A DNA stretch of 64,000 bases from Dehalococcoidia bacterium (GTDB lineage Bacteria; Chloroflexota; Dehalococcoidia; Lucifugimonadales; UBA2985), in assembly GCA_034421435.1 (NCBI GenBank), contig DAOUKJ010000040.1, positions 21,373 to 85,372 on the forward strand. Direction: 5' to 3'. The notes beneath the pieces are model-generated. The model saw nothing but the letters and a program-made list of their open reading frames with translations, was not told the DNA's origin and searched no databases. The position numbers were made by a program, and so were the translations under genes. Position 1 is the stretch's first letter. Every line of letters starts with the position of its first letter. Shown here one piece after another: positions 1 through 64,000 of this stretch.

Positions 1-2
1 TG

Positions 3-125
3 CCCGAACCCAACGACGTGGCGGACGCGCTTGCGCTTGCGCTGTGCCACTGGCAGGCCATTGGCGGCGCCGGTGCGGCACTCGCCGGACCGGGCGCGGG
101 CCGTGCGACCGGCGCGGTGGTGTAA
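3..125 (+). CDS. ruvC: Crossover junction endodeoxyribonuclease RuvC, C-terminal fragment (5' end outside window)
   Basis: Frame 3 reads PEPNDVADALALALCHWQAIGG...* and ends at TAA 123-125. The DxADALAxAxCH motif is the conserved RuvC C-terminus. It lies directly upstream of ruvA-ruvB. Confidence 0.75.
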   Translation, partial: PEPNDVADALALALCHWQAIGGAGAALAGPGAGRATGAVV

Positions 126-131
126 CGAGTC

Positions 132-773
132 GTGATCAACTACCTCAGAGGAACCATCCGGCGAGTCTACAAGGAAGAGGCGCGCGTCATCCTTGACGTG
201 AGCGGCGTCGGCTACGAGCTGCTGCTCCCGTACTTCGTGATGCGCTCACTGGAGGAGGACGACACGGGCGAGGGGCAGGAGGTGGAGATGGAGGTCTACT
301 ACCATGCCTCGGAGCGGCAGCCGAAGCCGCTTCTGGTGGGCTTTCGCAAGGAGTTCGAGAGGACGTTCTTTGAGAGGCTCATACAGGTGGAGGACGTGGG
401 AGTGAACACGGCGGCCCGCGCCTTGGTGTTCTCGGTGTCCACGGTCGCGAGGGCCATTGAGGAGGGGAACACGGAGCTGCTGGTCAAGATGCCGGGCATA
501 GGCAAGAGAACGGCGGACAAGATGGTGGCCACGCTCCGCGGCAAGATGGCGGAATGGGCGCTGCTCCGCGACGAAGGCTATACCGCGGTGCCCTCGACTC
601 GCAGGCGCGGCAACGTGCTGGACGAGGTGGTGAGCGTGCTGGTGAACCTGGGCCATCGCAGCACGGAGGCCCAGCAGAAGGTGGAGGAGGCGGCGGCCGT
701 CGTCTCCAACCCCGGCGACCCGCAGGAGCTGCTGCGCGAAGTGTTCAGAATCGAGCGTGGAGCGAGCGAGTAG
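132..773 (+). CDS. ruvA: Holliday junction branch migration complex subunit RuvA
   Basis: 213-aa ORF starting MINYLRGTI. It has HhH-type GIGKRTADKMV and a C-terminal domain III. It lies between ruvC and ruvB. Confidence 0.9.
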   Translation: MINYLRGTIRRVYKEEARVILDVSGVGYELLLPYFVMRSLEEDDTGEGQEVEMEVYYHASERQPKPLLVGFRKEFERTFFERLIQVEDVGVNTAARALVFSVSTVARAIEEGNTELLVKMPGIGKRTADKMVATLRGKMAEWALLRDEGYTAVPSTRRRGNVLDEVVSVLVNLGHRSTEAQQKVEEAAAVVSNPGDPQELLREVFRIERGASE

Positions 774-1808
774 ATGGCCAGAGAGCGCATCATAGGCGAG
801 AGCGAGCAGGTCCCGCCCATCGACACGCCTACGGAGACGGAGGAGAGCCTGCCGCTGAGCCTGCGTCCCCGCACGCTGCGCGAGTACGTGGGGCAGCTGC
901 AGGTGGTCGAGAGCCTGAGCATTGCTATCGCTGCGGCCAAGACGCGCGGCGAGCCGCTGGAGCACGTGCTGTTCCACGGCCCGCCTGGACTCGGCAAGAC
1001 CACGCTCGCCCACATCATTGCCCGCGAGATGGGCGCCGAGATGGTTCACACGTCCGGCCCGGCGCTGGAAAAGCCGCTGGACATCGTGGGTGTGCTGTCC
1101 AACCTCAGCGAGGGCGAGGTGCTCTTCATCGACGAGATACACCGGCTGCCGCACACCGTGGAGGAGTACCTGTACTCCGCAATGGAGGACTTCCAGGTGG
1201 ACTTCGTGACCGGCAAGGGGGCGTACGCAAGGACGCTGCCCTTCCAGCTCAAGCGGTTCACGCTCATTGGCGCGACCACAAGGGCGGGGCTGCTGACGCC
1301 TCCTCTTCGCGACCGGTTCGGGATGATCTACCACCTAGACTTCTACTCGACGGATGAGCTTACGGAGGTGGTGAGACGCTCATCGGAGATCCTGGAGGTG
1401 GGCATCGACCGGGACGGCGCCAGGGAGATCGCAGGTCGCTCGCGCGGGACGCCCAGGGTCGCCAACAGGCTGCTGCGAAGAGTGCGAGACTACGCGCAGG
1501 TGAAGAGCGGCGGTCGCGCTGACCGGGACGTGGCGGACGCCGCGCTCGAGAGGGAGGGTGTCGACGAGCACGGGCTTGACCGGCTCGACAGGCTGTACCT
1601 GAACACGATTGCCGAGAACTACCGCGGCGGACCGGTTGGCATCGACGCGCTTGCGGCGACGGTCAACGAGGAGGTGCAGACGCTGGTGGACGTGGTCGAG
1701 CCGTTTCTGCTGAAGGAGGGCTTTGTGCTGAGAACACCCGGCGGTCGCAAGATCGGCGATGCGGCCATGACGAAGCTGGGGCTGCGGGAGCAGGGTCGGC
1801 TGCTGTGA
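774..1808 (+). CDS. ruvB: Holliday junction DNA helicase RuvB
   Basis: 344 aa with Walker A GPPGLGKTTLAHIIA, FIDEIHRL and RGTPRVANRLLRRVRDY. The ATG directly abuts the ruvA stop. Confidence 0.97.
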   Translation: MARERIIGESEQVPPIDTPTETEESLPLSLRPRTLREYVGQLQVVESLSIAIAAAKTRGEPLEHVLFHGPPGLGKTTLAHIIAREMGAEMVHTSGPALEKPLDIVGVLSNLSEGEVLFIDEIHRLPHTVEEYLYSAMEDFQVDFVTGKGAYARTLPFQLKRFTLIGATTRAGLLTPPLRDRFGMIYHLDFYSTDELTEVVRRSSEILEVGIDRDGAREIAGRSRGTPRVANRLLRRVRDYAQVKSGGRADRDVADAALEREGVDEHGLDRLDRLYLNTIAENYRGGPVGIDALAATVNEEVQTLVDVVEPFLLKEGFVLRTPGGRKIGDAAMTKLGLREQGRLL

Positions 1809-1870
1809 GCGCTGAGCGGCAGAGCCGCCACATGGCACACTCACCCAAGCACGGCTCACCCCCATCTCAA

Positions 1871-1893
1871 TCTTCCCCCATCAAGGGGGAAGA
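1871..1893 (+). terminator. Hairpin downstream of ruvB (TCTTCCCCC-ATCAA-GGGGGAAGA); a similar hairpin lies at 1927-1946
   Basis: 9-bp perfect stem about 60 nt after the ruvB stop, followed by GGTTTAGG (weak U tract). A second TTCCCCC...GGGGGAA hairpin lies 50 nt further on. Confidence 0.3.
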
Positions 1894-1997
1894 GGTTTAG
1901 GATAGATCGGCGCAAGCCTGAGTCCATTCCCCCGTCTGCGGGGGAAGGTTATGATGGGGGGAAAGAGCGGCGCAACCCAACCCAAGGAGGTGACGCA

Positions 1998-2321
1998 GTG
2001 ATCTACGAACTGAGGACATACGAGGCCATGCCTGGCAAGTTGCCGGCGCTCAACCGCCGCTTCGCCGAGATCACGATGGGGTACTTCAAGAAGCACGGCT
2101 TCAACGTGGTGGGGTTCTGGACGGAGGACGTGGGCACCAGCAACACGCTGGTGTACATGCTGTCATTCGAGGACGCGGCGGACCGGGAGCGGGGGTGGAG
2201 CGCATTCCGCGCGGACGAGGAACGGGCGAAGCTGTTTGCCGAGACGGAGAAGGACGGCCCACTCGTCGCCAGGATCACCAACCGCCTGATGAGGGCTACG
2301 GACTACTCGCCGATGCAGTAA
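1998..2321 (+). CDS. NIPSNAP family protein
   Basis: 107 aa starting MIYELRTYEAMPGKLPALNRRF...VGFWTEDVGTSNTLVYMLSFED, the typical NIPSNAP dimeric alpha-beta barrel signature. GTG start is preceded by AAGGAGG. Confidence 0.8.
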   Translation: MIYELRTYEAMPGKLPALNRRFAEITMGYFKKHGFNVVGFWTEDVGTSNTLVYMLSFEDAADRERGWSAFRADEERAKLFAETEKDGPLVARITNRLMRATDYSPMQ

Positions 2322-2428
2322 GGCGGACGGGCGTTAGCAAGAGGGAAATGCTGACTCGACAGGCCATGAACTGCATACCAGGTTAATTCGCAAGGCAATC
2401 CATCGCCGGATGCGCGGCCCGCCCGCAT

Positions 2429-2455
2429 GGTTCGACAGGCTCACCACGAGCGGGC
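2429..2455. repeat. REP-like dispersed repeat (GGTTCGACAGGCTCACC ACGAGCGGGC)
   Basis: The 17-mer at 2429-2445 is the exact reverse complement of 42107-42123. The GAGCGGGC tail recurs at 42081-42088 and 45793-45800. Confidence 0.6.
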
Positions 2456-2589
2456 AGCATGGACGATACATTCAGAGGTTGTCCTGTCACCACGAGCCGT
2501 GAGTGCCGGTTTCCCACGCTTGTTGACTGGCGCGCGCTGCGGCCTTAGAATCGCGGGTGAATCGGAGCCTGGCCGCAAACGGAGGCGCA

Positions 2590-3450
2590 ATGTTTGAGAC
2601 GATAGGCAGGAGTTTCAGGCTGTTGAAGCTGTGCCTGCACGTGCTGGCGGTGGACAAGGAGTTGATACTCTTTCCGGTGTTCTCCTCGATAGGCGTGATA
2701 CTGGTGTCGCTGACGTTTGCGGGAGTGGGCTTTGGCATCGGCGCGTTCGAGCGGTTGGAAGGTGAAGGCACGAGTGTCATCGACCTCGCCTTGGTGTTCG
2801 TCTTCTACGTAGCTGCCTACTTCATCATCATCTTCTTCAACAGCGCACTGGTATTCGCCGCTCACGAGCGGCTGGCCGGCGGCGACCCCAACATTCGCTC
2901 CGGCCTGAACGGCGCCTTCCACCGGGTAATCACGATCTTCAAGTGGGCGGTCATTGCAGCCACGGTCGGGCTCATACTGCGGATTCTGGCCGGTCAGGCT
3001 CGAGAGCGGGGCGGCGTAATGGGGTTCATTGGCTACATTGTGGTGCAGCTGCTCGGGGCTGCCTGGACGATGGTCACTTTCTTCGTGGTGCCACTCATCG
3101 TGATCGAGCACAGGTCGCTGGGCGACGCCTTCAAGGGGTCCCTGTCCATGCTGCGCCGCACGTGGGGTGAGCAGGTGACCGCCAACTTCGGGCTGGGAAT
3201 CGCCGGTCTCATCGTGGGTCTGGTTGCATTTGCCATCAGCGCGGCGCTTTTCTTCGTGCTGTCGCTCATCGGCACACTCGGCATGATTCTGGCCGTCGTC
3301 ATCGGGGCCGTACTGCTGATCGGCGTGGCCTTGGTGTTTGCCACGCTGGACGGTATCTTCAAGGCGGCTCTGTACAACTACGCCTCCGACGGGCAGGTTC
3401 CATCGCTCTTCCCGGATGACGTAGTGCGCGACGCGTTTCGCCGGAGCTAG
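2590..3450 (+). CDS. Multi-pass membrane protein of unknown function (resembles DUF6159-type proteins from memory)
   Basis: The track ORF is 2557-3450; the internal ATG at 2590 gives MFETIGRSFRLLKLCLHVLAVDKELILFP. There are about 6 hydrophobic segments. Confidence 0.7.
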   Translation: MFETIGRSFRLLKLCLHVLAVDKELILFPVFSSIGVILVSLTFAGVGFGIGAFERLEGEGTSVIDLALVFVFYVAAYFIIIFFNSALVFAAHERLAGGDPNIRSGLNGAFHRVITIFKWAVIAATVGLILRILAGQARERGGVMGFIGYIVVQLLGAAWTMVTFFVVPLIVIEHRSLGDAFKGSLSMLRRTWGEQVTANFGLGIAGLIVGLVAFAISAALFFVLSLIGTLGMILAVVIGAVLLIGVALVFATLDGIFKAALYNYASDGQVPSLFPDDVVRDAFRRS

Positions 3451-3630
3451 AGCCAATGCCCGCGAGCATCGCACAGGGCCGCAGTAGCGCCGTTGCCGTG
3501 TATCCGTTCCGCCCGCAGGCAGAGCGCGTGAGGCCGCGCGCGAAGAGGTAGCAGCGTCTTGCAGCAATCGTGGCGCCCAAGGCCGGGCGACAGGGTGGTT
3601 AGGCGTCCCCGGGAAGAGGAGTTGAGGCCG

Positions 3631-4986
3631 GTGCACATCACGGCCTCCGAGCCCAGGGTCCCGCCCAAGAACTACGGCTCACCGTACCTGCTGCTGGGCG
3701 GCTTTGCCCTCATGATCGCCGTGGGCACGGCCCTCCTGTTGATGCCGGTCGCCAACAATCAGGGAGAGGTCACTCCCTTCATGGACGCGCTCTTCACGGC
3801 GACCTCCGCCGTGACGGTTACGGGTCTGGTGGTCGTTGACACACCCACATACTGGAGCTTCACCGGGCAGCTGGTGATCATGGTGCTCGTGTTTGCCGGC
3901 GGGCTTGGCATAATGACCAGCGCCACGCTGTTTCTCCTGATCATCGGCCAGCGCATCACACTGGCCAACCGGCTGCTGATGAGGGAGAGCCTGGGCACAA
4001 ACCAGCTTGGCGGTCTGATAAGGCTTACAAGGCGCATTGTGCTGGTGGTGGTGGGTATACAGTTGGCGGGCTTTCTGGTGCTGATGGCAAGGCTCATAAG
4101 CGAGTATCCACTTGCCACGGCCGCGTGGCAATCGGCTTTTCATGCGGTGTCCGGGTTCAACAACGCGGGGTTCGCGATCTTTCCGGAGTCGGACAGCCTT
4201 GGCGCGTTTCGGAACGACTACACGGTGTTGGTCCCAATGACGCTGCTCATAATCCTTGGCACCGTAAGCTACACCGTGCTGTTGGACGTATTCGGCTATC
4301 GGAGGTTCAACCGATACACGCTCGATACCAAGCTGGTGGTGACGGTGACGGCGTTTCTGTTGCTCGTAGGCACGGCAGTCATCATGATTGGGGAGTACAG
4401 GAACGCGGAGACGCTGGGCCCGCTGTCGGTTGTGTCCAAGGCGTTCACGGCTTTCTTCCACTCCGCCAGCGGCCGCACCGCCGGGTTCACGACCGTCAGT
4501 TTCGAGAACATGGAGCTTCACAGCAGCTTCTTCATCACTGGACTGATGTTCATAGGCGGAGCGTCCGCTTCCACGGCAGGGGGCATCAAGGTGAACACAA
4601 TTGCCGTTCTGATGGCCGCGGTTCTCTCGTCTATTGCGGGCAGAAGCCATGCCACGGCGTTCGGCAGGGAGCTGCCGCAGACGCAGGTGTTCAGAGCCCT
4701 GACCGTCCTGGTGCTCGGAATCGTAATGGTATTCTCCGTGGCGTTCATCCTGACCATGAGCGAAGGGCTTCCGCTCAACCAGACACTCTTCGAGACGGTA
4801 TCCGCGTTCTCCACGGTGGGCCTGTCCACGGGCATAACCGACGAGCTTTCGCCTGTGGGGAGACTCATCATCATCCTGACGATGTACTTCGGTCGGATCG
4901 GGCCGCTCACACTTGCGCTAGTATTGGCGCAAAAGGAGCAGACGGCCACCTATCGCTACGCCGAGGAAAGGGTTAAAATAGGTTGA
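3631..4986 (+). CDS. ktrB: TrkH/KtrB-family K+ transporter membrane subunit
   Basis: The ORF is open from 3559. The GTG at 3631 follows GAGGAG, so the start is uncertain. It has repeated M1-P-M2 units with selectivity-filter-like TVTGL, SGFNNAG, GRTAGF and STVGLSTG. ktrA follows 4 nt downstream. Confidence 0.9.
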   Translation: MHITASEPRVPPKNYGSPYLLLGGFALMIAVGTALLLMPVANNQGEVTPFMDALFTATSAVTVTGLVVVDTPTYWSFTGQLVIMVLVFAGGLGIMTSATLFLLIIGQRITLANRLLMRESLGTNQLGGLIRLTRRIVLVVVGIQLAGFLVLMARLISEYPLATAAWQSAFHAVSGFNNAGFAIFPESDSLGAFRNDYTVLVPMTLLIILGTVSYTVLLDVFGYRRFNRYTLDTKLVVTVTAFLLLVGTAVIMIGEYRNAETLGPLSVVSKAFTAFFHSASGRTAGFTTVSFENMELHSSFFITGLMFIGGASASTAGGIKVNTIAVLMAAVLSSIAGRSHATAFGRELPQTQVFRALTVLVLGIVMVFSVAFILTMSEGLPLNQTLFETVSAFSTVGLSTGITDELSPVGRLIIILTMYFGRIGPLTLALVLAQKEQTATYRYAEERVKIG

Positions 4987-4989
4987 GAA

Positions 4990-5679
4990 ATGGCCAAGTC
5001 GATTATGGTAATAGGGCTGGGTAGGTTTGGGACTAGCGTTGCGCAAACGCTGTTCCAGATGGGGTTCGACGTGCTCGCGATGGACACCGACGAGAAGGTG
5101 GTGCAGGCCAACCTTGGCCGCGTGACCTACAGCGTGCAGGGCGACGCCACCAACGAGACCATCCTGCGGGAGCTCGGCGCAGCCAACTTCGACGCGGCGA
5201 TAGTGGCCGTTGGCTCCGACATGCAGGCCAGCCTCATGACCTCCGTGCTGCTGACCACACTTGGCGTACCACTCATAGTGGCCAGAGCGGAGAACCAGCT
5301 CCACGGCGACACGCTTCTCAGAATCGGCGTGCACAAGATAATCTACCCGGAGTTCGAGATGGGGGAGTTCCTGGCCCACAGTTTGTTCAATCGCGACGTA
5401 CTGGAGTACATGGACCTGACGCCCGAATTCGGGCTGAGCAAGCTGCGCATTGCTGATTCGCTGGAGAACCACAGCCTCAGGACTGCCGGTCTGGGAGGAG
5501 GCGCCAGGGACAAGTACGGGATGGCCGTGATCGCCATCAGGCGCGGCAGGGACGTCACGCTGGCGCCTGACGAGGACGAGGTGCTACGCAAGGGAGACAT
5601 CCTGGTTGTGGCAGCCAGAAACGAACAGCTGGAGCGATGGCACTCCGTCAACCCGGAATCCACCAACGGCGCTGAGTGA
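4990..5679 (+). CDS. ktrA: TrkA/KtrA-type RCK regulatory subunit (TrkA_N + TrkA_C)
   Basis: 229 aa. MVIGLGRFGTSVAQTL is a Rossmann GxGxxG motif, and a C-terminal TrkA_C-like domain (GDILVVAARNEQLERW) is present. Confidence 0.9.
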   Translation: MAKSIMVIGLGRFGTSVAQTLFQMGFDVLAMDTDEKVVQANLGRVTYSVQGDATNETILRELGAANFDAAIVAVGSDMQASLMTSVLLTTLGVPLIVARAENQLHGDTLLRIGVHKIIYPEFEMGEFLAHSLFNRDVLEYMDLTPEFGLSKLRIADSLENHSLRTAGLGGGARDKYGMAVIAIRRGRDVTLAPDEDEVLRKGDILVVAARNEQLERWHSVNPESTNGAE

Positions 5680-5834
5680 CGCGACAGTGTGGAGCAGTGG
5701 AAAGGTCAGCAGTCGCAAGGCCGTGACCTCCGGAGCGCAAGCGCGACTCTGCTCGCATTCAGGGCGCGTTGTTGCGTCACAGTTCGCCCCCAGACCTTGC
5801 TACGCGGCAATTCACTTCGTATAATCTGGCACTG

Positions 5835-6314
5835 ATGAGTTCATCGAACGGACTGGTTAGCCCCGGCGAGAAGATTCTCGTACCGGTGGCAGGAAACAGC
5901 GGGGACGAGAAGGCCCTGCAGTTGGCCGGGGAACTGGCAAAGGCCAACAAGGCAGTGGTGGAGGCCCTGTACGTGATCGAAATCGACCACGCCCTGCCGC
6001 TGGACGTGGAGGTTGCGCAGGAGACCGCGCGCGCCGAAAGGCTGCTCCAGAAGATTGAGCGACTGGGCAGGGAGCTGAAGTGCCACGTGGAGGCCACCAT
6101 GCTGCAGGCAAGGGACGCGGGGCCGGCTGTTGTGCGTGCGGCTGTGGATGGCGGATGCGACATGATAGTCCTGCACATGGCCTACAAGCGTCAGTTTGGC
6201 GCATTCACACTTGGCCAGTCGATACCGTACATTCTTGAGAATGCGCCGTGCCAGGTGCTTCTCTGCAGGGACGCAATGGCGCCGTATGACGGCAACGGCT
6301 CGGCGCGAGACTAG
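5835..6314 (+). CDS. Universal stress protein (UspA family)
   Basis: The ATG at 5835 gives MSSSNGLVSPGEKILVPVAGNSGDEKAL...CDMIVLHMAYKR...ILENAPCQVLLCR, a USP fold signature. Confidence 0.8.
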   Translation: MSSSNGLVSPGEKILVPVAGNSGDEKALQLAGELAKANKAVVEALYVIEIDHALPLDVEVAQETARAERLLQKIERLGRELKCHVEATMLQARDAGPAVVRAAVDGGCDMIVLHMAYKRQFGAFTLGQSIPYILENAPCQVLLCRDAMAPYDGNGSARD

Positions 6315-6320
6315 GCAGCC

Positions 6321-6719
6321 ATGAACGTTCTCGTTATGGGCTGTGGCGAGATTGGCGCGCTGGTAGCAACGTCGCTCTGGCAGGAGGGACACCTGGTTTC
6401 GGTTATCGACAACAGTTCTGACAGGCTTCGCCGCCTGCCGAGGGGACTCCAGCAGGAGGCCGTGCTGGGCGACGGCACGCAGGAGGATGACCTGAAGAGG
6501 GCTGGAATCGAGAGCATGGACGCCTTCGTAGCCGTCTCGTCCGAGGACGTCGACAACATCTTCGCAGCGCAGATGGCGAAGCACGTGTTCATGGTGGAGC
6601 GAGTGACCTGCCGTATCGACGACGCTGCCCGGTGCCAGCTGTACTCCGAGTTGGGCCTGGATGCCGTGAGCGCCGCTGAGGCCGTCTCCGGCCTGATACT
6701 CCAGGCGGTCAACGGCTAA
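6321..6719 (+). CDS. TrkA_N-only (NAD-binding RCK) protein
   Basis: 132 aa starting MNVLVMGCGEIGALVATSL (GxGxxG). No TrkA_C domain is present. Confidence 0.8.
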   Translation: MNVLVMGCGEIGALVATSLWQEGHLVSVIDNSSDRLRRLPRGLQQEAVLGDGTQEDDLKRAGIESMDAFVAVSSEDVDNIFAAQMAKHVFMVERVTCRIDDAARCQLYSELGLDAVSAAEAVSGLILQAVNG

Positions 6720-6724
6720 CGTTC

Positions 6725-7390
6725 ATGTACGTCATAGTCGTCGGAGGCGGCAAGATAGGCCACCATCTCGCAGGGTCACTCCTGAGAAACGAGCACGAGG
6801 TAATGGTCGTGGAGCGGTCCGCGGAGCGGTGTGAGTCCGTCCGCCGCGAGCTCGGCAACATAGCAATCGCCGGGGACGGATGCGACGAGGAGACACTGAT
6901 GCGCGCAGGCACGGCCAGGGCGGATGTGTTCATAGCAACAACCGGCAGGGACCAGGACAACCTGGTGAGCTGCCAGATTGCCAAGCACAGGTTCATGGCC
7001 ACGCGGACCATCGCGCTGGTCAATGCACCGGCCAACGGCAGGCTGTTTGAGGCTGTGGGCGTGGACGTCTGGGTGAGCAGCACGGACGTTATAGTAGACA
7101 GAATAACGGAGGAGTTGCCGGCCAGCTCGCTGGTGCATCTGATGACGGTTAGGAGCGCCAACCGGCAGGTGGTCGGCATCCGGATACCATCGGACGCAGC
7201 CGTTGTTGGGCGGTCGCTCGGGCAGGTGAGCCTTCCGGCCGACAGCCTGATATCCTTCATCGTGAAGCGCAACGGAACACTTCTGCCGCCGGACGAGGAC
7301 TCAGTCCTGGGCACGGATGACGAGGTGGTGGCGGTAACCACTGCGGAGGGTGAGGAGATACTGCGCGAAGCACTGACGGGGACAATGTAG
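6725..7390 (+). CDS. TrkA-type RCK protein (TrkA_N + TrkA_C)
   Basis: 221 aa starting MYVIVVGGGKIGHHLAGSL, with a C-terminal TrkA_C-like segment (GRSLGQVSLPADSLISFIVKRNG). Confidence 0.85.
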   Translation: MYVIVVGGGKIGHHLAGSLLRNEHEVMVVERSAERCESVRRELGNIAIAGDGCDEETLMRAGTARADVFIATTGRDQDNLVSCQIAKHRFMATRTIALVNAPANGRLFEAVGVDVWVSSTDVIVDRITEELPASSLVHLMTVRSANRQVVGIRIPSDAAVVGRSLGQVSLPADSLISFIVKRNGTLLPPDEDSVLGTDDEVVAVTTAEGEEILREALTGTM

Positions 7391-7393
7391 CGA

Positions 7394-8224
7394 ATGGCGA
7401 AACGGATTGCCTATCTGGGGCCGGCGGGAACATTCACCGAGGCGGCAGCTATCCTCCACGACGCTGAAGCCTCACTCATTCCCATGTCCTCCATCGCGGC
7501 GGTAGCCTCAGCCGTGGACATCGACACGGCTGAAGAGGGCGTGGTGCCAATCGAAAACAGCATCGAAGGATCCGTCACCGACACTCTGGACCTGCTGATA
7601 CACGATTCCACGCTGGCGATCCGCCGGGAGCTGGTGATATCCATTGAGCACTGCCTGCTGGTGAAGCCGGGAGTCACCAGGGACGAGATCACGTCGATAC
7701 ACTCACACCCGCAGGCGCTGGGCCAGTGCAGGCGCTACATGGAGGCGCAGTTCCCGCAAGCCCAGGCCGTCGCGGCGCTGAGCACGGCAGCCGCCGTGGA
7801 AGACATGATGGCAGGCCCATCTTCAGCGGCCGCCATAGGCACGGCGAGGGCGGCGGAGATCTACGGGGCGGAGGTGCTGTCCCGCGGAATCCAGGACAAC
7901 AAGGCGAACTTCACGCGCTTTGTGGTGCTTGCGCACCGGGACCATCCGTCCACGGGGAGCGACAAGACCTCGCTGTGCTTCACGTTCAGCGACGACCGCG
8001 CGGGAATCCTGTACAGCGTGCTAGGCTACTTCGCCACTCGCGGCATCAACCTTGCAAAGGTCGAGTCGCGCCCGAACAAGGAGAGCCTGGGGCGGTACAT
8101 ATTCCTGGTTGACCTGGACGGGCACAGGGAAGACCCGCTGGTGCGGGAAGCGCTCGCGTGCGTGGAGGCCGAAGTCTCCATGCTCAAGGTATTCGGTTCG
8201 TATCCGCGGTTCCGGTACTCCTAG
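7394..8224 (+). CDS. pheA: Prephenate dehydratase
   Basis: 276 aa with IAYLGPAGTFTEAAA, ENSIEGSV and a C-terminal ACT domain with ESRP (LAKVESRPNKESLGRYIFLVD). Confidence 0.95.
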   Translation: MAKRIAYLGPAGTFTEAAAILHDAEASLIPMSSIAAVASAVDIDTAEEGVVPIENSIEGSVTDTLDLLIHDSTLAIRRELVISIEHCLLVKPGVTRDEITSIHSHPQALGQCRRYMEAQFPQAQAVAALSTAAAVEDMMAGPSSAAAIGTARAAEIYGAEVLSRGIQDNKANFTRFVVLAHRDHPSTGSDKTSLCFTFSDDRAGILYSVLGYFATRGINLAKVESRPNKESLGRYIFLVDLDGHREDPLVREALACVEAEVSMLKVFGSYPRFRYS

Positions 8225-8526
8225 GCGGGGGTCTCCTCCCGTCGCTCCGGGTCGGGTTCGGCGGCCAACTCACCTTCATTCTCACGGCGGGGATGAATCC
8301 GGTTGGCGACGACCCTTCCTTCGTCCATGACCTCGCGCACGATCTCCCTGACGCGCTCTCGGAAGTCCGCAGTCATGTCATCAGCCCGCTGTCTCAGGCC
8401 GGCGGTTCGCTCCATCACTTCGGCTCGCGTCTGCTCACCCGCCTTGGGCGCCAGCAGCAGGCCCGCCAGCAGCCCAATTGCTCCTCCTAGTACAAGTCCG
8501 GTTCCGAATCCGGCGTCATTTGCCAT
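8221..8526 (-). CDS. YtxH domain-containing protein
   Basis: 101 aa. The N-terminal glycine-zipper TM segment GFGTGLVLGGAIGLLAGLLLAPKAGEQTR is the YtxH signature. Confidence 0.75.
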   Translation of the reverse strand: MANDAGFGTGLVLGGAIGLLAGLLLAPKAGEQTRAEVMERTAGLRQRADDMTADFRERVREIVREVMDEGRVVANRIHPRRENEGELAAEPDPERREETPA

Positions 8527-8818
8527 TTTTCCTGTCTCCTTTTCCTTGCGTAAATCCCGCGATGAAGCCCAACACTCGCCCCGACGTGTACGCCAGGGAT
8601 GAGGCGTTCACCATGGGCTTGATGAACTTCTCCGAGATTTCGGTTGTGGCCTCCTGAGTGCGCTTTGCCGTGTCCCTCGCGGAGTCCAGCGTGGGAGACA
8701 CCTTGCGGTAGAGCAGCAACAGGACCACCACGGTCACAAGCATCACCAGCATTCCAGCCATGGCGAAGAATATGATGGTCAGGTCGCGAACGACCTGTAT
8801 GACTTCGGTTGCGCTCAT
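8516..8818 (-). CDS. DUF948-like membrane-anchored protein
   Basis: The ATG at 8818 follows GGAAGGGTGG. It has one N-terminal TM segment, then a coiled segment. The YtxH gene is immediately downstream, a pairing common in Firmicutes and Chloroflexi. Confidence 0.6.
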   Translation of the reverse strand: MSATEVIQVVRDLTIIFFAMAGMLVMLVTVVVLLLLYRKVSPTLDSARDTAKRTQEATTEISEKFIKPMVNASSLAYTSGRVLGFIAGFTQGKGDRKNGK

Positions 8819-8875
8819 GCCACCCTTCCGCGGCTGCCCCACCCTGTTGGATAGCGGGCTAACCTATCGATTGTA

Positions 8876-11800
8876 TCACGGGGTGATGGGCGTCTCAAGG
8901 CGCAGGGCAGGCGGCAGGACTCGGTAGATGTCAACTGTTGGGTTGGAGTAGGCCAGCTCCAAGTGTGTGCCCACCATTGCGGCAAACTTGTCCAGGCCGC
9001 GGTCGGGGTAGTAGTGGCGCTCAATGTCCCCAACGTATACGTATTCCACGCCGTACTTGTCCATCAGCTCCAGCGCAACGTCCCATGCGGTTGTCGAGTA
9101 GATGCGCTGCACGTCCCTGAGCCGGGCCGCCACGCCTGCGCCGCCTCGCTGCTGCGACTGGTGGTTGTCCCAGCCGATGACCGTGGGAAGGCCCGTGTAG
9201 ATGGCGACGCGTGTATGCAGGCTGCGATACAGCTGCCCGTGCCCCTCCAGCACCACAGGCGAACCGGACACCGCGTCCGACCTGAGCCACTCGATGGCGT
9301 CGCGCTCACCGGCCAGTGAGTCGGTTGCATTGCCTTGGTCGAACGTGTACGACGCGCTCTCCATGTAGGCAAGGCCGTCCAGCGTCAGGGGCAGCACCTC
9401 GAATCTGTCCCTGAGCCGGTCTCGCGTGCCTCCGACGGTATAGATGGAGCTGCCCAGAACCAGCAGCGCGAGCATCCCCAACCACGCAGCGCCCAAGAAT
9501 CGGCGGCGGAACGTCACCTGCTGCAGCCCACCTCGCAGTCGCCCGACGATCTCCGCGCCGAATCGCATGCGCCATAGCAGGTAGGCCGCCGCGGCGGCCA
9601 TCAGCCACCACGCCTGCAGGTAGAACTTGAACACCGTGTTCATGCGGGAGATGTCTCCCTTGATGGTGATCAGCTCCACAGCTATCCCTATTGAGAGCGC
9701 CATCGCCAGCATCAGGAGAGCGAATGCGCCGAACGTCTCTTCGCGCTCGGAGGCCCACTTCCAGGCGAGGACAACCGTGGGAAGCAGGAGCAGTAGCACA
9801 AAGGCGGTCGTTGCGTAGCCGGTCAGCGCCAGCGCTGCCAACACCGCGAGTGGCAGCCCGCCAAGAAGCGCTAGTCGAACCGCCTTGCCTGCGTCGGCGG
9901 CGAGTTCCTCTGCGTAGCCCCTGAGCCCGCGAGCGGGAGCTGCGCCCGTGACCATCTCGAACAGTCGGGGCAGGTAGCTGCGGCGGGAGTAGACCAGGAA
10001 CGTCGCCGCCACGAACACGAACAGGCCGTGAATGCCGAGGTAGGAGTACAGAGGCGTCTGCCAGCGGCTTGGGAACACGCCGTCAGAGAAGGAGAGGTAG
10101 CCTGAGATGAAAGGCGCGAACAGGAATGTTGTTGCCCAGTAGAGGAACGCTGACTGCACCGCGACCCGTGCGATCAGCGGCATCGTGAGCCGCGGCGACC
10201 GCGCGTACTCGCCCAGCAGCACGGCGGCCCCGGCGACGGCCAGCTGCGTGGGGTAGTCCCAAGTGTTGATTGCCCGCAGCGATCCCACCACCAGTGCCAG
10301 CGCCAGCAGGTGCACCGCCCTTGGCAGAATGCCCGCCCCGTCGCGGATGCGAAGCGCAAGCGACAACGACAGGCCCACGGCGAGAAGCGCGTACGGAATC
10401 GCCATCATGTGCGCGTGCAGGTCACCAAAGAGGAATGTGAAGAACGGGAACTCGGTGATTTCGTGCCCCGGCGGGTTGCCGGGCGGAATCAGGCGGCTGC
10501 TGCGCCAGAAGTCGAACTCACCGAATGGCTGCGCATTGAAGAGCGCCCTCGAAGCGCCCTGCGCCAACTGTAGCACGCCGTCGAGGTTGCCCAGCACCGC
10601 GACGAACACCGCGCCGACCAGCCCGGCCGCTACGGCTCCCGCCTGGCCGCCGGCCATGCCGAGCCCGCGTCGCGTGCCGGCCGCTAGCGAGTACACCAGC
10701 GAGAACACCGCCGAGGTGGTGAGAGCGAAGAAGAGGGGAACGGCCAGGTTGAACGCGACCTCGGTTGTGATGCCCGTGGCCCGGACCAGGCTCGCTACTA
10801 TCATCTGGCCGAAGTAGTAGTAGTTGATGTAGCCGCCGGCAAACCACGGGTCGTAGGGCGGGAAGAAGGTGGAGCGGAGCGCTGCGTTCAAATAGGCCAT
10901 CTCCATCGGCTTCTCGCCGCCGTTGTACGGGTGCCACAGGTCCGGGTTGGCCGCCCTCACCAGCAGGAACACGCCGAACGAGACCAGGAACAAGGCTTCG
11001 CCAATCACGACGAGCCGGATGTTCTGTCGAAGCCACGAAACCAGCTCGTCACGGCGGGAGTAGCCTGCGACTGCCGACGCGGCCGCCAGCATCAGCGCCA
11101 CGAAGAACACGGAGCCACGCGAGAACGGCATCCATTGCAGGCTCGCGAGCGCCCATGCGCCGTACGCGACGACGAGTATGCCGAGCGGTTTCGCGAGCAG
11201 GTAGCCGCGGTCGGGCAGGGGACGGAATGCGATGAGGCTCAGCGGCAGCGCGGCCAGCGCCAGGAACTGTACCCACAGGTACCACGCCGCAATCGGGAAG
11301 CGGTTTGGCAGGCTGCCCGGGTCAACGATGTCGGTCCAGGTGCCGCCCGAGCGCTGGGCAGCCAGTGTGGCGTCGGACAGCAGCAGAGTCTTGGTCTGAG
11401 CGGCCGCGGGTTTGGGCGCGAGGATGCGGTTCAGGGTCTCCCTCGCGTCCAGGCGCTCGCGGTTCTCGAACACGAGCACCTTGGGGCGATCGTACACGCT
11501 GAAGCTCTCGTCGGCGTAGCCCATGCCGATTGCGAGTGGCGCGGGCCGGTAGGTGCCGAGCGGCACAGGCGTCGGCAGGCCGGGCCGCGAGAACGTGTCG
11601 TCCACGAACGCCACGCCGAAGAGCGTAGGGTATTCGGTCTCCCAGTGGGCCAGCTCGTATCCGAGTTCCCCGCCAAACAGCCTGCGATAGTAGTCGCCGG
11701 TCAGGGGGTACTTCTCCGGGAGTCGCGTGGTACTCCCGTACAGCCGATTGCTGAAGAAGACAAGGTAGTCTGCGCCCGCCAGCTGCTCAGCCACGCGCTC

Positions 11801-13351
11801 GATCTTGTCCTGGCCGTCGGCATAGCGGACGCTGTCGGAGTCGTACATGGCCATGCACGAGCGGTTGTCGTCGGGAACGCCGCGGCAGCCGATGACATAG
11901 TCCTGCATGCCCGGCAGGGACTCCTCCCAGTGCTCCATGAGTAGCACGGAGCCCGGTTGCACGTTCTCCTTGACCCACTCCGCGGCGCGGTTGGCGGTGT
12001 GCGTGCCGGTGTAGGTGGCCGCGTAGGACAGGGCGTAGAAGCCGGTCGCGCCCACAACCAGTCCGATGGCCCACCTCACGGCCATATCGCGCTCACGGCT
12101 GTGCGTGGCGGCCCAGTCCCGCGCCCACAGCATCATTTGGGACGCCATGATGATCAGGAACGGCGTAAGCGGCAGCATGTACCGCAGGAACTTGACCTGC
12201 ACGAAGCCGGTCAGCATGAAGTACGGCACCACCCACGCGAGCAGCAGCAGGTCGGCCTTGCTGCGCCGAACGATGGCCATCCCAATCGTGAACAGGATCG
12301 AGGCCCATGCTGCGATGCCAAGCGGCAGGCCAAGACCGAACAGCGCAAGCTGCCGCACGTGGTACCAGTAGGGAGTCGTGTCGATGTACTGCTGCGTGTA
12401 GGGGCGGCCGGAGACTCCGCGTGCCATTGCATACTCGCCGCCCACGTCGCAGGCGTAGTAGTTGCGGTCGAGGAACGACAGTGCGGAGTACGGCACCGGA
12501 CACGGGTCGGGCCGCGACCAGTCCAGGAAGGCGTAGGGTGTCGCCAGGAAGAACACGAGCATTGCCACCACGCCCGCCATCAGCAGGTGATGCGTGGCTC
12601 TCGCGAGTGCGGGCCGGGTCGGCTTGGCGAGTGCGATGTCGTCGCGCGAACTCGAGAAAACGTGGAACGCGTGGGCGAGCAGGAGGGCCAGCAGCAGCGG
12701 CGCCACGCTTATCTTCGACGCCAGCGCCAGCCCGATAAAGAGGCCCGCCAGCAGGGAGTCTCGCAGCCTGCCTTCTTGTGCCCTCCGCGCCATGAAGTAC
12801 ATGGAGGTGACGATGAAGAAGGTCAGGAAGGTGTCGGAGGTGTAGAAGTGGCTCATCTGGACGTGGATGACAGCCATTGCCGCCAACAGCGCGGCCAGCA
12901 GGCCGGCGCGCCGGCCGTAGAGGCGGCAGCCGAGCAGGAACACCATGAGCACGGTGCCCACGTCCGACAGGGTGGAGAGACCCCTGCCCAGGAAGCGGAG
13001 GTCCCGGAAGTCCAGCGACACGAATGGGGACAGCAGCGACTCCGCGGCCATGCCGGCGTATATGGGGAGGCTTCCGTAGGGGAACCAGCGCGGGTTTAGC
13101 GGGCTCTCCTCAGGGTCCAGCAGTACGCCAAGGTTGGAGAGTGCGGGCCAGCTCAGGTCGTTGACGCGGAAGAGGATGGCTCGCTCGTCGGGATGGAACA
13201 GGCCGCCCTGGTCCCAGTCGATGCCGTAGAGCCGCAGAGCGAGCGCAAGCAGCAGTATCAGTGCGGGTGCGATGAGGGCAGCGCGACCGGCGCGCGAGGA
13301 ATTCGCGCGCGAGTCCTGGGACGAAGGCTGCTCTGTTTCGGGCTGCTCCAC
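8876..13351 (-). CDS. Giant polytopic membrane protein: GT-C (PMT_2/ArnT-like) glycosyltransferase N-terminus fused to a Chlor_Arch_YYY / DUF2298 domain
   Basis: 1491 aa with dozens of TM segments. The N-terminus has RLYGIDWDQGGLFHPDERAI (acidic first-loop motif of GT-C enzymes). The invariant YYY motif is seen as GGYINYYYFGQMIV. Confidence 0.85.
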   Translation of the reverse strand: MEQPETEQPSSQDSRANSSRAGRAALIAPALILLLALALRLYGIDWDQGGLFHPDERAILFRVNDLSWPALSNLGVLLDPEESPLNPRWFPYGSLPIYAGMAAESLLSPFVSLDFRDLRFLGRGLSTLSDVGTVLMVFLLGCRLYGRRAGLLAALLAAMAVIHVQMSHFYTSDTFLTFFIVTSMYFMARRAQEGRLRDSLLAGLFIGLALASKISVAPLLLALLLAHAFHVFSSSRDDIALAKPTRPALARATHHLLMAGVVAMLVFFLATPYAFLDWSRPDPCPVPYSALSFLDRNYYACDVGGEYAMARGVSGRPYTQQYIDTTPYWYHVRQLALFGLGLPLGIAAWASILFTIGMAIVRRSKADLLLLAWVVPYFMLTGFVQVKFLRYMLPLTPFLIIMASQMMLWARDWAATHSRERDMAVRWAIGLVVGATGFYALSYAATYTGTHTANRAAEWVKENVQPGSVLLMEHWEESLPGMQDYVIGCRGVPDDNRSCMAMYDSDSVRYADGQDKIERVAEQLAGADYLVFFSNRLYGSTTRLPEKYPLTGDYYRRLFGGELGYELAHWETEYPTLFGVAFVDDTFSRPGLPTPVPLGTYRPAPLAIGMGYADESFSVYDRPKVLVFENRERLDARETLNRILAPKPAAAQTKTLLLSDATLAAQRSGGTWTDIVDPGSLPNRFPIAAWYLWVQFLALAALPLSLIAFRPLPDRGYLLAKPLGILVVAYGAWALASLQWMPFSRGSVFFVALMLAAASAVAGYSRRDELVSWLRQNIRLVVIGEALFLVSFGVFLLVRAANPDLWHPYNGGEKPMEMAYLNAALRSTFFPPYDPWFAGGYINYYYFGQMIVASLVRATGITTEVAFNLAVPLFFALTTSAVFSLVYSLAAGTRRGLGMAGGQAGAVAAGLVGAVFVAVLGNLDGVLQLAQGASRALFNAQPFGEFDFWRSSRLIPPGNPPGHEITEFPFFTFLFGDLHAHMMAIPYALLAVGLSLSLALRIRDGAGILPRAVHLLALALVVGSLRAINTWDYPTQLAVAGAAVLLGEYARSPRLTMPLIARVAVQSAFLYWATTFLFAPFISGYLSFSDGVFPSRWQTPLYSYLGIHGLFVFVAATFLVYSRRSYLPRLFEMVTGAAPARGLRGYAEELAADAGKAVRLALLGGLPLAVLAALALTGYATTAFVLLLLLPTVVLAWKWASEREETFGAFALLMLAMALSIGIAVELITIKGDISRMNTVFKFYLQAWWLMAAAAAYLLWRMRFGAEIVGRLRGGLQQVTFRRRFLGAAWLGMLALLVLGSSIYTVGGTRDRLRDRFEVLPLTLDGLAYMESASYTFDQGNATDSLAGERDAIEWLRSDAVSGSPVVLEGHGQLYRSLHTRVAIYTGLPTVIGWDNHQSQQRGGAGVAARLRDVQRIYSTTAWDVALELMDKYGVEYVYVGDIERHYYPDRGLDKFAAMVGTHLELAYSNPTVDIYRVLPPALRLETPITP

Positions 13352-13509
13352 GATAGGCTATTCTATCAAGGCAAGGGGAGAGGGGCAAAGCGGGGCATTC
13401 GGATGTGTTACAATTGGGTTGGAGGACAAGGCTATGAGCAACGACAGCAATGGGAAGCCGCCGCCACTGCCGCCGGATTACTTCAAGAAGGGTCTGGGTA
13501 CCAAGCCTC

Positions 13510-14001
13510 CTAAGTGAACCACACTTCGGCCAATGGCATCGCTATTGCTATGCCAACAAGTACGACCTCAAGGCCGGTGCCGATCAGTGCCATCAAGATC
13601 GTATTTGACTTGCCATTGAGTATCCTGTTGTTGTAGGCGTAAGCCTCGCTGGTGTCCTGCGCCAGAACTGCCCGGATTTCCTCAACGTCATAGTTCCCAT
13701 ACGCAGGCCACAGTGAGTCCGCGTGGAGATTCCAGCGAATATACTTGGGCCACAGATGGACTATGGCCACTGCCGCCACAGAAATGTAAGCGATCAGTGC
13801 CAGAACCAGGGGCATAGCGTCAAGTGTTCCAGACCCGGAGGCTCTGCCGAAACCTGTCAAGCCAATGACTATACTGGCAGCAGCAAAAATCTGAATCATC
13901 TTGGAGTCGAGCGTGTCAATCGCTTGTATCTGCTTCTCAGGCGCGTCCCTAATGTGTTCCAGAATGAACTCCAGTGATTCCTGATTCCAATCAGCGTTCA
14001 T
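13510..14001 (-). CDS. Hypothetical 3-TM membrane protein (effector-like topology)
   Basis: The ATG at 14001 gives MNADWNQESLEFILEHIRD...IDTLDSKMIQIFAAASIVIGL. Layout is an N-terminal helix ending in D-x-K, 2 TM segments, a roughly 60-aa loop and 1 TM segment. The gene is visibly lower in G+C than both flanks. Confidence 0.6.
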   Translation of the reverse strand: MNADWNQESLEFILEHIRDAPEKQIQAIDTLDSKMIQIFAAASIVIGLTGFGRASGSGTLDAMPLVLALIAYISVAAVAIVHLWPKYIRWNLHADSLWPAYGNYDVEEIRAVLAQDTSEAYAYNNRILNGKSNTILMALIGTGLEVVLVGIAIAMPLAEVWFT

Positions 14002-14114
14002 CGTATTCTCCCGATGAGGGCTTCTTCGGTTGGTCTTGATCCAAGACCGGCGTGTCAACAAAGTGGCTCCCACCGTGCGGCAGGAGCCACTTCGATCCCT
14101 TATGGCTCTGGTCG

Positions 14115-16973
<2,859 letters not shown>

Positions 16974-17105
16974 TTCGTAGGATTATACCATCTGGCAAGG
17001 CAGAGGCAAAGGAAAGGAGCGCTCAGGCTATGGTGGGCCAGTGCGGGCTACGATGGCAAACGACTTTGGGAAGGTCAGACGGCCTGCGAGCCGTGCGCTG
17101 CAGCG

Positions 17106-17774
17106 TCAGGCGCAATCAACGAGGTGGATCGCCCACGGCACGGTCTCGCCGATAGTGCAGGTCGCCGTAAGCGTGTCGTCCCGGCCTGCGGCCTGCTGCA
17201 CCTCGACGGGCAAACCGCGAAGTGCAACGTAGCTGGAGAACAACACGCCCGCGCCCGGTATCGGCTCGAATATCTCGCTCTCGTCCGCGTACAATCGCAC
17301 CTCGCCGTTTGCGACCTCCGCGACTCTGCCTGTTATGGTGATCTCGCGGCCAAGCTGGGTGGCCTGAAACTCGTCGTCGTCGTTCCACCTGATTGTCCAT
17401 AGCTCCTGAGCCGTTGCCGTAAGTGGAGTGAGAGGCGCAGGAGTCTGGGTGGCAGTAGGAACCGGCGTCGCAGTGGGGATAATCGTCGGAGCGGGAGTAT
17501 GGGTTGCCGCCGCCGCAGGAACGGGTGTGGCGGTTGGTGGTGGGGTCGCCGTCTCAGTTGCCGTGGGCGGCTCAGGGGTGGGAACCGGAGTGTTGGTCGT
17601 CGCCGGTTCCGGCGTGGCAGTTGGAACAGGTGTTGACGTTGGGGCGGTAGTCATGGCGGGCTCCGGAGTTGCAGAGGGCATGGGCGTAGGGCTGGGCGCC
17701 AGTGTTGGCGTCGGGTTGGAGCATGCCACGGCCAGGAGAACGCAAAGAAGGACGGGGAGGGTGAGTTTGATCAT
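17106..17774 (-). CDS. Lipoprotein with about 100-aa Pro/Thr-rich linker and C-terminal OB-fold (tRNA_anti-like) domain
   Basis: Signal peptide plus lipobox MIKLTLPVLLCVLLAVAC|S. This is followed by PT-rich low complexity (PTPTLAPSPTPMPSATPEP...). The C-terminus reads LGREITITGRVAEVANGEVRLY...TLTATCTIGE...IHLVDC. Confidence 0.75.
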   Translation of the reverse strand: MIKLTLPVLLCVLLAVACSNPTPTLAPSPTPMPSATPEPAMTTAPTSTPVPTATPEPATTNTPVPTPEPPTATETATPPPTATPVPAAAATHTPAPTIIPTATPVPTATQTPAPLTPLTATAQELWTIRWNDDDEFQATQLGREITITGRVAEVANGEVRLYADESEIFEPIPGAGVLFSSYVALRGLPVEVQQAAGRDDTLTATCTIGETVPWAIHLVDCA

Positions 17775-17879
17775 GACATGGGCTTCCCTGGCCCGAGCAG
17801 TTACCGGTGTCCTTCAGCCACTCTTGCCATTGAGTGGCCCTCGCCGGCAGCCGGGCGCGAAGTGATCAACGGCGAATCC

Positions 17880-18248
17880 CTACGGCATGCAGTGACCGCA
17901 CGGATTCACGGCGCCGATGTTCTGCGGGCTGTCTTCCGCCAGCTCAAGGCGCAAGTATGGGCCGTGCCACCAGCCGTTGTCGGTCTGGCGAGCGGTGCGC
18001 GGCCGCTGGTACCAGGGGCAGGTATCCTCGTGGATGCGTGAGTACCGGTTGCGGCTGTTGGTGTAGACCCAGTAGGCGGTTGCAGTCTTGACCGCCACCT
18101 GCTGCCCGGCTTGCCGCTGCGCTCCTGACGACGCGGGCACGTCCACGGCGCGATGCGGCTGTGCGGCCGCGGGCGGCCGCGGCGGCGGAGGCCTGTAGGG
18201 CGCGGGCGCCAGCCGTTCGGCCAGCAGCCTCTGCAGTAGTATCAGCAT
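17880..18248 (-). CDS. Hypothetical protein with Pro-rich N-terminus and C-terminal His/Cys (putative Zn) module
   Basis: 122 aa. The C-terminus YWVYTNSRNRYSRIHEDTCPWY...NGWWHGPY...VNPCGHC gives an H-x3-C ... C-x2-C spacing reminiscent of small Ada-like metal-binding domains. Confidence 0.5.
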   Translation of the reverse strand: MLILLQRLLAERLAPAPYRPPPPRPPAAAQPHRAVDVPASSGAQRQAGQQVAVKTATAYWVYTNSRNRYSRIHEDTCPWYQRPRTARQTDNGWWHGPYLRLELAEDSPQNIGAVNPCGHCMP

Positions 18249-18258
18249 GAGATGCCTC

Positions 18259-18672
18259 CTATCGCGGCGGCGCAGGATCTGGCTCAGCAGGATCTGGCAC
18301 TACCCTAAGCCCTACAAGGAGTACGGCAGGCAGTTCCTTTAGGGTCTCATTCACCGGGTCAACTTCCATCCCGGTTGACTCAAGCGCCGTTACTCCCAAT
18401 AGCGGCAAGCTGTCTGGCCCGCCCATGATCACGTCAGATGCCGTGTCCTTGCCCATGAATTCCAGCCGAGCCTCCGTCACGTCGAACGTGATGCTGCGCC
18501 CGTCGCCCATCCTGTAGGTCCGCTGCCTTATGGGCGACAGGCCGATGGCCTCCAGGTACTCCCGAGGAACCACGCTGCTGGTCGCTCCCGTGTCCACCAG
18601 GAACAGGCCGGTCCACGACCTGTCCGGCTCGGTGATGTTGCGTACGGTGACGCTTACGCGTGTCATGCCCAT
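18259..18672 (-). CDS. Retropepsin-like (clan AA) aspartyl protease
   Basis: 137 aa with the catalytic motif FLVDTGATSSVV and a later flap-like ILGGxxL-type segment (VIMGGPDSLPLLGVTAL). Confidence 0.75.
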   Translation of the reverse strand: MGMTRVSVTVRNITEPDRSWTGLFLVDTGATSSVVPREYLEAIGLSPIRQRTYRMGDGRSITFDVTEARLEFMGKDTASDVIMGGPDSLPLLGVTALESTGMEVDPVNETLKELPAVLLVGLRVVPDPAEPDPAPPR

Positions 18673-18688
18673 CGTTCGGCTGCGCCTC

Positions 18689-21364
<2,676 letters not shown>

Positions 21365-21495
21365 GTGCGTACCTTCCTTCTAGTGGGGGTAGAAAGTTTG
21401 GACGCTCTTGATTATGCCACAGAGCAGGCAGTGAATGCCAGTGCAGAAGAGGCAACCGTGCGTGGCTCTAATTCCATCTGGACTCCTACGGCATA

Positions 21496-21524
21496 TTGAC
21501 ATGCCGGACAATCGTAGATATAAG
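21496..21524 (+). promoter_or_regulatory. Sigma70-like promoter candidate (TTGACA-17-TATAAG)
   Basis: TTGACA at 21496-21501 and TATAAG at 21519-21524, 17-nt spacer. It lies in the low-G+C spacer upstream of the HNH gene. Confidence 0.4.
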
Positions 21525-21747
21525 GGAAATTGGAATGCCCCCTGGCGTCCAATCTACTTCACAGGCTCCCTGTTATGCCATAAGGCCTGCCAACAGGGCA
21601 ATTGGCCACTAGGCAAGGAGAGGCTCTGGGAGGGAGTGCATGTCAGGTGAAAAAGCGGGGCCAAGGATGTGAACTGCCTTGGCCCCTGATTATTGGGAGT
21701 TTCATACCTTTTCGCTCAAGGCCAGAAATTACAGGAGGCGAACTACG

Positions 21748-22434
21748 GTGAAGGCGAAAATACCTGCCCGATTTGCAGACCAACCGGAACTGACGGAAGC
21801 CATCATAGGCGCACGTCGCCTGCAAATGGAGACAGGGGATGACACCGCCGCTATAGAGTGGCTACTGGAAAACTATCCAATGACAATACAATCGGCAACA
21901 CGCGCTATCAACGATGAGACTTTTCGATACCCAGCTCTCTATCCAGAGGGACATCCTGGACTGGAATCCCTACGAGCAGAAGGCCGGGTGAAGAGCAGAC
22001 GGCAATCGGAACTACGCAAAATTCGGCCGTTAGTGATAGAACGCGACGATGGTCGCTGCCAGAACTGTGAGAAGCGGGTTTGGGGAAGAGACGCGACCCT
22101 GGACCACAAAGACCCAGAAGGGCCAGCCACACTGGAGAACGTTTACCTGCTTTGCCGAGCCTGCAATACGCTCAAGGGAAGGCGCACTTGGGAGGAGTTT
22201 CAGCAAGCGCAGGCCCAATGGCGGGCAGCTGTAGAAGAACGGCAAAACGCCCGACCTGATATCATCTGTCGGCAAACCGGCCTCTCCATCAAGGGTCGCA
22301 GTTGGAAGGAATCCGGTTGTTTGACGCCAGATCTCTGCCCGTATACAGGGGAATGCGACAACGGGGAATATGCGAAATGGGAGGCGGAAATGGACGCCAC
22401 AATTGAAGCAATGTACGCTGCTTACGAGAACTAG
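21748..22434 (+). CDS. HNH endonuclease
   Basis: GTG at 21748 is 9 nt after AGGAGG (the track ORF is open from 21679). HNH core: CQNCEKRVWGRDATLDHKDPEGPATLENVYLLCRACNTLKG. There is an extra C-terminal Cys cluster. The gene is lower in G+C than its flanks. Confidence 0.8.
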   Translation: MKAKIPARFADQPELTEAIIGARRLQMETGDDTAAIEWLLENYPMTIQSATRAINDETFRYPALYPEGHPGLESLRAEGRVKSRRQSELRKIRPLVIERDDGRCQNCEKRVWGRDATLDHKDPEGPATLENVYLLCRACNTLKGRRTWEEFQQAQAQWRAAVEERQNARPDIICRQTGLSIKGRSWKESGCLTPDLCPYTGECDNGEYAKWEAEMDATIEAMYAAYEN

Positions 22435-22602
22435 TGGCATGGGGCAAAAGGGTACACAATTCCCTTTCGATGCCGAAGAGTGACATCTTCTGTGACTGCA
22501 CTCTTTTGAATTGATGGCAAGAGGGCGCCGATTCTGATAGACTTGCTCGCGCTGAATCGCCCTTGAGGGCCTCGGCAAAACCCGTAACAGCGAGGAAAGA
22601 CC

Positions 22603-23127
22603 TTGGCCAACAAGTACAGCGCACCACCTCCCATGACCATCGACCCAGCCGGCAAGATCTCCGCGACCATGCACACAAGCGGCGGGGCAATCGTATTCGA
22701 CCTGTTCCCGGCGGAAGCGCCGAAGACGGTCAACAGCTTTGTATTTCTGGCCCGCGAGAGCTACTACGACGGCGTCATCTTCCACCGCATCATCTCCGGG
22801 TTCATGATTCAGAGCGGCGATCCTACGGGCACAGGCCGCGGCGGGCCCGGCTACACCTTTGAGGACGAGCCGGTCACTCGTGACTACGATGCGGGCATCC
22901 TGGCGATGGCGAATGCCGGCCCCAACACCAACGGCAGCCAGTTCTTCGTGGTGCACAAGCGCGCCAACCTGCCCAAGAACTACACGATCTTCGGGCAGGT
23001 CAGGGAGGGCATGGACGTTGTGGACGGCCTGGCCAACCTGCCGGTTACAGTTGGCGCGTCCGGCGAGCGCTCCAGTCCGGTCAATCCGCCCACCATCGAG
23101 CGCATCGAGATTGCCGAGGAGGCTTAG
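22603..23127 (+). CDS. ppiB: Peptidyl-prolyl cis-trans isomerase (cyclophilin type)
   Basis: FHRIISGFMIQSGDPTGTGRGGPGYTFEDE and NGSQFFV. The TTG start at 22603 is uncertain; an alternative ATG lies at 22633. Confidence 0.93.
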   Translation: MANKYSAPPPMTIDPAGKISATMHTSGGAIVFDLFPAEAPKTVNSFVFLARESYYDGVIFHRIISGFMIQSGDPTGTGRGGPGYTFEDEPVTRDYDAGILAMANAGPNTNGSQFFVVHKRANLPKNYTIFGQVREGMDVVDGLANLPVTVGASGERSSPVNPPTIERIEIAEEA

Positions 23128-23247
23128 GCGGATGGCGGTGCGCCCGCCGGCGAGGCGGGGCGACGCAGACCCGCGTCTCGCATGTACGGTGCTGAGACGG
23201 TGCTCCGACCCTGTTGATGCGCGTCCCGCGTTTCGCTGACCAGGGCA

Positions 23248-24078
23248 ATGTCTTACGAGCTGACAGTTCTGCATCTTGTGACGCTGCCACTAATAGGCGC
23301 CGCAGTTGCCGCAATGGGTACGCTGGTAGGACTGGGCGGCGGATTCGTGCTTGTGCCCCTGCTGCTCTTCATGTTTCCGGACGAGTCGCCGGCGGTCATT
23401 TCCAGCATCTCGCTCACAGTCGTCTTCCTCAACGCTGCGTCGGCGACTGTGAGCCACTACCGGGAGCGGCGCATCGACTTCAAGACGGCGGCGCTGCTCG
23501 CCATAGGTGGCATACCTGCGGCCGTAGTCGGTGCGATAGCAGCCAGCCGAGTGACCAGGGACGCATTCGAGGTCTACATGGGAATCGTGTTGATCCTCGG
23601 CGCCGTGTACGTGCTGTGGCGTAGCACTAGGGCCGTTGAGCTGCAGGGGGACGTAGAGCACCAGCCCAACAGGGAGATTCGGGAGCGGATGGGCCGCACC
23701 TATCGATTCTACGTTAGCACGCTAATGGCGGCGGGGATAAGCCCCGTGTCCGGCTACATCTCGAGCTTCTTCGGCATCGGTGGGGGAGTCGTGAACGTGC
23801 CCGCAATGACGTTCCTCCTCAGGATGCCGCCGCGAGTTGTGGCGCCCACCGCCATGCTGCTGCTTGTGGTGACGTCTTCCTCAAGCCTCATCACGCGCAT
23901 AGCCACCGGCCAGTTCGACGATGGATGGCGCAGGGCGGCACTGCTGGGCGTGGGCGCGCTGGTGGGGGCGCAGATCGGGATCTACCTCAGGTCGCGGGTT
24001 GACCACCGCATTGTTCTGGTGATCCTGGCGGCCTCGATGATACTGGTTGGGTCCAGGCAGCTCATCGTCGGCATCTAG
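23248..24078 (+). CDS. TSUP (TauE/SafE) family sulfite/anion exporter
   Basis: 276 aa, about 8 TM segments, with repeated GxGGGxxxVP motifs (LVGLGGGFVLVPLL; FFGIGGGVVNVPAM). Confidence 0.85.
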   Translation: MSYELTVLHLVTLPLIGAAVAAMGTLVGLGGGFVLVPLLLFMFPDESPAVISSISLTVVFLNAASATVSHYRERRIDFKTAALLAIGGIPAAVVGAIAASRVTRDAFEVYMGIVLILGAVYVLWRSTRAVELQGDVEHQPNREIRERMGRTYRFYVSTLMAAGISPVSGYISSFFGIGGGVVNVPAMTFLLRMPPRVVAPTAMLLLVVTSSSSLITRIATGQFDDGWRRAALLGVGALVGAQIGIYLRSRVDHRIVLVILAASMILVGSRQLIVGI

Positions 24079-24087
24079 GCGGGCCTT

Positions 24088-24750
24088 TCACCCAAGGCCG
24101 ATTGCAGCGTTGCCCCGCCTCTCTCGGTAGCTCTGCTCCAATGTGCGAAACCTCTCGCCGTACTCCGGCGAGAAGATTGGCGCGGTGGTCATGATGTAGG
24201 CGTCCTCGTGGTTGTCGGTGTAGTACCTCTTGCGCAGCCCGGTCTGGTCGAAACCGTACTTGGTGTAGAGCGACTGGGCCACGCGGTTGGAGACTCGCAC
24301 CTCAAGGGTAACGACGCGCGACTTCCTCCGCATTGCCATCTCGATTGACGACATGAGCAGCAGTTCGCCCAATCCTCTGCCCCGGTGCGACTCTCGCACC
24401 GCGATGCCTGTCACGTGTGCCTCGTCGGTCATGTAGACGGTGGTCACGTAGCCGGCAATGAACTCGGCCGGTCCTTTAATGGCCTGCCGGTAGTTTCGCC
24501 CGCGGAAGATGTGCGCGAGGAATCCAACGAAGCCCCGAGGCTGATCGGCGCCGACCTCAGCTTCAGGTGACGCGTCCGGGAGAGAATCGTCGTGCTCGGG
24601 TGGCAGGCAGACCACCAGGACGCAGATTGATTCCCTCAGGAGGTCTCGTTTGAAGGGAGTTGCGGGCCGGTTGGTGGGGAAGGCTTCCTTCTCGATCTCC
24701 GCCAGCTGCGGGACATCCTCTTCCCGGGCGAGCCTTACGGCGTATGGCAA
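24088..24750 (-). CDS. rimI: GNAT N-acetyltransferase, RimI-like
   Basis: 220 aa with VRLAREEDVPQLAEIEKEAF at the N-terminus and the acetyl-CoA motif RGRGLGELLL. It has a long internal insertion compared with canonical RimI. Confidence 0.7.
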   Translation of the reverse strand: MPYAVRLAREEDVPQLAEIEKEAFPTNRPATPFKRDLLRESICVLVVCLPPEHDDSLPDASPEAEVGADQPRGFVGFLAHIFRGRNYRQAIKGPAEFIAGYVTTVYMTDEAHVTGIAVRESHRGRGLGELLLMSSIEMAMRRKSRVVTLEVRVSNRVAQSLYTKYGFDQTGLRKRYYTDNHEDAYIMTTAPIFSPEYGERFRTLEQSYRERRGNAAIGLG

Positions 24751-24999
24751 AATGGCGCTCTCTGAGGTGCGGCAGGTGTTTGGTAGTGGATTTTACCACA
24801 GATTGGAAGCTAGAGGCACGGGCTGGATTGGGCGCCTCCAGCATCAGCACCCTTCGTTGTCTACCGCTCCGTGCGTGTGCTACACTGTGGTGAGAACTCC
24901 ACACTGCGGCGCTAATGGCCTACGGCATCTCCACACCCGGAACGCACGCTCCCGCGGAGTGCCCGCGCTGCTCGCCGAGCGGATCCGGGGCGCTCTGAC

Positions 25000-25602
25000 G
25001 TGACCGCGCTTGTCGTCCTTATCCTCACTCTCATGGCAGACCAGGCCACCAAGGGACTGGTCACGCGTACCATGTCGCCCGGGCAGTCCATCCCTGACGA
25101 GGGCATTGTCCGAGCGACGTACGTGGTCAACTCAGGCAGCGCCTTCGGCCTGTTTCCCGACCAGACCCTATTGCTGACATTTGCCTCCCTGGTAGGCATC
25201 GGAGTGCTTCTGTACTTCTATCGCACTCACCCCGTGGAAAGCCTCATGCTCCGGCTCAGTCTCGGGCTGATGCTGGGGGGTGCAATGGGCAACCTGATCG
25301 ACCGCGTCCGGCTGGGTCACGTGGTAGACTTCATTGACGTTGGGGCGTGGCCAGTCTTCAATATCGCTGACTCTTCAATCGTCGTGGGACTGATTGGCCT
25401 GATGTGGACCGTCGCGTCCGCGAAGCACGGCGAACGCGCACCGGTCGAGCCGACGCCCGCGGTAGTGTTCACGCCCGCAGAGAGGGACTGGACGGAGCAG
25501 GCGCCCGACGCCTGGTTCGACGAATACAACGACCATATAGGCGGCGCCGCAACGGTTCCGGCAGACATGCAGCAGACCAGGAGGGAGAAGGCGTGGGAGT
25601 AG
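25000..25602 (+). CDS. lspA: Signal peptidase II (lipoprotein signal peptidase)
   Basis: GTG start. It has NSGSAFGLF and FNIADSSIVVG catalytic Asp motifs, plus a C-terminal extension of about 40 aa. Confidence 0.92.
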   Translation: MTALVVLILTLMADQATKGLVTRTMSPGQSIPDEGIVRATYVVNSGSAFGLFPDQTLLLTFASLVGIGVLLYFYRTHPVESLMLRLSLGLMLGGAMGNLIDRVRLGHVVDFIDVGAWPVFNIADSSIVVGLIGLMWTVASAKHGERAPVEPTPAVVFTPAERDWTEQAPDAWFDEYNDHIGGAATVPADMQQTRREKAWE

Positions 25603-26552
25603 TGCGCAGGCTGGTGGCCGATGTGCCCGGGGAGAGGCTCGACCGCTTCCTGGCCGACCGGCATGGCGACCTGTCCCGCTCTCACGTCTCGGGCCTCGTC
25701 GGAAGGGGCCTGGTCAGGGTGAACGGCGCGCCCGCGAAGGCGTCATACAGGCTGAGGGGCGGCGAGACGGTTGAGGTGGAGATCATGCCTCCGGAGCCTA
25801 CTCATTTGGCCCCGCAGGACATACCGCTGGCCGTTGTGTACGAGGACGCCGACGTACTGGTGGTGGATAAGCCGGCGGGTATGGTCGTACATCCCGCGCC
25901 GGGGCATCCCATCGGTACGCTGGTCAACGCGCTCTTGGGCCGCATGCCTGAGCTTGCGCGCAACGATGATGGGCTGAGACCCGGAATCGTGCACCGGCTT
26001 GACAGGGACACCTCAGGGCTGATGGTGGTCGCCAAGAACCGGCGGTCGCACGAGTACGTCGCGAGGCAGCTGAAGGAGCGGGCGGTCAGGAAGGTGTACA
26101 CGGCACTGGTGGAGGGGCGGCTGGAGCCGGAGGAGGGCACCGTTGTGGCCCCCATCGGCAGGGACCCGCGGAACCGCAAGCGCATGGCCATCGTGCAGGG
26201 CGGCCGCGATGCGGAGACGGCTTATGGAGTTCTGGACAGGCTGCCCGGCTTCACGCTCGTGGAGGCCTATCCGAAGACTGGCAGGACGCACCAGATCAGA
26301 GTACACTTCGCCTCGTTGGGGCATCCGCTTGCCGGCGACGGCGTTTACGGCGCGCGTGACATTGGGCTTGGCCGCCACTTCCTGCATGCCGGCGTGCTGG
26401 GGTTCCGGCTGCCCGGCGACGGGCGGTACGTCGAGCACTTTGCGCCGCTGCCGCCGGAGCTGTCGGGGTTGCTGGCGAGCCTGCGGAGCGAGGCAGAGCC
26501 GTTGCTGGCAGCGGCAGGCCGGTCGTCGCGGCAGTCACCGGAGAGGAGCTGA
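25593..26552 (+). CDS. rluD: RluA-family 23S rRNA pseudouridine synthase (RluD-like)
   Basis: In-frame GTG at 25593 after GAGGGAG overlaps the lspA stop. It has an S4 domain (RLDRFLA), the catalytic HRLDRDTSGLMVVAK and TGRTHQIRVH. The track's 5' extension is a shadow. Confidence 0.92.
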   Translation: MGVVRRLVADVPGERLDRFLADRHGDLSRSHVSGLVGRGLVRVNGAPAKASYRLRGGETVEVEIMPPEPTHLAPQDIPLAVVYEDADVLVVDKPAGMVVHPAPGHPIGTLVNALLGRMPELARNDDGLRPGIVHRLDRDTSGLMVVAKNRRSHEYVARQLKERAVRKVYTALVEGRLEPEEGTVVAPIGRDPRNRKRMAIVQGGRDAETAYGVLDRLPGFTLVEAYPKTGRTHQIRVHFASLGHPLAGDGVYGARDIGLGRHFLHAGVLGFRLPGDGRYVEHFAPLPPELSGLLASLRSEAEPLLAAAGRSSRQSPERS

Positions 26553-26555
26553 CAA

Positions 26556-28016
26556 ATGTCGACAGACCGAGTGAGGGTCAGGTACGCGCCCAGTCCGACG
26601 GGAGACCCGCACGTTGGCAACATCAGGACGGCGCTCTTTGCCTGGCTCTTCGCGCGCAACACCGGAGGCGACTTCATCGTTCGCATTGAGGACACGGACA
26701 CTGCGCGCACTCAGGAGGGGTCTCTGGAGGCCATACTGGAGTCGTTGAGGTGGCTTGGTCTGGACTGGGACGAGGGGCCCGAAGTCGGCGGCCCACACTA
26801 CCCCTACGTGCAGTCGCAGAGACTGGAGCTGTACCAGGGCGCAGCCCGTTCCCTGGTGGAGGCCGGTTGCGCCTACTACTGCAACTGCTCGTCGGAGCGC
26901 CTGCAGGAGATGCGCAAGGAGCAGCAGCGGCTGAAGCAGCCCACCGGATACGACAGGCGATGCCGAAACGCAGAGCTTGGGCCGGACGTCGATCCGAAGC
27001 CGGTTGTGCGCTTCAAGATGCCGCTGGAAGGCGAGACCACGATCAACGACCTGATCCGCGGCGAGGTGACATTCGCAAATGCCATCGTGGACGACTTCGT
27101 GATGCTTAAGTCTGACGGCTACCCGACTTATCACCTGGCGAGCACGGTCGACGACCACCTGATGGACATCTCCCACGTCCTACGCGCCGAGGAGTGGCTG
27201 CCGAGCACGCCGCGACACGTCCAACTGTACAACGCTCTCGGATACGACATGCCGCTGGTCGCGCACCTGCCAATCATCCTGGGGCCGGACAAGTCCAAGC
27301 TGAGCAAGCGTCACGGCGACGTGGCCCTGCTCCAGTACCGAGAGATGGGATTCCTCCCGGAGGCCATGGTCAACTTCCTGGCGCTGCTGGGATGGTCTCT
27401 TGACGACCACACCGAGCTGCTCTCCCTCGATGAGCTCGTAGGCAACTTCTCTATAGAGCGAATCGTGCGGTCCGCGGCCGTGTTCAACCTGGAGAAGCTG
27501 ACCTGGATGAACGGCGTGTACATTCGCAACCTTGGCGAGGAGGAGCTGGCGGAGCGAATCTCCGGGGTGCTTGAGGACACGCTTTCGCCGGACGTGCCCC
27601 GGCCCGTATCCTTGGACTACGTTCGCTCAATCACCCCCTTGGTGCGGGAGCGCATCAGGACGATGGCCGACGTGCCCGAGCTGACGGACTTCTTCTTCCT
27701 GCCGGACCTGGACTATCCTCCCGACGACCTGGTCCAGCGGGGACTCGAACGGGAAGACACGGCGAAGGCGCTCGATTCCACGCTGGAGAAGCTCTCGGCA
27801 GTGGGGGAGTGGACGGACGAGGCGTTGGAGGGGGAGCTGAGGCCGCTGGCCGAGGAGCTGAGCATGAAGACCGGCCAGCTCTTCGGGGCCATCCGCGTTG
27901 CCGTGACGGGTCGAAAGGCGGCGCCGCCGCTGTTCGAGACGATGGCCGTCCTGGGCCGCGACGTGTGCCTGGAGAGGCTGCAAAAGGCCGCCGCTTCGCT
28001 ATCGAGAGTTGACTAG
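26556..28016 (+). CDS. gltX: Glutamate--tRNA ligase
   Basis: RVRYAPSPTGDPHVGNIRTALF (HIGH-type) and KLSKRHG (KMSKS-type). 486 aa. Confidence 0.97.
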   Translation: MSTDRVRVRYAPSPTGDPHVGNIRTALFAWLFARNTGGDFIVRIEDTDTARTQEGSLEAILESLRWLGLDWDEGPEVGGPHYPYVQSQRLELYQGAARSLVEAGCAYYCNCSSERLQEMRKEQQRLKQPTGYDRRCRNAELGPDVDPKPVVRFKMPLEGETTINDLIRGEVTFANAIVDDFVMLKSDGYPTYHLASTVDDHLMDISHVLRAEEWLPSTPRHVQLYNALGYDMPLVAHLPIILGPDKSKLSKRHGDVALLQYREMGFLPEAMVNFLALLGWSLDDHTELLSLDELVGNFSIERIVRSAAVFNLEKLTWMNGVYIRNLGEEELAERISGVLEDTLSPDVPRPVSLDYVRSITPLVRERIRTMADVPELTDFFFLPDLDYPPDDLVQRGLEREDTAKALDSTLEKLSAVGEWTDEALEGELRPLAEELSMKTGQLFGAIRVAVTGRKAAPPLFETMAVLGRDVCLERLQKAAASLSRVD

Positions 28017-28144
28017 GTGGGCGTAGAACCCTACAATTCCAGTAACCCTTCCGCAGTGGGCGGGTATGCCTTGGCCTTCGGAAGGCATGTGATCGGAAAC
28101 GAATGCAGCCGCATGCGCTGCTAGTCGAGCGAGGAGGAGTTGAC

Positions 28145-28468
28145 ATGACCGCACCTATGGCCGTAACCGACAGTGACTTTGAGCAGGAGGTACTGGAGGC
28201 TGAGACCCCGGTACTGGTGGACTTCTGGGCGGAGTGGTGCGCTCCCTGCAAGATGGTCGCTCCGGTAATCGACGACCTGGCTGAGGAGTACGACGGCAAA
28301 ATCAAGTTCACCAAGGTGGACGTGGACGTGAACCCTCAGACTGCCATGAAGTACGGGATTCGCAGCATCCCCACGCTTCTGGTGTTCAAGGGTGGCAGCC
28401 CCGTGGACCAGGTGGTGGGCGCGGTACCCAAGGCCGTCATCAAGAAGAGCCTGGACTCCACCCTCTAG
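28145..28468 (+). CDS. trxA: Thioredoxin
   Basis: The ATG at 28145 follows GAGGAGGAG. It has [18 protein letters not shown] and [14 protein letters not shown]. Confidence 0.96.
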
Positions 28469-28538
28469 ATCAAGCGGACGGCGAGAGGTTTCTCCTCCCG
28501 GAAGAGGGGGCACCTGTCGTTGGGAGCAACGCAGCCGT

Positions 28539-28636
28539 GGGGGCGGATGGGCTCTGGTGGGCTTCGCGGACTTCAAATCCGTTGGTGGGCGCCCTACGGT
28601 GTCCACGGGGGGTTCGACTCCCTCCCGCTCCCGCCA
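28539..28636 (+). tRNA. selC: tRNA-Sec (anticodon UCA), selC
   Basis: Hand-folded from the 98-nt sequence. The 8-bp acceptor is GGGGGCGG/CCGCTCCC (one G-U). The 6-bp D stem carries a TGGT loop. The anticodon loop is CT-TCA-AA (TCA at 28573-28575). The extra arm is 9 bp with a 4-nt loop. The 5-bp T stem has a TTCGACT loop. Discriminator G and CCA are encoded. The 8/5 acceptor/T geometry is the bacterial tRNA-Sec hallmark. Confidence 0.9.
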
Positions 28637-28718
28637 GACTGGCGAGCAGGGCGGGACTAGATCACCTGTGGAGCCGGGTTGCGTTCCCCATAGTCGTCAG
28701 CGCTGACATAGGAGACAA

Positions 28719-29297
28719 ATGCCAGACAGACCTCTAAGAGTGGTGGGCTTTGCCGGCAGCCTGCGCAAGGCCTCACTGAACAGGATGCTCCTGGAGGCAG
28801 CCATTCGCGTGGCGCCCGAGGGCATGAGCATCGAGGAGCTGGACATCCGTGACGTGCCGCTCTACAACGGGGACATCGATGGCGAAGGCGCGCCGCAACC
28901 GGTTCTGGATCTCAAGCAATCGATAGCTGACGCGGACGGGCTGCTCATCGTGACGCCGGAGTACAACTGGGGCATTCCGGCAGTGACCAAGAACGTCATC
29001 GACTGGGCGTCCAGGCGCCAGTCGCCGCCGGGCAACGTCCTGATGGACAAGCCGGTCTCCATCATGTCCATTTCGGCAGGCTTTGGCATTGGCGCATACA
29101 CGCGCGGCCAGCTGCGCGCAGTGCTGATCTCGCCCAGGGGGGTACCGATGCCGTACGGCGACGTGGGCGTGTCCGGCGGGATGGCCAACTTCGACGAGGA
29201 TGGCAACCTGATCGACGAGGGTGTCCGCGACCGCCTGGTCGAGAATCTGACGGCATTTGCGGACTGGATCCGCAAGGTTTCGCCAAATGGAGCCTAG
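28719..29297 (+). CDS. NAD(P)H-dependent FMN reductase family oxidoreductase
   Basis: 192 aa with LRVVGFAGSLRKASLNRMLL and LLIVTPEYNWGIPAVTKNVIDWASR (FMN_red family signature). Confidence 0.85.
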   Translation: MPDRPLRVVGFAGSLRKASLNRMLLEAAIRVAPEGMSIEELDIRDVPLYNGDIDGEGAPQPVLDLKQSIADADGLLIVTPEYNWGIPAVTKNVIDWASRRQSPPGNVLMDKPVSIMSISAGFGIGAYTRGQLRAVLISPRGVPMPYGDVGVSGGMANFDEDGNLIDEGVRDRLVENLTAFADWIRKVSPNGA

Positions 29298-29346
29298 CCC
29301 AAGTCCGGGGCGGTTCGCTGCCCGGCGCTGGAGGTAAACCGGCATC

Positions 29347-29532
29347 ATGGGAAACGTGATACTCAACATTGTGGCGGCCTTGGTGGCGGCCGCCGTGACG
29401 TGGGCTGCGATCTACTACTGCCCGCCTCCGCTGGCGACCCGCATCGAGAGGGCGGCCTTTATTCTCGCGGCGCCTGCCCGGTGGGTCTCGAGGCCCTTCC
29501 TTCGGTACATGGGCATCATCGACCGGTACTAG
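29347..29532 (+). CDS. Small hypothetical membrane protein
   Basis: 61 aa with one clear TM segment (ILNIVAALVAAAVTWAAIYY). There is no other support. Confidence 0.3.
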   Translation: MGNVILNIVAALVAAAVTWAAIYYCPPPLATRIERAAFILAAPARWVSRPFLRYMGIIDRY

Positions 29533-29585
29533 TCTCGGCTGGCTCGTAGTCAGCGGCCCGGCCGCGTGTCGGGCTTGAATCGCAC

Positions 29586-29614
29586 TTGCATCGAGCGAAC
29601 AGGCGTGCTATACT
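29586..29614 (+). promoter_or_regulatory. Sigma70-like promoter candidate (TTGCAT-17-TATACT)
   Basis: TTGCAT at 29586-29591 and TATACT at 29609-29614, about 45 nt upstream of the HTH gene ATG. Confidence 0.45.
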
Positions 29615-29657
29615 CCCTCCGTCATATTTCATACCCTTGAGTGGAAGGAGTGGAGCC

Positions 29658-29867
29658 ATGTTCGATGATAGACTGGCGCTGTCGGTCAAAGAGGTGGCCC
29701 GGCAGCTTGGCCTCAGCACAGATTCCGTGTACGAGGCGGTGCACAAGGGACGCATCCCCAGCGTGAGGCTGAGCCGTCGCGGTCGCATACTGATACCGCG
29801 CGCAACCGTGGAGCGCATGATGGAGGCAGGCGCGGGCGAGGAGAGGCTCCCCGTCGCTTCTGCGTAG
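29658..29867 (+). CDS. Excisionase-family / MerR-like helix-turn-helix DNA-binding protein (HTH_17 type)
   Basis: The ATG at 29658 follows GGAAGGAGTGGAG. LSVKEVARQLGLSTDSVYEAVHKGRIPSVRL...ILIPRATVERMM is the typical excisionase/HTH_17 pattern. Confidence 0.75.
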   Translation: MFDDRLALSVKEVARQLGLSTDSVYEAVHKGRIPSVRLSRRGRILIPRATVERMMEAGAGEERLPVASA

Positions 29868-29994
29868 CTCGTAGGCCGGCCCGCGGCGGCAACGCGCCAG
29901 GATAGGCGCAGCGTTGGCCGCAGTTGGCCGCGCAGGTGGTTTGACTGGTATGGCGGTCACCGCCATGCTGCCCATACTCTTCTGGAGGTGAAAC

Positions 29995-30414
29995 GTGTAC
30001 GAGGAAAGCGTCCTGGGACTCGATGATGCCACAAAGGCTATGCAGGCGATTCTGGAACAGGCTCTGAAGGAACCGGAGCGCCCCATCGCGGTCGCCATCG
30101 TCGACGCCAATGGCAAGCTGGTGCACTACGCACGAATGGACCGCTGCCGCGCCCTCCCGCAGCAGATCGCCTTCAAGAAGGCGTACACCGCAGCCGTCAT
30201 GCGCAGCGACACGGCGGCGCTCGCGGAGCGGTTCCAGAGCATGGGGCGGAACATCAGCGACTTCGGCGACCCCAACTTGCTCGCGCTCCAGGGCGGCGTG
30301 CTGGTGCTGCGGCCCGGCGACGACGCGTGTCTAGGGGCGATCGGCGTCAGCGGCCTCAGCGCGCAGGAAGACGAAGACCTGGCGAAGCTGGGCATACAGG
30401 CTATGGGCCTGTAG
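29995..30414 (+). CDS. GlcG/HbpS-family heme-binding protein (DUF336)
   Basis: 139 aa with IAVAIVDANGKLV, ALQGGVLV and GAIGVSGLSAQEDEDLA. Confidence 0.85.
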   Translation: MYEESVLGLDDATKAMQAILEQALKEPERPIAVAIVDANGKLVHYARMDRCRALPQQIAFKKAYTAAVMRSDTAALAERFQSMGRNISDFGDPNLLALQGGVLVLRPGDDACLGAIGVSGLSAQEDEDLAKLGIQAMGL

Positions 30415-30436
30415 CCCTCCGCAAGGTATCCTCAGC

Positions 30437-31093
30437 ATGAACCCAGCGTCGGTGACCATTGACGGGCCGGCCGGCAGACTTGAGGGCCGCCTCCATCTGC
30501 CGGACGAAAGCGCGCCAAATGCGGGCGTCGTGGTGTGTCACCCGCATCCGCTCATGGGCGGCGACATGCACAACAACGTGGTGATGGGCGTGTGCCGCGA
30601 GCTGGTCGGATCGGGAATGGCCGTTCTGCGCTTCAACTTTCGAGGCGTTGGCGCGAGCGCCGGCACGCACGACCAAGGCAGGGGAGAGGTGGAGGACGCC
30701 CAGGAGGCGCTGCGATACCTGTCGGAACTACCGGAGCTAGGCGGCAGGGCGATCGGCCTGGCCGGTTATTCGTTCGGAGCGGGAGTTGCCGTGAAAGCTG
30801 CATTCGCCTGCGACACGGCGTCCGCGCTTTCCGTGATTGGCAGGGCGAGGGTTGACCCCGACGACGGCCTCGCGCGCAGGCCATCATTGCCGGTGCAGTT
30901 CATCATTGGCGAGCGGGACAGGCAGATGGCCCCGGAGCACGCCGAAACGCTCAACACGGAGCTCACCGTTCCGCCGGATATGCACGTCATCGCCGGAGCA
31001 GACCACTTCTTCGGGGGGCGCGAGCGCGAGGTCGGGTTGCTCGTTGCCGGTTTCTTTCGTGCGAGCCTGAAGCCGGAGGTCTCGCGAGCGTGA
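30437..31093 (+). CDS. Alpha/beta hydrolase (COG2945-type), paralog 1
   Basis: 218 aa with VVCHPHPLMGGDMHNNVV, LRFNFRGVGASAG and GYSFGA nucleophile-elbow-like motifs. Confidence 0.8.
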   Translation: MNPASVTIDGPAGRLEGRLHLPDESAPNAGVVVCHPHPLMGGDMHNNVVMGVCRELVGSGMAVLRFNFRGVGASAGTHDQGRGEVEDAQEALRYLSELPELGGRAIGLAGYSFGAGVAVKAAFACDTASALSVIGRARVDPDDGLARRPSLPVQFIIGERDRQMAPEHAETLNTELTVPPDMHVIAGADHFFGGREREVGLLVAGFFRASLKPEVSRA

Positions 31094-31731
31094 GGCAGCA
31101 GGCCATCGGTTTCCGCGCGGGCAAGCTGACGCTGGAGGGCGTGCTCACGCTCCCCTCAAACGCGTCCGGGCCCTTTCCCGGCGTGGCGTTGTGCCATCCC
31201 CATCCCATGTTCGGCGGCAACATGGACTCGCCCATCGTGCAGGCGCTCTGCGCGGCTCTCAACGACAGAGGCGCGGCGACGTTGCGCTTCAATTTTCGCG
31301 GCGTCGGGTCCAGCGATGGCGGTTTCGACCGCGGGGAGCTAGAGCAGGACGACCTGCGGGCCGCGGTTGACACGCTGCGCCGGTGGCCGGGCGTCGACGG
31401 CAAGAGGATCGGAGTGGCGGGCGCGTCGTTCGGCGCTGTGGTTGCGCTGGAGGCAGCGCGGAGGCTGAAGGCGGTGGGCGCGCTAGCGGCCCTCGCGCCG
31501 ACGATTGGCGGGGTGCGCAGGGCCAAGCTGGGCGGCTTCAAGGGCCAGAAGCTGATAGTGGTGGGAGACCGCGACCTGCTGGTGCCGCATGAGGAGCTCG
31601 CGGGCCTGGTTGCAGAGATGCCGCCGCCGACGGAGTGGGAGGTGATGGCTGGCGCAGACCACACCTTCACCGGGTTCGAGGCTGCGGCGGCGGAGCGGGC
31701 TGCGGGCTTCCTGGCGGCGGTGTTGGGGTGA
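31090..31731 (+). CDS. Alpha/beta hydrolase (COG2945-type), paralog 2
   Basis: 213 aa with ALCHPHPMFGGNMDSPIV, LRFNFRGVGSSDG and GASFGA. The GTG start overlaps the stop of paralog 1 (GTGA). Confidence 0.8.
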   Translation: MRQQAIGFRAGKLTLEGVLTLPSNASGPFPGVALCHPHPMFGGNMDSPIVQALCAALNDRGAATLRFNFRGVGSSDGGFDRGELEQDDLRAAVDTLRRWPGVDGKRIGVAGASFGAVVALEAARRLKAVGALAALAPTIGGVRRAKLGGFKGQKLIVVGDRDLLVPHEELAGLVAEMPPPTEWEVMAGADHTFTGFEAAAAERAAGFLAAVLG

Positions 31732-31744
31732 ACACGAGAGGTAC

Positions 31745-32452
31745 TTGAACACGGTCGCTATGCCTGAGTTTCAGAACGACGAAGCCACCATGATGATGAA
31801 AAAGTGGATTTGCCCCAGCTGCAAGAGCGCGTACATCCTGCCCAGGCACTCCAAGCACGAAAGACGTCATTGGCGTTGCTACACTTGTGGGAAGACCTTC
31901 AAATCACCGCTTGAGGTCGCCGCTGGCTGCAATGCCCCAACCCTTGATCAGCCCTTGACGAGCGTTCAAAGGCCAGAAGGTTGGACAGAATTAGTTGAGG
32001 CATACTCAGGTCCGTACTCGTTTCCCGCTGATCGGATGATGTACTCAGAGCGACCGCGTGCCTTGGCGTCAGGCTACGATCCGAGAGAGAAGCGCCGTCG
32101 AGCTACTATCGTGGCTGAGCAGCATGGTCAAATTCTTCTGGTCCAGGAGATAGGTCGTCGAAGATTCAGTCTGCCAGGCGGGGGATTGAAGAACGGAGAG
32201 TCCGTGCTTCAAGCCGCCCATAGAGAGCTCAAGGAGGAAACCAGCCTGGAGATTGTCAAGGCGGAGTACCTGTTCGATCACGAAAGCCCTACGCAAAGTC
32301 ACAAGGTGGTATGGGCGACTGTCTGGGGACAAGTCCACATGCAGGAGAAGGAACTGGCCGGTTATAGATGGTGGAATACGGCCGAAGACGTCCCATTGGT
32401 GGGCTCCACGATCGAGATTGTGGACAGATTCAAGGTGACACATTCTCGGTGA
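31745..32452 (+). CDS. Zinc-ribbon + NUDIX hydrolase fusion protein
   Basis: N-terminal CPSCKSAY...WRCYTCGKTF (CxxC...CxxC). The Nudix box is GGGLKNGESVLQAAHRELKEETSL. The start is uncertain (TTG 31745, ATG 31760 or ATG 31790). The gene is visibly lower in G+C. Confidence 0.75.
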   Translation: MNTVAMPEFQNDEATMMMKKWICPSCKSAYILPRHSKHERRHWRCYTCGKTFKSPLEVAAGCNAPTLDQPLTSVQRPEGWTELVEAYSGPYSFPADRMMYSERPRALASGYDPREKRRRATIVAEQHGQILLVQEIGRRRFSLPGGGLKNGESVLQAAHRELKEETSLEIVKAEYLFDHESPTQSHKVVWATVWGQVHMQEKELAGYRWWNTAEDVPLVGSTIEIVDRFKVTHSR

Positions 32453-32649
32453 GCCATCCAGATACAAGAGAGCGGCGGAGCGGGTGGCGGGCTTCCTGGC
32501 GGCCGCGTTTGGGTGAGTGGGGGCGCCGTGCACAACCTAATGCGGCCTGTGTATGAGACAATCCAGACTCGGTGGCGGCGTTGAACGAGTCTGGATTGTG
32601 ATTCATCGTGGACAGGACTGAGTGGCCGAGCTAGTTCACCGTTAGGCTA

Positions 32650-33132
32650 CTATGCTCTCAACTTGCCGGTAATCATCACCCCGTCGGTAACGCTATAGCC
32701 GACGCCTGTATCCACGTAGTGCTTATTCTCATAGCGCACAGCTGGTCTGAGCATCTGAGCGATTCTGTTGGCTGGATTAGAGGACTCCGTGTCGACGGGA
32801 ACACTCGCGGTATATGTCCGTCCCCAAACCTGCTCCGCGGCCTCCACAGTGGCCTCAACCGCCCGACCGCTCGTCACCGGAATCAGCGAAATGATGTCGT
32901 ATCCTTCCGCGTCCAATTGCACACAGGCGTTCGCGATATCTTGTGCTAGCTTCTTCCCTGCGGGGCGCTCTCCGGCTAGACCATAGACCGAGTCTGTTTT
33001 GCCACCGCGCTCCATCAAGTGGGAGTCCACGGCGATGTACCGGGTGACGTAGGGGGATTTCTTCTGGGGCTGGGGCGCAGCACCTGAACTGGCAGGCTTC
33101 GCCCCGGCCTTGCGGGAATTCTTCGTTGTCAT
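32650..33132 (-). CDS. Hypothetical protein (160 aa)
   Basis: The ATG at 33132 is 12 nt after AGGAGG and gives MTTKNSRKAGAKPASSG... The basic, disordered N-terminus is followed by a globular part with LDAEGYDIISLIPVTSG. The track's longer ORF (to 33441) has no RBS support. Confidence 0.6.
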   Translation of the reverse strand: MTTKNSRKAGAKPASSGAAPQPQKKSPYVTRYIAVDSHLMERGGKTDSVYGLAGERPAGKKLAQDIANACVQLDAEGYDIISLIPVTSGRAVEATVEAAEQVWGRTYTASVPVDTESSNPANRIAQMLRPAVRYENKHYVDTGVGYSVTDGVMITGKLRA

Positions 33133-33259
33133 ATGAGTGGCGATCCTCCTTGGTTGTATGCTGCCATCGATTCGTGCGTAACTCTTGCCGCCATCGATGT
33201 CCACACTAACGCCGCCAGTGAAGACGATGGTTGCGTTCCGCACGCAATAGCGCAGGAGC

Positions 33260-33289
33260 ATTCTAAACGAAGCCTTGGGCATTTTGCAA
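33260..33289 (-). promoter_or_regulatory. Sigma70-like promoter candidate (TTGCAA-18-TAGAAT) for the 160-aa gene
   Basis: Read on the minus strand: TTGCAA at 33289-33284 and TAGAAT at 33265-33260. Confidence 0.4.
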
Positions 33290-33311
33290 ATTGAACAAAT
33301 GACCATCGCCC

Positions 33312-33341
33312 TTGTGACTCTACACCGATTAGTGCTATAAT
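33312..33341 (+). promoter_or_regulatory. Sigma70-like promoter candidate for the pyr operon (TTGTGA-18-TATAAT)
   Basis: TTGTGA at 33312-33317 and TATAAT at 33336-33341, upstream of the PyrR-binding leader. Confidence 0.5.
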
Positions 33342-33390
33342 CGTTTGACTGAGCGGCTGCCCAAGGGCACGCCGCAGAAGCGCGGGAACC

Positions 33391-35568
<2,178 letters not shown>

Positions 35569-35572
<4 letters not shown>

Positions 35573-36891
35573 GCATGGTAATCAGAGGAGGCCGCATCAT
35601 CGACCCCGCCTCGGGCGTGGACATGGTGGGCGACGTTTTGATCGAAAACGGCGTCGTGGCATCGGTGGGGGCACAGGTTGAAGCGCCCCCCGGTGCTGAG
35701 CTGCTGGACGCATCGGGGCTGGTCGTGAGCCCCGGCTTCATCGATGTTCACGTTCATCTCCGCGTGCCCGGCGAGGAGCACAAGGAGACGATGGCCTCGG
35801 GTACGGCAGCCGCGGCCGCCGGAGGCTTTACGACTGTTTGCACCATGCCCAACACTCGCCCAGCGGTCGACCGCGCGGAGGTGGTGGAAGTGCTCCTGGA
35901 GCGCGCGCGGGACGAGGGCGTGGTCAGGGTGCTGCCGATTGCTTGCGTGACCAGGGACCGCGCGGGCGCAGAGCTGGTGGACGTTGAAGAGGTTGCCAGC
36001 GCCGGCGCAGTTGCAATCAGCGACGACGGCAGCCCGGTTGGCGACGCGGATGTGATGCGGGAGGCACTCGAGAAGGCCGGGCCTCTGGGGCTGCTCGTAA
36101 TCGACCACTGCGAAGACTCTGAAATCTCGGCCGACGGCGTGATGAACAGCGGCGCTGTGGCCGATAGCCTGGGACTCCAGGGCTGGCCGGCCCACGCGGA
36201 GGAAGACATGATCGCCCGCAATGCCGCGCTCGCGGAGGCAACCGGCGGTCGGGTCCACATGGCGCACGTCACGACAGCCGGAGGAGTGGAGCACATGCGG
36301 CGGGCCAAGGCGCGGGGTGCGCCGGTGACAGCGGAGGTCACTCCTCACCACCTGACCATCACGGAGGAGTGGGTGAGGGCGAAGGCGGGCCGCTACGGAC
36401 CATACGACACCAACGCGAAGGTAAATCCGCCACTCCGCACCCAGAAGGACGCGGACGCGCTCGTGGCCGCTCTTGCCGAGGGCATCATCGACTGCGTGGC
36501 GACTGACCACGCGCCACACAGCGCCGCGGACAAGGATTGCACTTTTGAAGAGGCGGCGTTCGGCATCAGCGGCCTGGAGGTTGCGCTCGGCTCGCTCATG
36601 AGCCTTGTCCACGATGGGCGACTGGAGCTGCCCACGCTGATAGAGCGACTGACCGCTGCGCCTGCAAGAGTCCTGGGCCGCCCGGACCTGTGCGCCGGCA
36701 CGCTGAAGCCGGGCAGTCCTGCTGACGTAACCATATTCGATCCGAACGCGGAGTGGGTGGTGCGCGCCGACCACATGCTATCGGGCGGCAAGAACACGCC
36801 GTTGGACGGCGACACGCTCAAGGGGCGCGTGGCGGCGACGCTAGTTGCCGGGCGCGTGGTGTACCGGAGTGAGGAGGCGCGGCTTGGCTAG
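35569..36891 (+). CDS. pyrC: Dihydroorotase
   Basis: 440 aa with SPGFIDVHVHLRVPG, a HMAHVTT-type segment and VATDHAPH. Confidence 0.95.
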
Positions 36892-37978
36892 GCGGGCAAT
36901 ACTGGCGCTGCAGGACGGCTCCTGGTACGAGGGCGAATCCTTTGGCGCGGAGGTGGACACCTACGGCGAGGTTGTCTTCAACACCAGCATGACCGGCTAC
37001 CAGGAGATTCTCACTGACCCATCCTACGCAGGCCAGATCGTGATTCCCACCTACCCCATAATCGGCAACTACGGCGTGAACGGCGAGCACATGGAGTCGC
37101 GCGAGATTCGCGTGGCGGGCTTCGCAGTGCGGGAGCACTGCCTCGATCCCAGCCACAACCTCTCGACCATGACGATTCACGACTACCTGGCGTCTCAGGG
37201 CATAGCGGGCATAGCGGGTATCGACACCCGCGCCGTCACGCGCAAGCTGCGATTTGCCGGCGTGATGATGGGCATGATCGCCGTCGGCACCTCGCCGGAG
37301 GAGGCGATGGAGCGGCTCCGCGACGCCCCGCGCTACGAGGACGTGGACTTTGTTGCCGGCGTGAGCGCGGAGGAGCCCTACGATTGGGACAATGCTTCCG
37401 GCGAGAGGAACGGGCCGCTTGTGCTGGTCAGCGACTACGGCCTCAAGTACAACATACTGCGCCTGTTACGCTCGCGCGGCTGCAGGGTGATGGCCATGCC
37501 GGTGGAGTCCAAGTCGTCGGACATCCTGGCCCTGAAGCCGGACGGCATCGTGTTATCGCCCGGGCCGGGTGATCCGGCATTGCTGGACTACGTCGTGGAG
37601 ACGGCAAGGGGCCTGATTGGCCGCGCGCCCATTCTTGGCATTTGCCTGGGTCATCAGGTGATCGGGCGGGCAATGGGAGGGAGCACGTTCAAGCTGAAGT
37701 TCGGTCACAGGGGCGGAAACCACCCCGTCCGCGATCTTGGGACCGGGCGAGTCCACATCACGGCGCAGAACCACGGCTACGCGGTTGACGGCGACAGCCT
37801 GCCGCCGGAGCTGGAGGTCAGCCACATCAACCTCAACGACGGAACGGTTGAGGGCATGCGTCACAGGGATCTGCCGGTGATGAGCATACAGTACCACTCG
37901 GAGGCGTCACCCGGCCCGCTGGACAACGTGTACCTGTTCGACCGATTCATGGAGATGGTGAAGGGAAACAGCTTGTGA
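36884..37978 (+). CDS. carA: Carbamoyl-phosphate synthase small (glutaminase) subunit
   Basis: The TTG at 36884 is 6 nt after GAGGAGG and gives (M)ARRAILALQDGSWYEGESFGA. It has the GATase triad motif GICLGHQ and IQYHSEASPGP. Confidence 0.93.
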   Translation: MARRAILALQDGSWYEGESFGAEVDTYGEVVFNTSMTGYQEILTDPSYAGQIVIPTYPIIGNYGVNGEHMESREIRVAGFAVREHCLDPSHNLSTMTIHDYLASQGIAGIAGIDTRAVTRKLRFAGVMMGMIAVGTSPEEAMERLRDAPRYEDVDFVAGVSAEEPYDWDNASGERNGPLVLVSDYGLKYNILRLLRSRGCRVMAMPVESKSSDILALKPDGIVLSPGPGDPALLDYVVETARGLIGRAPILGICLGHQVIGRAMGGSTFKLKFGHRGGNHPVRDLGTGRVHITAQNHGYAVDGDSLPPELEVSHINLNDGTVEGMRHRDLPVMSIQYHSEASPGPLDNVYLFDRFMEMVKGNSL

Positions 37979-38002
37979 TGATGGCAGTTGATGCGTTATA
38001 AT
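37973..38002 (+). promoter_or_regulatory. Sigma70-like promoter candidate for vapBC (TTGTGA-18-TATAAT)
   Basis: TTGTGA at 37973-37978 overlaps the carA stop; TATAAT is at 37997-38002. TTGATGC occurs at 37988 and again at 38026, a possible operator half-site pair. Confidence 0.4.
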
Positions 38003-38055
38003 GATGCTAACAATATGTGCCGAGTATTGATGCTTCAGAAAGGTGCGGTCCAGCC

Positions 38056-38295
38056 ATGAGAACGACACTAAATGTTGACGACGAGCTCCTGGAATCGATT
38101 GTCGAAGCCACCGGGGAGAAGAACAAGAGCAAGGCGGTGAACGCAGCTCTGAAGGAGTACATCCGGCGAAAGCACGTGCAGGAGTTGATCGATTCCTGGG
38201 GCAAAATCATCGTTGATGACTTCAGCGAAGAGTTTGACCGCTTGGACCTGGAGCGACAGGACTACCTTGAGTCACTGAGGAATGGCACTGCGTGA
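38056..38295 (+). CDS. vapB: Type II antitoxin, VapB family (DUF2191/Rv0623-like)
   Basis: The ATG at 38056 gives MRTTLNVDDELLESIVEATGEKNKSKAVNAALKEYIRR, the canonical N-terminus of this antitoxin family. Its stop overlaps the vapC GTG. Confidence 0.85.
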   Translation: MRTTLNVDDELLESIVEATGEKNKSKAVNAALKEYIRRKHVQELIDSWGKIIVDDFSEEFDRLDLERQDYLESLRNGTA

Positions 38296-38684
38296 CCATC
38301 CTGTTAGACTCATCCGTACTAATTCAGGCCCAGAGGCAACCTGACTCGGAGACGGCGACACACTTGGCCGCCCTACTGGCCTCCGGTGAGGCCGCGGTGA
38401 CCGGGCCCGTCGTCATGGAGTTTATTCGCGGAGCTCGCAATCTGGAGGAAGTCGACTTTCTGACCCGACGAGTGTTGTCCCTGGACTTCCTGACAATGGA
38501 TCAGGCGGTTTGGGTTCTTGCGGGGCGCTTGGGCAATCGGTTCCTTCGAACCGGCGCACGTCTGCCGAATGTGGATCTGAGCATAGCGGCTACAGCTATT
38601 CGACACGGCGTGCCCCTATACACTCTGGATCGCGCGTTCAGCACTGTACCTGAGCTATCGCTCTACAGTCCGACCGTGAATTGA
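38292..38684 (+). CDS. vapC: Type II toxin VapC (PIN-domain ribonuclease)
   Basis: 130 aa. PIN acidic residues are in context: [23 protein letters not shown] and YTLDRAF. Confidence 0.85.
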
Positions 38685-38704
38685 GCTCTCGGAACAAACT
38701 GCTT

Positions 38705-41700
38705 ATGACAACAAACGCTAATCTCTCCAAAGTCCTGGTCATCGGCTCCGGCCCTATCGTGATAGGGCAGGCGGCGGAGTTCGACTATGCGGGCACGCAG
38801 GCGTGCAAAGCCCTCCGTGAGGAGGGCGTAACCACGGTCCTCGTCAACTCCAATCCCGCAACCATCATGACCGACGAGGGCATCGCCGACATAGTCTACA
38901 TCGAGCCGCTCACGGTGGAGGTGATCTCCCGCATCATCGATCGCGAGCGGCCGCAGGGCATCCTGCCGACGCTCGGCGGTCAGACCGGCCTCAACCTCGC
39001 CGTTGAGCTCGCCGACGCGGGCGTGCTGGACCGGTTCGGCGTGCGCTTGCTTGGCACGCCGCTGGACACCATCCGCAAGGCGGAGGACCGCGAGCTGTTC
39101 CGCGAGCTGCTGGTGGAGATGGGCGAGCCAATCCCGCCAAGCGCCACCGCGGAGTCGATGGAAGAGGTTGCGCGCATCGCCGAGGAGATAGGGCTGCCAA
39201 TGGTGATTCGTCCGGCGTACACGCTCGGCGGCACGGGCGGTGGCATCGCAAACACTTGGGAGGAGCTGGAAGAAGTTGCGCAGGGAGGCCTGAGCGCCAG
39301 CCCCATCCACCAGATCCTGCTGGAACGCTCGCTGGCCGGCTGGAAAGAGCTGGAGTACGAGGTGATGCGTGACGGCGCCGACAACTGCATCACCATATGC
39401 AACATGGAGAACATGGACCCGATGGGCGTCCACACCGGCGACAGCATCGTGGTGGCGCCTAGCCAGACGCTCACCGACCGCGAGTACCAGATGCTGCGCT
39501 CCGCCAGCCTCCGCATCATCCGCGCTCTGGGAATAGAGGGCGGATGCAACGTGCAGTACGCGCTCCGTCCCAGCGATCTCGTAGCGGAGGCCATGCCGGG
39601 CGACTGGGTGGCGGACAGCTCCTACTACGTCATAGAGGTTAACCCCAGGGTGAGCCGCAGCTCCGCGCTTGCCAGCAAGGCCACCGGCTACCCCATCGCA
39701 CGCGTGGCCGCCAAGATTGCTGTGGGCAAGCGCCTGGACGAGATTCCGAACGCCGTCACCCAACGTACGCTCGCCGCATTCGAGCCTGCGCTGGACTACT
39801 GCGTGGTTAAGATACCGCGCTGGCCGTTCGACAAGTTTGCGGCCGGCAACCGCGTCATCGGCACGCAGATGAAGGCCACTGGCGAGGTCATGGCCATCGA
39901 CCGCTCATTCGAGGCGGCATTCCAGAAGGCGGTGCGCTCGCTGGAGATCGGCAACTTCACGATCATGTGGGAGGACACGGAGTGGCGCGACGACGATGGC
40001 GCGGGCCTGGACGCCCTTCCAATGCTCCCCACGGACCTGCGGCTCTGGGCGCTGATGGCGGCGCTCCGCCGCGGCATCACCACGGACGAAATCTCGCAGC
40101 GCACAGGCATTGATCCCTGGTTCCTGTACCGCTTCCGCAGGATCGTGGACATGGAGCGGCGGCTGCTCGAAGAAGACCTGACGCCGCGGCTGCTGTGGGA
40201 GGCCAAGCGCCTGGGCTTCTCGGACGCGCAGGTGGGCACGCTTGCCGACAGGCTGCCGGAGCAGGTGAGGAGCCTGCGCAGGGAGTGGGACGTCAGGCCG
40301 GTCTACAAGATGGTCGATACGTGCGCGGCCGAGTTCGAGGCGGCCACTCCATACTTCTACAGCACCTACGAGCAGGAGAACGAGGCACTGCCGCTGCCCG
40401 GCCCAAAGGCCGTGGTCGTGGGCAGCGGCCCCATTCGCATCGGGCAAGGCATCGAGTTCGACTACTGCTCAGTTCACGCCGCGTGGGCCCTTCAGGCGGA
40501 GGGCGTTCGCAGCATCATGGCCAACTCCAACCCGGAGACCGTGTCCACCGACTTCGACACGAGCGACCGGCTCTACTTCGAGCCTCTGGACGAGGAGAGC
40601 ATGCTGGACATCCTGGAGAACGAGTTTGACGAGCAGTCGGACTCGCCGGAGTACCCGGCCAGCATGGTGCAGTTCGGCGGCCAGACCGCCATCAACCTGT
40701 CGCAGGCGCTGGACCGGGAGGGCATGCCCATCCTCGGCTCCACGGCAGACTCCATAGACATAGCGTCGGACAGGGGGCGCTTCGGTGACTTTCTGTCGCG
40801 GCTGGGCATACCTCTGCCTCCGGGCGCGGCGGTGACCTCGCTGGAGGAAGCTATGAAGGTGGCTGAGGGTACGGGCTACCCGGTGCTGGTGCGACCCAGC
40901 TACGTGCTCGGCGGCCGGGCGATGGAGATTGTGCAGAACACCACAGAGCTCATCCGGTACGTCACAGCCGCCGTCGACATGGGAACGCAGCATCCGGTAC
41001 TCATCGACAAGTACCTGGGCGGCCGCGAGGTTGAGGTCGACGCCATTTGCGACGGCGAGCGCGTGCTCATCCCAGGCATCATGGAGCACGTGGAGCGCGC
41101 CGGCGTCCACAGCGGCGATTCGATGGCGATCTACCCCGGCGTCACCCTCACCGACGACGAGGTGGATGTACTAGTGCAATACACCACACAGATCGGGCTG
41201 GCGCTGCAGGTGAAGGGTCTGATGAACATCCAGTACGTGCTGGTGGGCGGCAGCCCCTATCGCAGCCCCAGCGTCCTGCGCGACGACAGCGTGCAGTCGA
41301 CGGCGTACGTGCTGGAGGTGAACCCGCGGGCCAGCCGCACCGTGCCGTTCCTGTCCAAGGTGACGGGCGTGCCGATGGTGCAGCTCGCCACCAGGGTGAT
41401 GCTGGGCCGCACGCTCGCCGATATGGGCTACGAAGCGGGACTGTGGAAGCGGAGCAAGCTGGTTGCTGTCAAGGCGCCCGTGTTTTCGATGTCCAAGCTG
41501 GCGGGCGTCGACACCTACCTGGGGCCGGAGATGAAGTCGACGGGCGAGGTCATGGGCATCGATAGTGACTTTCAGGGAGCGGTCGCCAAGGCGCTGCTGG
41601 CGGGAGGGCTGTCGTTTCGCTCGGGCTCGTCGGTGCTGCTGAGCATCGCAGACCGGGACAAGGTGGAGTCGCTGCCGCTGGTGCGGGCGCTGGTGGAGGC

Positions 41701-42028
41701 GGGATGCAAGCTGTACGCCACGGAGGGCACGGCGGGCTTGGTGCAGGGCCTGGGCCTGCCGGTGACGATGATTACGAAGAAGCTGAGCGAAGGCCACCCC
41801 AACGTGATGGACATCATGATGGACGGCACGGTGCAGGCGGTGGTGAACACCGTGACGGGCGAGCGCGCCAACCTGCAGGACGGCTTCGAGATACGCAGGG
41901 CGGCGGTGGAGCGCCGGATCCCGTGCTTCACGTCGCTGGACACGGCGCGTGCGGCGGTCGAGAGTCTGCTGCACGGCGCGGCGGGCTACAGCATCCGCCG
42001 CCGCGACGAGTATTTGGAGGAGGGGTAG
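38705..42028 (+). CDS. carB: Carbamoyl-phosphate synthase large subunit
   Basis: The ATG at 38705 gives [33 protein letters not shown]. It has two ATP-grasp halves and an MGS-like C-terminus. The track start at 38681 overlaps vapC and is less likely. Confidence 0.97.
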
Positions 42029-42049
42029 GGGGCGCGCGTCCACCTTCCG

Positions 42050-42133
42050 GCCCGCTCACGCCCTACGGCAAGCTCTGGGTGAGCGGGCTAGATTTACACC
42101 GCTCATGGTGAGCCTGTCGAACCATATGAGCGG
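42050..42133. repeat. Pair of REP-like hairpins downstream of carB
   Basis: Hairpin 1 is GCCCGCTCAC (42050-42059) / GTGAGCGGGC (42079-42088). Hairpin 2 is CCGCTCAT (42099-42106) / ATGAGCGG (42126-42133). Their loops and arms share sequence with 2429-2455 and 45786-45818. Confidence 0.65.
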
Positions 42134-42184
42134 AAATGGCGGCTTGCGGTGGCTTGACGCCTGGCGATGGTGTAAACTCCACCC

Positions 42185-45100
42185 ATGCCTAGCTATCCTC
42201 ACATAGAGCAGTATCGCGCCCAGCTTCAACGATTGATTGAGTTGGGCGGATCAGACAACGAGTCAAGCATTCGCCGCGCCTTCGCCAACTGCCTTGACGC
42301 CTACTGCCGCGACCACAGGGAGAAACTTGCGCTGGTGGACGAGCTTGGCGCAGCCCTGGGGAACCGGCCGGACGGCACTGTCAAGGACACCCTGCGCATG
42401 AACCGCGGCTACTGGGAGGCCAAGGACACCCACGACGACCTGGACACCGAGATTCAGCGCAAATTCAATCGCGGCTACCCGCGGGACAACATCATCTTTG
42501 AGGACTCCCAGACCGCTGTCCTGATCCAGAACAGGGAAGAGGCAATGCGGGTCGACATGACCCGCCCCGATGAGTTGCACAGGCTCATCCGTGCCTTCCT
42601 GGACTATGAGCTGCCGGAGATAGAGGAGTTCCGGCAGGCGCAGCAGCAGTTCAAGGCTGATCTGCCAACCGTCATCGCCAATCTGCGGGAGGCTGTCGAG
42701 GCGGCCGAGGCCGGCAACCCTGAGTACCAAGAGGCCGCTGGCGCCTTCCTGGAGCTTTGCAGACAGAGCATTGGGCCCAACCTGACCGCCGCCGACGTCC
42801 GCGAGATGCTGCTCCAGCACATCCTCACTCAGGACATCTTCCTGCGGGTGTTCGGTGAGGCCCAGTTCCATCGTGAGAACAACATCGCCCGCCAACTGTC
42901 GGAACTGGAGGCAACCTTCTTCACCCGCGATGTGCGCCGAGAGGAGATCGAGCGGTTGCGCGCCTACTACGGCGCTATTGGACGCGCCGCCGACGAGATA
43001 GCCGACCATGCCGAGAAGCAGCAGTTCCTCAAGGCCATCTACGAGGACTTCTACAAGGCTTATAACCCCGCCGCCGCCGACCGCCTGGGTGTGGTATACA
43101 CGCCCAACGAGATAGTGGACTTCATCATCCGCGGAGCGGACCACCTGCTTCAGAAGCACTTCGGTCGTAGTCTCGGAGACCGGAACGTCCAGATTCTGGA
43201 TCCTGCCACGGGCACGGGCACCTTTGTTACCAACCTCATCGGCTACCTGGCCGACAGCGGAGAGCCGGACGCCCTGGAACGCCTAGAGCACAAGTATCTG
43301 CACGAGATACACGCCAATGAGGTTGCCATACTGCCGTACTACATCGCGAACCTGAACATAGAGTACACCTACAGGGAGAAGACGGGGCGTTACCGAGAGT
43401 TCCCCAACCTGGTATTCGTGGATACGCTGGATAACATGGACTGGCAGGGGGTGACTGGTAGCGCTGTGGAGCGGCAGGGTTCATTCAACCTCGGTGGCCT
43501 TTCCACGGAGAACTGGATGCGGGTGCAGCTGCAAAACGAAAAGCCAATTAGCGTGATCATAGGCAACCCGCCCTACAACGCCAACCAGCAGAACGAGAAT
43601 GAGAACAACAAGAATCGCGAGTACCCGGAGATAGACCGGCGAATCAGCGACACCTACGTTGCATCCAGCGGGGCGCAGAAGACTAAGCAGTACGATATGT
43701 ACAAAAGGTTCATACGCTGGGCCTCCGACCGGCTGGCAGACGACGGAATCATCGCGTTCATCACAAACCGCGCCTACTTGGAAGCCCGTCAAGATGACGG
43801 CTTTCGACGGGTCGCGGCGGAGGAGTTTACTGACATATACCTCTTGGATTTAGGATCTGACGTGCGCCGAAACCCCAAAATCTCCGGCACCACACACAAC
43901 GTCTTCGGAATTCAGACCGGCGTGGCCATAGGTTTCTTTGTGCGGGAAAAGTCCAAGCTGGGTGAGTGCTCAATTCACTACGCGAGCCGTGAAGACGCCG
44001 AGCCTGCAAAGGACAAGCTGGCCTATCTGCGCGGGGCCGCACTGGGTGAGCTTGCCTTTGAGGAGATCACGCCCGACAAGGGAGGGAACTGGCTCAACCA
44101 GTCCAATAGTGACTTCGACAAGTTGCTGCCTCTAGCCAACAGAGGAACCAAATTTGCCAAGTTGGTCAGTGATGAGAGAGCAATCTTCAAGCGATATTCA
44201 ATGGGCGTTGTGACAAACCGTGACGACTGGACCTATGACTTTGACGCAGAACAGCTGGGCACGAAAGTGCGCGCAATAGTTGAGGCTTATGAGAAAAGCC
44301 GCTCAAAGTTTGGGGGTAAGAAATTCGACTCCGCCGATCTAGGTACTGAAATCAAGTGGACGCGTGATCTGAAGAATCAACTTCGTTTAGACAAACCTAA
44401 TGCCTTCAAGAGTACAAATATTCGGTCAACGCACTTTCGGCCGTTTGTCAGCAAGGAATTGTATTTCGACCAGAGCCTAAACGAAATGCAATATCAGCTT
44501 CCTGAGATTTTTCCGACGGGCCGCATCGGTGAGAACAAGGCAATCTGCTTCTGCGTGAACGGCAGATTCTTCTATGTGTTGGCGACTGATAGGGTTATCG
44601 ACCTGCACTTCACGGGAGATACCCAATGCCTGCCTCTGTACCGATACAGCTCGAACGGCGGGCGCTCTAGGAATATAACCACTTGGGGCATCAATCGCGT
44701 CAACGACCACTACAAGAAGGAGTGGGGCGAGCACTTCGATAAGGTGTACCCCAAGGGCATCACCGCGGAGCACATCTTCGCCTACACCTATGCCGTGCTC
44801 CACGATCCGGTCTACCGCTACGACTACGCCATAGACCTGACGCGTGAGTTCCCACGCCTGCCCCTCTACCACGACTTCGATACATGGGCGCGCATGGGGC
44901 AGCAGCTTCTCGACCTGCACATAGGCTTCGAGTCCGCTGAGCCGTTCCCGCTGGAGCGGATTGACATGCCTGGAATCGCAAAGCGCGTCATTCTGAGGCC
45001 GGACAAGGAGCGCGGCAGAATCGTGCTGGACGACAAGACCACGCTGACAGGCGTGCCCGCGGACGCCTGGGGCTACCGGCTGGGCAGCCGCTCGGCACTG

Positions 45101-45394
45101 GAGTGGGTGCTGGACCAGTACAAGGAGCGGAAGCCTCGCGACCCCACCATTGCGGAGAAATTCAACACATACCGCTTCGCCGACTACAAGGAGCGGGTGA
45201 TAGATCTGCTGAGGCGCGTGTGCACGGTCAGCGTCAAGACTATGGAGATCGTGGACGGCATGGCGTACTGGGACGACGGCTACCTTGTGGTGTACGGAGA
45301 CCGCGACAAGCACGAGTGGTCGATGATGGGGATGTCTCAATGGGTCAAGGATGCTGAGGATCCGGAGTGGGAGGCGGCGTGGTTGGAGACGTAG
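42185..45394 (+). CDS. Single-chain N6-adenine DNA methyltransferase / putative restriction-modification enzyme (type IIG or type ISP-like, lacking a helicase module)
   Basis: 1069 aa. The N-terminus has RPDGTVKDTLRMNRGYWEAKD (PD...EAK, PD-(D/E)XK-like). MTase motif I is ILDPATGTGTF and motif IV is VIIGNPPYN. The long C-terminal region (…FAYTYAVLHDPVYRYDYAIDLTREFPRLP…WGYRLGSRSALEWVLDQY…) resembles, from memory, the target-recognition region of LlaGI-type ISP enzymes. Confidence 0.7.
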   Translation: MPSYPHIEQYRAQLQRLIELGGSDNESSIRRAFANCLDAYCRDHREKLALVDELGAALGNRPDGTVKDTLRMNRGYWEAKDTHDDLDTEIQRKFNRGYPRDNIIFEDSQTAVLIQNREEAMRVDMTRPDELHRLIRAFLDYELPEIEEFRQAQQQFKADLPTVIANLREAVEAAEAGNPEYQEAAGAFLELCRQSIGPNLTAADVREMLLQHILTQDIFLRVFGEAQFHRENNIARQLSELEATFFTRDVRREEIERLRAYYGAIGRAADEIADHAEKQQFLKAIYEDFYKAYNPAAADRLGVVYTPNEIVDFIIRGADHLLQKHFGRSLGDRNVQILDPATGTGTFVTNLIGYLADSGEPDALERLEHKYLHEIHANEVAILPYYIANLNIEYTYREKTGRYREFPNLVFVDTLDNMDWQGVTGSAVERQGSFNLGGLSTENWMRVQLQNEKPISVIIGNPPYNANQQNENENNKNREYPEIDRRISDTYVASSGAQKTKQYDMYKRFIRWASDRLADDGIIAFITNRAYLEARQDDGFRRVAAEEFTDIYLLDLGSDVRRNPKISGTTHNVFGIQTGVAIGFFVREKSKLGECSIHYASREDAEPAKDKLAYLRGAALGELAFEEITPDKGGNWLNQSNSDFDKLLPLANRGTKFAKLVSDERAIFKRYSMGVVTNRDDWTYDFDAEQLGTKVRAIVEAYEKSRSKFGGKKFDSADLGTEIKWTRDLKNQLRLDKPNAFKSTNIRSTHFRPFVSKELYFDQSLNEMQYQLPEIFPTGRIGENKAICFCVNGRFFYVLATDRVIDLHFTGDTQCLPLYRYSSNGGRSRNITTWGINRVNDHYKKEWGEHFDKVYPKGITAEHIFAYTYAVLHDPVYRYDYAIDLTREFPRLPLYHDFDTWARMGQQLLDLHIGFESAEPFPLERIDMPGIAKRVILRPDKERGRIVLDDKTTLTGVPADAWGYRLGSRSALEWVLDQYKERKPRDPTIAEKFNTYRFADYKERVIDLLRRVCTVSVKTMEIVDGMAYWDDGYLVVYGDRDKHEWSMMGMSQWVKDAEDPEWEAAWLET

Positions 45395-45699
45395 TCCTGG
45401 CGCCGTTCCCGTACACAGACCTGAGCCAGGACGTTACACGGCCTGCGCTGGTTCTCGCAAGCGCGGGTATGGACGACTGGATAATCTGCCAGATAACCAG
45501 CAGCCCACTAGCGCGCACAAGGGACATTGCGATTCATCCGAGCGACATGCAGTCCGGTCGCCTCGCGCCCGGCAGCCACGTGCGGCCTGAGCGGTTGATT
45601 ACGATGAGCGAGAGCATATTCAGACGCACCGTCGGCCGCATAACGGACGCCAAGCGGGCAGAGGTGCTGGCCGCCGTGCGCGCCCTGTTCACAGACTAG
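45379..45699 (+). CDS. mazF: PemK/MazF-family type II toxin (endoribonuclease), no cognate antitoxin gene seen
   Basis: (M)VGDVVLAPFPYTDLSQDVTRPALVLASAG..WIICQITS...HVRPERLITMSESIF...GRITDAKRAEVLAAV matches the MazF/PemK pattern. The start is GTG 45379 or GTG 45367; either overlaps the 3' end of the methyltransferase gene. Confidence 0.8.
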   Translation: MVGDVVLAPFPYTDLSQDVTRPALVLASAGMDDWIICQITSSPLARTRDIAIHPSDMQSGRLAPGSHVRPERLITMSESIFRRTVGRITDAKRAEVLAAVRALFTD

Positions 45700-45703
45700 C
45701 CCA

Positions 45704-45766
45704 CATCACAGCTGCACTATGTGCACGCCCGTGGCCTTGAACGACGCGCTCACCTGCGCGCCCGCC
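45704..45766 (-). pseudogene. Displaced duplicate of the 3' end of tupC (last ~20 codons + stop)
   Basis: 63 bp match 48663-48725 with 3 mismatches. It translates on the minus strand as ...AGAQVSASFKATGVHIVQ(L)*, against tupC ...AGAQVSASFKATGVHIVQR*. Confidence 0.85.
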
Positions 45767-45790
45767 GTCAAGCCCTTCGACATGCTCATG

Positions 45791-45818
45791 GTGAGCGGGC
45801 TAAACCAGCATCGCTCAC
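45791..45818. repeat. REP-like hairpin (GTGAGCG-N14-CGCTCAC)
   Basis: GCTCATGGTGAGCGGGCTA at 45784-45802 combines the arm sequences seen at 42079-42090 and 42101-42112. Confidence 0.55.
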
Positions 45819-45854
45819 ACTGAGATTGACCGATTCTTGACTGGGTAAGTGGGG

Positions 45855-47174
45855 CTAATCGGGGTACTTGCTCCAGGTGGTCCAGCACGAATCTGTTGGG
45901 GTGTAGGCACCCGATACGGCAATCTCGGCTTTGTTATTCACTTGACGATCGCCTGCCTGTCCCCTTATCTGCTGGATGCTATCGTTATGCAGCCAGACAC
46001 GCGTGCGTCCGCTCCCTGTGTTGCCGCCGCTGGATGAGAAGGGATGGGGACCCTCAACGGTAATGTCCCCAGCCCAAAAGTCGTGCGCCTCGCCCCGCTT
46101 TACACCGTGCCACTGGAAGCCCTCCAGGTAGTACTGCGTAAAGAGCGTGAACCCGTCGTACGGATTGAACACGTCTATGTCGTTGGCAGTGATGCCGGAT
46201 CCGTCGAATACCTTGCGCGCTATGGCATCCGTGGAAGCCTCTACCTCGTCCAGTGTTTGGATATTGCTTCGCACCTTGGGGACATTCGAAGCGTGGTTGA
46301 GAATGTAGACCGGAGGCTGCTTCATGTCCTTCGCTCGATCTGCAGTGGTGAAGACATAGGCGAACGACACCTGGATGGGCATGTCGGCATCGTAGAGGTT
46401 CATGGGTTTGGCCAGCCATCTCGCAGCCAGGTAGTCCTCAACAGTGATCGCCTCGGGCCGATGCTGGTAGAAGAATCCATCCGGATTCATCAGTCCGTTC
46501 CTTCGCTGGTTCACGATGAAAGGGGCCATCCTGTCATGGCTGGAGCCGTACTTACGGCAGTACTTGTTGAGCAGGTATCCGTAAGTTGCGCCGGCGGCGC
46601 TCCAACCCCAGGGACTTGTCCACTGGGCACCGCCGGGTGCGGTATCCAATGCGTTAGCGCCCCACTGCGAGTATCGACCTGCGAGGTTATTGAGTGCCCG
46701 AACAACCAGAACGGTATTTGCTTCTCCATCACCCACTATCTGGGCGGCGACGACGATAGCTTTCGACATGCACGTCGGAGCGTGCATGGCAAAATTGACG
46801 TTGTTCAACTCAGGCATGTTCTTGACAAGCCAGTCGGCGCTCATCGAGCTGATTCCGTCGTTGGGATTATCGGTGGGGATGTACGTTCTGGCGAAATCTT
46901 CCGGAATGGGTCTCGGCGCCCAGGGCTCACCTGTGCAATGCGGAACGACAACAAGGCCGTCGATCGCGTCCGGGGATATCCCCGCATCCTCCAGGGCTTT
47001 GTTGACCGCTATCAGGGTGTTCGCGCCCACGCTGGTTTCGGGCCTTTCGTCCCAGCGCCGGGCTGTCGGAGAGCACCCCAGTCCCGCCACCGCCACCTTC
47101 CCCCTGTGCTCCCATAGTCCCAGGTTCTCTCTCTCCCTGTAAAGCGAAAGCGGAGCCAACGGAGTTGGTGCCAT
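45855..47174 (-). CDS. Thiolase-like (SCP-x / lipid-transfer type) protein
   Basis: The ATG at 47174 follows GAGAGGAG. 439 aa with VAVAGLGCSPTARRW and ALEDAGISPDAIDGLVV. It is paired with an upstream DUF35 OB-fold gene, the usual partner of this thiolase subfamily. Confidence 0.75.
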   Translation of the reverse strand: MAPTPLAPLSLYRERENLGLWEHRGKVAVAGLGCSPTARRWDERPETSVGANTLIAVNKALEDAGISPDAIDGLVVVPHCTGEPWAPRPIPEDFARTYIPTDNPNDGISSMSADWLVKNMPELNNVNFAMHAPTCMSKAIVVAAQIVGDGEANTVLVVRALNNLAGRYSQWGANALDTAPGGAQWTSPWGWSAAGATYGYLLNKYCRKYGSSHDRMAPFIVNQRRNGLMNPDGFFYQHRPEAITVEDYLAARWLAKPMNLYDADMPIQVSFAYVFTTADRAKDMKQPPVYILNHASNVPKVRSNIQTLDEVEASTDAIARKVFDGSGITANDIDVFNPYDGFTLFTQYYLEGFQWHGVKRGEAHDFWAGDITVEGPHPFSSSGGNTGSGRTRVWLHNDSIQQIRGQAGDRQVNNKAEIAVSGAYTPTDSCWTTWSKYPD

Positions 47175-47215
47175 TTGCTTACTCCTCTCTATTCGTTGGC
47201 AAGTCGCAGTGATGG

Positions 47216-47638
47216 CTAGTCTGCCTGGTGCACAACTCGCCATTCAGGAATCAGTTGACCGGGCGCCGCCCCCTCCACGAATATGACCTCCACAGAGGCT
47301 CCCACCGGGACCTCATCTACCGGCGTCCCAGGAAGGTTGGAGAAGAACTGGATGTCAGGGTCTTCTTCGATCTGAATGATGGCGACGTTGTAGGGCTGGT
47401 CTTCCACATACAATCTGAGGCGTGAGTCATGTATCACTACGTAGTCATCTATGGTGCCCCTCCCGCTGACTTCACTCCACTCCAGATTCTCGGCGGAGTC
47501 ACATTGGTAGCAGATTGATTCCGGTGGGAATTGCCATCGATCGCAAGGGGGGCATCTCTGGACTATTAGTCGCCGTTCGTTCGCAGCCTCCCAGAAGGGC
47601 TTGCTCACCTCATCGGGAATTGGTACGGGCCTTGGCAT
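47216..47638 (-). CDS. Zn-ribbon OB-fold protein (DUF35 family)
   Basis: The ATG at 47638 follows GAGGAGG and gives MPRPVPIPDEVSKPFWEAANERRLIVQRCPPCDRWQFPPESICYQCDS (rubredoxin-like CxxC...CxxC), followed by an OB-fold part. Confidence 0.8.
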   Translation of the reverse strand: MPRPVPIPDEVSKPFWEAANERRLIVQRCPPCDRWQFPPESICYQCDSAENLEWSEVSGRGTIDDYVVIHDSRLRLYVEDQPYNVAIIQIEEDPDIQFFSNLPGTPVDEVPVGASVEVIFVEGAAPGQLIPEWRVVHQAD

Positions 47639-47922
47639 GGGAACCTCCTCTTCGATCCAGAATCCCTGCAAGCTCCCTGGGGCTCCTGAGCTACAAAGAA
47701 CGTCATCATGATACCAGAGATTCCTGGATTTGCCAGCCATCTGTATGGGACCAGGGCATATTGCAAAGGACTTCCTTGCGATCTCCGGCGTTCGCCTCCC
47801 CATCGCGGCGCGACGGGCTTCAGTGTCCGCCTCCGTGAGGAGTGCCTGGGCGAGGGGTAGGGCGAGGGGGCGGCCTGCGACGGCCACTGGTAGCCCTGGA
47901 TTGACAATAACGCAGGCCTTTT

Positions 47923-48277
47923 GTCATTCTGAGGAGCGAAGCGACGAAGAATCCAAAGCCTATGCGCGACTACTACGTTTACGTCCTGACAAACGAGACC
48001 CACAGGCTGTACGTCGGTGTCACCGGTGACCTCCAGCGAAGGATGTACGAGCACAAGAACAAACTGACTCCGGGATTCACAAGCAGGTACAACCTGCGGT
48101 GGCTGGTCTACTACGAGGCCACCACTGACGTTCGGTCTGCGATAGCTCGTGAGAAAGAGATAAAGGGATGGAAGCGGTTCAAGAAGGTCGCCCTGATAGA
48201 ATCGGAGAATCCCAATTGGGTAGACCTGAGTGCTAAGTGGTCGGAGGTCTTGGATTCTTCGCTGCGCTCAGAATGAC
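47923..48277 (+). mobile_element. Inverted-repeat-flanked GIY-YIG mini-element (intact copy)
   Basis: The left arm GTCATTCTGAGGAGCGAAGCGACGAAGAATCC (47923-47954) and right arm GGATTCTTCGCTGCGCTCAGAATGAC (48252-48277) are imperfect inverted repeats. They bracket only the GIY-YIG ORF. Confidence 0.6.
47962..48276 (+). CDS. GIY-YIG nuclease family protein (UPF0213/COG2827 type)
   Basis: 104 aa reading MRDYYVYVLTNETHRLYVGVTGDLQRRMYEHKN...REKEIKGWKR. The GIY and YIG beta-strands and the conserved R, E and N positions are present. Confidence 0.85.
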   Translation: MRDYYVYVLTNETHRLYVGVTGDLQRRMYEHKNKLTPGFTSRYNLRWLVYYEATTDVRSAIAREKEIKGWKRFKKVALIESENPNWVDLSAKWSEVLDSSLRSE

Positions 48278-48293
48278 GCAGAGGCGCGCTCCT

Positions 48294-48462
48294 GTCATTC
48301 TGAGGAGCGAAGCGACGAAGAATCCAGAGCAATGGGGGGATACTCCGCTCACGTACTGACAAACTAGATTCGAGGGCAGCGCCTCTTGCGTTGACCCGGG
48401 CTCGGTGGCCCCAGTCGCTGATTGGTCGGAGGTCTTGGATTCTTCGCTGCGCTCAGAATGAC
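48294..48462 (+). mobile_element. Internally deleted (MITE-like) copy 1 of the GIY-YIG element
   Basis: It has the same left and right arms. The residual 5' coding remnant ATGGGGGGATACTCCGCTCACGTACTGACAAACTAG compares with ATGCGCGACTACTACGTTTACGTCCTGACAAACGAG in the intact gene. The 3' remnant TTGGTCGGAGGTCTTGGATTC is identical to the intact gene end. Confidence 0.65.
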
Positions 48463-48478
48463 GCAGAGGCGCGCTCCT

Positions 48479-48647
48479 GTCATTCTGAGGAGCGAAGCGA
48501 CGAAGAATCCAGAGCAATGAGGGGGTACTCCGCTCACGTACTGACAAACTAGATTCGAGGGCAGAGCCTCTTACGTTGACCCGGGCTCGGTGGACCCAGT
48601 CGCTGATTGGTCGGAGGTCTTGGATTCTTCGCTACGCTCAGAATGAC
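48479..48647 (+). mobile_element. Internally deleted (MITE-like) copy 2 of the GIY-YIG element
   Basis: Near-identical to 48294-48462, offset by exactly 185 bp. It ends 17 nt before the tupC stop codon. Confidence 0.65.
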
Positions 48648-48664
48648 GAAGAGGCGCGCGTCCA

Positions 48665-49735
48665 TCACCGCTGCACAATGTGCACGCCTGTGGCCTTGAA
48701 CGACGCGCTCACCTGCGCGCCCGCCGACAACCCCAACTCCTGCGCCGACCTCGCCGTGACCAGCGCCACCAGGGGGAAGCCGCAGTCGACAACCACGCGC
48801 ACCAGCGGCCCCATCGAAGCCGTGGCCGTGATGACGCCCGGGAAGGCGTTTCGTGCGCTCGTCGGGGCCTGCGTGAGCGCAAGCACCACCTCCTCCGGCC
48901 TCACGCACGCGATCACCGGCACGCCCGGCTCCAGCTCGGACACGCCCTCCACCAGGTGAGCGCCGACGCGGACGTTCACCATGCCCGCCTCGCCCGACTC
49001 CACGGCGCCCTCCAGCAGGTTTTCCACGCCTACGAACCGGGCCACGCTGACGCTGCTCGGCAGGTTGAATACCTCGCTGGGGTTGCCCACCTGCAGCATG
49101 GAGCCGCCGATGAGCACGCCGATGCGGTCGGCGAGGCGCTGGCCCTGCGCCATGTCATGGGTGGCCATGACTACGGTGGTCTGCAGCTCGTCGATGACGC
49201 GACCGATAAGTTCCTCGACCATCGCCGTGGAGACCGGGTCAAGATTGGCCGTCGGCTCGTCCAGCAGGAGCAGTCTTGGCTCCGTGACCATCGTGCGGGC
49301 GAGGGCCACGCGCTGAATCTCGCCGCCGGAGAGCGTCCGAGCGTTGCGGCCCTCGAATCCGGGCAGATCCACGGTCTCCAGGGCGCGCCGCACGCGCTCG
49401 CGAATCGACCTGCGGTCGTGGCCGCGCACATGCAGGCCGTATGCCACGTTGTCGAACACGCTGCCGCTGAAGGCCACGGGCTTCTGGAACACGATGCCGA
49501 TCCGCCTGCGCATCGCCAGCCGTGAGGCCTCGGTCTGCGGCGCTTCTGCGTCGTCGAACGCAATCGACCCCGCATCCGGCTGCTCAAGCAGGTCGAGCAG
49601 GCGCAGCAGGGTGGTCTTGCCGGAGCCGCTCGGCCCGATGATCGCCGTGACGCTGCCGTCTGGCACGTCCAGCTCGACGCCGCGGAGAGCGTCGTGGCCG
49701 TCGTACTGCTTGGAGAGATCGCGTATCGTAATCAT
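48665..49735 (-). CDS. tupC: Tungstate/molybdate-type ABC transporter ATP-binding protein with C-terminal TOBE domain
   Basis: 356 aa with Walker A GPSGSGKTTLL, signature LSGGEIQRVALAR and Walker B LLLLDEP, plus a TOBE-like C-terminus. It is co-oriented with tupB and tupA. Confidence 0.85.
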   Translation of the reverse strand: MITIRDLSKQYDGHDALRGVELDVPDGSVTAIIGPSGSGKTTLLRLLDLLEQPDAGSIAFDDAEAPQTEASRLAMRRRIGIVFQKPVAFSGSVFDNVAYGLHVRGHDRRSIRERVRRALETVDLPGFEGRNARTLSGGEIQRVALARTMVTEPRLLLLDEPTANLDPVSTAMVEELIGRVIDELQTTVVMATHDMAQGQRLADRIGVLIGGSMLQVGNPSEVFNLPSSVSVARFVGVENLLEGAVESGEAGMVNVRVGAHLVEGVSELEPGVPVIACVRPEEVVLALTQAPTSARNAFPGVITATASMGPLVRVVVDCGFPLVALVTARSAQELGLSAGAQVSASFKATGVHIVQR

Positions 49736-50427
49736 CGCTGCTGCCTCTGCTGAAACCGGCCTACCAGGATGTTGACGGTGAGCGCGAGTGACACCAGGAT
49801 TATGCCCAGCGCCATCGCCAGCTCGAAGTTGCCGATGGAGGTCTCCAGGGACATGGCGGTGGTGAGCGTGCGGGTGTAGCCGCGAATGTTGCCTCCCACC
49901 ATGATCGCCAGGCCGATCTCGGAGAGCGCGCGCCCGAACCCCATCAGCACCGCCGTCGTCACGCCGTACCGGGCCTCCCTGACGATGGTGACGATCGCCT
50001 GCGTCCTGCCCGCGCCCAGCGAGACTGCGGTGTCGCGTATCTCCGGCGAGACGCCGCGCAGGGCGGAGATGGTCAGCCCGGCCATGATGGGCGATATGAG
50101 CAGCACGTGCCCCACCACTATGGCCGCGGGCGAGAAGAGGATGCCCAGACCGCCGAGAGGCCCGTCGCGCGAGAAGGTGATGAACACCAGCAGCCCCACG
50201 AACACGGTCGGCATGCTGAACAGCGTCTGTATGACGTTGACCAGCATCGACTTGCCGCGGAAGCTGTGGAAGTGGATGAGGCTTCCCGCGGGTATGAAGA
50301 GCAGGGCTGCTATGACGGTGGATGTGGCAGCGATTGCCAGCGTCCTGCCGGTGATGGTGAGCACGTCCCGGTCCAGGGACACGATGAGGCTCAGGGCGGA
50401 GAGCAGGCTGTCCAGGACCAGTTCCAA
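49732..50427 (-). CDS. tupB: Tungstate ABC transporter permease
   Basis: The TTG at 50427 is about 10 nt after AGGAG. 231 aa, 5-6 TM segments, with an EAA-like loop (AVSLGAGRTQAIVTIVREA). The stop overlaps the tupC start. Confidence 0.8.
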   Translation of the reverse strand: MELVLDSLLSALSLIVSLDRDVLTITGRTLAIAATSTVIAALLFIPAGSLIHFHSFRGKSMLVNVIQTLFSMPTVFVGLLVFITFSRDGPLGGLGILFSPAAIVVGHVLLISPIMAGLTISALRGVSPEIRDTAVSLGAGRTQAIVTIVREARYGVTTAVLMGFGRALSEIGLAIMVGGNIRGYTRTLTTAMSLETSIGNFELAMALGIILVSLALTVNILVGRFQQRQQR

Positions 50428-50434
50428 GTGCGGT

Positions 50435-51451
50435 TTACTCCTGTGGGCAGTCGGCGGATTGCCGATCGGAAGAGGTGGAGACCCGGGGCGCGTTGCCTGA
50501 TGGATTCCAGTCGCGTGCCGGCACGAGCAGGGGAGCGTCGTAGTCACACACGCCAAGAGTTCCGATGATGTCTTGGACGGCGTCGGAGGACAGGAAGTCG
50601 ATGAGCTTGGCGGCCGCGTCGTGGTTGACGTCGGGATGACGTTCCGGGCTGACTGCGATGGCGGAGTAGAGGTTCAGCAGCGCATCCCCCTGCTCGACGA
50701 GGGGCACAAGCGCCGGTTTCTGCCTAGAGGCCTCGTAGGTGCTGCTGACGGCCAGCGTGTAGGCGGACTTCTCGTAAGCCATCATCAGCACAGCTCCCAT
50801 GCCTGCCCCTGCCTCAAGATACCACGGGCCGGACGACCTGACCGCCTCGTATTCCAGTCCCGCGGTGCTCCACAGCTGCATCTCCCGCGAGTGCGTGCCG
50901 GACTTGTCGCCCCGTGACACGAACTTCACGCCTTCCGGATCGGCGCGACCGCGCTCCATGATGCGCAGGAGGGCGGCCTCCGGCGCCATGCCGCGTATGC
51001 CCGCGGGGTCGCTCGCCGGGCCCACGATGATGAACCGGTTGTAGGCAATCGGGTGACGCGCGAGGCCGTGGCCATCCGAGATGAATGCGAACTCGCGAGT
51101 CTCGTCGTGCAGCGTCAGCACGTCCACGTCGCCGCGGCGACCCGCCTCGATTGCCTGGCCGGTGCCGCCAGTGAGCACAAGCAGGTCAACGCCGTGCTCC
51201 TTCTCGAACATGGGCTCCAGCACATCCCACAGGCCGATGTGGTACATGCTCGTCGTGGTTGCGAGCTTGAACCTGCCTGCGTCGACGGCGCCGGGCGCCA
51301 CGCCCGCTGGTGAGCAGGCCGCTAGCGTCGCGATTGCTAGCGCCAGGACGGCGGCGAGCCACAACGTCGTGTGACGTGCGTTCGTTGGTGCGTTGTCGAT
51401 TTCCAAGGGGTTTCCTGCTTGGGCCGGGCTTGCGGAGAGCTTGCGGGGCAT
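50435..51451 (-). CDS. tupA: Tungstate ABC transporter substrate-binding lipoprotein
   Basis: ATTTSMYHIGLWDVLEPMFEKEHGVDLLVLTGGTGQAIEAGRRGDVDVLTLHD and FIIVGPASDPAGI match the TupA signature. The lipobox is LAIATLAAC|S. The start (ATG 51451) is uncertain. Confidence 0.85.
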   Translation of the reverse strand: MPRKLSASPAQAGNPLEIDNAPTNARHTTLWLAAVLALAIATLAACSPAGVAPGAVDAGRFKLATTTSMYHIGLWDVLEPMFEKEHGVDLLVLTGGTGQAIEAGRRGDVDVLTLHDETREFAFISDGHGLARHPIAYNRFIIVGPASDPAGIRGMAPEAALLRIMERGRADPEGVKFVSRGDKSGTHSREMQLWSTAGLEYEAVRSSGPWYLEAGAGMGAVLMMAYEKSAYTLAVSSTYEASRQKPALVPLVEQGDALLNLYSAIAVSPERHPDVNHDAAAKLIDFLSSDAVQDIIGTLGVCDYDAPLLVPARDWNPSGNAPRVSTSSDRQSADCPQE

Positions 51452-51585
51452 GCTGAGCGGTCGAATTCCGTACCGGTTAGTCTCTGTGTCGGGAGTAATG
51501 GGGTTTCGAATCGCGCAGTCCATCCCGCACCGGCGATGCGCCCATGCCGCTCAAAGAGCTCGCGAGGCATGGCCGAATCGGCTCC
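51452..51585 (-). ncRNA. Structured tupA 5' leader; candidate Moco/Tuco-type riboswitch (unverified)
   Basis: About 135 nt lie between the predicted promoter and the tupA ATG. The leader contains GGAGCC near its 5' end, two long hairpins (CCATGCC...GGCATGG; GCGCA...TGCGC) and ACUCCCGAC near its 3' end. GAGCC and CUCCCG resemble conserved Moco-motif blocks as I recall them. Confidence 0.3.
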
Positions 51586-51591
51586 TGCGGT

Positions 51592-51620
51592 ATTGTAACC
51601 GACAAGCGGATTAGGCACAA
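51592..51620 (-). promoter_or_regulatory. Sigma70-like promoter candidate for tupABC (TTGTGC-17-TACAAT)
   Basis: Read on the minus strand: TTGTGC at 51620-51615 and TACAAT at 51597-51592. Confidence 0.45.
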
Positions 51621-51865
51621 CGCGAGCTATGGAGAGTATATCGCTTCCGGCCCCTCCTGACTCTGACGAATCACAGGGAGCATCGCGCGCGGCTGCTTGT
51701 GGTACAGTATACGCTGTTCAGTTCTACTAGCCGGACGGGCAGTGCAATCCGTGGACGAAGCTATGTCAATGACGCTGCGTGAAGTTGTCGAGGGCATAAA
51801 TCCGGCCGACAGTATGGTAGGCGACTTCGCTGAAACGGGCAGCGCCCGCGCGTGAGGAGACAAAT

Positions 51866-52492
51866 ATGGGAAGCTGGTACCTGGTGCGTCATGGCGAGAC
51901 TGACTGGAACCGGTCCGGTAGGATCCAGGGTCACACAGACGTGCCTCTGAACGATAACGGACGAAGGGAGATCGGGTTGCTGGCGCAGAGGCTAGCCCGT
52001 CACAGCTTTGCCGCCGTGTACTCGAGCGACCTGTCTCGCACCTCGGAGAGCGCAAGCATTATCGTAAGCGGCATTGGAGTCTCAGCAGTCGCGGACCCGG
52101 ACCTCCGCGAGTTCTCCTACGGCGAGTGGGAAGGCTTGACCACTAAAGAGATTGAAGCGCAGTTCCCCAATGCCTATGCCCAGCTCATGGGCGCGGAGAA
52201 CAGCGCGTTCGTCGCTCCCGGCGGCGAGAGCTCGGCTCAGGTGCTCGACCGGGTGCGTCGCTTCTGTGCGAGGGTAGAGGAGCGGCATACTGCGGCCGAA
52301 GACATCCTGGTCGTGGCTCACGGAGGTACGATTCGAGCTCTGGCGGCCTGCCTCCTGGATCTCCCCAACGACTCACTCTGGAAGTTCGAGGTGGGCCGCG
52401 CCAGCCTGTCGATTGTACGCAATCACACCAGAGGGCGTGTCCTGGAGCTTTGGAACGACACGAGTCACCTGGTGTCTGCGGACTGCCGGTGA
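51866..52492 (+). CDS. Histidine phosphatase family protein (PGM/CobC-like)
   Basis: MGSWYLVRHGETDWNRSGRIQGHTDVPLNDNG (RHG catalytic motif) and a later VVAHGGTIRAL. Confidence 0.88.
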   Translation: MGSWYLVRHGETDWNRSGRIQGHTDVPLNDNGRREIGLLAQRLARHSFAAVYSSDLSRTSESASIIVSGIGVSAVADPDLREFSYGEWEGLTTKEIEAQFPNAYAQLMGAENSAFVAPGGESSAQVLDRVRRFCARVEERHTAAEDILVVAHGGTIRALAACLLDLPNDSLWKFEVGRASLSIVRNHTRGRVLELWNDTSHLVSADCR

Positions 52493-52640
52493 CGCAGAAG
52501 GCGTCAAGTCACGGATAGCCCGCCGCTCAAGACTATCCGGAGCCAGCGTCTAGTTTCAGGGCGCGGCGACGCAATAGCAGCCGAAAGAGGGCAAGATGTG
52601 CTTGCCAAGGGCAGAATCAGGCTACGGGGGGCAGATGTGA

Positions 52641-52730
52641 TGGCGGAGAGGGTGGGATTCGAACCCACGAGAGGATCGCTCCCCTACGCGATTTCCAGTC
52701 GCGCCTGTTCGGCCACTCCAGCACCTCTCC
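52641..52730 (-). tRNA. tRNA-Ser (anticodon GGA)
   Basis: The reverse complement folds as a class II tRNA. The acceptor is GGAGAGG/CCTCTCC. The anticodon stem is CGCGA/TCGCG with loop CT-GGA-AA. It has a long variable arm. The T arm is GTGGG-TTCGAAT-CCCAC, and CCA is encoded. Confidence 0.92.
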
Positions 52731-52764
52731 GATCGCAGGCGCTCTATGTCGCGCGCCCAGCCAC

Positions 52765-52855
52765 TGGCGGAGAGGGTGGGATTTGAACCCACGTCCCGGT
52801 GCAACCGGGAACCGCTTTTCGAGAGCGGCGCCATAAGCCTCTCGGCCACCTCTCC
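52765..52855 (-). tRNA. tRNA-Ser (anticodon CGA)
   Basis: The reverse complement has acceptor GGAGAGG/CCTCTCC. The anticodon stem is CCGCT/AGCGG with loop CT-CGA-AA. The variable arm is CCCGG-TTGCA-CCGGG. The T arm is GTGGG-TTCAAAT-CCCAC, and CCA is encoded. Confidence 0.92.
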
Positions 52856-52911
52856 GCAAATGCATAGCATACCACATTGCGGCGGACGCCCCACACATCG
52901 CCATGCCGGAT

Positions 52912-52941
52912 TTGACAGCGCGAAACGCGCCATGCTATTAT
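52912..52941 (+). promoter_or_regulatory. Sigma70-like promoter candidate upstream of glmU (TTGACA-18-TATTAT)
   Basis: TTGACA at 52912-52917 and TATTAT at 52936-52941. Confidence 0.4.
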
Positions 52942-53027
52942 CCTGCCGGAATGAGTTCATTCTCAGATCTTGCGTAAGAGGGTGGCTTTCGCTTTGCGTA
53001 CGGCTATAGCGGGGCCGCCTTCTGCAT

Positions 53028-54401
53028 TTGGCGGCGAAAGTGGATAGCTGGAGAGCCGTCATATTGGCGGCTGGACGAGGTTCCAGGATGAGGTCCGCCG
53101 TGCCGAAGATCCTCCAACCCATCTGCGGACGCGCTATGGTCGGTCTTGTGGCTGACTCACTTCGCGGAGCAGGTCTGGACGAGGTGGTCGCTGTTGTCTC
53201 TCCGGGCGATTCGAGTGTTGGCGCGGCAATCGGCGGATGCGTTTCGCCCGTCGAGCAGGCCGAGCCGCTTGGAACCGCCCACGCGCTTTCGCAGGCCGGT
53301 GCGCTGCTGGCTGGGCACAGGGGCCACGTACTCGCCATCAACGGCGATGTTCCACTCATCACGCCCGCTACGATTTCCGCGCTGGTCGCTCGCCACGAGT
53401 CGACGGGCGCCTGCCTCACCATCCTGACCTGCGACGGTCCGCCTTCGCAGGGTATGGGACGCGTGGTCAGGGGCGGCGATGGCGCAGTCGCCGCAATCGT
53501 GGAGGAGGCAGATCTGGATGCTCAGTCCGCTTGCAGCACAGAGGCCAACGTCGGCGTCTACTGCGTCGAGTCACCTTGGGTGTGGAACGCCCTGTGCGAG
53601 CTGCCGACAGCACCGAACGGCGAAGTCTACCTCACGAGCCTGGTTGCGGAGGCCGTGCGCCAGGGGCACGCGGTTGAGTCCGTGTCCGTCGAGGACGCCT
53701 CGGAGGCGCTCGGCGTGAACGACGGCGTTCAGCTTGACCGAGCCAGGGAAGCGATGCGACGGCGCATCAACGACGGTTGGAGGCTGCGGGGCGTCAGCGT
53801 AATGGAACCGGCCTTCATCGACTTGACGGTTGAGTTGGGCGAGGACAGCGTGGTCTATCCCAATACCTTCCTGCAGGGCAGGACGACCATCGGGAAGGGA
53901 TGCGCGATTGGTCCAGGCTCCATGGTGACAGACTCCACGTTGGCGGACGGCTGCCGCGTCCTGAACTCAGTCGTTGAGGGCGCGGTGCTCGAGGAGGGCG
54001 TGGATGTCGGGCCCTTCAGCCACGTTCGCCCCGACTCCCGCGTGGAGACCGGCGTGCACGTGGGCAACTTCGCAGAGATCAAGAACAGCCGGCTTGGGCG
54101 AGGCACCAAGATGGGCCACTTCAGCTACGTCGGCGACTCGTGGGTTGGCGAGGGTGTGAATATAGGCGCAGGCGCCGTGACCTGCAACTTCGACGGCGTC
54201 GGCAAGCACCGCACCATCGTGGAGGATGGCGCATTCATAGGCAGCGACTCGATGCTGATAGCGCCGGTGAGAATAGGCGCAGGTGCAAGCACGGGAGCCG
54301 GGTCGGTGGTGACCAAGGACGTCCCACCCGGCGCACGCGTGGCCGGCGTCCCGGCCAGGGTCATCGCCGGCGGCAATCACGGCGAACGACGGGAATCATG
54401 A
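53028..54401 (+). CDS. glmU: Bifunctional UDP-N-acetylglucosamine pyrophosphorylase / glucosamine-1-phosphate N-acetyltransferase
   Basis: AVILAAGRGSRMRSAVPKILQPICGRAMV is followed by a left-handed beta-helix hexapeptide region at the C-terminus. The start is TTG 53028 or GTG 53040. Confidence 0.93.
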   Translation: MAAKVDSWRAVILAAGRGSRMRSAVPKILQPICGRAMVGLVADSLRGAGLDEVVAVVSPGDSSVGAAIGGCVSPVEQAEPLGTAHALSQAGALLAGHRGHVLAINGDVPLITPATISALVARHESTGACLTILTCDGPPSQGMGRVVRGGDGAVAAIVEEADLDAQSACSTEANVGVYCVESPWVWNALCELPTAPNGEVYLTSLVAEAVRQGHAVESVSVEDASEALGVNDGVQLDRAREAMRRRINDGWRLRGVSVMEPAFIDLTVELGEDSVVYPNTFLQGRTTIGKGCAIGPGSMVTDSTLADGCRVLNSVVEGAVLEEGVDVGPFSHVRPDSRVETGVHVGNFAEIKNSRLGRGTKMGHFSYVGDSWVGEGVNIGAGAVTCNFDGVGKHRTIVEDGAFIGSDSMLIAPVRIGAGASTGAGSVVTKDVPPGARVAGVPARVIAGGNHGERRES

Positions 54402-54446
54402 GGGCGCGCAAAGCACCGACAAGCGCCCGCAGGGAGGTGATACGCC

Positions 54447-55682
54447 TTGGACGGTGATGGCTCGTTAGAAGCCATAGCCCTTGTCGTATCCTTAGTTCTT
54501 CTCGGACTACTTGCTGCCGCGGACGGACACGAGTCCGCGGGGGGGCGTGCTAGCGCCCCGGAGCAGGGCAAAGCGCGGCGCAAGTCGTTGATCTCCAGCG
54601 ATGACGTGCGCGCAACGGCGCAGGTTATTCTCGCAGTCGCGGCCGCCGCGGCCACTTTGTCGCTTGCCTTTTCCCAATCTGCCGGATGGGGCGTCGCCCT
54701 GCTGTGGACCGCCGTCCTTCTGGCCGGAATGATCCTTATGCAGGGCATCGCATTTGGCTTGGGCGCGCGATGGGGCGGCGCGACGCGCCTCGCACTTCCG
54801 TTGCTGTGGCCGCTGGCGTTGCTGGCGGCGCCGTTGGATCTGCTGCGCAAGGCAATCGCGTCGGCCATTGCCGGCGACTCCGAGCGACGCTCCAGCCGCG
54901 AGGATCCGGCGGACGCGCTGGTGAACGGGCTGCCCGGCCTCATGGCGGAGGGCGATGAGGAGGAGGAGCTTGATCCGCACGAGCGCAGGATGATCAGGTC
55001 TATACTGAAGCTGGACCAGACCACGGCACGCGAGATCATGGTGCACAGGATGGACATCCTGGCGGCGGACGCATCTTCAACGCCGGCGCAGGTTGCCGAT
55101 CTGATGCACGAGAGCGGACACAGCCGGATACCGCTGTTCAGGGACTCGCTTGACGACATCGTGGGAGTCGTGCACTCAAGGGACTTGCTGCGCAACTTTG
55201 GCGCTGACGGCGAAGAGGTCCGGCTGACGGAGATCGTTCGTCCGGCGCTCTTTGTTCCTGACTCCAAGCGGGTGGACGATCTGCTTCGGGAGTTTCAGGA
55301 GCACCGCATTCAGGTGGCCATAGTCGTGGACGAGTACGGAGGAACGGCAGGGCTGGTGACCATCGAAGACCTGCTGGAGGAGATAGTGGGGGAGATCGAG
55401 GACGAGTTCGACGAGGATGAGCCACTTCACGAGATGCTCGATGAGCGCAGGGCCGTGATGGACGCGCGAATGCCACTCGACGAGGTCAACCGCGTGCTCT
55501 CGGTCAACCTGGAGGGTGACGGGTTCGACACGCTGGGCGGCCTGCTCTACCAGCAGCTGGGGAAGATGCCAAGCCCCGGCGATGAGCTGGAGGTGGACGG
55601 CCTGGACATCAGGGTGATTTCCACCCTGGGGCGACGCATCAAGAAGGTTGAGGTGGCGCTCAGGGCGGGGGATGGTGAGTAG
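54447..55682 (+). CDS. Hemolysin-family / CNNM transporter-associated protein (DUF21 + CBS pair + CorC_HlyC)
   Basis: The TTG at 54447 is 9 nt after GGGAGG. It has an N-terminal 4-TM DUF21 domain, a CBS region (TAREIMVHRMDI...) and CorC_HlyC (VDEYGGTAGLVTIEDLLEEIVGEI). Confidence 0.88.
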   Translation: MDGDGSLEAIALVVSLVLLGLLAAADGHESAGGRASAPEQGKARRKSLISSDDVRATAQVILAVAAAAATLSLAFSQSAGWGVALLWTAVLLAGMILMQGIAFGLGARWGGATRLALPLLWPLALLAAPLDLLRKAIASAIAGDSERRSSREDPADALVNGLPGLMAEGDEEEELDPHERRMIRSILKLDQTTAREIMVHRMDILAADASSTPAQVADLMHESGHSRIPLFRDSLDDIVGVVHSRDLLRNFGADGEEVRLTEIVRPALFVPDSKRVDDLLREFQEHRIQVAIVVDEYGGTAGLVTIEDLLEEIVGEIEDEFDEDEPLHEMLDERRAVMDARMPLDEVNRVLSVNLEGDGFDTLGGLLYQQLGKMPSPGDELEVDGLDIRVISTLGRRIKKVEVALRAGDGE

Positions 55683-55756
55683 GGGATAGAAAGTGTCCAG
55701 GGTGCTGGGGAACGGGAGCGGGGGAGTGAGATGTGGGATGACGGGCCAGCCTAAGC

Positions 55757-55817
55757 AAAGGAGCGGGGATGGGCATTGCCCATCCCAGCTATTTCTCTCT
55801 GCGAAATGGTGAGAACG
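55757..55817 (+). terminator. Hairpin terminator module, copy 1 (downstream of the CNNM gene)
   Basis: GGGATGGG-CATTG-CCCATCCC stem-loop followed by AGCTATTTCTCTCT. The whole module of about 60 bp recurs at 56077-56137. Confidence 0.5.
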
Positions 55818-56076
55818 TCCGGCGCTTGCGTGTTTGCCTCAATCCTCCGTGTCAGCTTCCAAGGCTTGTCGATCATGGTCATGGATTCTCCGCGGCGATT
55901 GCCGGTGTCTGCCGCGATCGCGATGGGGGGTGGTCGCCGGCATCACGAATGATGACATGCATGCTCCCAGGGTCCACGGGCTTGTCGTCCGGACTCCGTA
56001 CGATACGGTCGAGCCGCTAGGACTGGTGGATTGCAGGCTTGTGGCTGCTGAACGGAGGAGGTGGCTGAGAAACACA

Positions 56077-56137
56077 AGAAAGCGGGGATGGAACTTGCCC
56101 ATCCCCGCTCTTTCTCTATCCTAGATGGTGAGAACGG
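56077..56137. terminator. Hairpin terminator module, copy 2 (bidirectional; terminates the minus-strand secreted-protein gene)
   Basis: GCGGGGATGG-AACTTGC-CCATCCCCGC (10-bp stem). It is flanked by TCTTTCTCT on the plus strand and TTTCTTGTGTTTCTC on the minus strand. Confidence 0.55.
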
Positions 56138-56171
56138 TTGCCATCGGCGCGGTGGCCGACTCACCTCCGCT

Positions 56172-56726
56172 CTACTTCATCATCATCTTGTCGTCCATCA
56201 TCATCGCGTCTTCGCCGCACTTCTCGGACACGGTCATGATGGGAGTGGTCGCCAGCCTACCGGACACGCCGAAGGCTTCCAGCGTCCAGATGCCGTCGCC
56301 GGGATACCGGACGAATACGCTCGTGTCGTTCGGAGGCCTGGACGCGAGGTAGAAGTTCAACTCTGCAGCACCGGCAGCATTGACCTCGCCGGAGAACCAG
56401 ATCAGGGACTCGTCCGAGTTCTTGACCAGGGAGAGGATGACTACCTCACCTGCACCGAAACCGGAGACCCACACGTTGAACTCATGACCGGCGAACTCGC
56501 TCAGGTCCTTCCGGTGGGGATTGCTTTCCTCGGTAGCATTGGATGCGCAGATGTTGCTGGTAACGATCGTCGCGCCGTCAGTCCTGGTGAGGGACTCCTG
56601 CGGCGAGACCGCCGCTTGGTTACCGCCTAGGGCTGTGCCCGTGCCAAGTGCTGCCACCAGCAGCAACGTCAGTATGAGAACGCCTTTGACCGACATAATC
56701 TTCTTCACTGCTGACAAGCCTCCCAT
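56172..56726 (-). CDS. Secreted hypothetical protein with Met-rich C-terminal tail
   Basis: Signal-peptide-like MGGLSAVKKIMSVKGVLILTLLLVAALGTGTALG (start ATG 56726 or 56696). The C-terminus reads EKCGEDAMMMDDKMMMK. Confidence 0.6.
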   Translation of the reverse strand: MGGLSAVKKIMSVKGVLILTLLLVAALGTGTALGGNQAAVSPQESLTRTDGATIVTSNICASNATEESNPHRKDLSEFAGHEFNVWVSGFGAGEVVILSLVKNSDESLIWFSGEVNAAGAAELNFYLASRPPNDTSVFVRYPGDGIWTLEAFGVSGRLATTPIMTVSEKCGEDAMMMDDKMMMK

Positions 56727-57067
56727 TGCTCGTGATTGGTTCTGCGAAACGCCTGCTTTCCCCGGCTGGAGAGGTGCGCCGTCTTCCATTCCTTGTCACA
56801 AATCCGCCTAATCATAGTCACATCGTGCTTTTGTGTCAACCCTTATAGCTGGCAATTTTCGTGTTCTTTGGTGCGGACCGGCATGTTGCTGCCTGACGTC
56901 AAGCTGCGATGCGAGGTTCAGGGGAGCCTCGAAGGCCCGCGGCCAGTCTCAAGTGGGCGAGGCGGCATGCACGCGGCCGACAGAACGCCCGGCGATTTAC
57001 TTGCAAGTGTACTCTGCTATAATTCCCGCTTGGCGCAGCGCCCATCTGCCACCGGGCCAGGGAGGGA

Positions 57068-58330
57068 ATGGAACACGACGTAATCGAGAAGGTGACTCAC
57101 CTTGTGTTCCAGCTTGCCGTCATACTGGCGGCAGCCAAGGTGGGTGGCGAGATATGCCAGCGCTTCCTGAAGACTCCCCCGGTCCTTGGTGAACTGGTCG
57201 TAGGAATCATCATTGGGCCGTTTGCCCTGGGCCAGATCGACATCCCCGGCCTGGGGCCGCTGTTCGAGGCTCCGCATAATGGCGGCTCCATTCCCGTATC
57301 GCTGGAGCTGTACTCCGTCTCTCAGATTGCGGCCGTGGTCCTGCTGTTCACCGCCGGACTGGAGACCGACCTCAAGCAGTTTCTCCGCTACGCCGGCCCA
57401 GCCACGGCAGTTGCAATAGGCGGCGTGGTGTTCCCGTTCCTGTTCGGCGTGGGCGCCACGTTTCTGTTCAGGCCGGGCGGCCTGGAGGGCGACCCGCTGC
57501 TGTACTCGGCCCTCTTCGTGGGCGCGGTCATGACGGCGACCTCCGTGGGCATCACCGCCAGGGTGCTGAACGACATCAACAGGCTGGACTCGCCCGAGGG
57601 CGTCACCATCCTCGCTGCCGCGGTGGTTGACGACGTACTGGGGATTCTGGTGCTCACTGTCATTCTGGGCCTCGCCGAGCCGGACCAAAGCGCGAGCATT
57701 GGAGGCGTGGCGCTGGTGGGGGCCAAGGCCATCGGCTTCTGGCTGACGCTGTTGGTGGGCGGAATCCTGTGCGCCAAGTACATTTCCGCGGCGCTGGGCT
57801 CGTTCCGCGGCACAGGTTCGGCGATAGCGCTTGCGCTCGCGCTGGCCTTCCTCGCGGCGGGCCTCGCGGAGAGCTTCGGGCTGGCCATGATCATCGGGGC
57901 GTACACGATAGGGCTGGCGCTGTCCGGGACACAGCTGGCCAAGCAGCTGGAGGAGCCCATCATGGCGGTGTACCACGGCCTGGTGCCCATCTTCTTTGTG
58001 GTGATGGGCATGCTGGTGGACGTGACGGTGATGGGCGGAGTAGTCCTGTTCGGCGCGGTGATCACCTTCCTGGCGATCCTGAGCAAGGTTGCAGGGTCGG
58101 GATTGCCGGCGCTATTCGCGGGGTTCACCAGGGCCGGCTCCTGGCGCATAGGCATAGGTATGCTGCCGAGGGGTGAGGTTGCCCTCATCATCGCAGGGAT
58201 AGGGCTCTCGCGCGGGCTGATAGGCCAGGACGTGTTCGGCGTAGCAATCCTGATGACGGTCGTGACCACGCTGATGGCGCCGATGATCCTTGTGCCGTCG
58301 TTCGGCAGGGGCGGCCCCGGCCAGCGATGA
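57068..58330 (+). CDS. Cation:proton antiporter (Na_H_Exchanger family, CPA2-like)
   Basis: 420 aa, about 11-12 TM segments, with the N-terminus LVFQLAVILAAAKVGGEICQRFLKTPPVLGELVVGIIIGP typical of Kef/NapA-type antiporters. Confidence 0.88.
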   Translation: MEHDVIEKVTHLVFQLAVILAAAKVGGEICQRFLKTPPVLGELVVGIIIGPFALGQIDIPGLGPLFEAPHNGGSIPVSLELYSVSQIAAVVLLFTAGLETDLKQFLRYAGPATAVAIGGVVFPFLFGVGATFLFRPGGLEGDPLLYSALFVGAVMTATSVGITARVLNDINRLDSPEGVTILAAAVVDDVLGILVLTVILGLAEPDQSASIGGVALVGAKAIGFWLTLLVGGILCAKYISAALGSFRGTGSAIALALALAFLAAGLAESFGLAMIIGAYTIGLALSGTQLAKQLEEPIMAVYHGLVPIFFVVMGMLVDVTVMGGVVLFGAVITFLAILSKVAGSGLPALFAGFTRAGSWRIGIGMLPRGEVALIIAGIGLSRGLIGQDVFGVAILMTVVTTLMAPMILVPSFGRGGPGQR

Positions 58331-58442
58331 GGGCGCGCTCAGGTTGCTTGCGGGAACGCAGGGCTGGTATAGTAGCGCCTGCCGGCCGCCGCGGATGACG
58401 CTCATAGTAGCGTTGACGAGGCCGGAAGGAGCGATCCGTCAG

Positions 58443-58517
58443 GCCCCTGTAGCTCAGAGGATAGAGCGCTGGCCTCCGAAGCCAGGTGCGTGGGTTCGAG
58501 TCCCGCCAGGGGCACCA
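58443..58517 (+). tRNA. tRNA-Arg (anticodon CCG)
   Basis: The acceptor is GCCCCTG/CAGGGGC. The D arm is GCTC-AGAGGATA-GAGC. The anticodon stem is CTGGC/GCCAG with loop CT-CCG-AA. The T loop is TTCGAGT, and CCA is encoded. Confidence 0.93.
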
Positions 58518-58648
58518 CGGCCGTCGCCGTCATCGGCATACCCCATTCGCGTATGGCCTGAACGTCGCGGCGGCATACCTGCCCGCGGCACTCTGCTGCG
58601 ACGGACCTCAAACCCCATGCCTCCCTTCCAGATGCCGCTCCTGTGCTA

Positions 58649-58691
58649 TTGACAGCGCCATACATTAGACTTATGCTTGCTTTTGCAAGTA
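58649..58691 (+). promoter_or_regulatory. Promoter candidate (TTGACA-17-TATGCT) overlapped by a 7-4-7 palindrome (possible Zur/Fur operator)
   Basis: TTGACA at 58649-58654 and TATGCT at 58672-58677. The near-perfect palindrome TGCTTGC-TTTT-GCAAGTA lies at 58674-58691, immediately upstream of the fur-family gene. Confidence 0.45.
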
Positions 58692-58707
58692 GTTGCAGGA
58701 GCAAGGA

Positions 58708-59133
58708 ATGGCAGGGCACAGCAACGTCGTAGCCACGCTCAGGGAGGCGGGATACCGCCTCACTCCGCAGCGCGTCATGGTGCTGCAGGCCATCACGGAA
58801 GGTGGGGGACACCAGACCGCGGAGGCGATTTATCGCGAGGTCATCAAGACGTACCCGTACCTGGACATCGCGACCGTCTATCGCATCCTTCAGCTGCTCA
58901 AGCGGCTGCACCTGGTCACCGAAATCGACCTGGGCGGTGACTCCGCTCGCTACGAGGTCGCGGAGCCAAACAAGCACCACCACATGGTCTGTCGCGAGTG
59001 CAGCCGCACCTTCGATCTCAGCCCGTCCTACCTCGAAGAGTTCAGGCTCCGTCTCGTGAACGAGTTTGGATTCGAGCCGGACCTGGAGCATTTTGCGATA
59101 GGAGGGCAGTGCGCGGAATGCGGTTCAGCGTAG
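58708..59133 (+). CDS. zur: Fur-family metalloregulator (probably Zur)
   Basis: The ATG at 58708 follows AGGAGCAAGGA. It has RLTPQRVMVLQAI, HHHMVCRECSR and CAECG (CxxC pairs). It heads a ZnuA/C/B-type operon. Confidence 0.85.
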   Translation: MAGHSNVVATLREAGYRLTPQRVMVLQAITEGGGHQTAEAIYREVIKTYPYLDIATVYRILQLLKRLHLVTEIDLGGDSARYEVAEPNKHHHMVCRECSRTFDLSPSYLEEFRLRLVNEFGFEPDLEHFAIGGQCAECGSA

Positions 59134-60182
59134 CGAGGGCGGCACTCCTGACCCGCGAGACCGTGTTGGGCCGGGCCATCGGTAGATTGGCAACACCGGC
59201 AATACTCGCGCTTGCCGTGCTGGTGCTGGCTGCGGCCTGCGCATCGGAAGGAGAACCCGCGGACGGGGAGAAGCTCAGAGTGGTCACCACCGTATCGCCG
59301 ATAACCAGCCTCGCAGAGAATGTGGGAGGCACACGCATCCGGCTGGAAGGAGTGGTGCCGGAGGGCACCAACTCGCACACGTTCAGCCCCGCGCCGTCCG
59401 TCGCCGTAACGCTCACGGAGGCTGACCTCTTCATCGCCAACGGCCTCTTTCTGGAGGAGCCTACCATCGAGATGGCCGAGGCCAACCTGAAGGATGGCGC
59501 TGTTATCCTGACCCTGGCGGACAAGGCCATCTCCGAGGATGAGTGGGTTTTCGACTTCTCCTTCCCGGAGTCGGACGGGCACCCCAACCCGCACCTGTGG
59601 ACGTCGCCGCCGCTGGGCTTGCGCTACGCGGAGCTCATCCGCGACGCGCTCGTGGAGCTTGACCCGGACAACCGCGACTACTACGACGAGAATCTGGAGG
59701 CGCTGCGGGAGCGCATCGAGGACCTGGACGGCCGCATAGCGCGGGCCGTGGAGACCATCCCGCCGGCCAACCGCAAGCTGCTGACGTACCACGACTCGTT
59801 CCCGTTCTTCGGGCCGCGCTACGGGCTGGAGATCATCGGCGCGGTGCAGCCGTCGGACTTCACGGAGCCGTCGGCGCGTGAGGTGGCGTCGCTAATCAAC
59901 CAGATCAGGGAGGCAGAGGTCCCGGCGATATTCGGCTCCGAGGTGTTCCCAAGCCCCGTCATGGAGCAGATTGCGAGAGAAGGCGGCGCGGAGTTCGTGG
60001 ACCGGCTGCGGGACGACGACCTGCCCGGCGCGCCCGGCGACCCGCTTCACACCTACCTTGGCCTGATTCTCACGGACGTGCAGATCATCGTCGGCGCGCT
60101 GGGAGGCAGCACGGACGCCCTGGACGGGTTTGACTCCGGCCTCGTTTTTGAGGGCGAGAGCGGAGCAATCTACCCTCAGTAG
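59118..60182 (+). CDS. znuA: Metal (Zn/Mn) ABC transporter substrate-binding lipoprotein, ZnuA/TroA family
   Basis: The ATG at 59118 overlaps the zur 3' end. The lipobox is VLAAAC|AS. It also has LRVVTTVSPITSLAENVGG, NSHTFSP and NPHLWTSP. Confidence 0.88.
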   Translation: MRFSVARAALLTRETVLGRAIGRLATPAILALAVLVLAAACASEGEPADGEKLRVVTTVSPITSLAENVGGTRIRLEGVVPEGTNSHTFSPAPSVAVTLTEADLFIANGLFLEEPTIEMAEANLKDGAVILTLADKAISEDEWVFDFSFPESDGHPNPHLWTSPPLGLRYAELIRDALVELDPDNRDYYDENLEALRERIEDLDGRIARAVETIPPANRKLLTYHDSFPFFGPRYGLEIIGAVQPSDFTEPSAREVASLINQIREAEVPAIFGSEVFPSPVMEQIAREGGAEFVDRLRDDDLPGAPGDPLHTYLGLILTDVQIIVGALGGSTDALDGFDSGLVFEGESGAIYPQ

Positions 60183-60191
60183 GGAGCCGTC

Positions 60192-61037
60192 ATGCTGCAT
60201 CCAGTCCCACACGAGTACGGCCCGGTACCACCCATCGTGGAGCTGAAGGACTTGTCCTGCGGCTACGACGGGCGTGTCGTGCTGCGGGACGTCAACCTGA
60301 GCATCATGCCCGGGGACTTCGTGGGTCTGCTTGGGCCGAGCGGGTCGGGCAAGAGCACTCTGCTCCGCAGCCTTGTGGGCGCCGTCGACCTGTATCACGG
60401 TGACGTGATCGTGGAGGGGCACTCCGTCGCGAGGAAGCGGCCCAGGACAGGCTACGTGCCGCAGCTGGAGACCATCGACTGGAACTTTCCTGTGACCGCC
60501 TGGGAAGTGGTGATGATGGGGTGCACGGCGGACAGTCCGGCACTGCCCTGGTACGGGAAGGCGGTGCGGAAGAGGGGAATGGAAATCATGGAGCGGCTGG
60601 GAATCGCCGCGCTGGCGGGCCGGCACATTCGCGAGCTCTCGGGCGGTGAGCAGCAGCGCACGTTCCTGGCGAGGGCGCTGGTGAGCAATCCGCGGCTGCT
60701 TATCCTGGACGAGCCCACGTCCGGCGTGGACATCAAGACGCGGGACGACGTGATGCACCTGCTGGACGAGCTGAACCATCAGGACATCACGGTGATTATG
60801 AGCACCCACGAGATCAACGCGGTGGCCGCCCACCTGCCGCGCGTCGTGTGCCTCAATGGCAGCGTCATCGCGGACGGGCCGCCCGCGGATGTGTTCACAA
60901 GCGAGCTGCTGAGCCTCACCTACGGCGCACACATGCCCATCACCCAGTACGAAGGCATTACGCTGGTGGCGGAGACGCCGCACTTCTTCGGGAGGGACAA
61001 CCACTCCGCCGGCGAGCGGAATGGAGCAGGGAAGTAG
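60192..61037 (+). CDS. znuC: Metal ABC transporter ATP-binding protein
   Basis: Walker A GPSGSGKSTLL, signature LSGGEQQRTFLARAL and Walker B LLILDEPTSGVD. Confidence 0.92.
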   Translation: MLHPVPHEYGPVPPIVELKDLSCGYDGRVVLRDVNLSIMPGDFVGLLGPSGSGKSTLLRSLVGAVDLYHGDVIVEGHSVARKRPRTGYVPQLETIDWNFPVTAWEVVMMGCTADSPALPWYGKAVRKRGMEIMERLGIAALAGRHIRELSGGEQQRTFLARALVSNPRLLILDEPTSGVDIKTRDDVMHLLDELNHQDITVIMSTHEINAVAAHLPRVVCLNGSVIADGPPADVFTSELLSLTYGAHMPITQYEGITLVAETPHFFGRDNHSAGERNGAGK

Positions 61038-61048
61038 AGAGGGACTCA

Positions 61049-61924
61049 GTGTTCGAGCCATTCCAGTACGAGTTCTTCGTCAAGGGAGCAATCGCAGCCA
61101 CGCTTGTGGGCGGGCTTTGCGGTTTCGTGGGCGTGTACGTTGTGCTGCGCGGAATGTCCTACATCGGCCACGGGCTGGCCCACGCCATCTTCGGGGGCGC
61201 GGTGGTGAGCTACGTCATGTCCATCAACTTCTTTGTGGGCGCGAGCGTGTGGGGGTTCGTCTCCGCGGTGCTGATCAACATGACCACGCGCAGGCAGAAG
61301 ATAGGCGCGGACGCGGCGATCGGCATTGTGACGACGGCGAGCTTTGCGCTGGGCATCGCGCTCATCAGCCGGTACAAGACCTTCACGCGCAGCTTCGATG
61401 CTGCGCTGTTCGGCAACATCCTGGGCGTCACATACGGCGACCTGCTGGCGATCGTCGCTGTCGTGGCTGCGACCGCGCTGATAGTGATCGTGGCATACAA
61501 GCAGTTCCTGTTCACCGCCTTCGACCCGGAAGTGGCGCAGTACTACGGCGTGCACACAGGGTGGGTGGACTCGATGCTTGCGCTGGTGCTGGCGGCCTCC
61601 ATCGTGGTATCGATGCAGGTGCTGGGCGTGACGATGATAGCCGCGGCAATCGTCATACCGCCTATCATCGCGAGGCTTCTGACCAACAGCTTCGGCAGCA
61701 TGATGCTGCTGTCCGCGGGCGTGGGCGCGCTGTGCGGCCTGGGCGGGATATACCTCAGCTTCTACGTGGACGTGTCGTCCGGTGCGACGGTGGTGCTGTT
61801 CTCCGCGGCGCTGTTCGTGGCGGCGCTGGGCTACGCGTCGCTGCGCTCGCGGCTGGCCGCCGCCAGGGGCAGACTGGCAGGTCGGGCGGCGCTTTCCGAC
61901 GTGGACGGCGGCGCTTTCCACTGA
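61049..61924 (+). CDS. znuB: Metal ABC transporter permease (ABC-3 family)
   Basis: The in-frame GTG at 61049 gives (M)FEPFQYEFFVKGAIAATLVGGLCGFVGVYVVLRGMSYIGHGLAHAIFGG. Confidence 0.9.
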   Translation: MFEPFQYEFFVKGAIAATLVGGLCGFVGVYVVLRGMSYIGHGLAHAIFGGAVVSYVMSINFFVGASVWGFVSAVLINMTTRRQKIGADAAIGIVTTASFALGIALISRYKTFTRSFDAALFGNILGVTYGDLLAIVAVVAATALIVIVAYKQFLFTAFDPEVAQYYGVHTGWVDSMLALVLAASIVVSMQVLGVTMIAAAIVIPPIIARLLTNSFGSMMLLSAGVGALCGLGGIYLSFYVDVSSGATVVLFSAALFVAALGYASLRSRLAAARGRLAGRAALSDVDGGAFH

Positions 61925-61984
61925 TTCGGCCGTTGCCAATTGAGACCGCGTTCAGGCAACCGTCGAATTTGCCTCTCATAGTTG

Positions 61985-62013
61985 TTGACTCGCAATGAGG
62001 GTGTGAATATACT
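61985..62013 (+). promoter_or_regulatory. Sigma70-like promoter candidate for pnt operon (TTGACT-17-TATACT)
   Basis: TTGACT at 61985-61990 and TATACT at 62008-62013. Confidence 0.45.
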
Positions 62014-62095
62014 TGCTTCCGATGCTTGAGGGCCTTACCTCGGGTGTGCCTGTGGATCAATCGTCGTCCCACAGAGTCCGGCAACAGGCGGATAG

Positions 62096-63256
62096 ATGAA
62101 AGTAGGCGTTCCCAGAGAGACAACGGCAGGCGAGAGAAGGGTGGCGCTGGTCCCGGATGCCGTGGCAAGGCTGGTGGCATCCGGCTGTGAGGTGGTGGTG
62201 GAGTCGGGAGCGGGCGAGGCAGCCACCTACGACGACGATTCGTATACACAGGCGGGCGCATCCATAGCGCCCGACGCTCCGACCGTCTACGGCGAGGCGG
62301 ACGTGGTGCTAAAGGTGCAGGCGCCCGGGATGAGCAAATCGCTCGGCAAGCACGAGGCGGAGCTACTTGCCAAGGGTTCGACCCTCATCGCACTCCTGCA
62401 GCCCCTGACCAACCTTGACCTGGTCCGCACGCTCTCGGAGCGCGGCGTCACCAGCTTCAGCATGGACACCATCCCGCGCATAGCACGCGCGCAGAGCATG
62501 GACGCACTGTCGTCCATGAGCTCGCTGGCGGGCTACAAGGCAGTGCTGATGGCGTCCAACTCGCTGCCCAAGTACTTCCCCATGATGATCACGGCCGCGG
62601 GCACGTACGCGCCTGCCAAGGGCCTGGTGCTGGGCGCGGGAGTCGCGGGCCTGCAGGCCATTGCGACTGCGCGGCGTCTTGGGGCCGTGCTGCAGGCATT
62701 CGACGTACGTCCGGTCGTCAAGGAGCAGGTGGAGAGCCTGGGCGCAACATTCGTTGGTCTCACCGAGGAGATGCACACAGAGGACGCGGGCGGCTACGCA
62801 ACGGAGCTTGCGGAGGAGACGCAGCGCAAGGAGCGCGAGCTCATCCACACCTACGCCAAAGACGCAGACTTCGTCATCTGCACGGCGCTGATTCCAGGGC
62901 GGCCGGCGCCGCTCCTGATAACCGAGGACATGGTGAAGGACATGCGCCGCGGCTCGGTCATCATGGACCTGGCGGCGGAAGCCGGCGGCAACTGCGAGCT
63001 GACGGAGCCGGGCGAGGAGGTCGTGAAGCACGGCGTGATCATCAACGGGCCGCTCAACCTGGCCAGCACCATGCCGCTGCACGCCAGCCAGATGTACTCA
63101 CGGAACATCTCTACCCTGTTCAACCACCTGGTGAAGGACGGCGAGCTTGCGCTGGACTTCAACGACGCGATTGTGCAGGGCTGCTGCATCACCCATGACG
63201 GCAGCGTGGTCTACGAACCGGCGCAGGCTCGCCTGTCGGAAGCCGGGAGCCGGTGA
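62096..63256 (+). CDS. pntAA: NAD(P) transhydrogenase subunit alpha part 1
   Basis: MKVGVPRETTAGERRVALVPDAV and the Rossmann motif VLGAGVAGLQAIATARRLGA. 386 aa. Confidence 0.95.
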   Translation: MKVGVPRETTAGERRVALVPDAVARLVASGCEVVVESGAGEAATYDDDSYTQAGASIAPDAPTVYGEADVVLKVQAPGMSKSLGKHEAELLAKGSTLIALLQPLTNLDLVRTLSERGVTSFSMDTIPRIARAQSMDALSSMSSLAGYKAVLMASNSLPKYFPMMITAAGTYAPAKGLVLGAGVAGLQAIATARRLGAVLQAFDVRPVVKEQVESLGATFVGLTEEMHTEDAGGYATELAEETQRKERELIHTYAKDADFVICTALIPGRPAPLLITEDMVKDMRRGSVIMDLAAEAGGNCELTEPGEEVVKHGVIINGPLNLASTMPLHASQMYSRNISTLFNHLVKDGELALDFNDAIVQGCCITHDGSVVYEPAQARLSEAGSR

Positions 63257-63269
63257 AGGAGCGAGCCGC

Positions 63270-63569
63270 ATGATAGAGGGGCTACTCGTATCGCTGTTCG
63301 TGTTCGTGCTGGCGGTGCTCGTGGGCTTTGAGGTCATCAGCAAGGTGCCTCCAATCCTCCACACGCCGCTCATGTCCGGCTCCAACGCCATTTCGGGTAT
63401 CGTGCTCATTGGCGCGCTCGTCGTCGTCGTGCGCAGCGATTCAATAATCGGCGACGCGCTGGGGATTGGCGCAGTGGCACTGGCCACGATCAACGTCGTT
63501 GGCGGGTTTATGGTCACCGACCGCATGTTGCAGCTGTTCAGGAGGCGGCCGGACAGGCCGAACGAATGA
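63270..63569 (+). CDS. pntAB: NAD(P) transhydrogenase subunit alpha part 2 (membrane)
   Basis: The ATG at 63270 gives MIEGLLVSLFVFVLAVLVGFEVISKVPPILHTPLMSGSNAISGIV. Confidence 0.92.
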   Translation: MIEGLLVSLFVFVLAVLVGFEVISKVPPILHTPLMSGSNAISGIVLIGALVVVVRSDSIIGDALGIGAVALATINVVGGFMVTDRMLQLFRRRPDRPNE

Positions 63570-64000
63570 CGCTTGTCAATCTAGTCAACCTTGCATACCT
63601 GCTGTCGGCGGTGCTGTTCATCGTCGGCCTCAAGCGGCTGAGCTCGCCGGCCACAGCGCGCTCAGGCAACATGATGGGCGCCACCGGCATGCTCATCGCC
63701 GTGGTGGTGACGCTGATCGACCGGGAGGCGCTGGACTACGCGCAGATTGCGGCCGGCATGGTGATCGGCGCAGGCGCGGGCGCAGTCCTGGCTCGCACCA
63801 TCAAGATGACGGCCATGCCGCAGATGGTGGCAATCTTCAACGGTCTGGGCGGGGGTGCATCCGCGCTGGTGGCCTCCGGCGAGTTCCACAAGCTGAGTTC
63901 GGACGGGGCAAATGTGGGCGCGGACGTGGGCGTGACTATCATGCTTGGCACCTTCATAGGCGCTGTGACGCTTTCGGGCAGCTTCATTGCGTTCGGGAAG
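63566..64000 (+). CDS. pntB: NAD(P) transhydrogenase subunit beta (3' end outside window)
   Basis: The ATG at 63566 overlaps the pntAB stop (ATGA) and gives MTLVNLVNLAYLLSAVLFIVGLKRLSSPATARSGN... Confidence 0.92.
   Translation, partial: MTLVNLVNLAYLLSAVLFIVGLKRLSSPATARSGNMMGATGMLIAVVVTLIDREALDYAQIAAGMVIGAGAGAVLARTIKMTAMPQMVAIFNGLGGGASALVASGEFHKLSSDGANVGADVGVTIMLGTFIGAVTLSGSFIAFGK

Follow-up and report, generated by a model that had tools for sequence, protein, structure and literature searches.

Why does a toxin-antitoxin cassette separate carA from carB, which encode the small and the large subunit of carbamoyl-phosphate synthetase, and what keeps it there? The question arose from the 64,000 nucleotides of Dehalococcoidia DNA analysed here as a whole and referred to as the window. 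An initial annotation of this DNA had read the cassette, vapB with an overlapping vapC, as a precise and by implication recent insertion between two normally adjacent genes, set apart by its lower G+C and possibly governing carB expression through its own promoter.

The surrounding operon matches the PyrR-attenuated pyrimidine type, with a leader RNA and terminator followed by pyrR-pyrB-pyrC-carA-(vapBC)-carB, all on the plus strand. A predicted TG-extended promoter, TTGTGA-18-TATAAT, at 33312-33341 was recognized in the sequence and by the promoter scan, which lists it twice with alternative -35 hexamers. It precedes a PyrR-binding attenuator leader at 33385-33502 (Rfam RF00515; 60.8 bits, gathering score 54) with a terminator-like hairpin predicted by the terminator scan at 33468-33495. 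The presence of this leader would place the whole operon, including the cassette, under pyrimidine control. The operon continues with pyrR (open reading frame 33420-34091, PF00156 match), pyrB (OTCace match), and pyrC (open reading frame 35569-36891; the dihydroorotase domains come from its syntenic counterparts in relatives). The carA frame occupies 36845-37978 (377 amino acids; TIGR01368 at 464 bits, PF00988 and PF00117), although its genuine start is probably a few codons past 36845, where it would overlap the end of pyrC as in the related locus L083. It ends in ...AAC AGC TTG TGA. On the 3' side of the cassette and in the same orientation, carB runs from an ATG at 38705 to 42028 and encodes 1107 amino acids with CPSase_L domains of Pfam and a 1477-bit match to NF003671. 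A gene for a Type ISP-like methyltransferase lies 3' of carB.

The cassette itself ends with the vapC stop codon at 38682-38684, leaving a spacer of 20 nt (38685-38704) in which the promoter and terminator scans found neither a promoter-like nor a terminator-like site. This spacer is likewise short, about 20-40 nt, in L082, L083, L095, and L099, and the genes up to carB are tightly joined or overlapping in all loci. G+C falls to 0.52-0.59 across 37850-38900, against 0.64-0.69 in the flanks; by gene, it is 0.53 in vapB and 0.59 in vapC compared with 0.64 in carA and 0.66 in carB. As to anatomy, then, the initial annotation was accurate: its carA stop (37978), carB start (38705), 20-nt distance between vapC and carB, and lower cassette G+C all agree with the sequence.

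Both cassette genes belong to recognizable families. The vapB gene (38056-38295) encodes 79 amino acids matching PF09957, VapB_antitoxin (E 3e-12, 46.6 bits, cut-off 23.4). The open reading frame list begins this gene at GTG 38017; homologues and a conserved ribosome-binding site favour the ATG at 38056. Of 14 loci, nine keep that site, GAAAGGTGC at 38038-38046, as (G/A)AA(A)GGTGC or AGAGGTGC, and two more (L092 and L095) have the shorter form GAAAGTGC. Alignment of the homologues shows residues 1-60, with the N-terminal DNA-binding region MRTTLNVD..., to be highly conserved and the C-terminal tail, presumably the toxin-binding part, to be more variable. The vapC gene (38292-38684, GTG start) encodes a PIN toxin of 130 amino acids whose match to PF01850 covers positions 1-119 of the 120-position model (E 1.9e-12, 48.3 bits, cut-off 23.6). 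A further match, to NF047959 (TA_toxin_VapC), has an E value of 9e-19, but its 67.8 bits fall below that model's 80-bit cut-off. The initial annotation had allowed for the two frames failing PIN and VapB domain searches; instead, both pass the Pfam cut-offs, and the two genes overlap as it described. The overlap is 4 nt (GTGA) and is kept in most loci, L101 being an exception in which an 8-nt gap separates the genes.

The acidic residues of the window VapC are D6, E43, D95, and D113. In an alignment of 55 homologues, E43 never varies, D95 and D113 each show conservation of at least 90%, and position 6 carries either D or E; in a profile-to-PDB alignment these residues line up with the equivalent region of VapC11 from Mycobacterium tuberculosis, a toxin that cleaves tRNA. 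An AF2 model of VapC (pLDDT 87.5) has the alternating beta/alpha order of the PIN fold. Its top PDB matches in Foldseek are all VapC toxins, VapC11 first, with TM-scores of only 0.41-0.47 and an rmsd of about 12 A, so the classification rests on the sequence profiles, among which VapC11 (6a7v) is again the best profile-to-PDB hit (E 4.4e-12). VapBC11 (Rv1560/Rv1561, PDB 6a7v) is in fact the best solved relative of both window proteins, although VapC11, at Foldseek rank 1, shares only 28% identity with the window VapC and the VapB match is weak (E 0.75, covering the N-terminal MRT.L.IDDEL region). The two systems resemble each other in having a small antitoxin gene that overlaps a PIN toxin gene of about 130 codons; they differ in that the antitoxin is the more conserved partner in the window cassette. 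The vapBC loci of M. tuberculosis are dispersed and are not known to form part of a biosynthetic operon. By its domains, residues, and gene arrangement, the cassette is a canonical type II VapBC toxin-antitoxin pair, placed in an unusual, conserved hotspot within an operon.

How might such a pair be transcribed? The consensus scan puts a sigma-70-like promoter, TTGTGA-18-TATAAT, at 37973-38002, across the carA stop as the initial annotation had proposed. Its -35 hexamer consists of the final sense codon and the stop codon of carA, and both of its hexamers are identical to those of the pyr operon promoter. These two are the only promoter-like sites on the plus strand in the 9.6 kb from 33000 to 42600. 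A -10-like hexamer occurs 59 or 58 nt before the vapB ATG in 10 of the 14 loci, in eight of which it runs straight into GATGC, and in seven loci a -35-like hexamer stands 16-18 nt 5' of that -10, the pair giving at least 9 of 12 matches. The search for TTGATGC repeats that the annotation had suggested proved productive. Three direct copies of WTGATGC on the plus strand, a putative VapB or VapBC operator, lie at 37988-37994, 38001-38007, and 38027-38033, the middle one overlapping the -10 box of the vapB promoter; among 26 matches in the 64-kb window they form the only cluster. In the 90 nt 5' of vapB, TGATG[CT] shows a 53-fold enrichment over 13 loci, at conserved positions -67, -54, -41, and -28, that is, with a 13-nt period. 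The promoter and operator assignments, which rest on consensus and conservation, are putative.

Rickettsia felis VapBC2 (3zvk) and Neisseria FitAB (2bsq), both solved with DNA, and the Shigella and Salmonella VapBC share the PIN fold family with the window toxin in Foldseek. Like the window cassette, these canonical systems have an antitoxin with N-terminal DNA binding, and repeats over the promoter are what autoregulation leads one to expect. Several of them use inverted repeats. In contrast, the putative operator here consists of two to four direct TGATGC repeats with a 13-nt period, and the window VapB belongs to the PF09957 family, unlike the canonical VapBC and FitAB antitoxins.

No TGATGC cluster was found at the pyr operon promoter or in the rest of the 64-kb window; we considered control of the whole pyr operon by VapB and rejected it on the ground that the operon promoter is without such a cluster. 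The terminator scan predicted no terminator-like site between carA and carB, which makes it plausible that both the vapB promoter and the PyrR-controlled operon promoter feed carB. A functional tie between the cassette and carB expression is likewise plausible.

Whether this arrangement is new or old can be judged from relatives, which we collected as 14 distinct VapC homologue clusters with retrievable context, found by exact-protein look-up or by a metagenome scan (loci L082-L086, L090-L092, L095, L096, and L099-L101). The order carA-vapB-vapC-(0 or 1 gene)-carB holds in 14 of 14 clusters, a count that applies to a set sampled through VapC itself. VapC identity across these clusters is 54-84% and the host carA is 62-97% identical to that of the window, the cassette being present in close relatives and also where carA is only 62-74% identical. 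The VapC clade forms one 50%-identity cluster that scores 87 bits above the next PIN protein among 1.84 billion representatives. The initial annotation had looked to relatives for an empty site, and one exists: L003, nested in the clade, has an empty carA-carB junction of 106 bp. All 14 VapC-homologue contexts, on the other hand, have the site occupied. The GTDB representatives nearest the window have carA only 60-66% identical, and most of them hold other cargo in the gap.

Full-length vapB and vapC frames occur in all loci. Estimates of dN/dS are 0.03-0.12 for vapB and 0.08-0.18 for vapC, with dS saturated for many vapBC pairs; the carA pairs window/L084 and L085/L096 were left out, as their dN above 2 despite 74-90% identity reflects codon-mapping artefacts. 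From these ratios, purifying selection on both genes is clear. The annotation had joined antiquity to decay of the catalytic residues. Only the first half applies: judged by gene order and divergence, the cassette is ancient and fixed at its site among the relatives examined, and it is not degraded, with the acidic residues kept and dN/dS at about 0.1.

A fixed position has not meant fixed content. Between the window and L101, VapC is 58% identical although carA is 89% and carB 96% identical; between L086 and L090 the values are 55%, 91%, and 95%. Conversely, L090 and L091 share 90% of VapC and 81% of carA. Altogether, close relatives whose carB is 95-96% identical have VapC only 55-84% identical. 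Nucleotide identity falls sharply in the carA-vapB spacer just 5' of the vapB start and recovers at the next gene (in L092/L095 the drop falls in the spacer after GDPD), and the carA+carB tree disagrees with the vapB+vapC tree. Deeply diverged vapBC between near-identical carA and carB is best explained by homologous replacement via the conserved flanks, although faster evolution and weaker codon bias could in part account for the high divergence of the cassette. The position is inherited, and the cassette appears to act as an exchangeable allele. Where there has been any recent event, it may have been the swap of one allele for another, not an insertion.

We therefore favour, with a probability of roughly 0.6, the reading that an intact and selectively maintained VapBC has for a long time occupied one fixed site within a PyrR-controlled pyrimidine operon of this Chloroflexota clade. 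By analogy with the family, VapB, alone or as VapBC, would bind the TGATGC repeats over the -10 box and repress its own promoter, and would neutralize VapC; free VapC, nearest among PIN toxins to the tRNA-cleaving VapC11 of M. tuberculosis, would act as a Mg2+-dependent PIN endoribonuclease and arrest translation. The anatomy suggests that vapBC would be transcribed both by read-through from the operon promoter and from its own promoter and, with 20 nt and no terminator between vapC and carB, that carB would be fed by both. Cassette variants would be exchanged by homologous replacement through the carA and carB flanks while the position is inherited. On this view, what connects the cassette to carbamoyl-phosphate synthesis is mainly its position and its transcription, not biochemistry.

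A module that was only selfish or defensive would not usually keep one family at one site over such depth, and this raises the possibility, which we consider unlikely on balance, that the cassette is a co-opted regulator. VapB or VapBC would then control an internal, PyrR-independent promoter that feeds carB while the leader attenuates the operon, and that in some relatives also supplies downstream pyr genes; VapC would tie this node to an arrest of translation, and the module would be kept by host need, not addiction. The rationale is that carbamoyl phosphate is needed for arginine too, and a single CPSase serving both arginine and pyrimidine synthesis normally requires dual control (PMC6245113). 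Persistence of the family in hosts with carA only 62% identical, the conserved promoter and operator architecture, and the tight or overlapping junctions through to carB in all loci fit this idea. So does the conservation of VapB, which across the clade exceeds that of VapC (64-94% against 54-84%) and in distant comparisons even that of carA (76% against 63% for the window and L086). In toxin-antitoxin pairs it is more often the antitoxin that evolves faster, and the reversal of this trend hints at a constrained role of VapB beyond neutralization, such as regulating transcription into carB. However, sister lineages hold unrelated cargo or nothing in the gap, which indicates that carB expression does not generally depend on VapB, and L003 does without the cassette. 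Moreover, the internal promoter would yield carB without carA, TGATGC clusters are missing from the operon promoter and elsewhere in the window, and fast turnover of VapC alleles is more typical of conflict systems.

The unrelated cargo deserves attention in its own right. Among 32 Chloroflexota species representatives, mostly Dehalococcoidia metagenome-assembled genomes, 21 have a distance of at least 470 bp between carA and carB, contrary to the premise of the annotation that the two are normally adjacent. The cargo of the gap includes genes for HEPN/MNT, HEPN_AbiU2, Hypoth_Ymh, CAP12/Pycsar-type TIR, GIY-YIG, DUF559, and GNAT proteins, as well as an uncharacterised 138-aa frame. Judged by this cargo, the junction is, in the class, a general point of entry for small genes of the toxin-antitoxin and defence type, albeit one that holds only 0.5-2.5 kb and is embedded in an operon, with a subunit gene of the same enzyme on either side. 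It is tempting to join the two ideas, and we do so tentatively and with low confidence: VapBC as a recruited control element of the pyrimidine/arginine node, and pyr-operon junctions as dedicated docking sites of the Dehalococcoidia. As a control element, VapB would gate the internal PyrR-independent promoter feeding carB, and VapC would couple failure of the node to translation arrest. The docking sites would retain toxin-antitoxin and defence cassettes, which would be swapped by homologous recombination via the flanking core genes, possibly with the help of GIY-YIG endonucleases.

The same cargo suggests that the gap is a defence hotspot and the cassette an abortive-infection or anti-phage islet, with phage pressure both keeping vapBC and explaining its allelic diversity. 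The HEPN_AbiU2, Hypoth_Ymh, and CAP12/Pycsar-type TIR proteins and the HEPN/MNT pairs of other lineages, the Type ISP-like methyltransferase gene after carB, and the strong diversity inside conserved flanks are in its favour. Yet defence cargo usually switches family, whereas here a single family persists, and we regard this explanation as rather improbable on its own terms, although it overlaps our preferred reading of a long-resident VapBC rather than excluding it.

The insertion proposed by the initial annotation, in which a mobile vapBC recently and horizontally entered precisely between carA and carB and brought its low G+C from a foreign source, has very little left to support it. The G+C dip and a predicted promoter carried by the cassette are what such an event would leave. 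But the G+C is equally low in all relatives examined, and the same cassette occupies the same site in every one of them, down to 62% carA identity, so that a recent insertion is refuted by the comparative data. A search of the cassette ends gave no flanking repeats, direct or inverted, and neither terminal inverted repeats nor target-site duplications, and the window's open reading frame list has no integrase, transposase, or recombinase beside it. That the genes are decaying relics, surviving because imprecise deletion between two essential genes would harm carA or carB expression and be lethal, is scarcely credible given dN/dS of 0.03-0.18 in both genes, full-length frames in all loci, conserved VapC catalytic residues, and a ribosome-binding site and 4-nt overlap retained in most loci.

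A literature search found no account of vapBC between carA and carB, but parts of the arrangement have parallels. In Escherichia coli, mazEF downstream of relA is a chromosomal toxin-antitoxin module co-transcribed with a housekeeping gene. Like the window vapBC on our reading, mazEF is a type II module transcribed together with a core metabolic or regulatory gene and passed on vertically in its lineage; unlike it, mazEF ends its unit, whereas vapBC stands between two subunit genes, upstream of the larger, and is conserved across hosts whose carA is about 62-74% identical. The carA-carB intergenic region of Neisseria gonorrhoeae is reportedly variable, a precedent in that carA and carB are said to be split there by hundreds to thousands of bp with both functional; the insert, however, is described as repeat elements, not a toxin-antitoxin or defence cassette, with no conserved protein-coding family tied to the site. 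Hotspots and defence islets flanked by core genes likewise hold different small toxin-antitoxin or defence genes per lineage at the same position, and here, too, alleles seem to be exchanged through the flanks, but the carA-carB site is intra-operon, spans 0.5-2.5 kb, and in one clade keeps a single family.

The role of chromosomal toxin-antitoxin modules is debated, and most are so patchy and mobile that selection is hard to see. Here vapBC is found at one site in an essential biosynthetic operon in every case examined, under purifying selection, with an antitoxin better kept than the toxin and yet with shuffled alleles, a combination that offers a natural system for separating addiction, defence, and regulator recruitment as reasons for persistence. 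For annotators, carA and carB are often separated in Dehalococcoidia, and low G+C is an unreliable sign of recent acquisition for such cassettes. Finally, a scan of JGI metagenomes with a VapC profile returned only four loci: the contigs of L093 and L094 are short, carry distant PINs (31-33%), and tell nothing about context, and L091 and L092 share the carA-carB context.

The reported coordinates of the cassette were all borne out by the sequence of 37700-38900 and the ORF list. carA, a 377-aa ORF (36845-37978, +), ends in AGC TTG TGA. Between this stop and the carB start, as the initial annotation had described, lie vapB (+), running from an ATG at 38056 to 38295 and encoding 79 aa that match the VapB_antitoxin family (PF09957, E 3e-12), and vapC (+), running from a GTG at 38292 to 38684 and encoding 130 aa with a PIN match (PF01850, E 1.9e-12). 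vapC also matches the NCBIfam VapC model NF047959 at E 9e-19, yet under the model's strict cut-off. The vapB stop and the vapC start overlap as GTGA, only 20 nt separate the end of vapC from the carB ATG at 38705 (+), and the cassette is indeed lower in G+C (vapB 0.53, vapC 0.59) than carA (0.64) and carB (0.66). It sits in a pyr operon with the order promoter, PyrR leader, pyrR, pyrB, pyrC, carA, vapB, vapC, carB. The PyrR-binding leader (RF00515, 33385-33502, 60.8 bits), with its terminator hairpin, lies just 3' of the operon promoter, and pyrR matches PF00156. From about 34124, the ORF at 33464-35572 (+) encodes an aspartate carbamoyltransferase with a C-terminal PyrI_C zinc-binding regulatory domain, its Asp/Orn-binding domain giving a partial match only; the same pyrB-pyrI_C fusion occurs in relatives' loci L084, L086, and L101.

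Only two distinct plus-strand promoter locations were found by the promoter scan across 9.6 kb (33000-42600). One, at 37973-38002, is the TTGTGA-18-TATAAT promoter that had been proposed for the cassette itself; its -35 hexamer consists of the last sense codon and the stop codon of carA. The other is the operon promoter at 33312-33341 (listed twice, with alternative -35 hexamers), which is identical in hexamers and spacing; a TG extension is also present there. A search for TTGATGC operator repeats bound by VapB had been suggested, and three WTGATGC motifs (37988, 38001, and 38027) form the sole cluster among the window's 26 matches. When the 120 nt 5' of vapB were aligned from 13 loci, a -10-like hexamer was seen at -59/-58 from the vapB ATG, mostly fused to GATGC (TA[TAC]AATGATGC), with a -35-like hexamer 16-18 nt upstream of it in 7/14 loci (18 nt in six; at least 9/12 matches), and the vapB RBS was conserved (GAAAGGTGC). 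TGATG[CT] is enriched 53-fold in the 90-nt stretches upstream of vapB compared with the remainder of these loci, and it recurs at -67, -54, -41, and -28, with a period of 13 nt. An autoregulatory operator bound by an array of antitoxin dimers would be expected to have this appearance.

No terminator-like site was found from carA to carB in the window, and the genes from vapB to carB are closely packed or overlapping in all loci, which argues that carB is very probably transcribed from two promoters, that of the operon, controlled by PyrR, and that of vapB. We favor, with a probability of roughly 0.6, a bona fide toxin-antitoxin (TA) or conflict module that resides in an intra-operon hotspot and is tied to carB by transcription. 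That VapBC has truly been co-opted as a regulator of a PyrR-independent carB promoter draws its main support from the conserved promoter and from an unusually conserved VapB. Across the clade, VapB varies less than VapC (alignment A2), opposite to what TA pairs generally show. Against co-option, sister lineages manage without vapBC, and we regard it as unlikely. Nothing suggests VapB control of the whole operon, since no TGATGC cluster was found at the operon promoter.

The favored reading, a TA module held at a hotspot, concerns an old resident of the site. The initial annotation had seen a precise insertion; that this insertion is recent, with low G+C as a mark of arrival, is contradicted by comparison with relatives. 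Over the stretch that it covers, Logan contig L001 does not differ from the window (carA and vapB 100%) and thus presents the same arrangement in an independent assembly; the species representatives whose carA comes nearest, with 60-66% amino-acid identity, are Dehalococcoidia/Chloroflexota MAGs. A VapC search returned 78 proteins of 54-98% identity and none weaker. Contexts fetched for VapC homologue clusters P0002, P0004, P0009, P0041, P0072, P0071, P0038, P0069, P0064, P0026, and P0076 and for two JGI loci gave 14 distinct cases, the window counted, and vapB-vapC lies between carA and carB in all 14, in some joined by one additional gene, which is a GDPD phosphodiesterase on either side of the pair, a HAD hydrolase downstream of it, or a 119-aa GIY-YIG-like ORF. 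Because carA of these hosts is 62-97% and carB 70-96% identical to that of the window, the association spans deep divergence. Cassette G+C is low in every one of these relatives (0.47-0.59) and is thus a stable trait of these genes. Neither direct nor inverted repeats were found flanking the cassette. Searched against 1.84 billion representatives clustered at 50% identity, the whole VapC clade forms one cluster (208.8 bits), with the next PIN at 121.6 bits, and therefore constitutes a discrete orthologous group. At GTDB locus L002, a vapB (47%) and a PIN gene (34%) occupy the carA-carB site and share the upstream motif; as this PIN belongs to one of the nearest outgroup clusters, the association of vapBC with the site may be still older.

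Ancient and fixed the module is, two of three features that the initial annotation had set together; the third, degradation, did not hold. In an alignment of 55 homologues, VapC E43 never varies, conservation of D95 and D113 is at least 90%, and position 6 carries either D or E. Pairwise dN/dS (vapB 0.03-0.12, vapC 0.08-0.18) falls in the same range as that of carA/carB for close pairs (0.04-0.15). A decayed remnant is contradicted by the conserved acidic residues and the dN/dS of 0.03-0.18. The closest solved relative of the VapC profile is M. tuberculosis VapC11 (6a7v, E 4e-12), and the top matches of an AF2 model (pLDDT 87.5) are all VapC/FitB-type PIN toxins, VapC11 first, at modest TM-scores of 0.41-0.47. 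The module is a canonical VapBC and probably active.

Close relatives differ much more in the cassette than in its flanks. Against L083, the window is 97% identical in carA, 96% in carB, 86% in vapB, and 73% in vapC; against L101, the values are 89%, 96%, 76%, and 58%; for L086 versus L090, 91%, 95%, 72%, and 55%; and for L092 versus L095, 95%, 93%, 77%, and 67%. L090 versus L091 is reversed, the cassette (vapB 87%, vapC 90%) being closer than the flank (carA 81%; carB not available). The cassette also shows far greater synonymous divergence. In sliding windows, nucleotide identity falls steeply a little before vapB begins, within the spacer after carA, or in L092/L095 within the spacer after GDPD, and rises again where the next gene starts. 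Neighbor-joining (NJ) trees of carA+carB and vapB+vapC conflict: by its carA+carB, L101 is the sister of the window, but by its vapBC it clusters with the distant L090. Most simply, old vapBC alleles would have been exchanged among lineages by homologous recombination within the conserved flanks, and faster evolution may have added to the divergence. Purifying selection has kept the module over deep time, and its alleles turn over.

The junction itself is frequently occupied. Both genes share a contig in 32 species representatives of Chloroflexota, most of them Dehalococcoidia MAGs; among these, the carA-carB gap is at least 470 bp in 21, at most 110 bp in nine, and about 200 bp in two; outside Chloroflexota, it is at most 86 bp in 10 of 15 loci with both genes. 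In Neisseria gonorrhoeae, the spacer is reportedly variable. Gap cargo comprises a conserved 138-aa ORF without Pfam match (8 loci), a GNAT acetyltransferase with or without a HEPN/MNT pair, HEPN_AbiU2, Hypoth_Ymh, a CAP12/Pycsar-type TIR protein with GIY-YIG, DUF559, and an archaeal-type PEP carboxylase identified by eye from sequence, without domain search. The carA+carB NJ tree gathers the vapBC-bearing lineages in one clade, whose sister is the clade with the 138-aa ORF; the 106-bp junction of L003, which is nested in the vapBC clade, is empty, and a second vapBC group, the one with HAD, branches elsewhere. TA-type genes also occupy other pyr-operon junctions of relatives (L095 3091-3783; L099 2287-3426; L096 10594-11135; L085 497-718), namely RelB-like plus PIN and Fic in the pyrC-carA junction and, downstream of carB, DUF4258 with an MqsA-like antitoxin. 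No account of a TA module that separates carA from carB, or that lies in a pyrimidine operon, was found in a full-text literature search. The VapBC system itself is of known type; what sets it apart is its location and history, bound to one locus in a core operon between two subunit genes of one enzyme, and the interest lies in this conserved context and the hotspot.

The ~138-aa ORF (MSSFSMVLLEEGV...LPGVLPTV), 39-45% identical between loci, fills the carA-carB gap of Dehalococcoidia MAGs that belong to a sister clade (L007, L012, L013, L015, L016, L021, L022, and L031; for example, L021 7206-7622). In L006, a GIY-YIG nuclease gene (3717-4207) lies just 5' of carB, whose first ~20 codons (MTTKPSKVLIIGSGPIIIGQ) are duplicated upstream of it, an arrangement resembling a homing-type insertion. 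In L101, a weak GIY-YIG/DUF7508 ORF (6427-6786) separates vapC from carB. GIY-YIG nucleases could drive turnover at the junction. HEPN/nucleotidyltransferase (MNT) pairs lie in the gap of L023 (7640-8331, -) and L035 (7014-7702, -), both alongside a GNAT acetyltransferase, and of L045 (7098-9001, +), an Armatimonadota MAG with three tandem HEPN-plus-small-partner pairs.

Elsewhere in the window, a 1069-aa Type ISP-like protein (42185-45394, +) carries coupler, N6-methyltransferase/Eco57I, and Type_ISP_C specificity domains, without the nuclease-helicase N-terminus; G+C falls to 0.46 around 44150-44600 within its gene. A thiolase-like/ChsH2-like pair lies at 45855-47887 (-) and directly after carB in L082 and L101, from which the window differs in the placement of the Type ISP-like gene relative to this pair. 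A tRNA-Sec gene (anticodon TCA, 28539-28636, +) implies that the organism makes selenoproteins.

Follow-up and report, generated by a model that had tools for sequence, protein, structure and literature searches.

Why is the 3' end of tupC present twice in the genome of an uncultured Dehalococcoidia bacterium, and what does the 2.9 kb between the two copies represent? The bacterium is known solely via metagenome assemblies, and we analyzed a stretch of 64,000 nucleotides containing the repeat (hereafter the window) together with related loci (designated by L numbers). The duplicated end was most likely left behind when gene cassettes were shuffled in the space between the convergent core genes carB and tupC, rather than by an integrase-driven mobile element.

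Table 1. Features of the carB–tupCBA region of the window (positions counted from the first letter of the window).
Feature	Position	Strand	Basis or remark
carB, carbamoyl-phosphate synthase large subunit, left core gene	38681–42028	+	ORF
REP-like hairpin, copy 1	42034–42112	+	just 3' of the carB stop; 66/79 to the single REP of L002
Type IIG restriction enzyme-methyltransferase (RM), 1069 aa	42185–45394	+	Type ISP-like coupler, C-terminal specificity domain
PemK/MazF-like gene (mazF)	45367–45699	+	overlaps the RM 3' end; Pfam PemK_toxin, E 2.5e-11
tupC' fragment	45704–45775	-	last 67 coding bases, stop and 2 nt of tupC; 67/72 to 48663–48734
Sole novel joint, tupC' to REP element at a microhomology patch	45760–45775		three homology limits
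REP-like hairpin, copy 2, and spacer before the thiolase stop	45760–45853	+	79/92 to the carB–thiolase spacer of L002
Thiolase-like / lipid-transfer-protein-like gene	45855–47171	-	Pfam Thiolase_C_1
DUF35/ChsH2-like partner, zinc ribbon and OB fold	47216–47638	-	Pfam zf-ChsH2, OB_ChsH2_C
carB'', decayed carB 3' end including stop	47806–47862	+	45/57 to carB 41974–42030
GIY-YIG element	47920–48659	+	gene 47962–48276; last base 5 nt short of the stop of tupC
Intact tupC, ABC ATPase with TOBE domain, 356 aa	48665–49735	-	last 70 bases in the right repeat, 48663–48734
tupB permease and tupA binding protein, right core flank	49732–51523	-	Pfam BPD_transp_1, PBP_like_2

A preliminary description of this DNA had reported a 63-bp direct repeat with three mismatches. 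The repeat is real and its limits are somewhat longer, with 67 identical bases over 72 nt and mismatches at 45710, 45718, 45730, 45768, and 45772. A 60-nt core of it, allowing up to three mismatches, was found at exactly two sites in the 64 kb and in 0 of 100 dinucleotide shuffles. The intact tupC gene has its true 3' end in the right copy, which completes it, and the left copy begins 4 nt past the stop of the MazF-like gene, in agreement with the earlier view of it as a vestigial tupC end beside mazF. The fragment bears clade-A–type bases and keeps ancestral ATA and ACG codons at which the resident tupC has ATT and ACA, and it is therefore not a fresh copy of the resident gene.

Both flanks of the locus are homologous to those of relatives. 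The CarB protein is 95–98% identical to that of L002–L005, and Pfam CPSase domains were found on the identical carB gene in L127. TupC, whose best-matching models are of the WtpC/tungstate type, is 97% identical to TupC of L002, the nearest relative, and tupB and tupA are conserved in all relatives. The G+C content was 0.48–0.63 over 42.0–48.6 kb, compared to 0.65–0.70 in carB and tupCBA. What lies downstream of tupC differs among L002–L020 and L128–L135, nearly every relative being distinct, and includes RM genes, another methyltransferase, an MFS transporter, a giant ORF, and GIY-YIG arrays. Defense-type occupants comprise the Type IIG RM gene, the MazF-like gene, and a PDC-M32A-like ORF in L011; a second methyltransferase-like ORF in L008 and L013 was judged from motifs only. 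Metabolic and other occupants are also present, namely thiolase/DUF35 genes, the MFS transporter, and a spondin-domain protein. In L014, carB is only 114 nt from tupC, and L004 and L005 share 97.2% identity on the carB side and 89.5% on the tup side. The carB/tupC spacer is thus a hotspot of variable content, in which the same core flanks enclose different genes among relatives.

All the parts previously listed between the two repeats, namely a hairpin, a thiolase-like gene, its DUF35 partner, and a GIY-YIG array, are present. The thiolase-like gene scored below the cut-offs of the NCBIfam thiolase models; its protein is 96–98% identical to those at the same position in L002–L005, and the DUF35 protein is 90–96% identical. 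The GIY-YIG gene is followed at 48238–48659 by 2.3 tandem copies of a 185-nt miniature unit. L002 has one copy of the element at this position and L003 has none, so that the 2.9-kb segment is a composite whose GIY-YIG part comes and goes independently. The segment also holds carB'', whose alignment score was reached by 0 of 500 shuffles; carB'' is common to the window and L002, and BLAST matched it to the carB ends of L004, L005, L133, and L135. Among the sizeable ORFs between carB and tupC, all of which could be assigned (Type IIG RM, MazF-like, thiolase-like, DUF35, and GIY-YIG), there was no tyrosine or serine recombinase.

The preliminary description had taken the 2.9 kb for one attL/attR-like element integrated into tupC, and had named thiolase/DUF35 genes at this position without the repeat as the finding that would speak against it. 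The closest relatives, L002, L003, and L005, have exactly this arrangement, with the two genes between tupC and carB and a single tupC end, and the segment is therefore not a discrete integrating element. The vestigial tupC end and the lack of an integrase stand, as does the earlier alternative that integration used another mechanism, while the att-like element does not.

Compared to L002, the window has an extra ~3.65 kb (42113–45759) carrying the RM gene, the MazF-like gene, and tupC'; apart from this stretch the two are colinear, and L002 has one tupC end and one REP. The RM gene, which is missing in L002, L003, and L005, matched the Pfam families ISP_coupler, N6_Mtase, Eco57I, and Type_ISP_C and, over its full length, the PADLOC model REase_MTase_IIG (E 3e-288). 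Its nearest homologue among 5.8 billion proteins was only 84% identical, and a metagenome scan gave no match above 69%. No antitoxin gene was recognised as accompanying the MazF-like gene. An RM gene adjoins tupC in L009, L011, L017, L128, L129, L131, and L132, and the RM–mazF pair is conserved in the first three of these. In L009 and L017, which are other Dehalococcoidia, mazF starts 20 nt after the intact tupC, and window positions 42156–45764 are colinear with L009 11013–14622, where RM, mazF, and the tupC end follow one another uninterrupted. Because RM–mazF adjoins an intact tupC end in L009 and L017, tupC' is best seen as a remnant of the usual neighbour of this gene pair.

At the novel joint, L009-like sequence extends to 45764 and L002-like sequence begins at 45760; resemblance to the resident tupC continues to 45775. 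The parental homologies thus overlap at 45760–45764, and mixed tupC/REP characters persist to 45775. The microhomology common to both parents is GCCCGC..CA..CCC, an imperfect patch, and the joint appears to be an illegitimate junction at short microhomology of the kind that defines homology-facilitated illegitimate recombination (HFIR). A stem-loop is predicted in the region of REP copy 2. The two REP copies, identical at 48 of 63 positions (76%), are the only two copies of the core in the 64 kb. The REP of L002 is not a clean hybrid of them, a make-up that neither supports nor excludes loss of the RM-containing block in L002.

Similar scars were found elsewhere, including mirror-image products within the same clade. 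L134 and L135 have the order tupC, spondin-domain gene, intact RM, carB' fragment, DUF35, thiolase, carB, the fragment measuring 308–314 nt and being 86.6% identical to their own carB over 314 nt. L004 and L133 show the same order with a decayed RM gene, so that a carB end of 308–323 nt is duplicated beside DUF35 in all four loci. About 35 nt of carB' persist in L003, and the spondin-domain gene has left a remnant in L005. In L011, an independent 54-nt duplication of the tupC end surrounds a 0.6-kb ORF beside mazF–RM. Relative to the tupC stop, it spans -41 to +13, compared to -70 to +2 in the window, and the cargo differs, which disfavors a fixed att core. Each L011 copy takes in the tupC/mazF spacer together with the complement of the mazF stop, and the new DNA therefore entered a junction of the mazF–tupC type.

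The history that we regard as probable is that alternative cassettes recombined at the tupC/carB hotspot, one of the two joins being homologous and the other illegitimate. Direct observations are the structure and its joint, the occurrence of both parental arrangements among relatives, and the similar scars at other loci. The hotspot would hold two alternative cassettes between convergent carB and tupC: an R block, consisting of a Type IIG RM gene with or without the MazF-like gene and usually having the tupC 3' end as its right neighbour, and a T block, consisting of the thiolase-like and DUF35 genes. The window would then carry R and T blocks in tandem, an R-type part running from carB up to 72 nt before the tupC end and a T-type part that starts with its REP hairpin, takes in thiolase, DUF35, and the GIY-YIG element, and finishes with the intact tupC. 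A single illegitimate crossover at 45760–45775, in the short patch common to tupC and the REP flank, would have joined them, and the other exchange would lie somewhere within ordinary flanking homology. The left repeat copy would be the stub of a tupC that once abutted mazF, surviving because only products with one full-length tupC are viable. A site-specific recombinase would not be required. As to mechanism, incoming DNA may have undergone HFIR, or a recircularised fragment may have integrated by a single crossover. HFIR depends on DNA uptake and RecA.

Sliding identity to L002 revealed no abrupt change that would mark a recombination breakpoint, whether in carB, in the T block, or in tupCBA, so the homologous exchange could not be placed. 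The evidence leans slightly towards addition of the R block to an L002-like T-type locus. The opposite direction, which we consider rather unlikely, is that an R-type genome (carB–RM–mazF–tupC) received the T block and a replacement tupC end from an L002-like donor, either by HFIR anchored in tupCBA or by a Campbell-type single crossover via the ~72-nt tupC homology. The old tupC end would thereby have been displaced towards mazF, as in the geometry originally proposed, with homologous recombination in place of an integrase. Both histories use the same single joint, and structure therefore cannot separate them. In favor of an R-type recipient, the two tupC copies, at 93% identity, are a workable recombination substrate (the REP copies are only 76% identical); single crossovers of recircularised fragments have produced duplications of 109–950 bp experimentally (PMC3240628); the new DNA of L011 went into an R-type junction; and the close relative L132 (TupC 94%) has RM adjoining tupC. 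Identity to L002 is also slightly higher in the T block and the 3' half of tupC (0.95–0.97) than in the flanks (0.88–0.94), but the same rise was seen against L003 and L005 and looks like ordinary rate variation. Moreover, for a single crossover, a substrate of 72 nt at 93% identity is short, and L002 and every other sampled clade-A genome already have the T block beside carB, so that an R-only ancestor needs extra steps. A point against the cassette-recombination reading itself is that no pure R-type locus was found in any clade-A genome.

We also considered why tandem arrangements are kept. It is conceivable, albeit doubtful, that the RM–MazF block acts as an addiction module that ordinary allelic replacement cannot remove. 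If so, only rare RM-keeping products would survive cassette recombination at the hotspot, and stubs of tupC and carB would accumulate as footprints of failed replacements, which would explain the tandem cassettes kept in the window, L134/L135, and L011. The locus would then show in nature what Handa et al. reportedly described in the laboratory in 2001 as the 'resistance to replacement' of chromosomal RM genes.

That both tupC copies lie on one molecule depends on a join across a strain-variable stretch. In an independent assembly of the same sample, L127 corresponds to window 34185–46808 with 14 mismatches, all within 46554–46795, and L001 to 46500–59516 at 100% identity. The window thus agrees with L127 up to the thiolase gene and with L001 beyond it, and both scaffolds end within the thiolase gene, sharing just 54 identical bases before diverging at the 14 sites. 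An assembly chimera of two co-existing strains joined inside the thiolase gene, with no real bracketed 2.9-kb segment, would account for this, but we judge it very unlikely. L127 shows that neither assembly breaks at the tupC'/REP/thiolase joint, each having it inside one contig, so that some genome does carry tupC' next to 950 nt or more of the thiolase gene. An identical RM protein is recorded on an 88-kb contig as well, and a divergence of ~5% over 250 nt of a gene that is otherwise shared fits strain microdiversity. In addition, the strain must have tupC, a core gene, at some place, and tupC adjoins DUF35 or its spacer in all relatives.

Another explanation would have the putative GIY-YIG nuclease break DNA beside the tupC stop, with repair from a differently organised template copying cassettes and duplicating ends. 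In the window, L002, L013, L015, L016, L128, L129, L131, and L132, a GIY-YIG element or a ~190-nt miniature array does immediately follow tupC or sit at the 3' end of the RM gene. This is nonetheless a poor candidate: L002 has the element at the same site and no duplication, the novel joint is 2.1 kb from the nearest element end, and no element stands at the joint of the L011 duplication or of the carB' scars. Least credible of all, and already contradicted by relatives, is an integrative element with attL/attR at the tupC 3' end whose recombinase was lost or acted in trans: the direct repeats match a gene 3' end, the gene stays intact, and tupC-end duplications arose independently in the window and L011, but no recombinase lies between carB and tupC or was noted in the L011 insert, three relatives hold the T block here without a second tupC end, the parts of the 2.9-kb composite vary independently, repeat limits differ, and the same scar type on carB, the other flanking gene, would not be given by a tupC-specific system.

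Cassette recombination at the hotspot shares features with several known systems. RM genes are said to undergo 'insertion with long target duplication', a finding of Nobusato et al. from 2000. RM-linked rearrangements, including allelic substitution of RM genes, were surveyed by Furuta, Abe & Kobayashi 2010 (PMC2853133), where RM insertions have R and M functions, less than 20 kb, and no other mobility gene; the ~3.65-kb block with its fused Type IIG gene fits this description. As in those rearrangements, a block below 20 kb and devoid of transposase or integrase is present here and absent in a close relative, alternative occupants share one locus, and the Type IIG gene has a variable specificity region. 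REP copies 1 and 2 might correspond to the direct repeats longer than 30 bp that align to a single empty-site copy, here the L002 REP. However, the REP flanks here are 76% identical, compared to ~93% or higher in published cases; such divergence is too great for a recent target duplication and more probably means that each REP comes from a different parental haplotype. Furthermore, the tupC-end repeat brackets the neighbouring cassette and not the RM block, which bears a fragment of a foreign neighbour gene, as haplotype recombination rather than target duplication would produce.

Integrase islands at the 3' ends of tRNA or protein genes likewise have a 3'-end direct repeat and an intact gene at one border. 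Unlike them, the locus has no recombinase, the enclosed DNA is not a unit, repeat limits differ between cases, and the same scar type occurs on the opposite flanking gene, carB. There is also a resemblance to the T6SS effector–immunity loci, with C-terminal displacement and arrays of orphan modules (Kirchberger et al. 2017, PMC5361080), and to the displaced modules of rhs loci (Jackson et al. 2009, cited in PMC5361080). There, too, alternative modules arrive successively, push older ones aside, and leave 3' gene-end stubs, and HFIR is the mechanism proposed (PMC5361080). Those arrays grow one way, downstream of a toxin gene whose own 3' end varies, whereas at the present locus two unrelated housekeeping genes, tupC on one side and carB on the other, have had their ends displaced, with scars in both orientations.

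The definition of HFIR itself comes from experiments with naturally transformable bacteria (de Vries & Wackernagel 2002; Prudhomme et al. 2002; summarised in PMC3240628). The process usually deletes recipient DNA, whereas both cassettes are kept here and 72 nt are duplicated. Like HFIR, the proposed event would combine one exchange in extended homology with one join at a few bases of microhomology, adding foreign DNA beside a conserved anchor with no recombinase gene.

The window holds a tandem of two alternative cassettes, R (a Type IIG restriction-modification gene, RM, with or without a MazF-like gene) and T (a thiolase-like and DUF35 pair); its duplicated tupC end is most likely a scar left by recombination at a hotspot of variable content. 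Two 72-nt direct repeats (45704–45775 and 48663–48734) matched at 67 of 72 positions, with mismatches at 45710, 45718, 45730, 45768, and 45772; the repeat of the tupC end noted in the preliminary description (63 nt, three mismatches) was confirmed as the inner part of this pair. Its 60-nt core, with up to three mismatches allowed, occurred at two sites in the 64 kb and in 0 of 100 shuffles, and a search across the window found no tupC-end copies beyond these two. The right copy is the true end of the tupC gene for an ABC ATPase with a TOBE domain; the next two genes encode a permease and a binding protein. The left copy, a stub termed tupC', starts 4 nt after the stop of the PemK/MazF-like gene. 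G+C content was 0.48–0.63 over 42.0–48.6 kb, compared to 0.65–0.70 in carB and tupCBA. Promoter and terminator counts over 41.9–48.8 kb were at the level of shuffles, with nothing at the joint, and folding of the tupC'/REP region gave the REP stem-loop only (z of −3.1 on the plus strand and −1.5 on the minus strand). A VapB-antitoxin-like small gene was seen between carA and carB (~38056–38295, from positions 3872–4111 of L127, a locus from the same sample), with no toxin partner noted.

Features of the carB–tupC region in window coordinates, and GIY-YIG arrays in the window and in three loci from other genomes
Feature	Position	Strand or remark
carB	38681–42028	
Type IIG restriction-modification gene (RM)	42185–45394	1069 aa
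MazF-like (PemK/MazF-like) gene	45367–45699	
tupC fragment (tupC')	45704–45775	
REP-like hairpin, copy 2 (REP2)	45760–45853	
Thiolase-like gene	45855–47171	
DUF35/ChsH2-like gene	47216–47638	
GIY-YIG gene	47962–48276	
2.3 tandem 185-nt units	48238–48659	
tupC, tupB, tupA	48665–51523	
tupC (ABC ATPase)	48665–49735	minus strand; 356 aa
GIY-YIG array, window	47920–48659	
GIY-YIG array, L015	11111–12015	
GIY-YIG array, L128	9220–10330	
GIY-YIG array, L129	9220–10240	

A TupC scan using one genome per species yielded 79 loci, with tupC on the plus strand in all. The contents 3' of tupC varied in nearly every relative. In the closest relatives, L002 (TupC 97%, the nearest), L003 (92%), and L005 (90%), the T block lies between tupC and carB, and none of the three loci has RM, mazF, or a second tupC end. 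The thiolase/DUF35 pair thus occupies this site without the repeat, the very outcome that the preliminary description had set as its own refutation, and the earlier proposal that the 2.9-kb segment between the repeats is an integrating element was not upheld. Because colinearity with L002 is confined to three stretches (36000–42112, 45760–48282, and 48602–52519), the DNA extra to L002 is about 42113–45759, comprising RM, mazF, and tupC'.

More distantly related genomes have the R block immediately beside tupC. In the R-type reference L009, colinearity with window 42156–45764 opens 29 nt ahead of the RM start, takes in mazF, and closes just inside the 3' end of the L009 tupC, and the distance from tupC to the mazF start is 20 nt in both L009 and L017. 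Adjacency of tupC and RM was also found in L011, L013, L015, L128, L129, L131, and L132 (TupC 94%), several of which have GIY-YIG elements between the two genes. Since mazF and RM lie directly beside tupC in these relatives, tupC' is the stub of a tupC gene that normally abuts mazF. Loci L004 and L005 were 97.2% identical from DUF35 to past carB and only 89.5% identical over tupCBA, which makes the tupC/carB hotspot a recombination boundary as well.

The RM and PemK/MazF-like genes overlap by 28 nt (42185–45699), and the pair is kept in three other genomes (L009, L011, and L017). No antitoxin gene was recognisable for the PemK/MazF-like gene, and its protein had no match in PADLOC. Within the RM gene, G+C dips to 0.475 at 43600–44700, past the methyltransferase domain and into the C-terminal specificity domain; this part had no nucleotide homology to L011, L015, L017, L132, or L135, while both gene ends aligned, and it looks like a specificity-region exchange. 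No R-only genome of clade A, the window's own close-relative group, was found by metagenome scan and protein search. When a pure R-type locus from a close relative was sought in metagenomes with the RM protein, there was no match above 69% and no tupC/carB context. The nearest RM among 5.8 billion proteins was 84% identical; three near RM matches were tupC-adjacent in two cases and elsewhere in one, with none in clade A. Exact-protein look-ups for the thiolase and mazF proteins returned no record.

In alignment A1, the stretch from the carB stop to the thiolase stop contains a single REP-like hairpin in L002 and two in the window. REP1 (42034–42112), 3' of carB, matched the L002 REP at 66/79 positions, and REP2, ahead of the thiolase stop, matched the L002 spacer at 79/92, while REP1 and REP2 matched each other at only 48/63. 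Besides these two, no copies of the REP core were found within the window. A REP in L002 made up cleanly of REP1 on the left and REP2 on the right would have marked that locus as derived by deletion; its informative sites were interleaved, which speaks neither for nor against such a loss. In L003 (13145–13335) and L005 (13400–13590), the carB–thiolase spacer has a different insert of ~150 nt with long inverted repeats at the site of the L002 and window hairpins, possibly a further small repeat element or an RNA.

Three limits define the joint: R-type (L009) homology ends at 45764, T-type (L002) homology starts at 45760, and similarity to the resident tupC stops at 45775. In this patch tupC (GCCCGCCGACAACCCC) resembles the REP flank (GCCCGC-TCACGCCC), and the window sequence (GCCCGCCGTCAAGCCC) is a mix of tupC and REP-flank characters. 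The tupC'/REP joint is the sole junction in the region that is absent from both parental arrangements. A k-mer for a different junction, that of the tupC end with the mazF stop, is GTGCACATAGTGCAGCTGTGATGTGGGCTAGTCTGTGAAC. The stub itself has clade-A-type bases (CAGGTGAGCGCGTCGTTC, GTGCAG) and not L009-type ones, differs from the resident tupC at two synonymous sites (ATA and ACG retained, against ATT and ACA), and has its last codon changed from Arg to Leu. Given these differences, tupC' is no recent copy of the resident tupC; either its source was a related yet distinct tupC, or the stub is old.

Similar scars were found elsewhere at this hotspot. In L134 and L135 (TupC 90%), tupC is followed by a gene with a spondin domain, an intact RM, a 3' fragment of carB, DUF35, thiolase, and finally carB. 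The fragment is 308–314 nt long and 86.6% identical to the locus's own carB over 314 nt. This order mirrors that of the window and recurs in L004 and L133, where RM is decayed; L003 keeps ~35 nt of the inner end of the carB fragment upstream of DUF35, and L005 keeps a remnant of the spondin-domain gene; the T-only loci L003 and L005 look like deletion derivatives. The window and L002 both carry a decayed carB end, stop included, upstream of DUF35 (47806–47862), which matched carB 41974–42030 at 45/57 positions, a score reached by 0/500 shuffles. With this remnant, the T block of the window is bracketed by stubs of both hotspot genes, tupC on one side and carB on the other. In L011 the tupC end was duplicated independently (54 nt, 11028–11081 versus 11689–11742, 94%). 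Each repeat spans the end of tupC, the spacer, and the mazF stop (as its complement), and the pair brackets one 0.6-kb ORF (~155 aa), beside mazF-RM, which resembles the C-terminus of the PADLOC defence candidate PDC-M32A.

We propose that an R-type locus contributed the stretch that starts at carB and reaches a point 72 nt before the tupC end, and that one illegitimate, microhomology-associated crossover joined it to a T-type locus, which would have supplied everything from the REP hairpin onward to the intact tupC. A second exchange, placed within ordinary homology, would have been traceless. Products destroying tupC or carB would have been lost, so survivors would always be an intact gene plus a stub, an outcome that would mimic an att site with a replacement end. 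No sharp breakpoint of homologous exchange emerged when sliding identity was computed for carB, the T block, and tupCBA against L002, L003, and L005; a modest increase in the T block and in the 3' half of tupC was not specific to L002 but appeared against the outgroups too. This geometry could arise by either of two known processes. In homology-facilitated illegitimate recombination (HFIR), one end joins by homology and the other at 3–10 bp of microhomology (PMC3240628); alternatively, a recircularised fragment may integrate by single crossover, a route that experimentally gave 109–950-bp duplications of the homologous segment (PMC3240628). The order of cassette arrival is unreadable from the structure because the recombination product is symmetrical. 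We lean slightly towards gain of the R block by an L002-like locus, because the T block lies beside carB in every clade-A genome sampled and because L002 and the window have in common the REP, T block, carB stub, GIY-YIG element, and tupC layout.

An integrase-type island would account for a duplicated gene end, but no recombinase gene is present between carB and tupC, as already noted in the preliminary description; the enclosed DNA shows no unit behaviour, the duplications have no common core, and scars are found on carB too. The fallback offered there, integration by another mechanism, was supported. A role of the GIY-YIG element in the joint was rejected, as L002 has the element without the duplication. 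This element (47920–48659) is bounded by ~33-nt inverted repeats (TGTCATTCTGAGGAGCGAAGCGACGAAGAATCC) and has tandem 185–190-nt miniature units without most of the gene on its 3' side; such arrays, of up to ~5–6 units, recur in several genomes, in the spacer beside either the stop of tupC or the 3' end of RM. A tRNA target was dismissed, the tRNA-Ser genes being 4 kb off and at no junction. These two genes (anticodons GGA and CGA) lie side by side at 52641–52855, past tupC, in a region matched in relatives with a 29-nt core ~96–97% identical.

An independent assembly of the window's sample (SAMN17524325) gave two scaffolds, both ending inside the thiolase gene. L127 equals window 34185–46808 save 14 sites, all within 46554–46795, and carries the L002 base at 10 of them; L001 equals window 46500–59516 exactly. 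The tupC'/REP/thiolase joint is on a single contig in both assemblies, and linkage of both tupC copies on one molecule rests on a join across this strain-variable stretch. The 14 thiolase variants and the scaffold ends indicate two co-existing strains or the edge of a recombination tract.

Our analysis provides a well-resolved natural case, from metagenome assemblies of uncultured Dehalococcoidia, of cassette shuffling between convergent housekeeping genes, whose history is preserved in the nested stubs that both of these genes left behind. Even without an integrase, a short duplication of a gene end can look like an att-site signature, and annotation pipelines should not score a 3'-end duplication alone as an integrative element. 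For RM biology, the case adds a Type IIG RM-MazF pair travelling with a piece of a neighbour gene. Furuta et al. 2010 (PMC2853133) described RM-linked rearrangements, with RM blocks lacking mobility genes, long direct repeats matching a single copy at the empty site, and substitution of alleles at a single locus. The window appears to fit this class; its REP repeats are too diverged for a fresh target duplication. Its scars also resemble those of T6SS and rhs loci, where 3' ends have been displaced and modules orphaned and where HFIR has been suggested as the mechanism (PMC5361080). The window is a new example of an already known kind of scar and opens no new mechanism.
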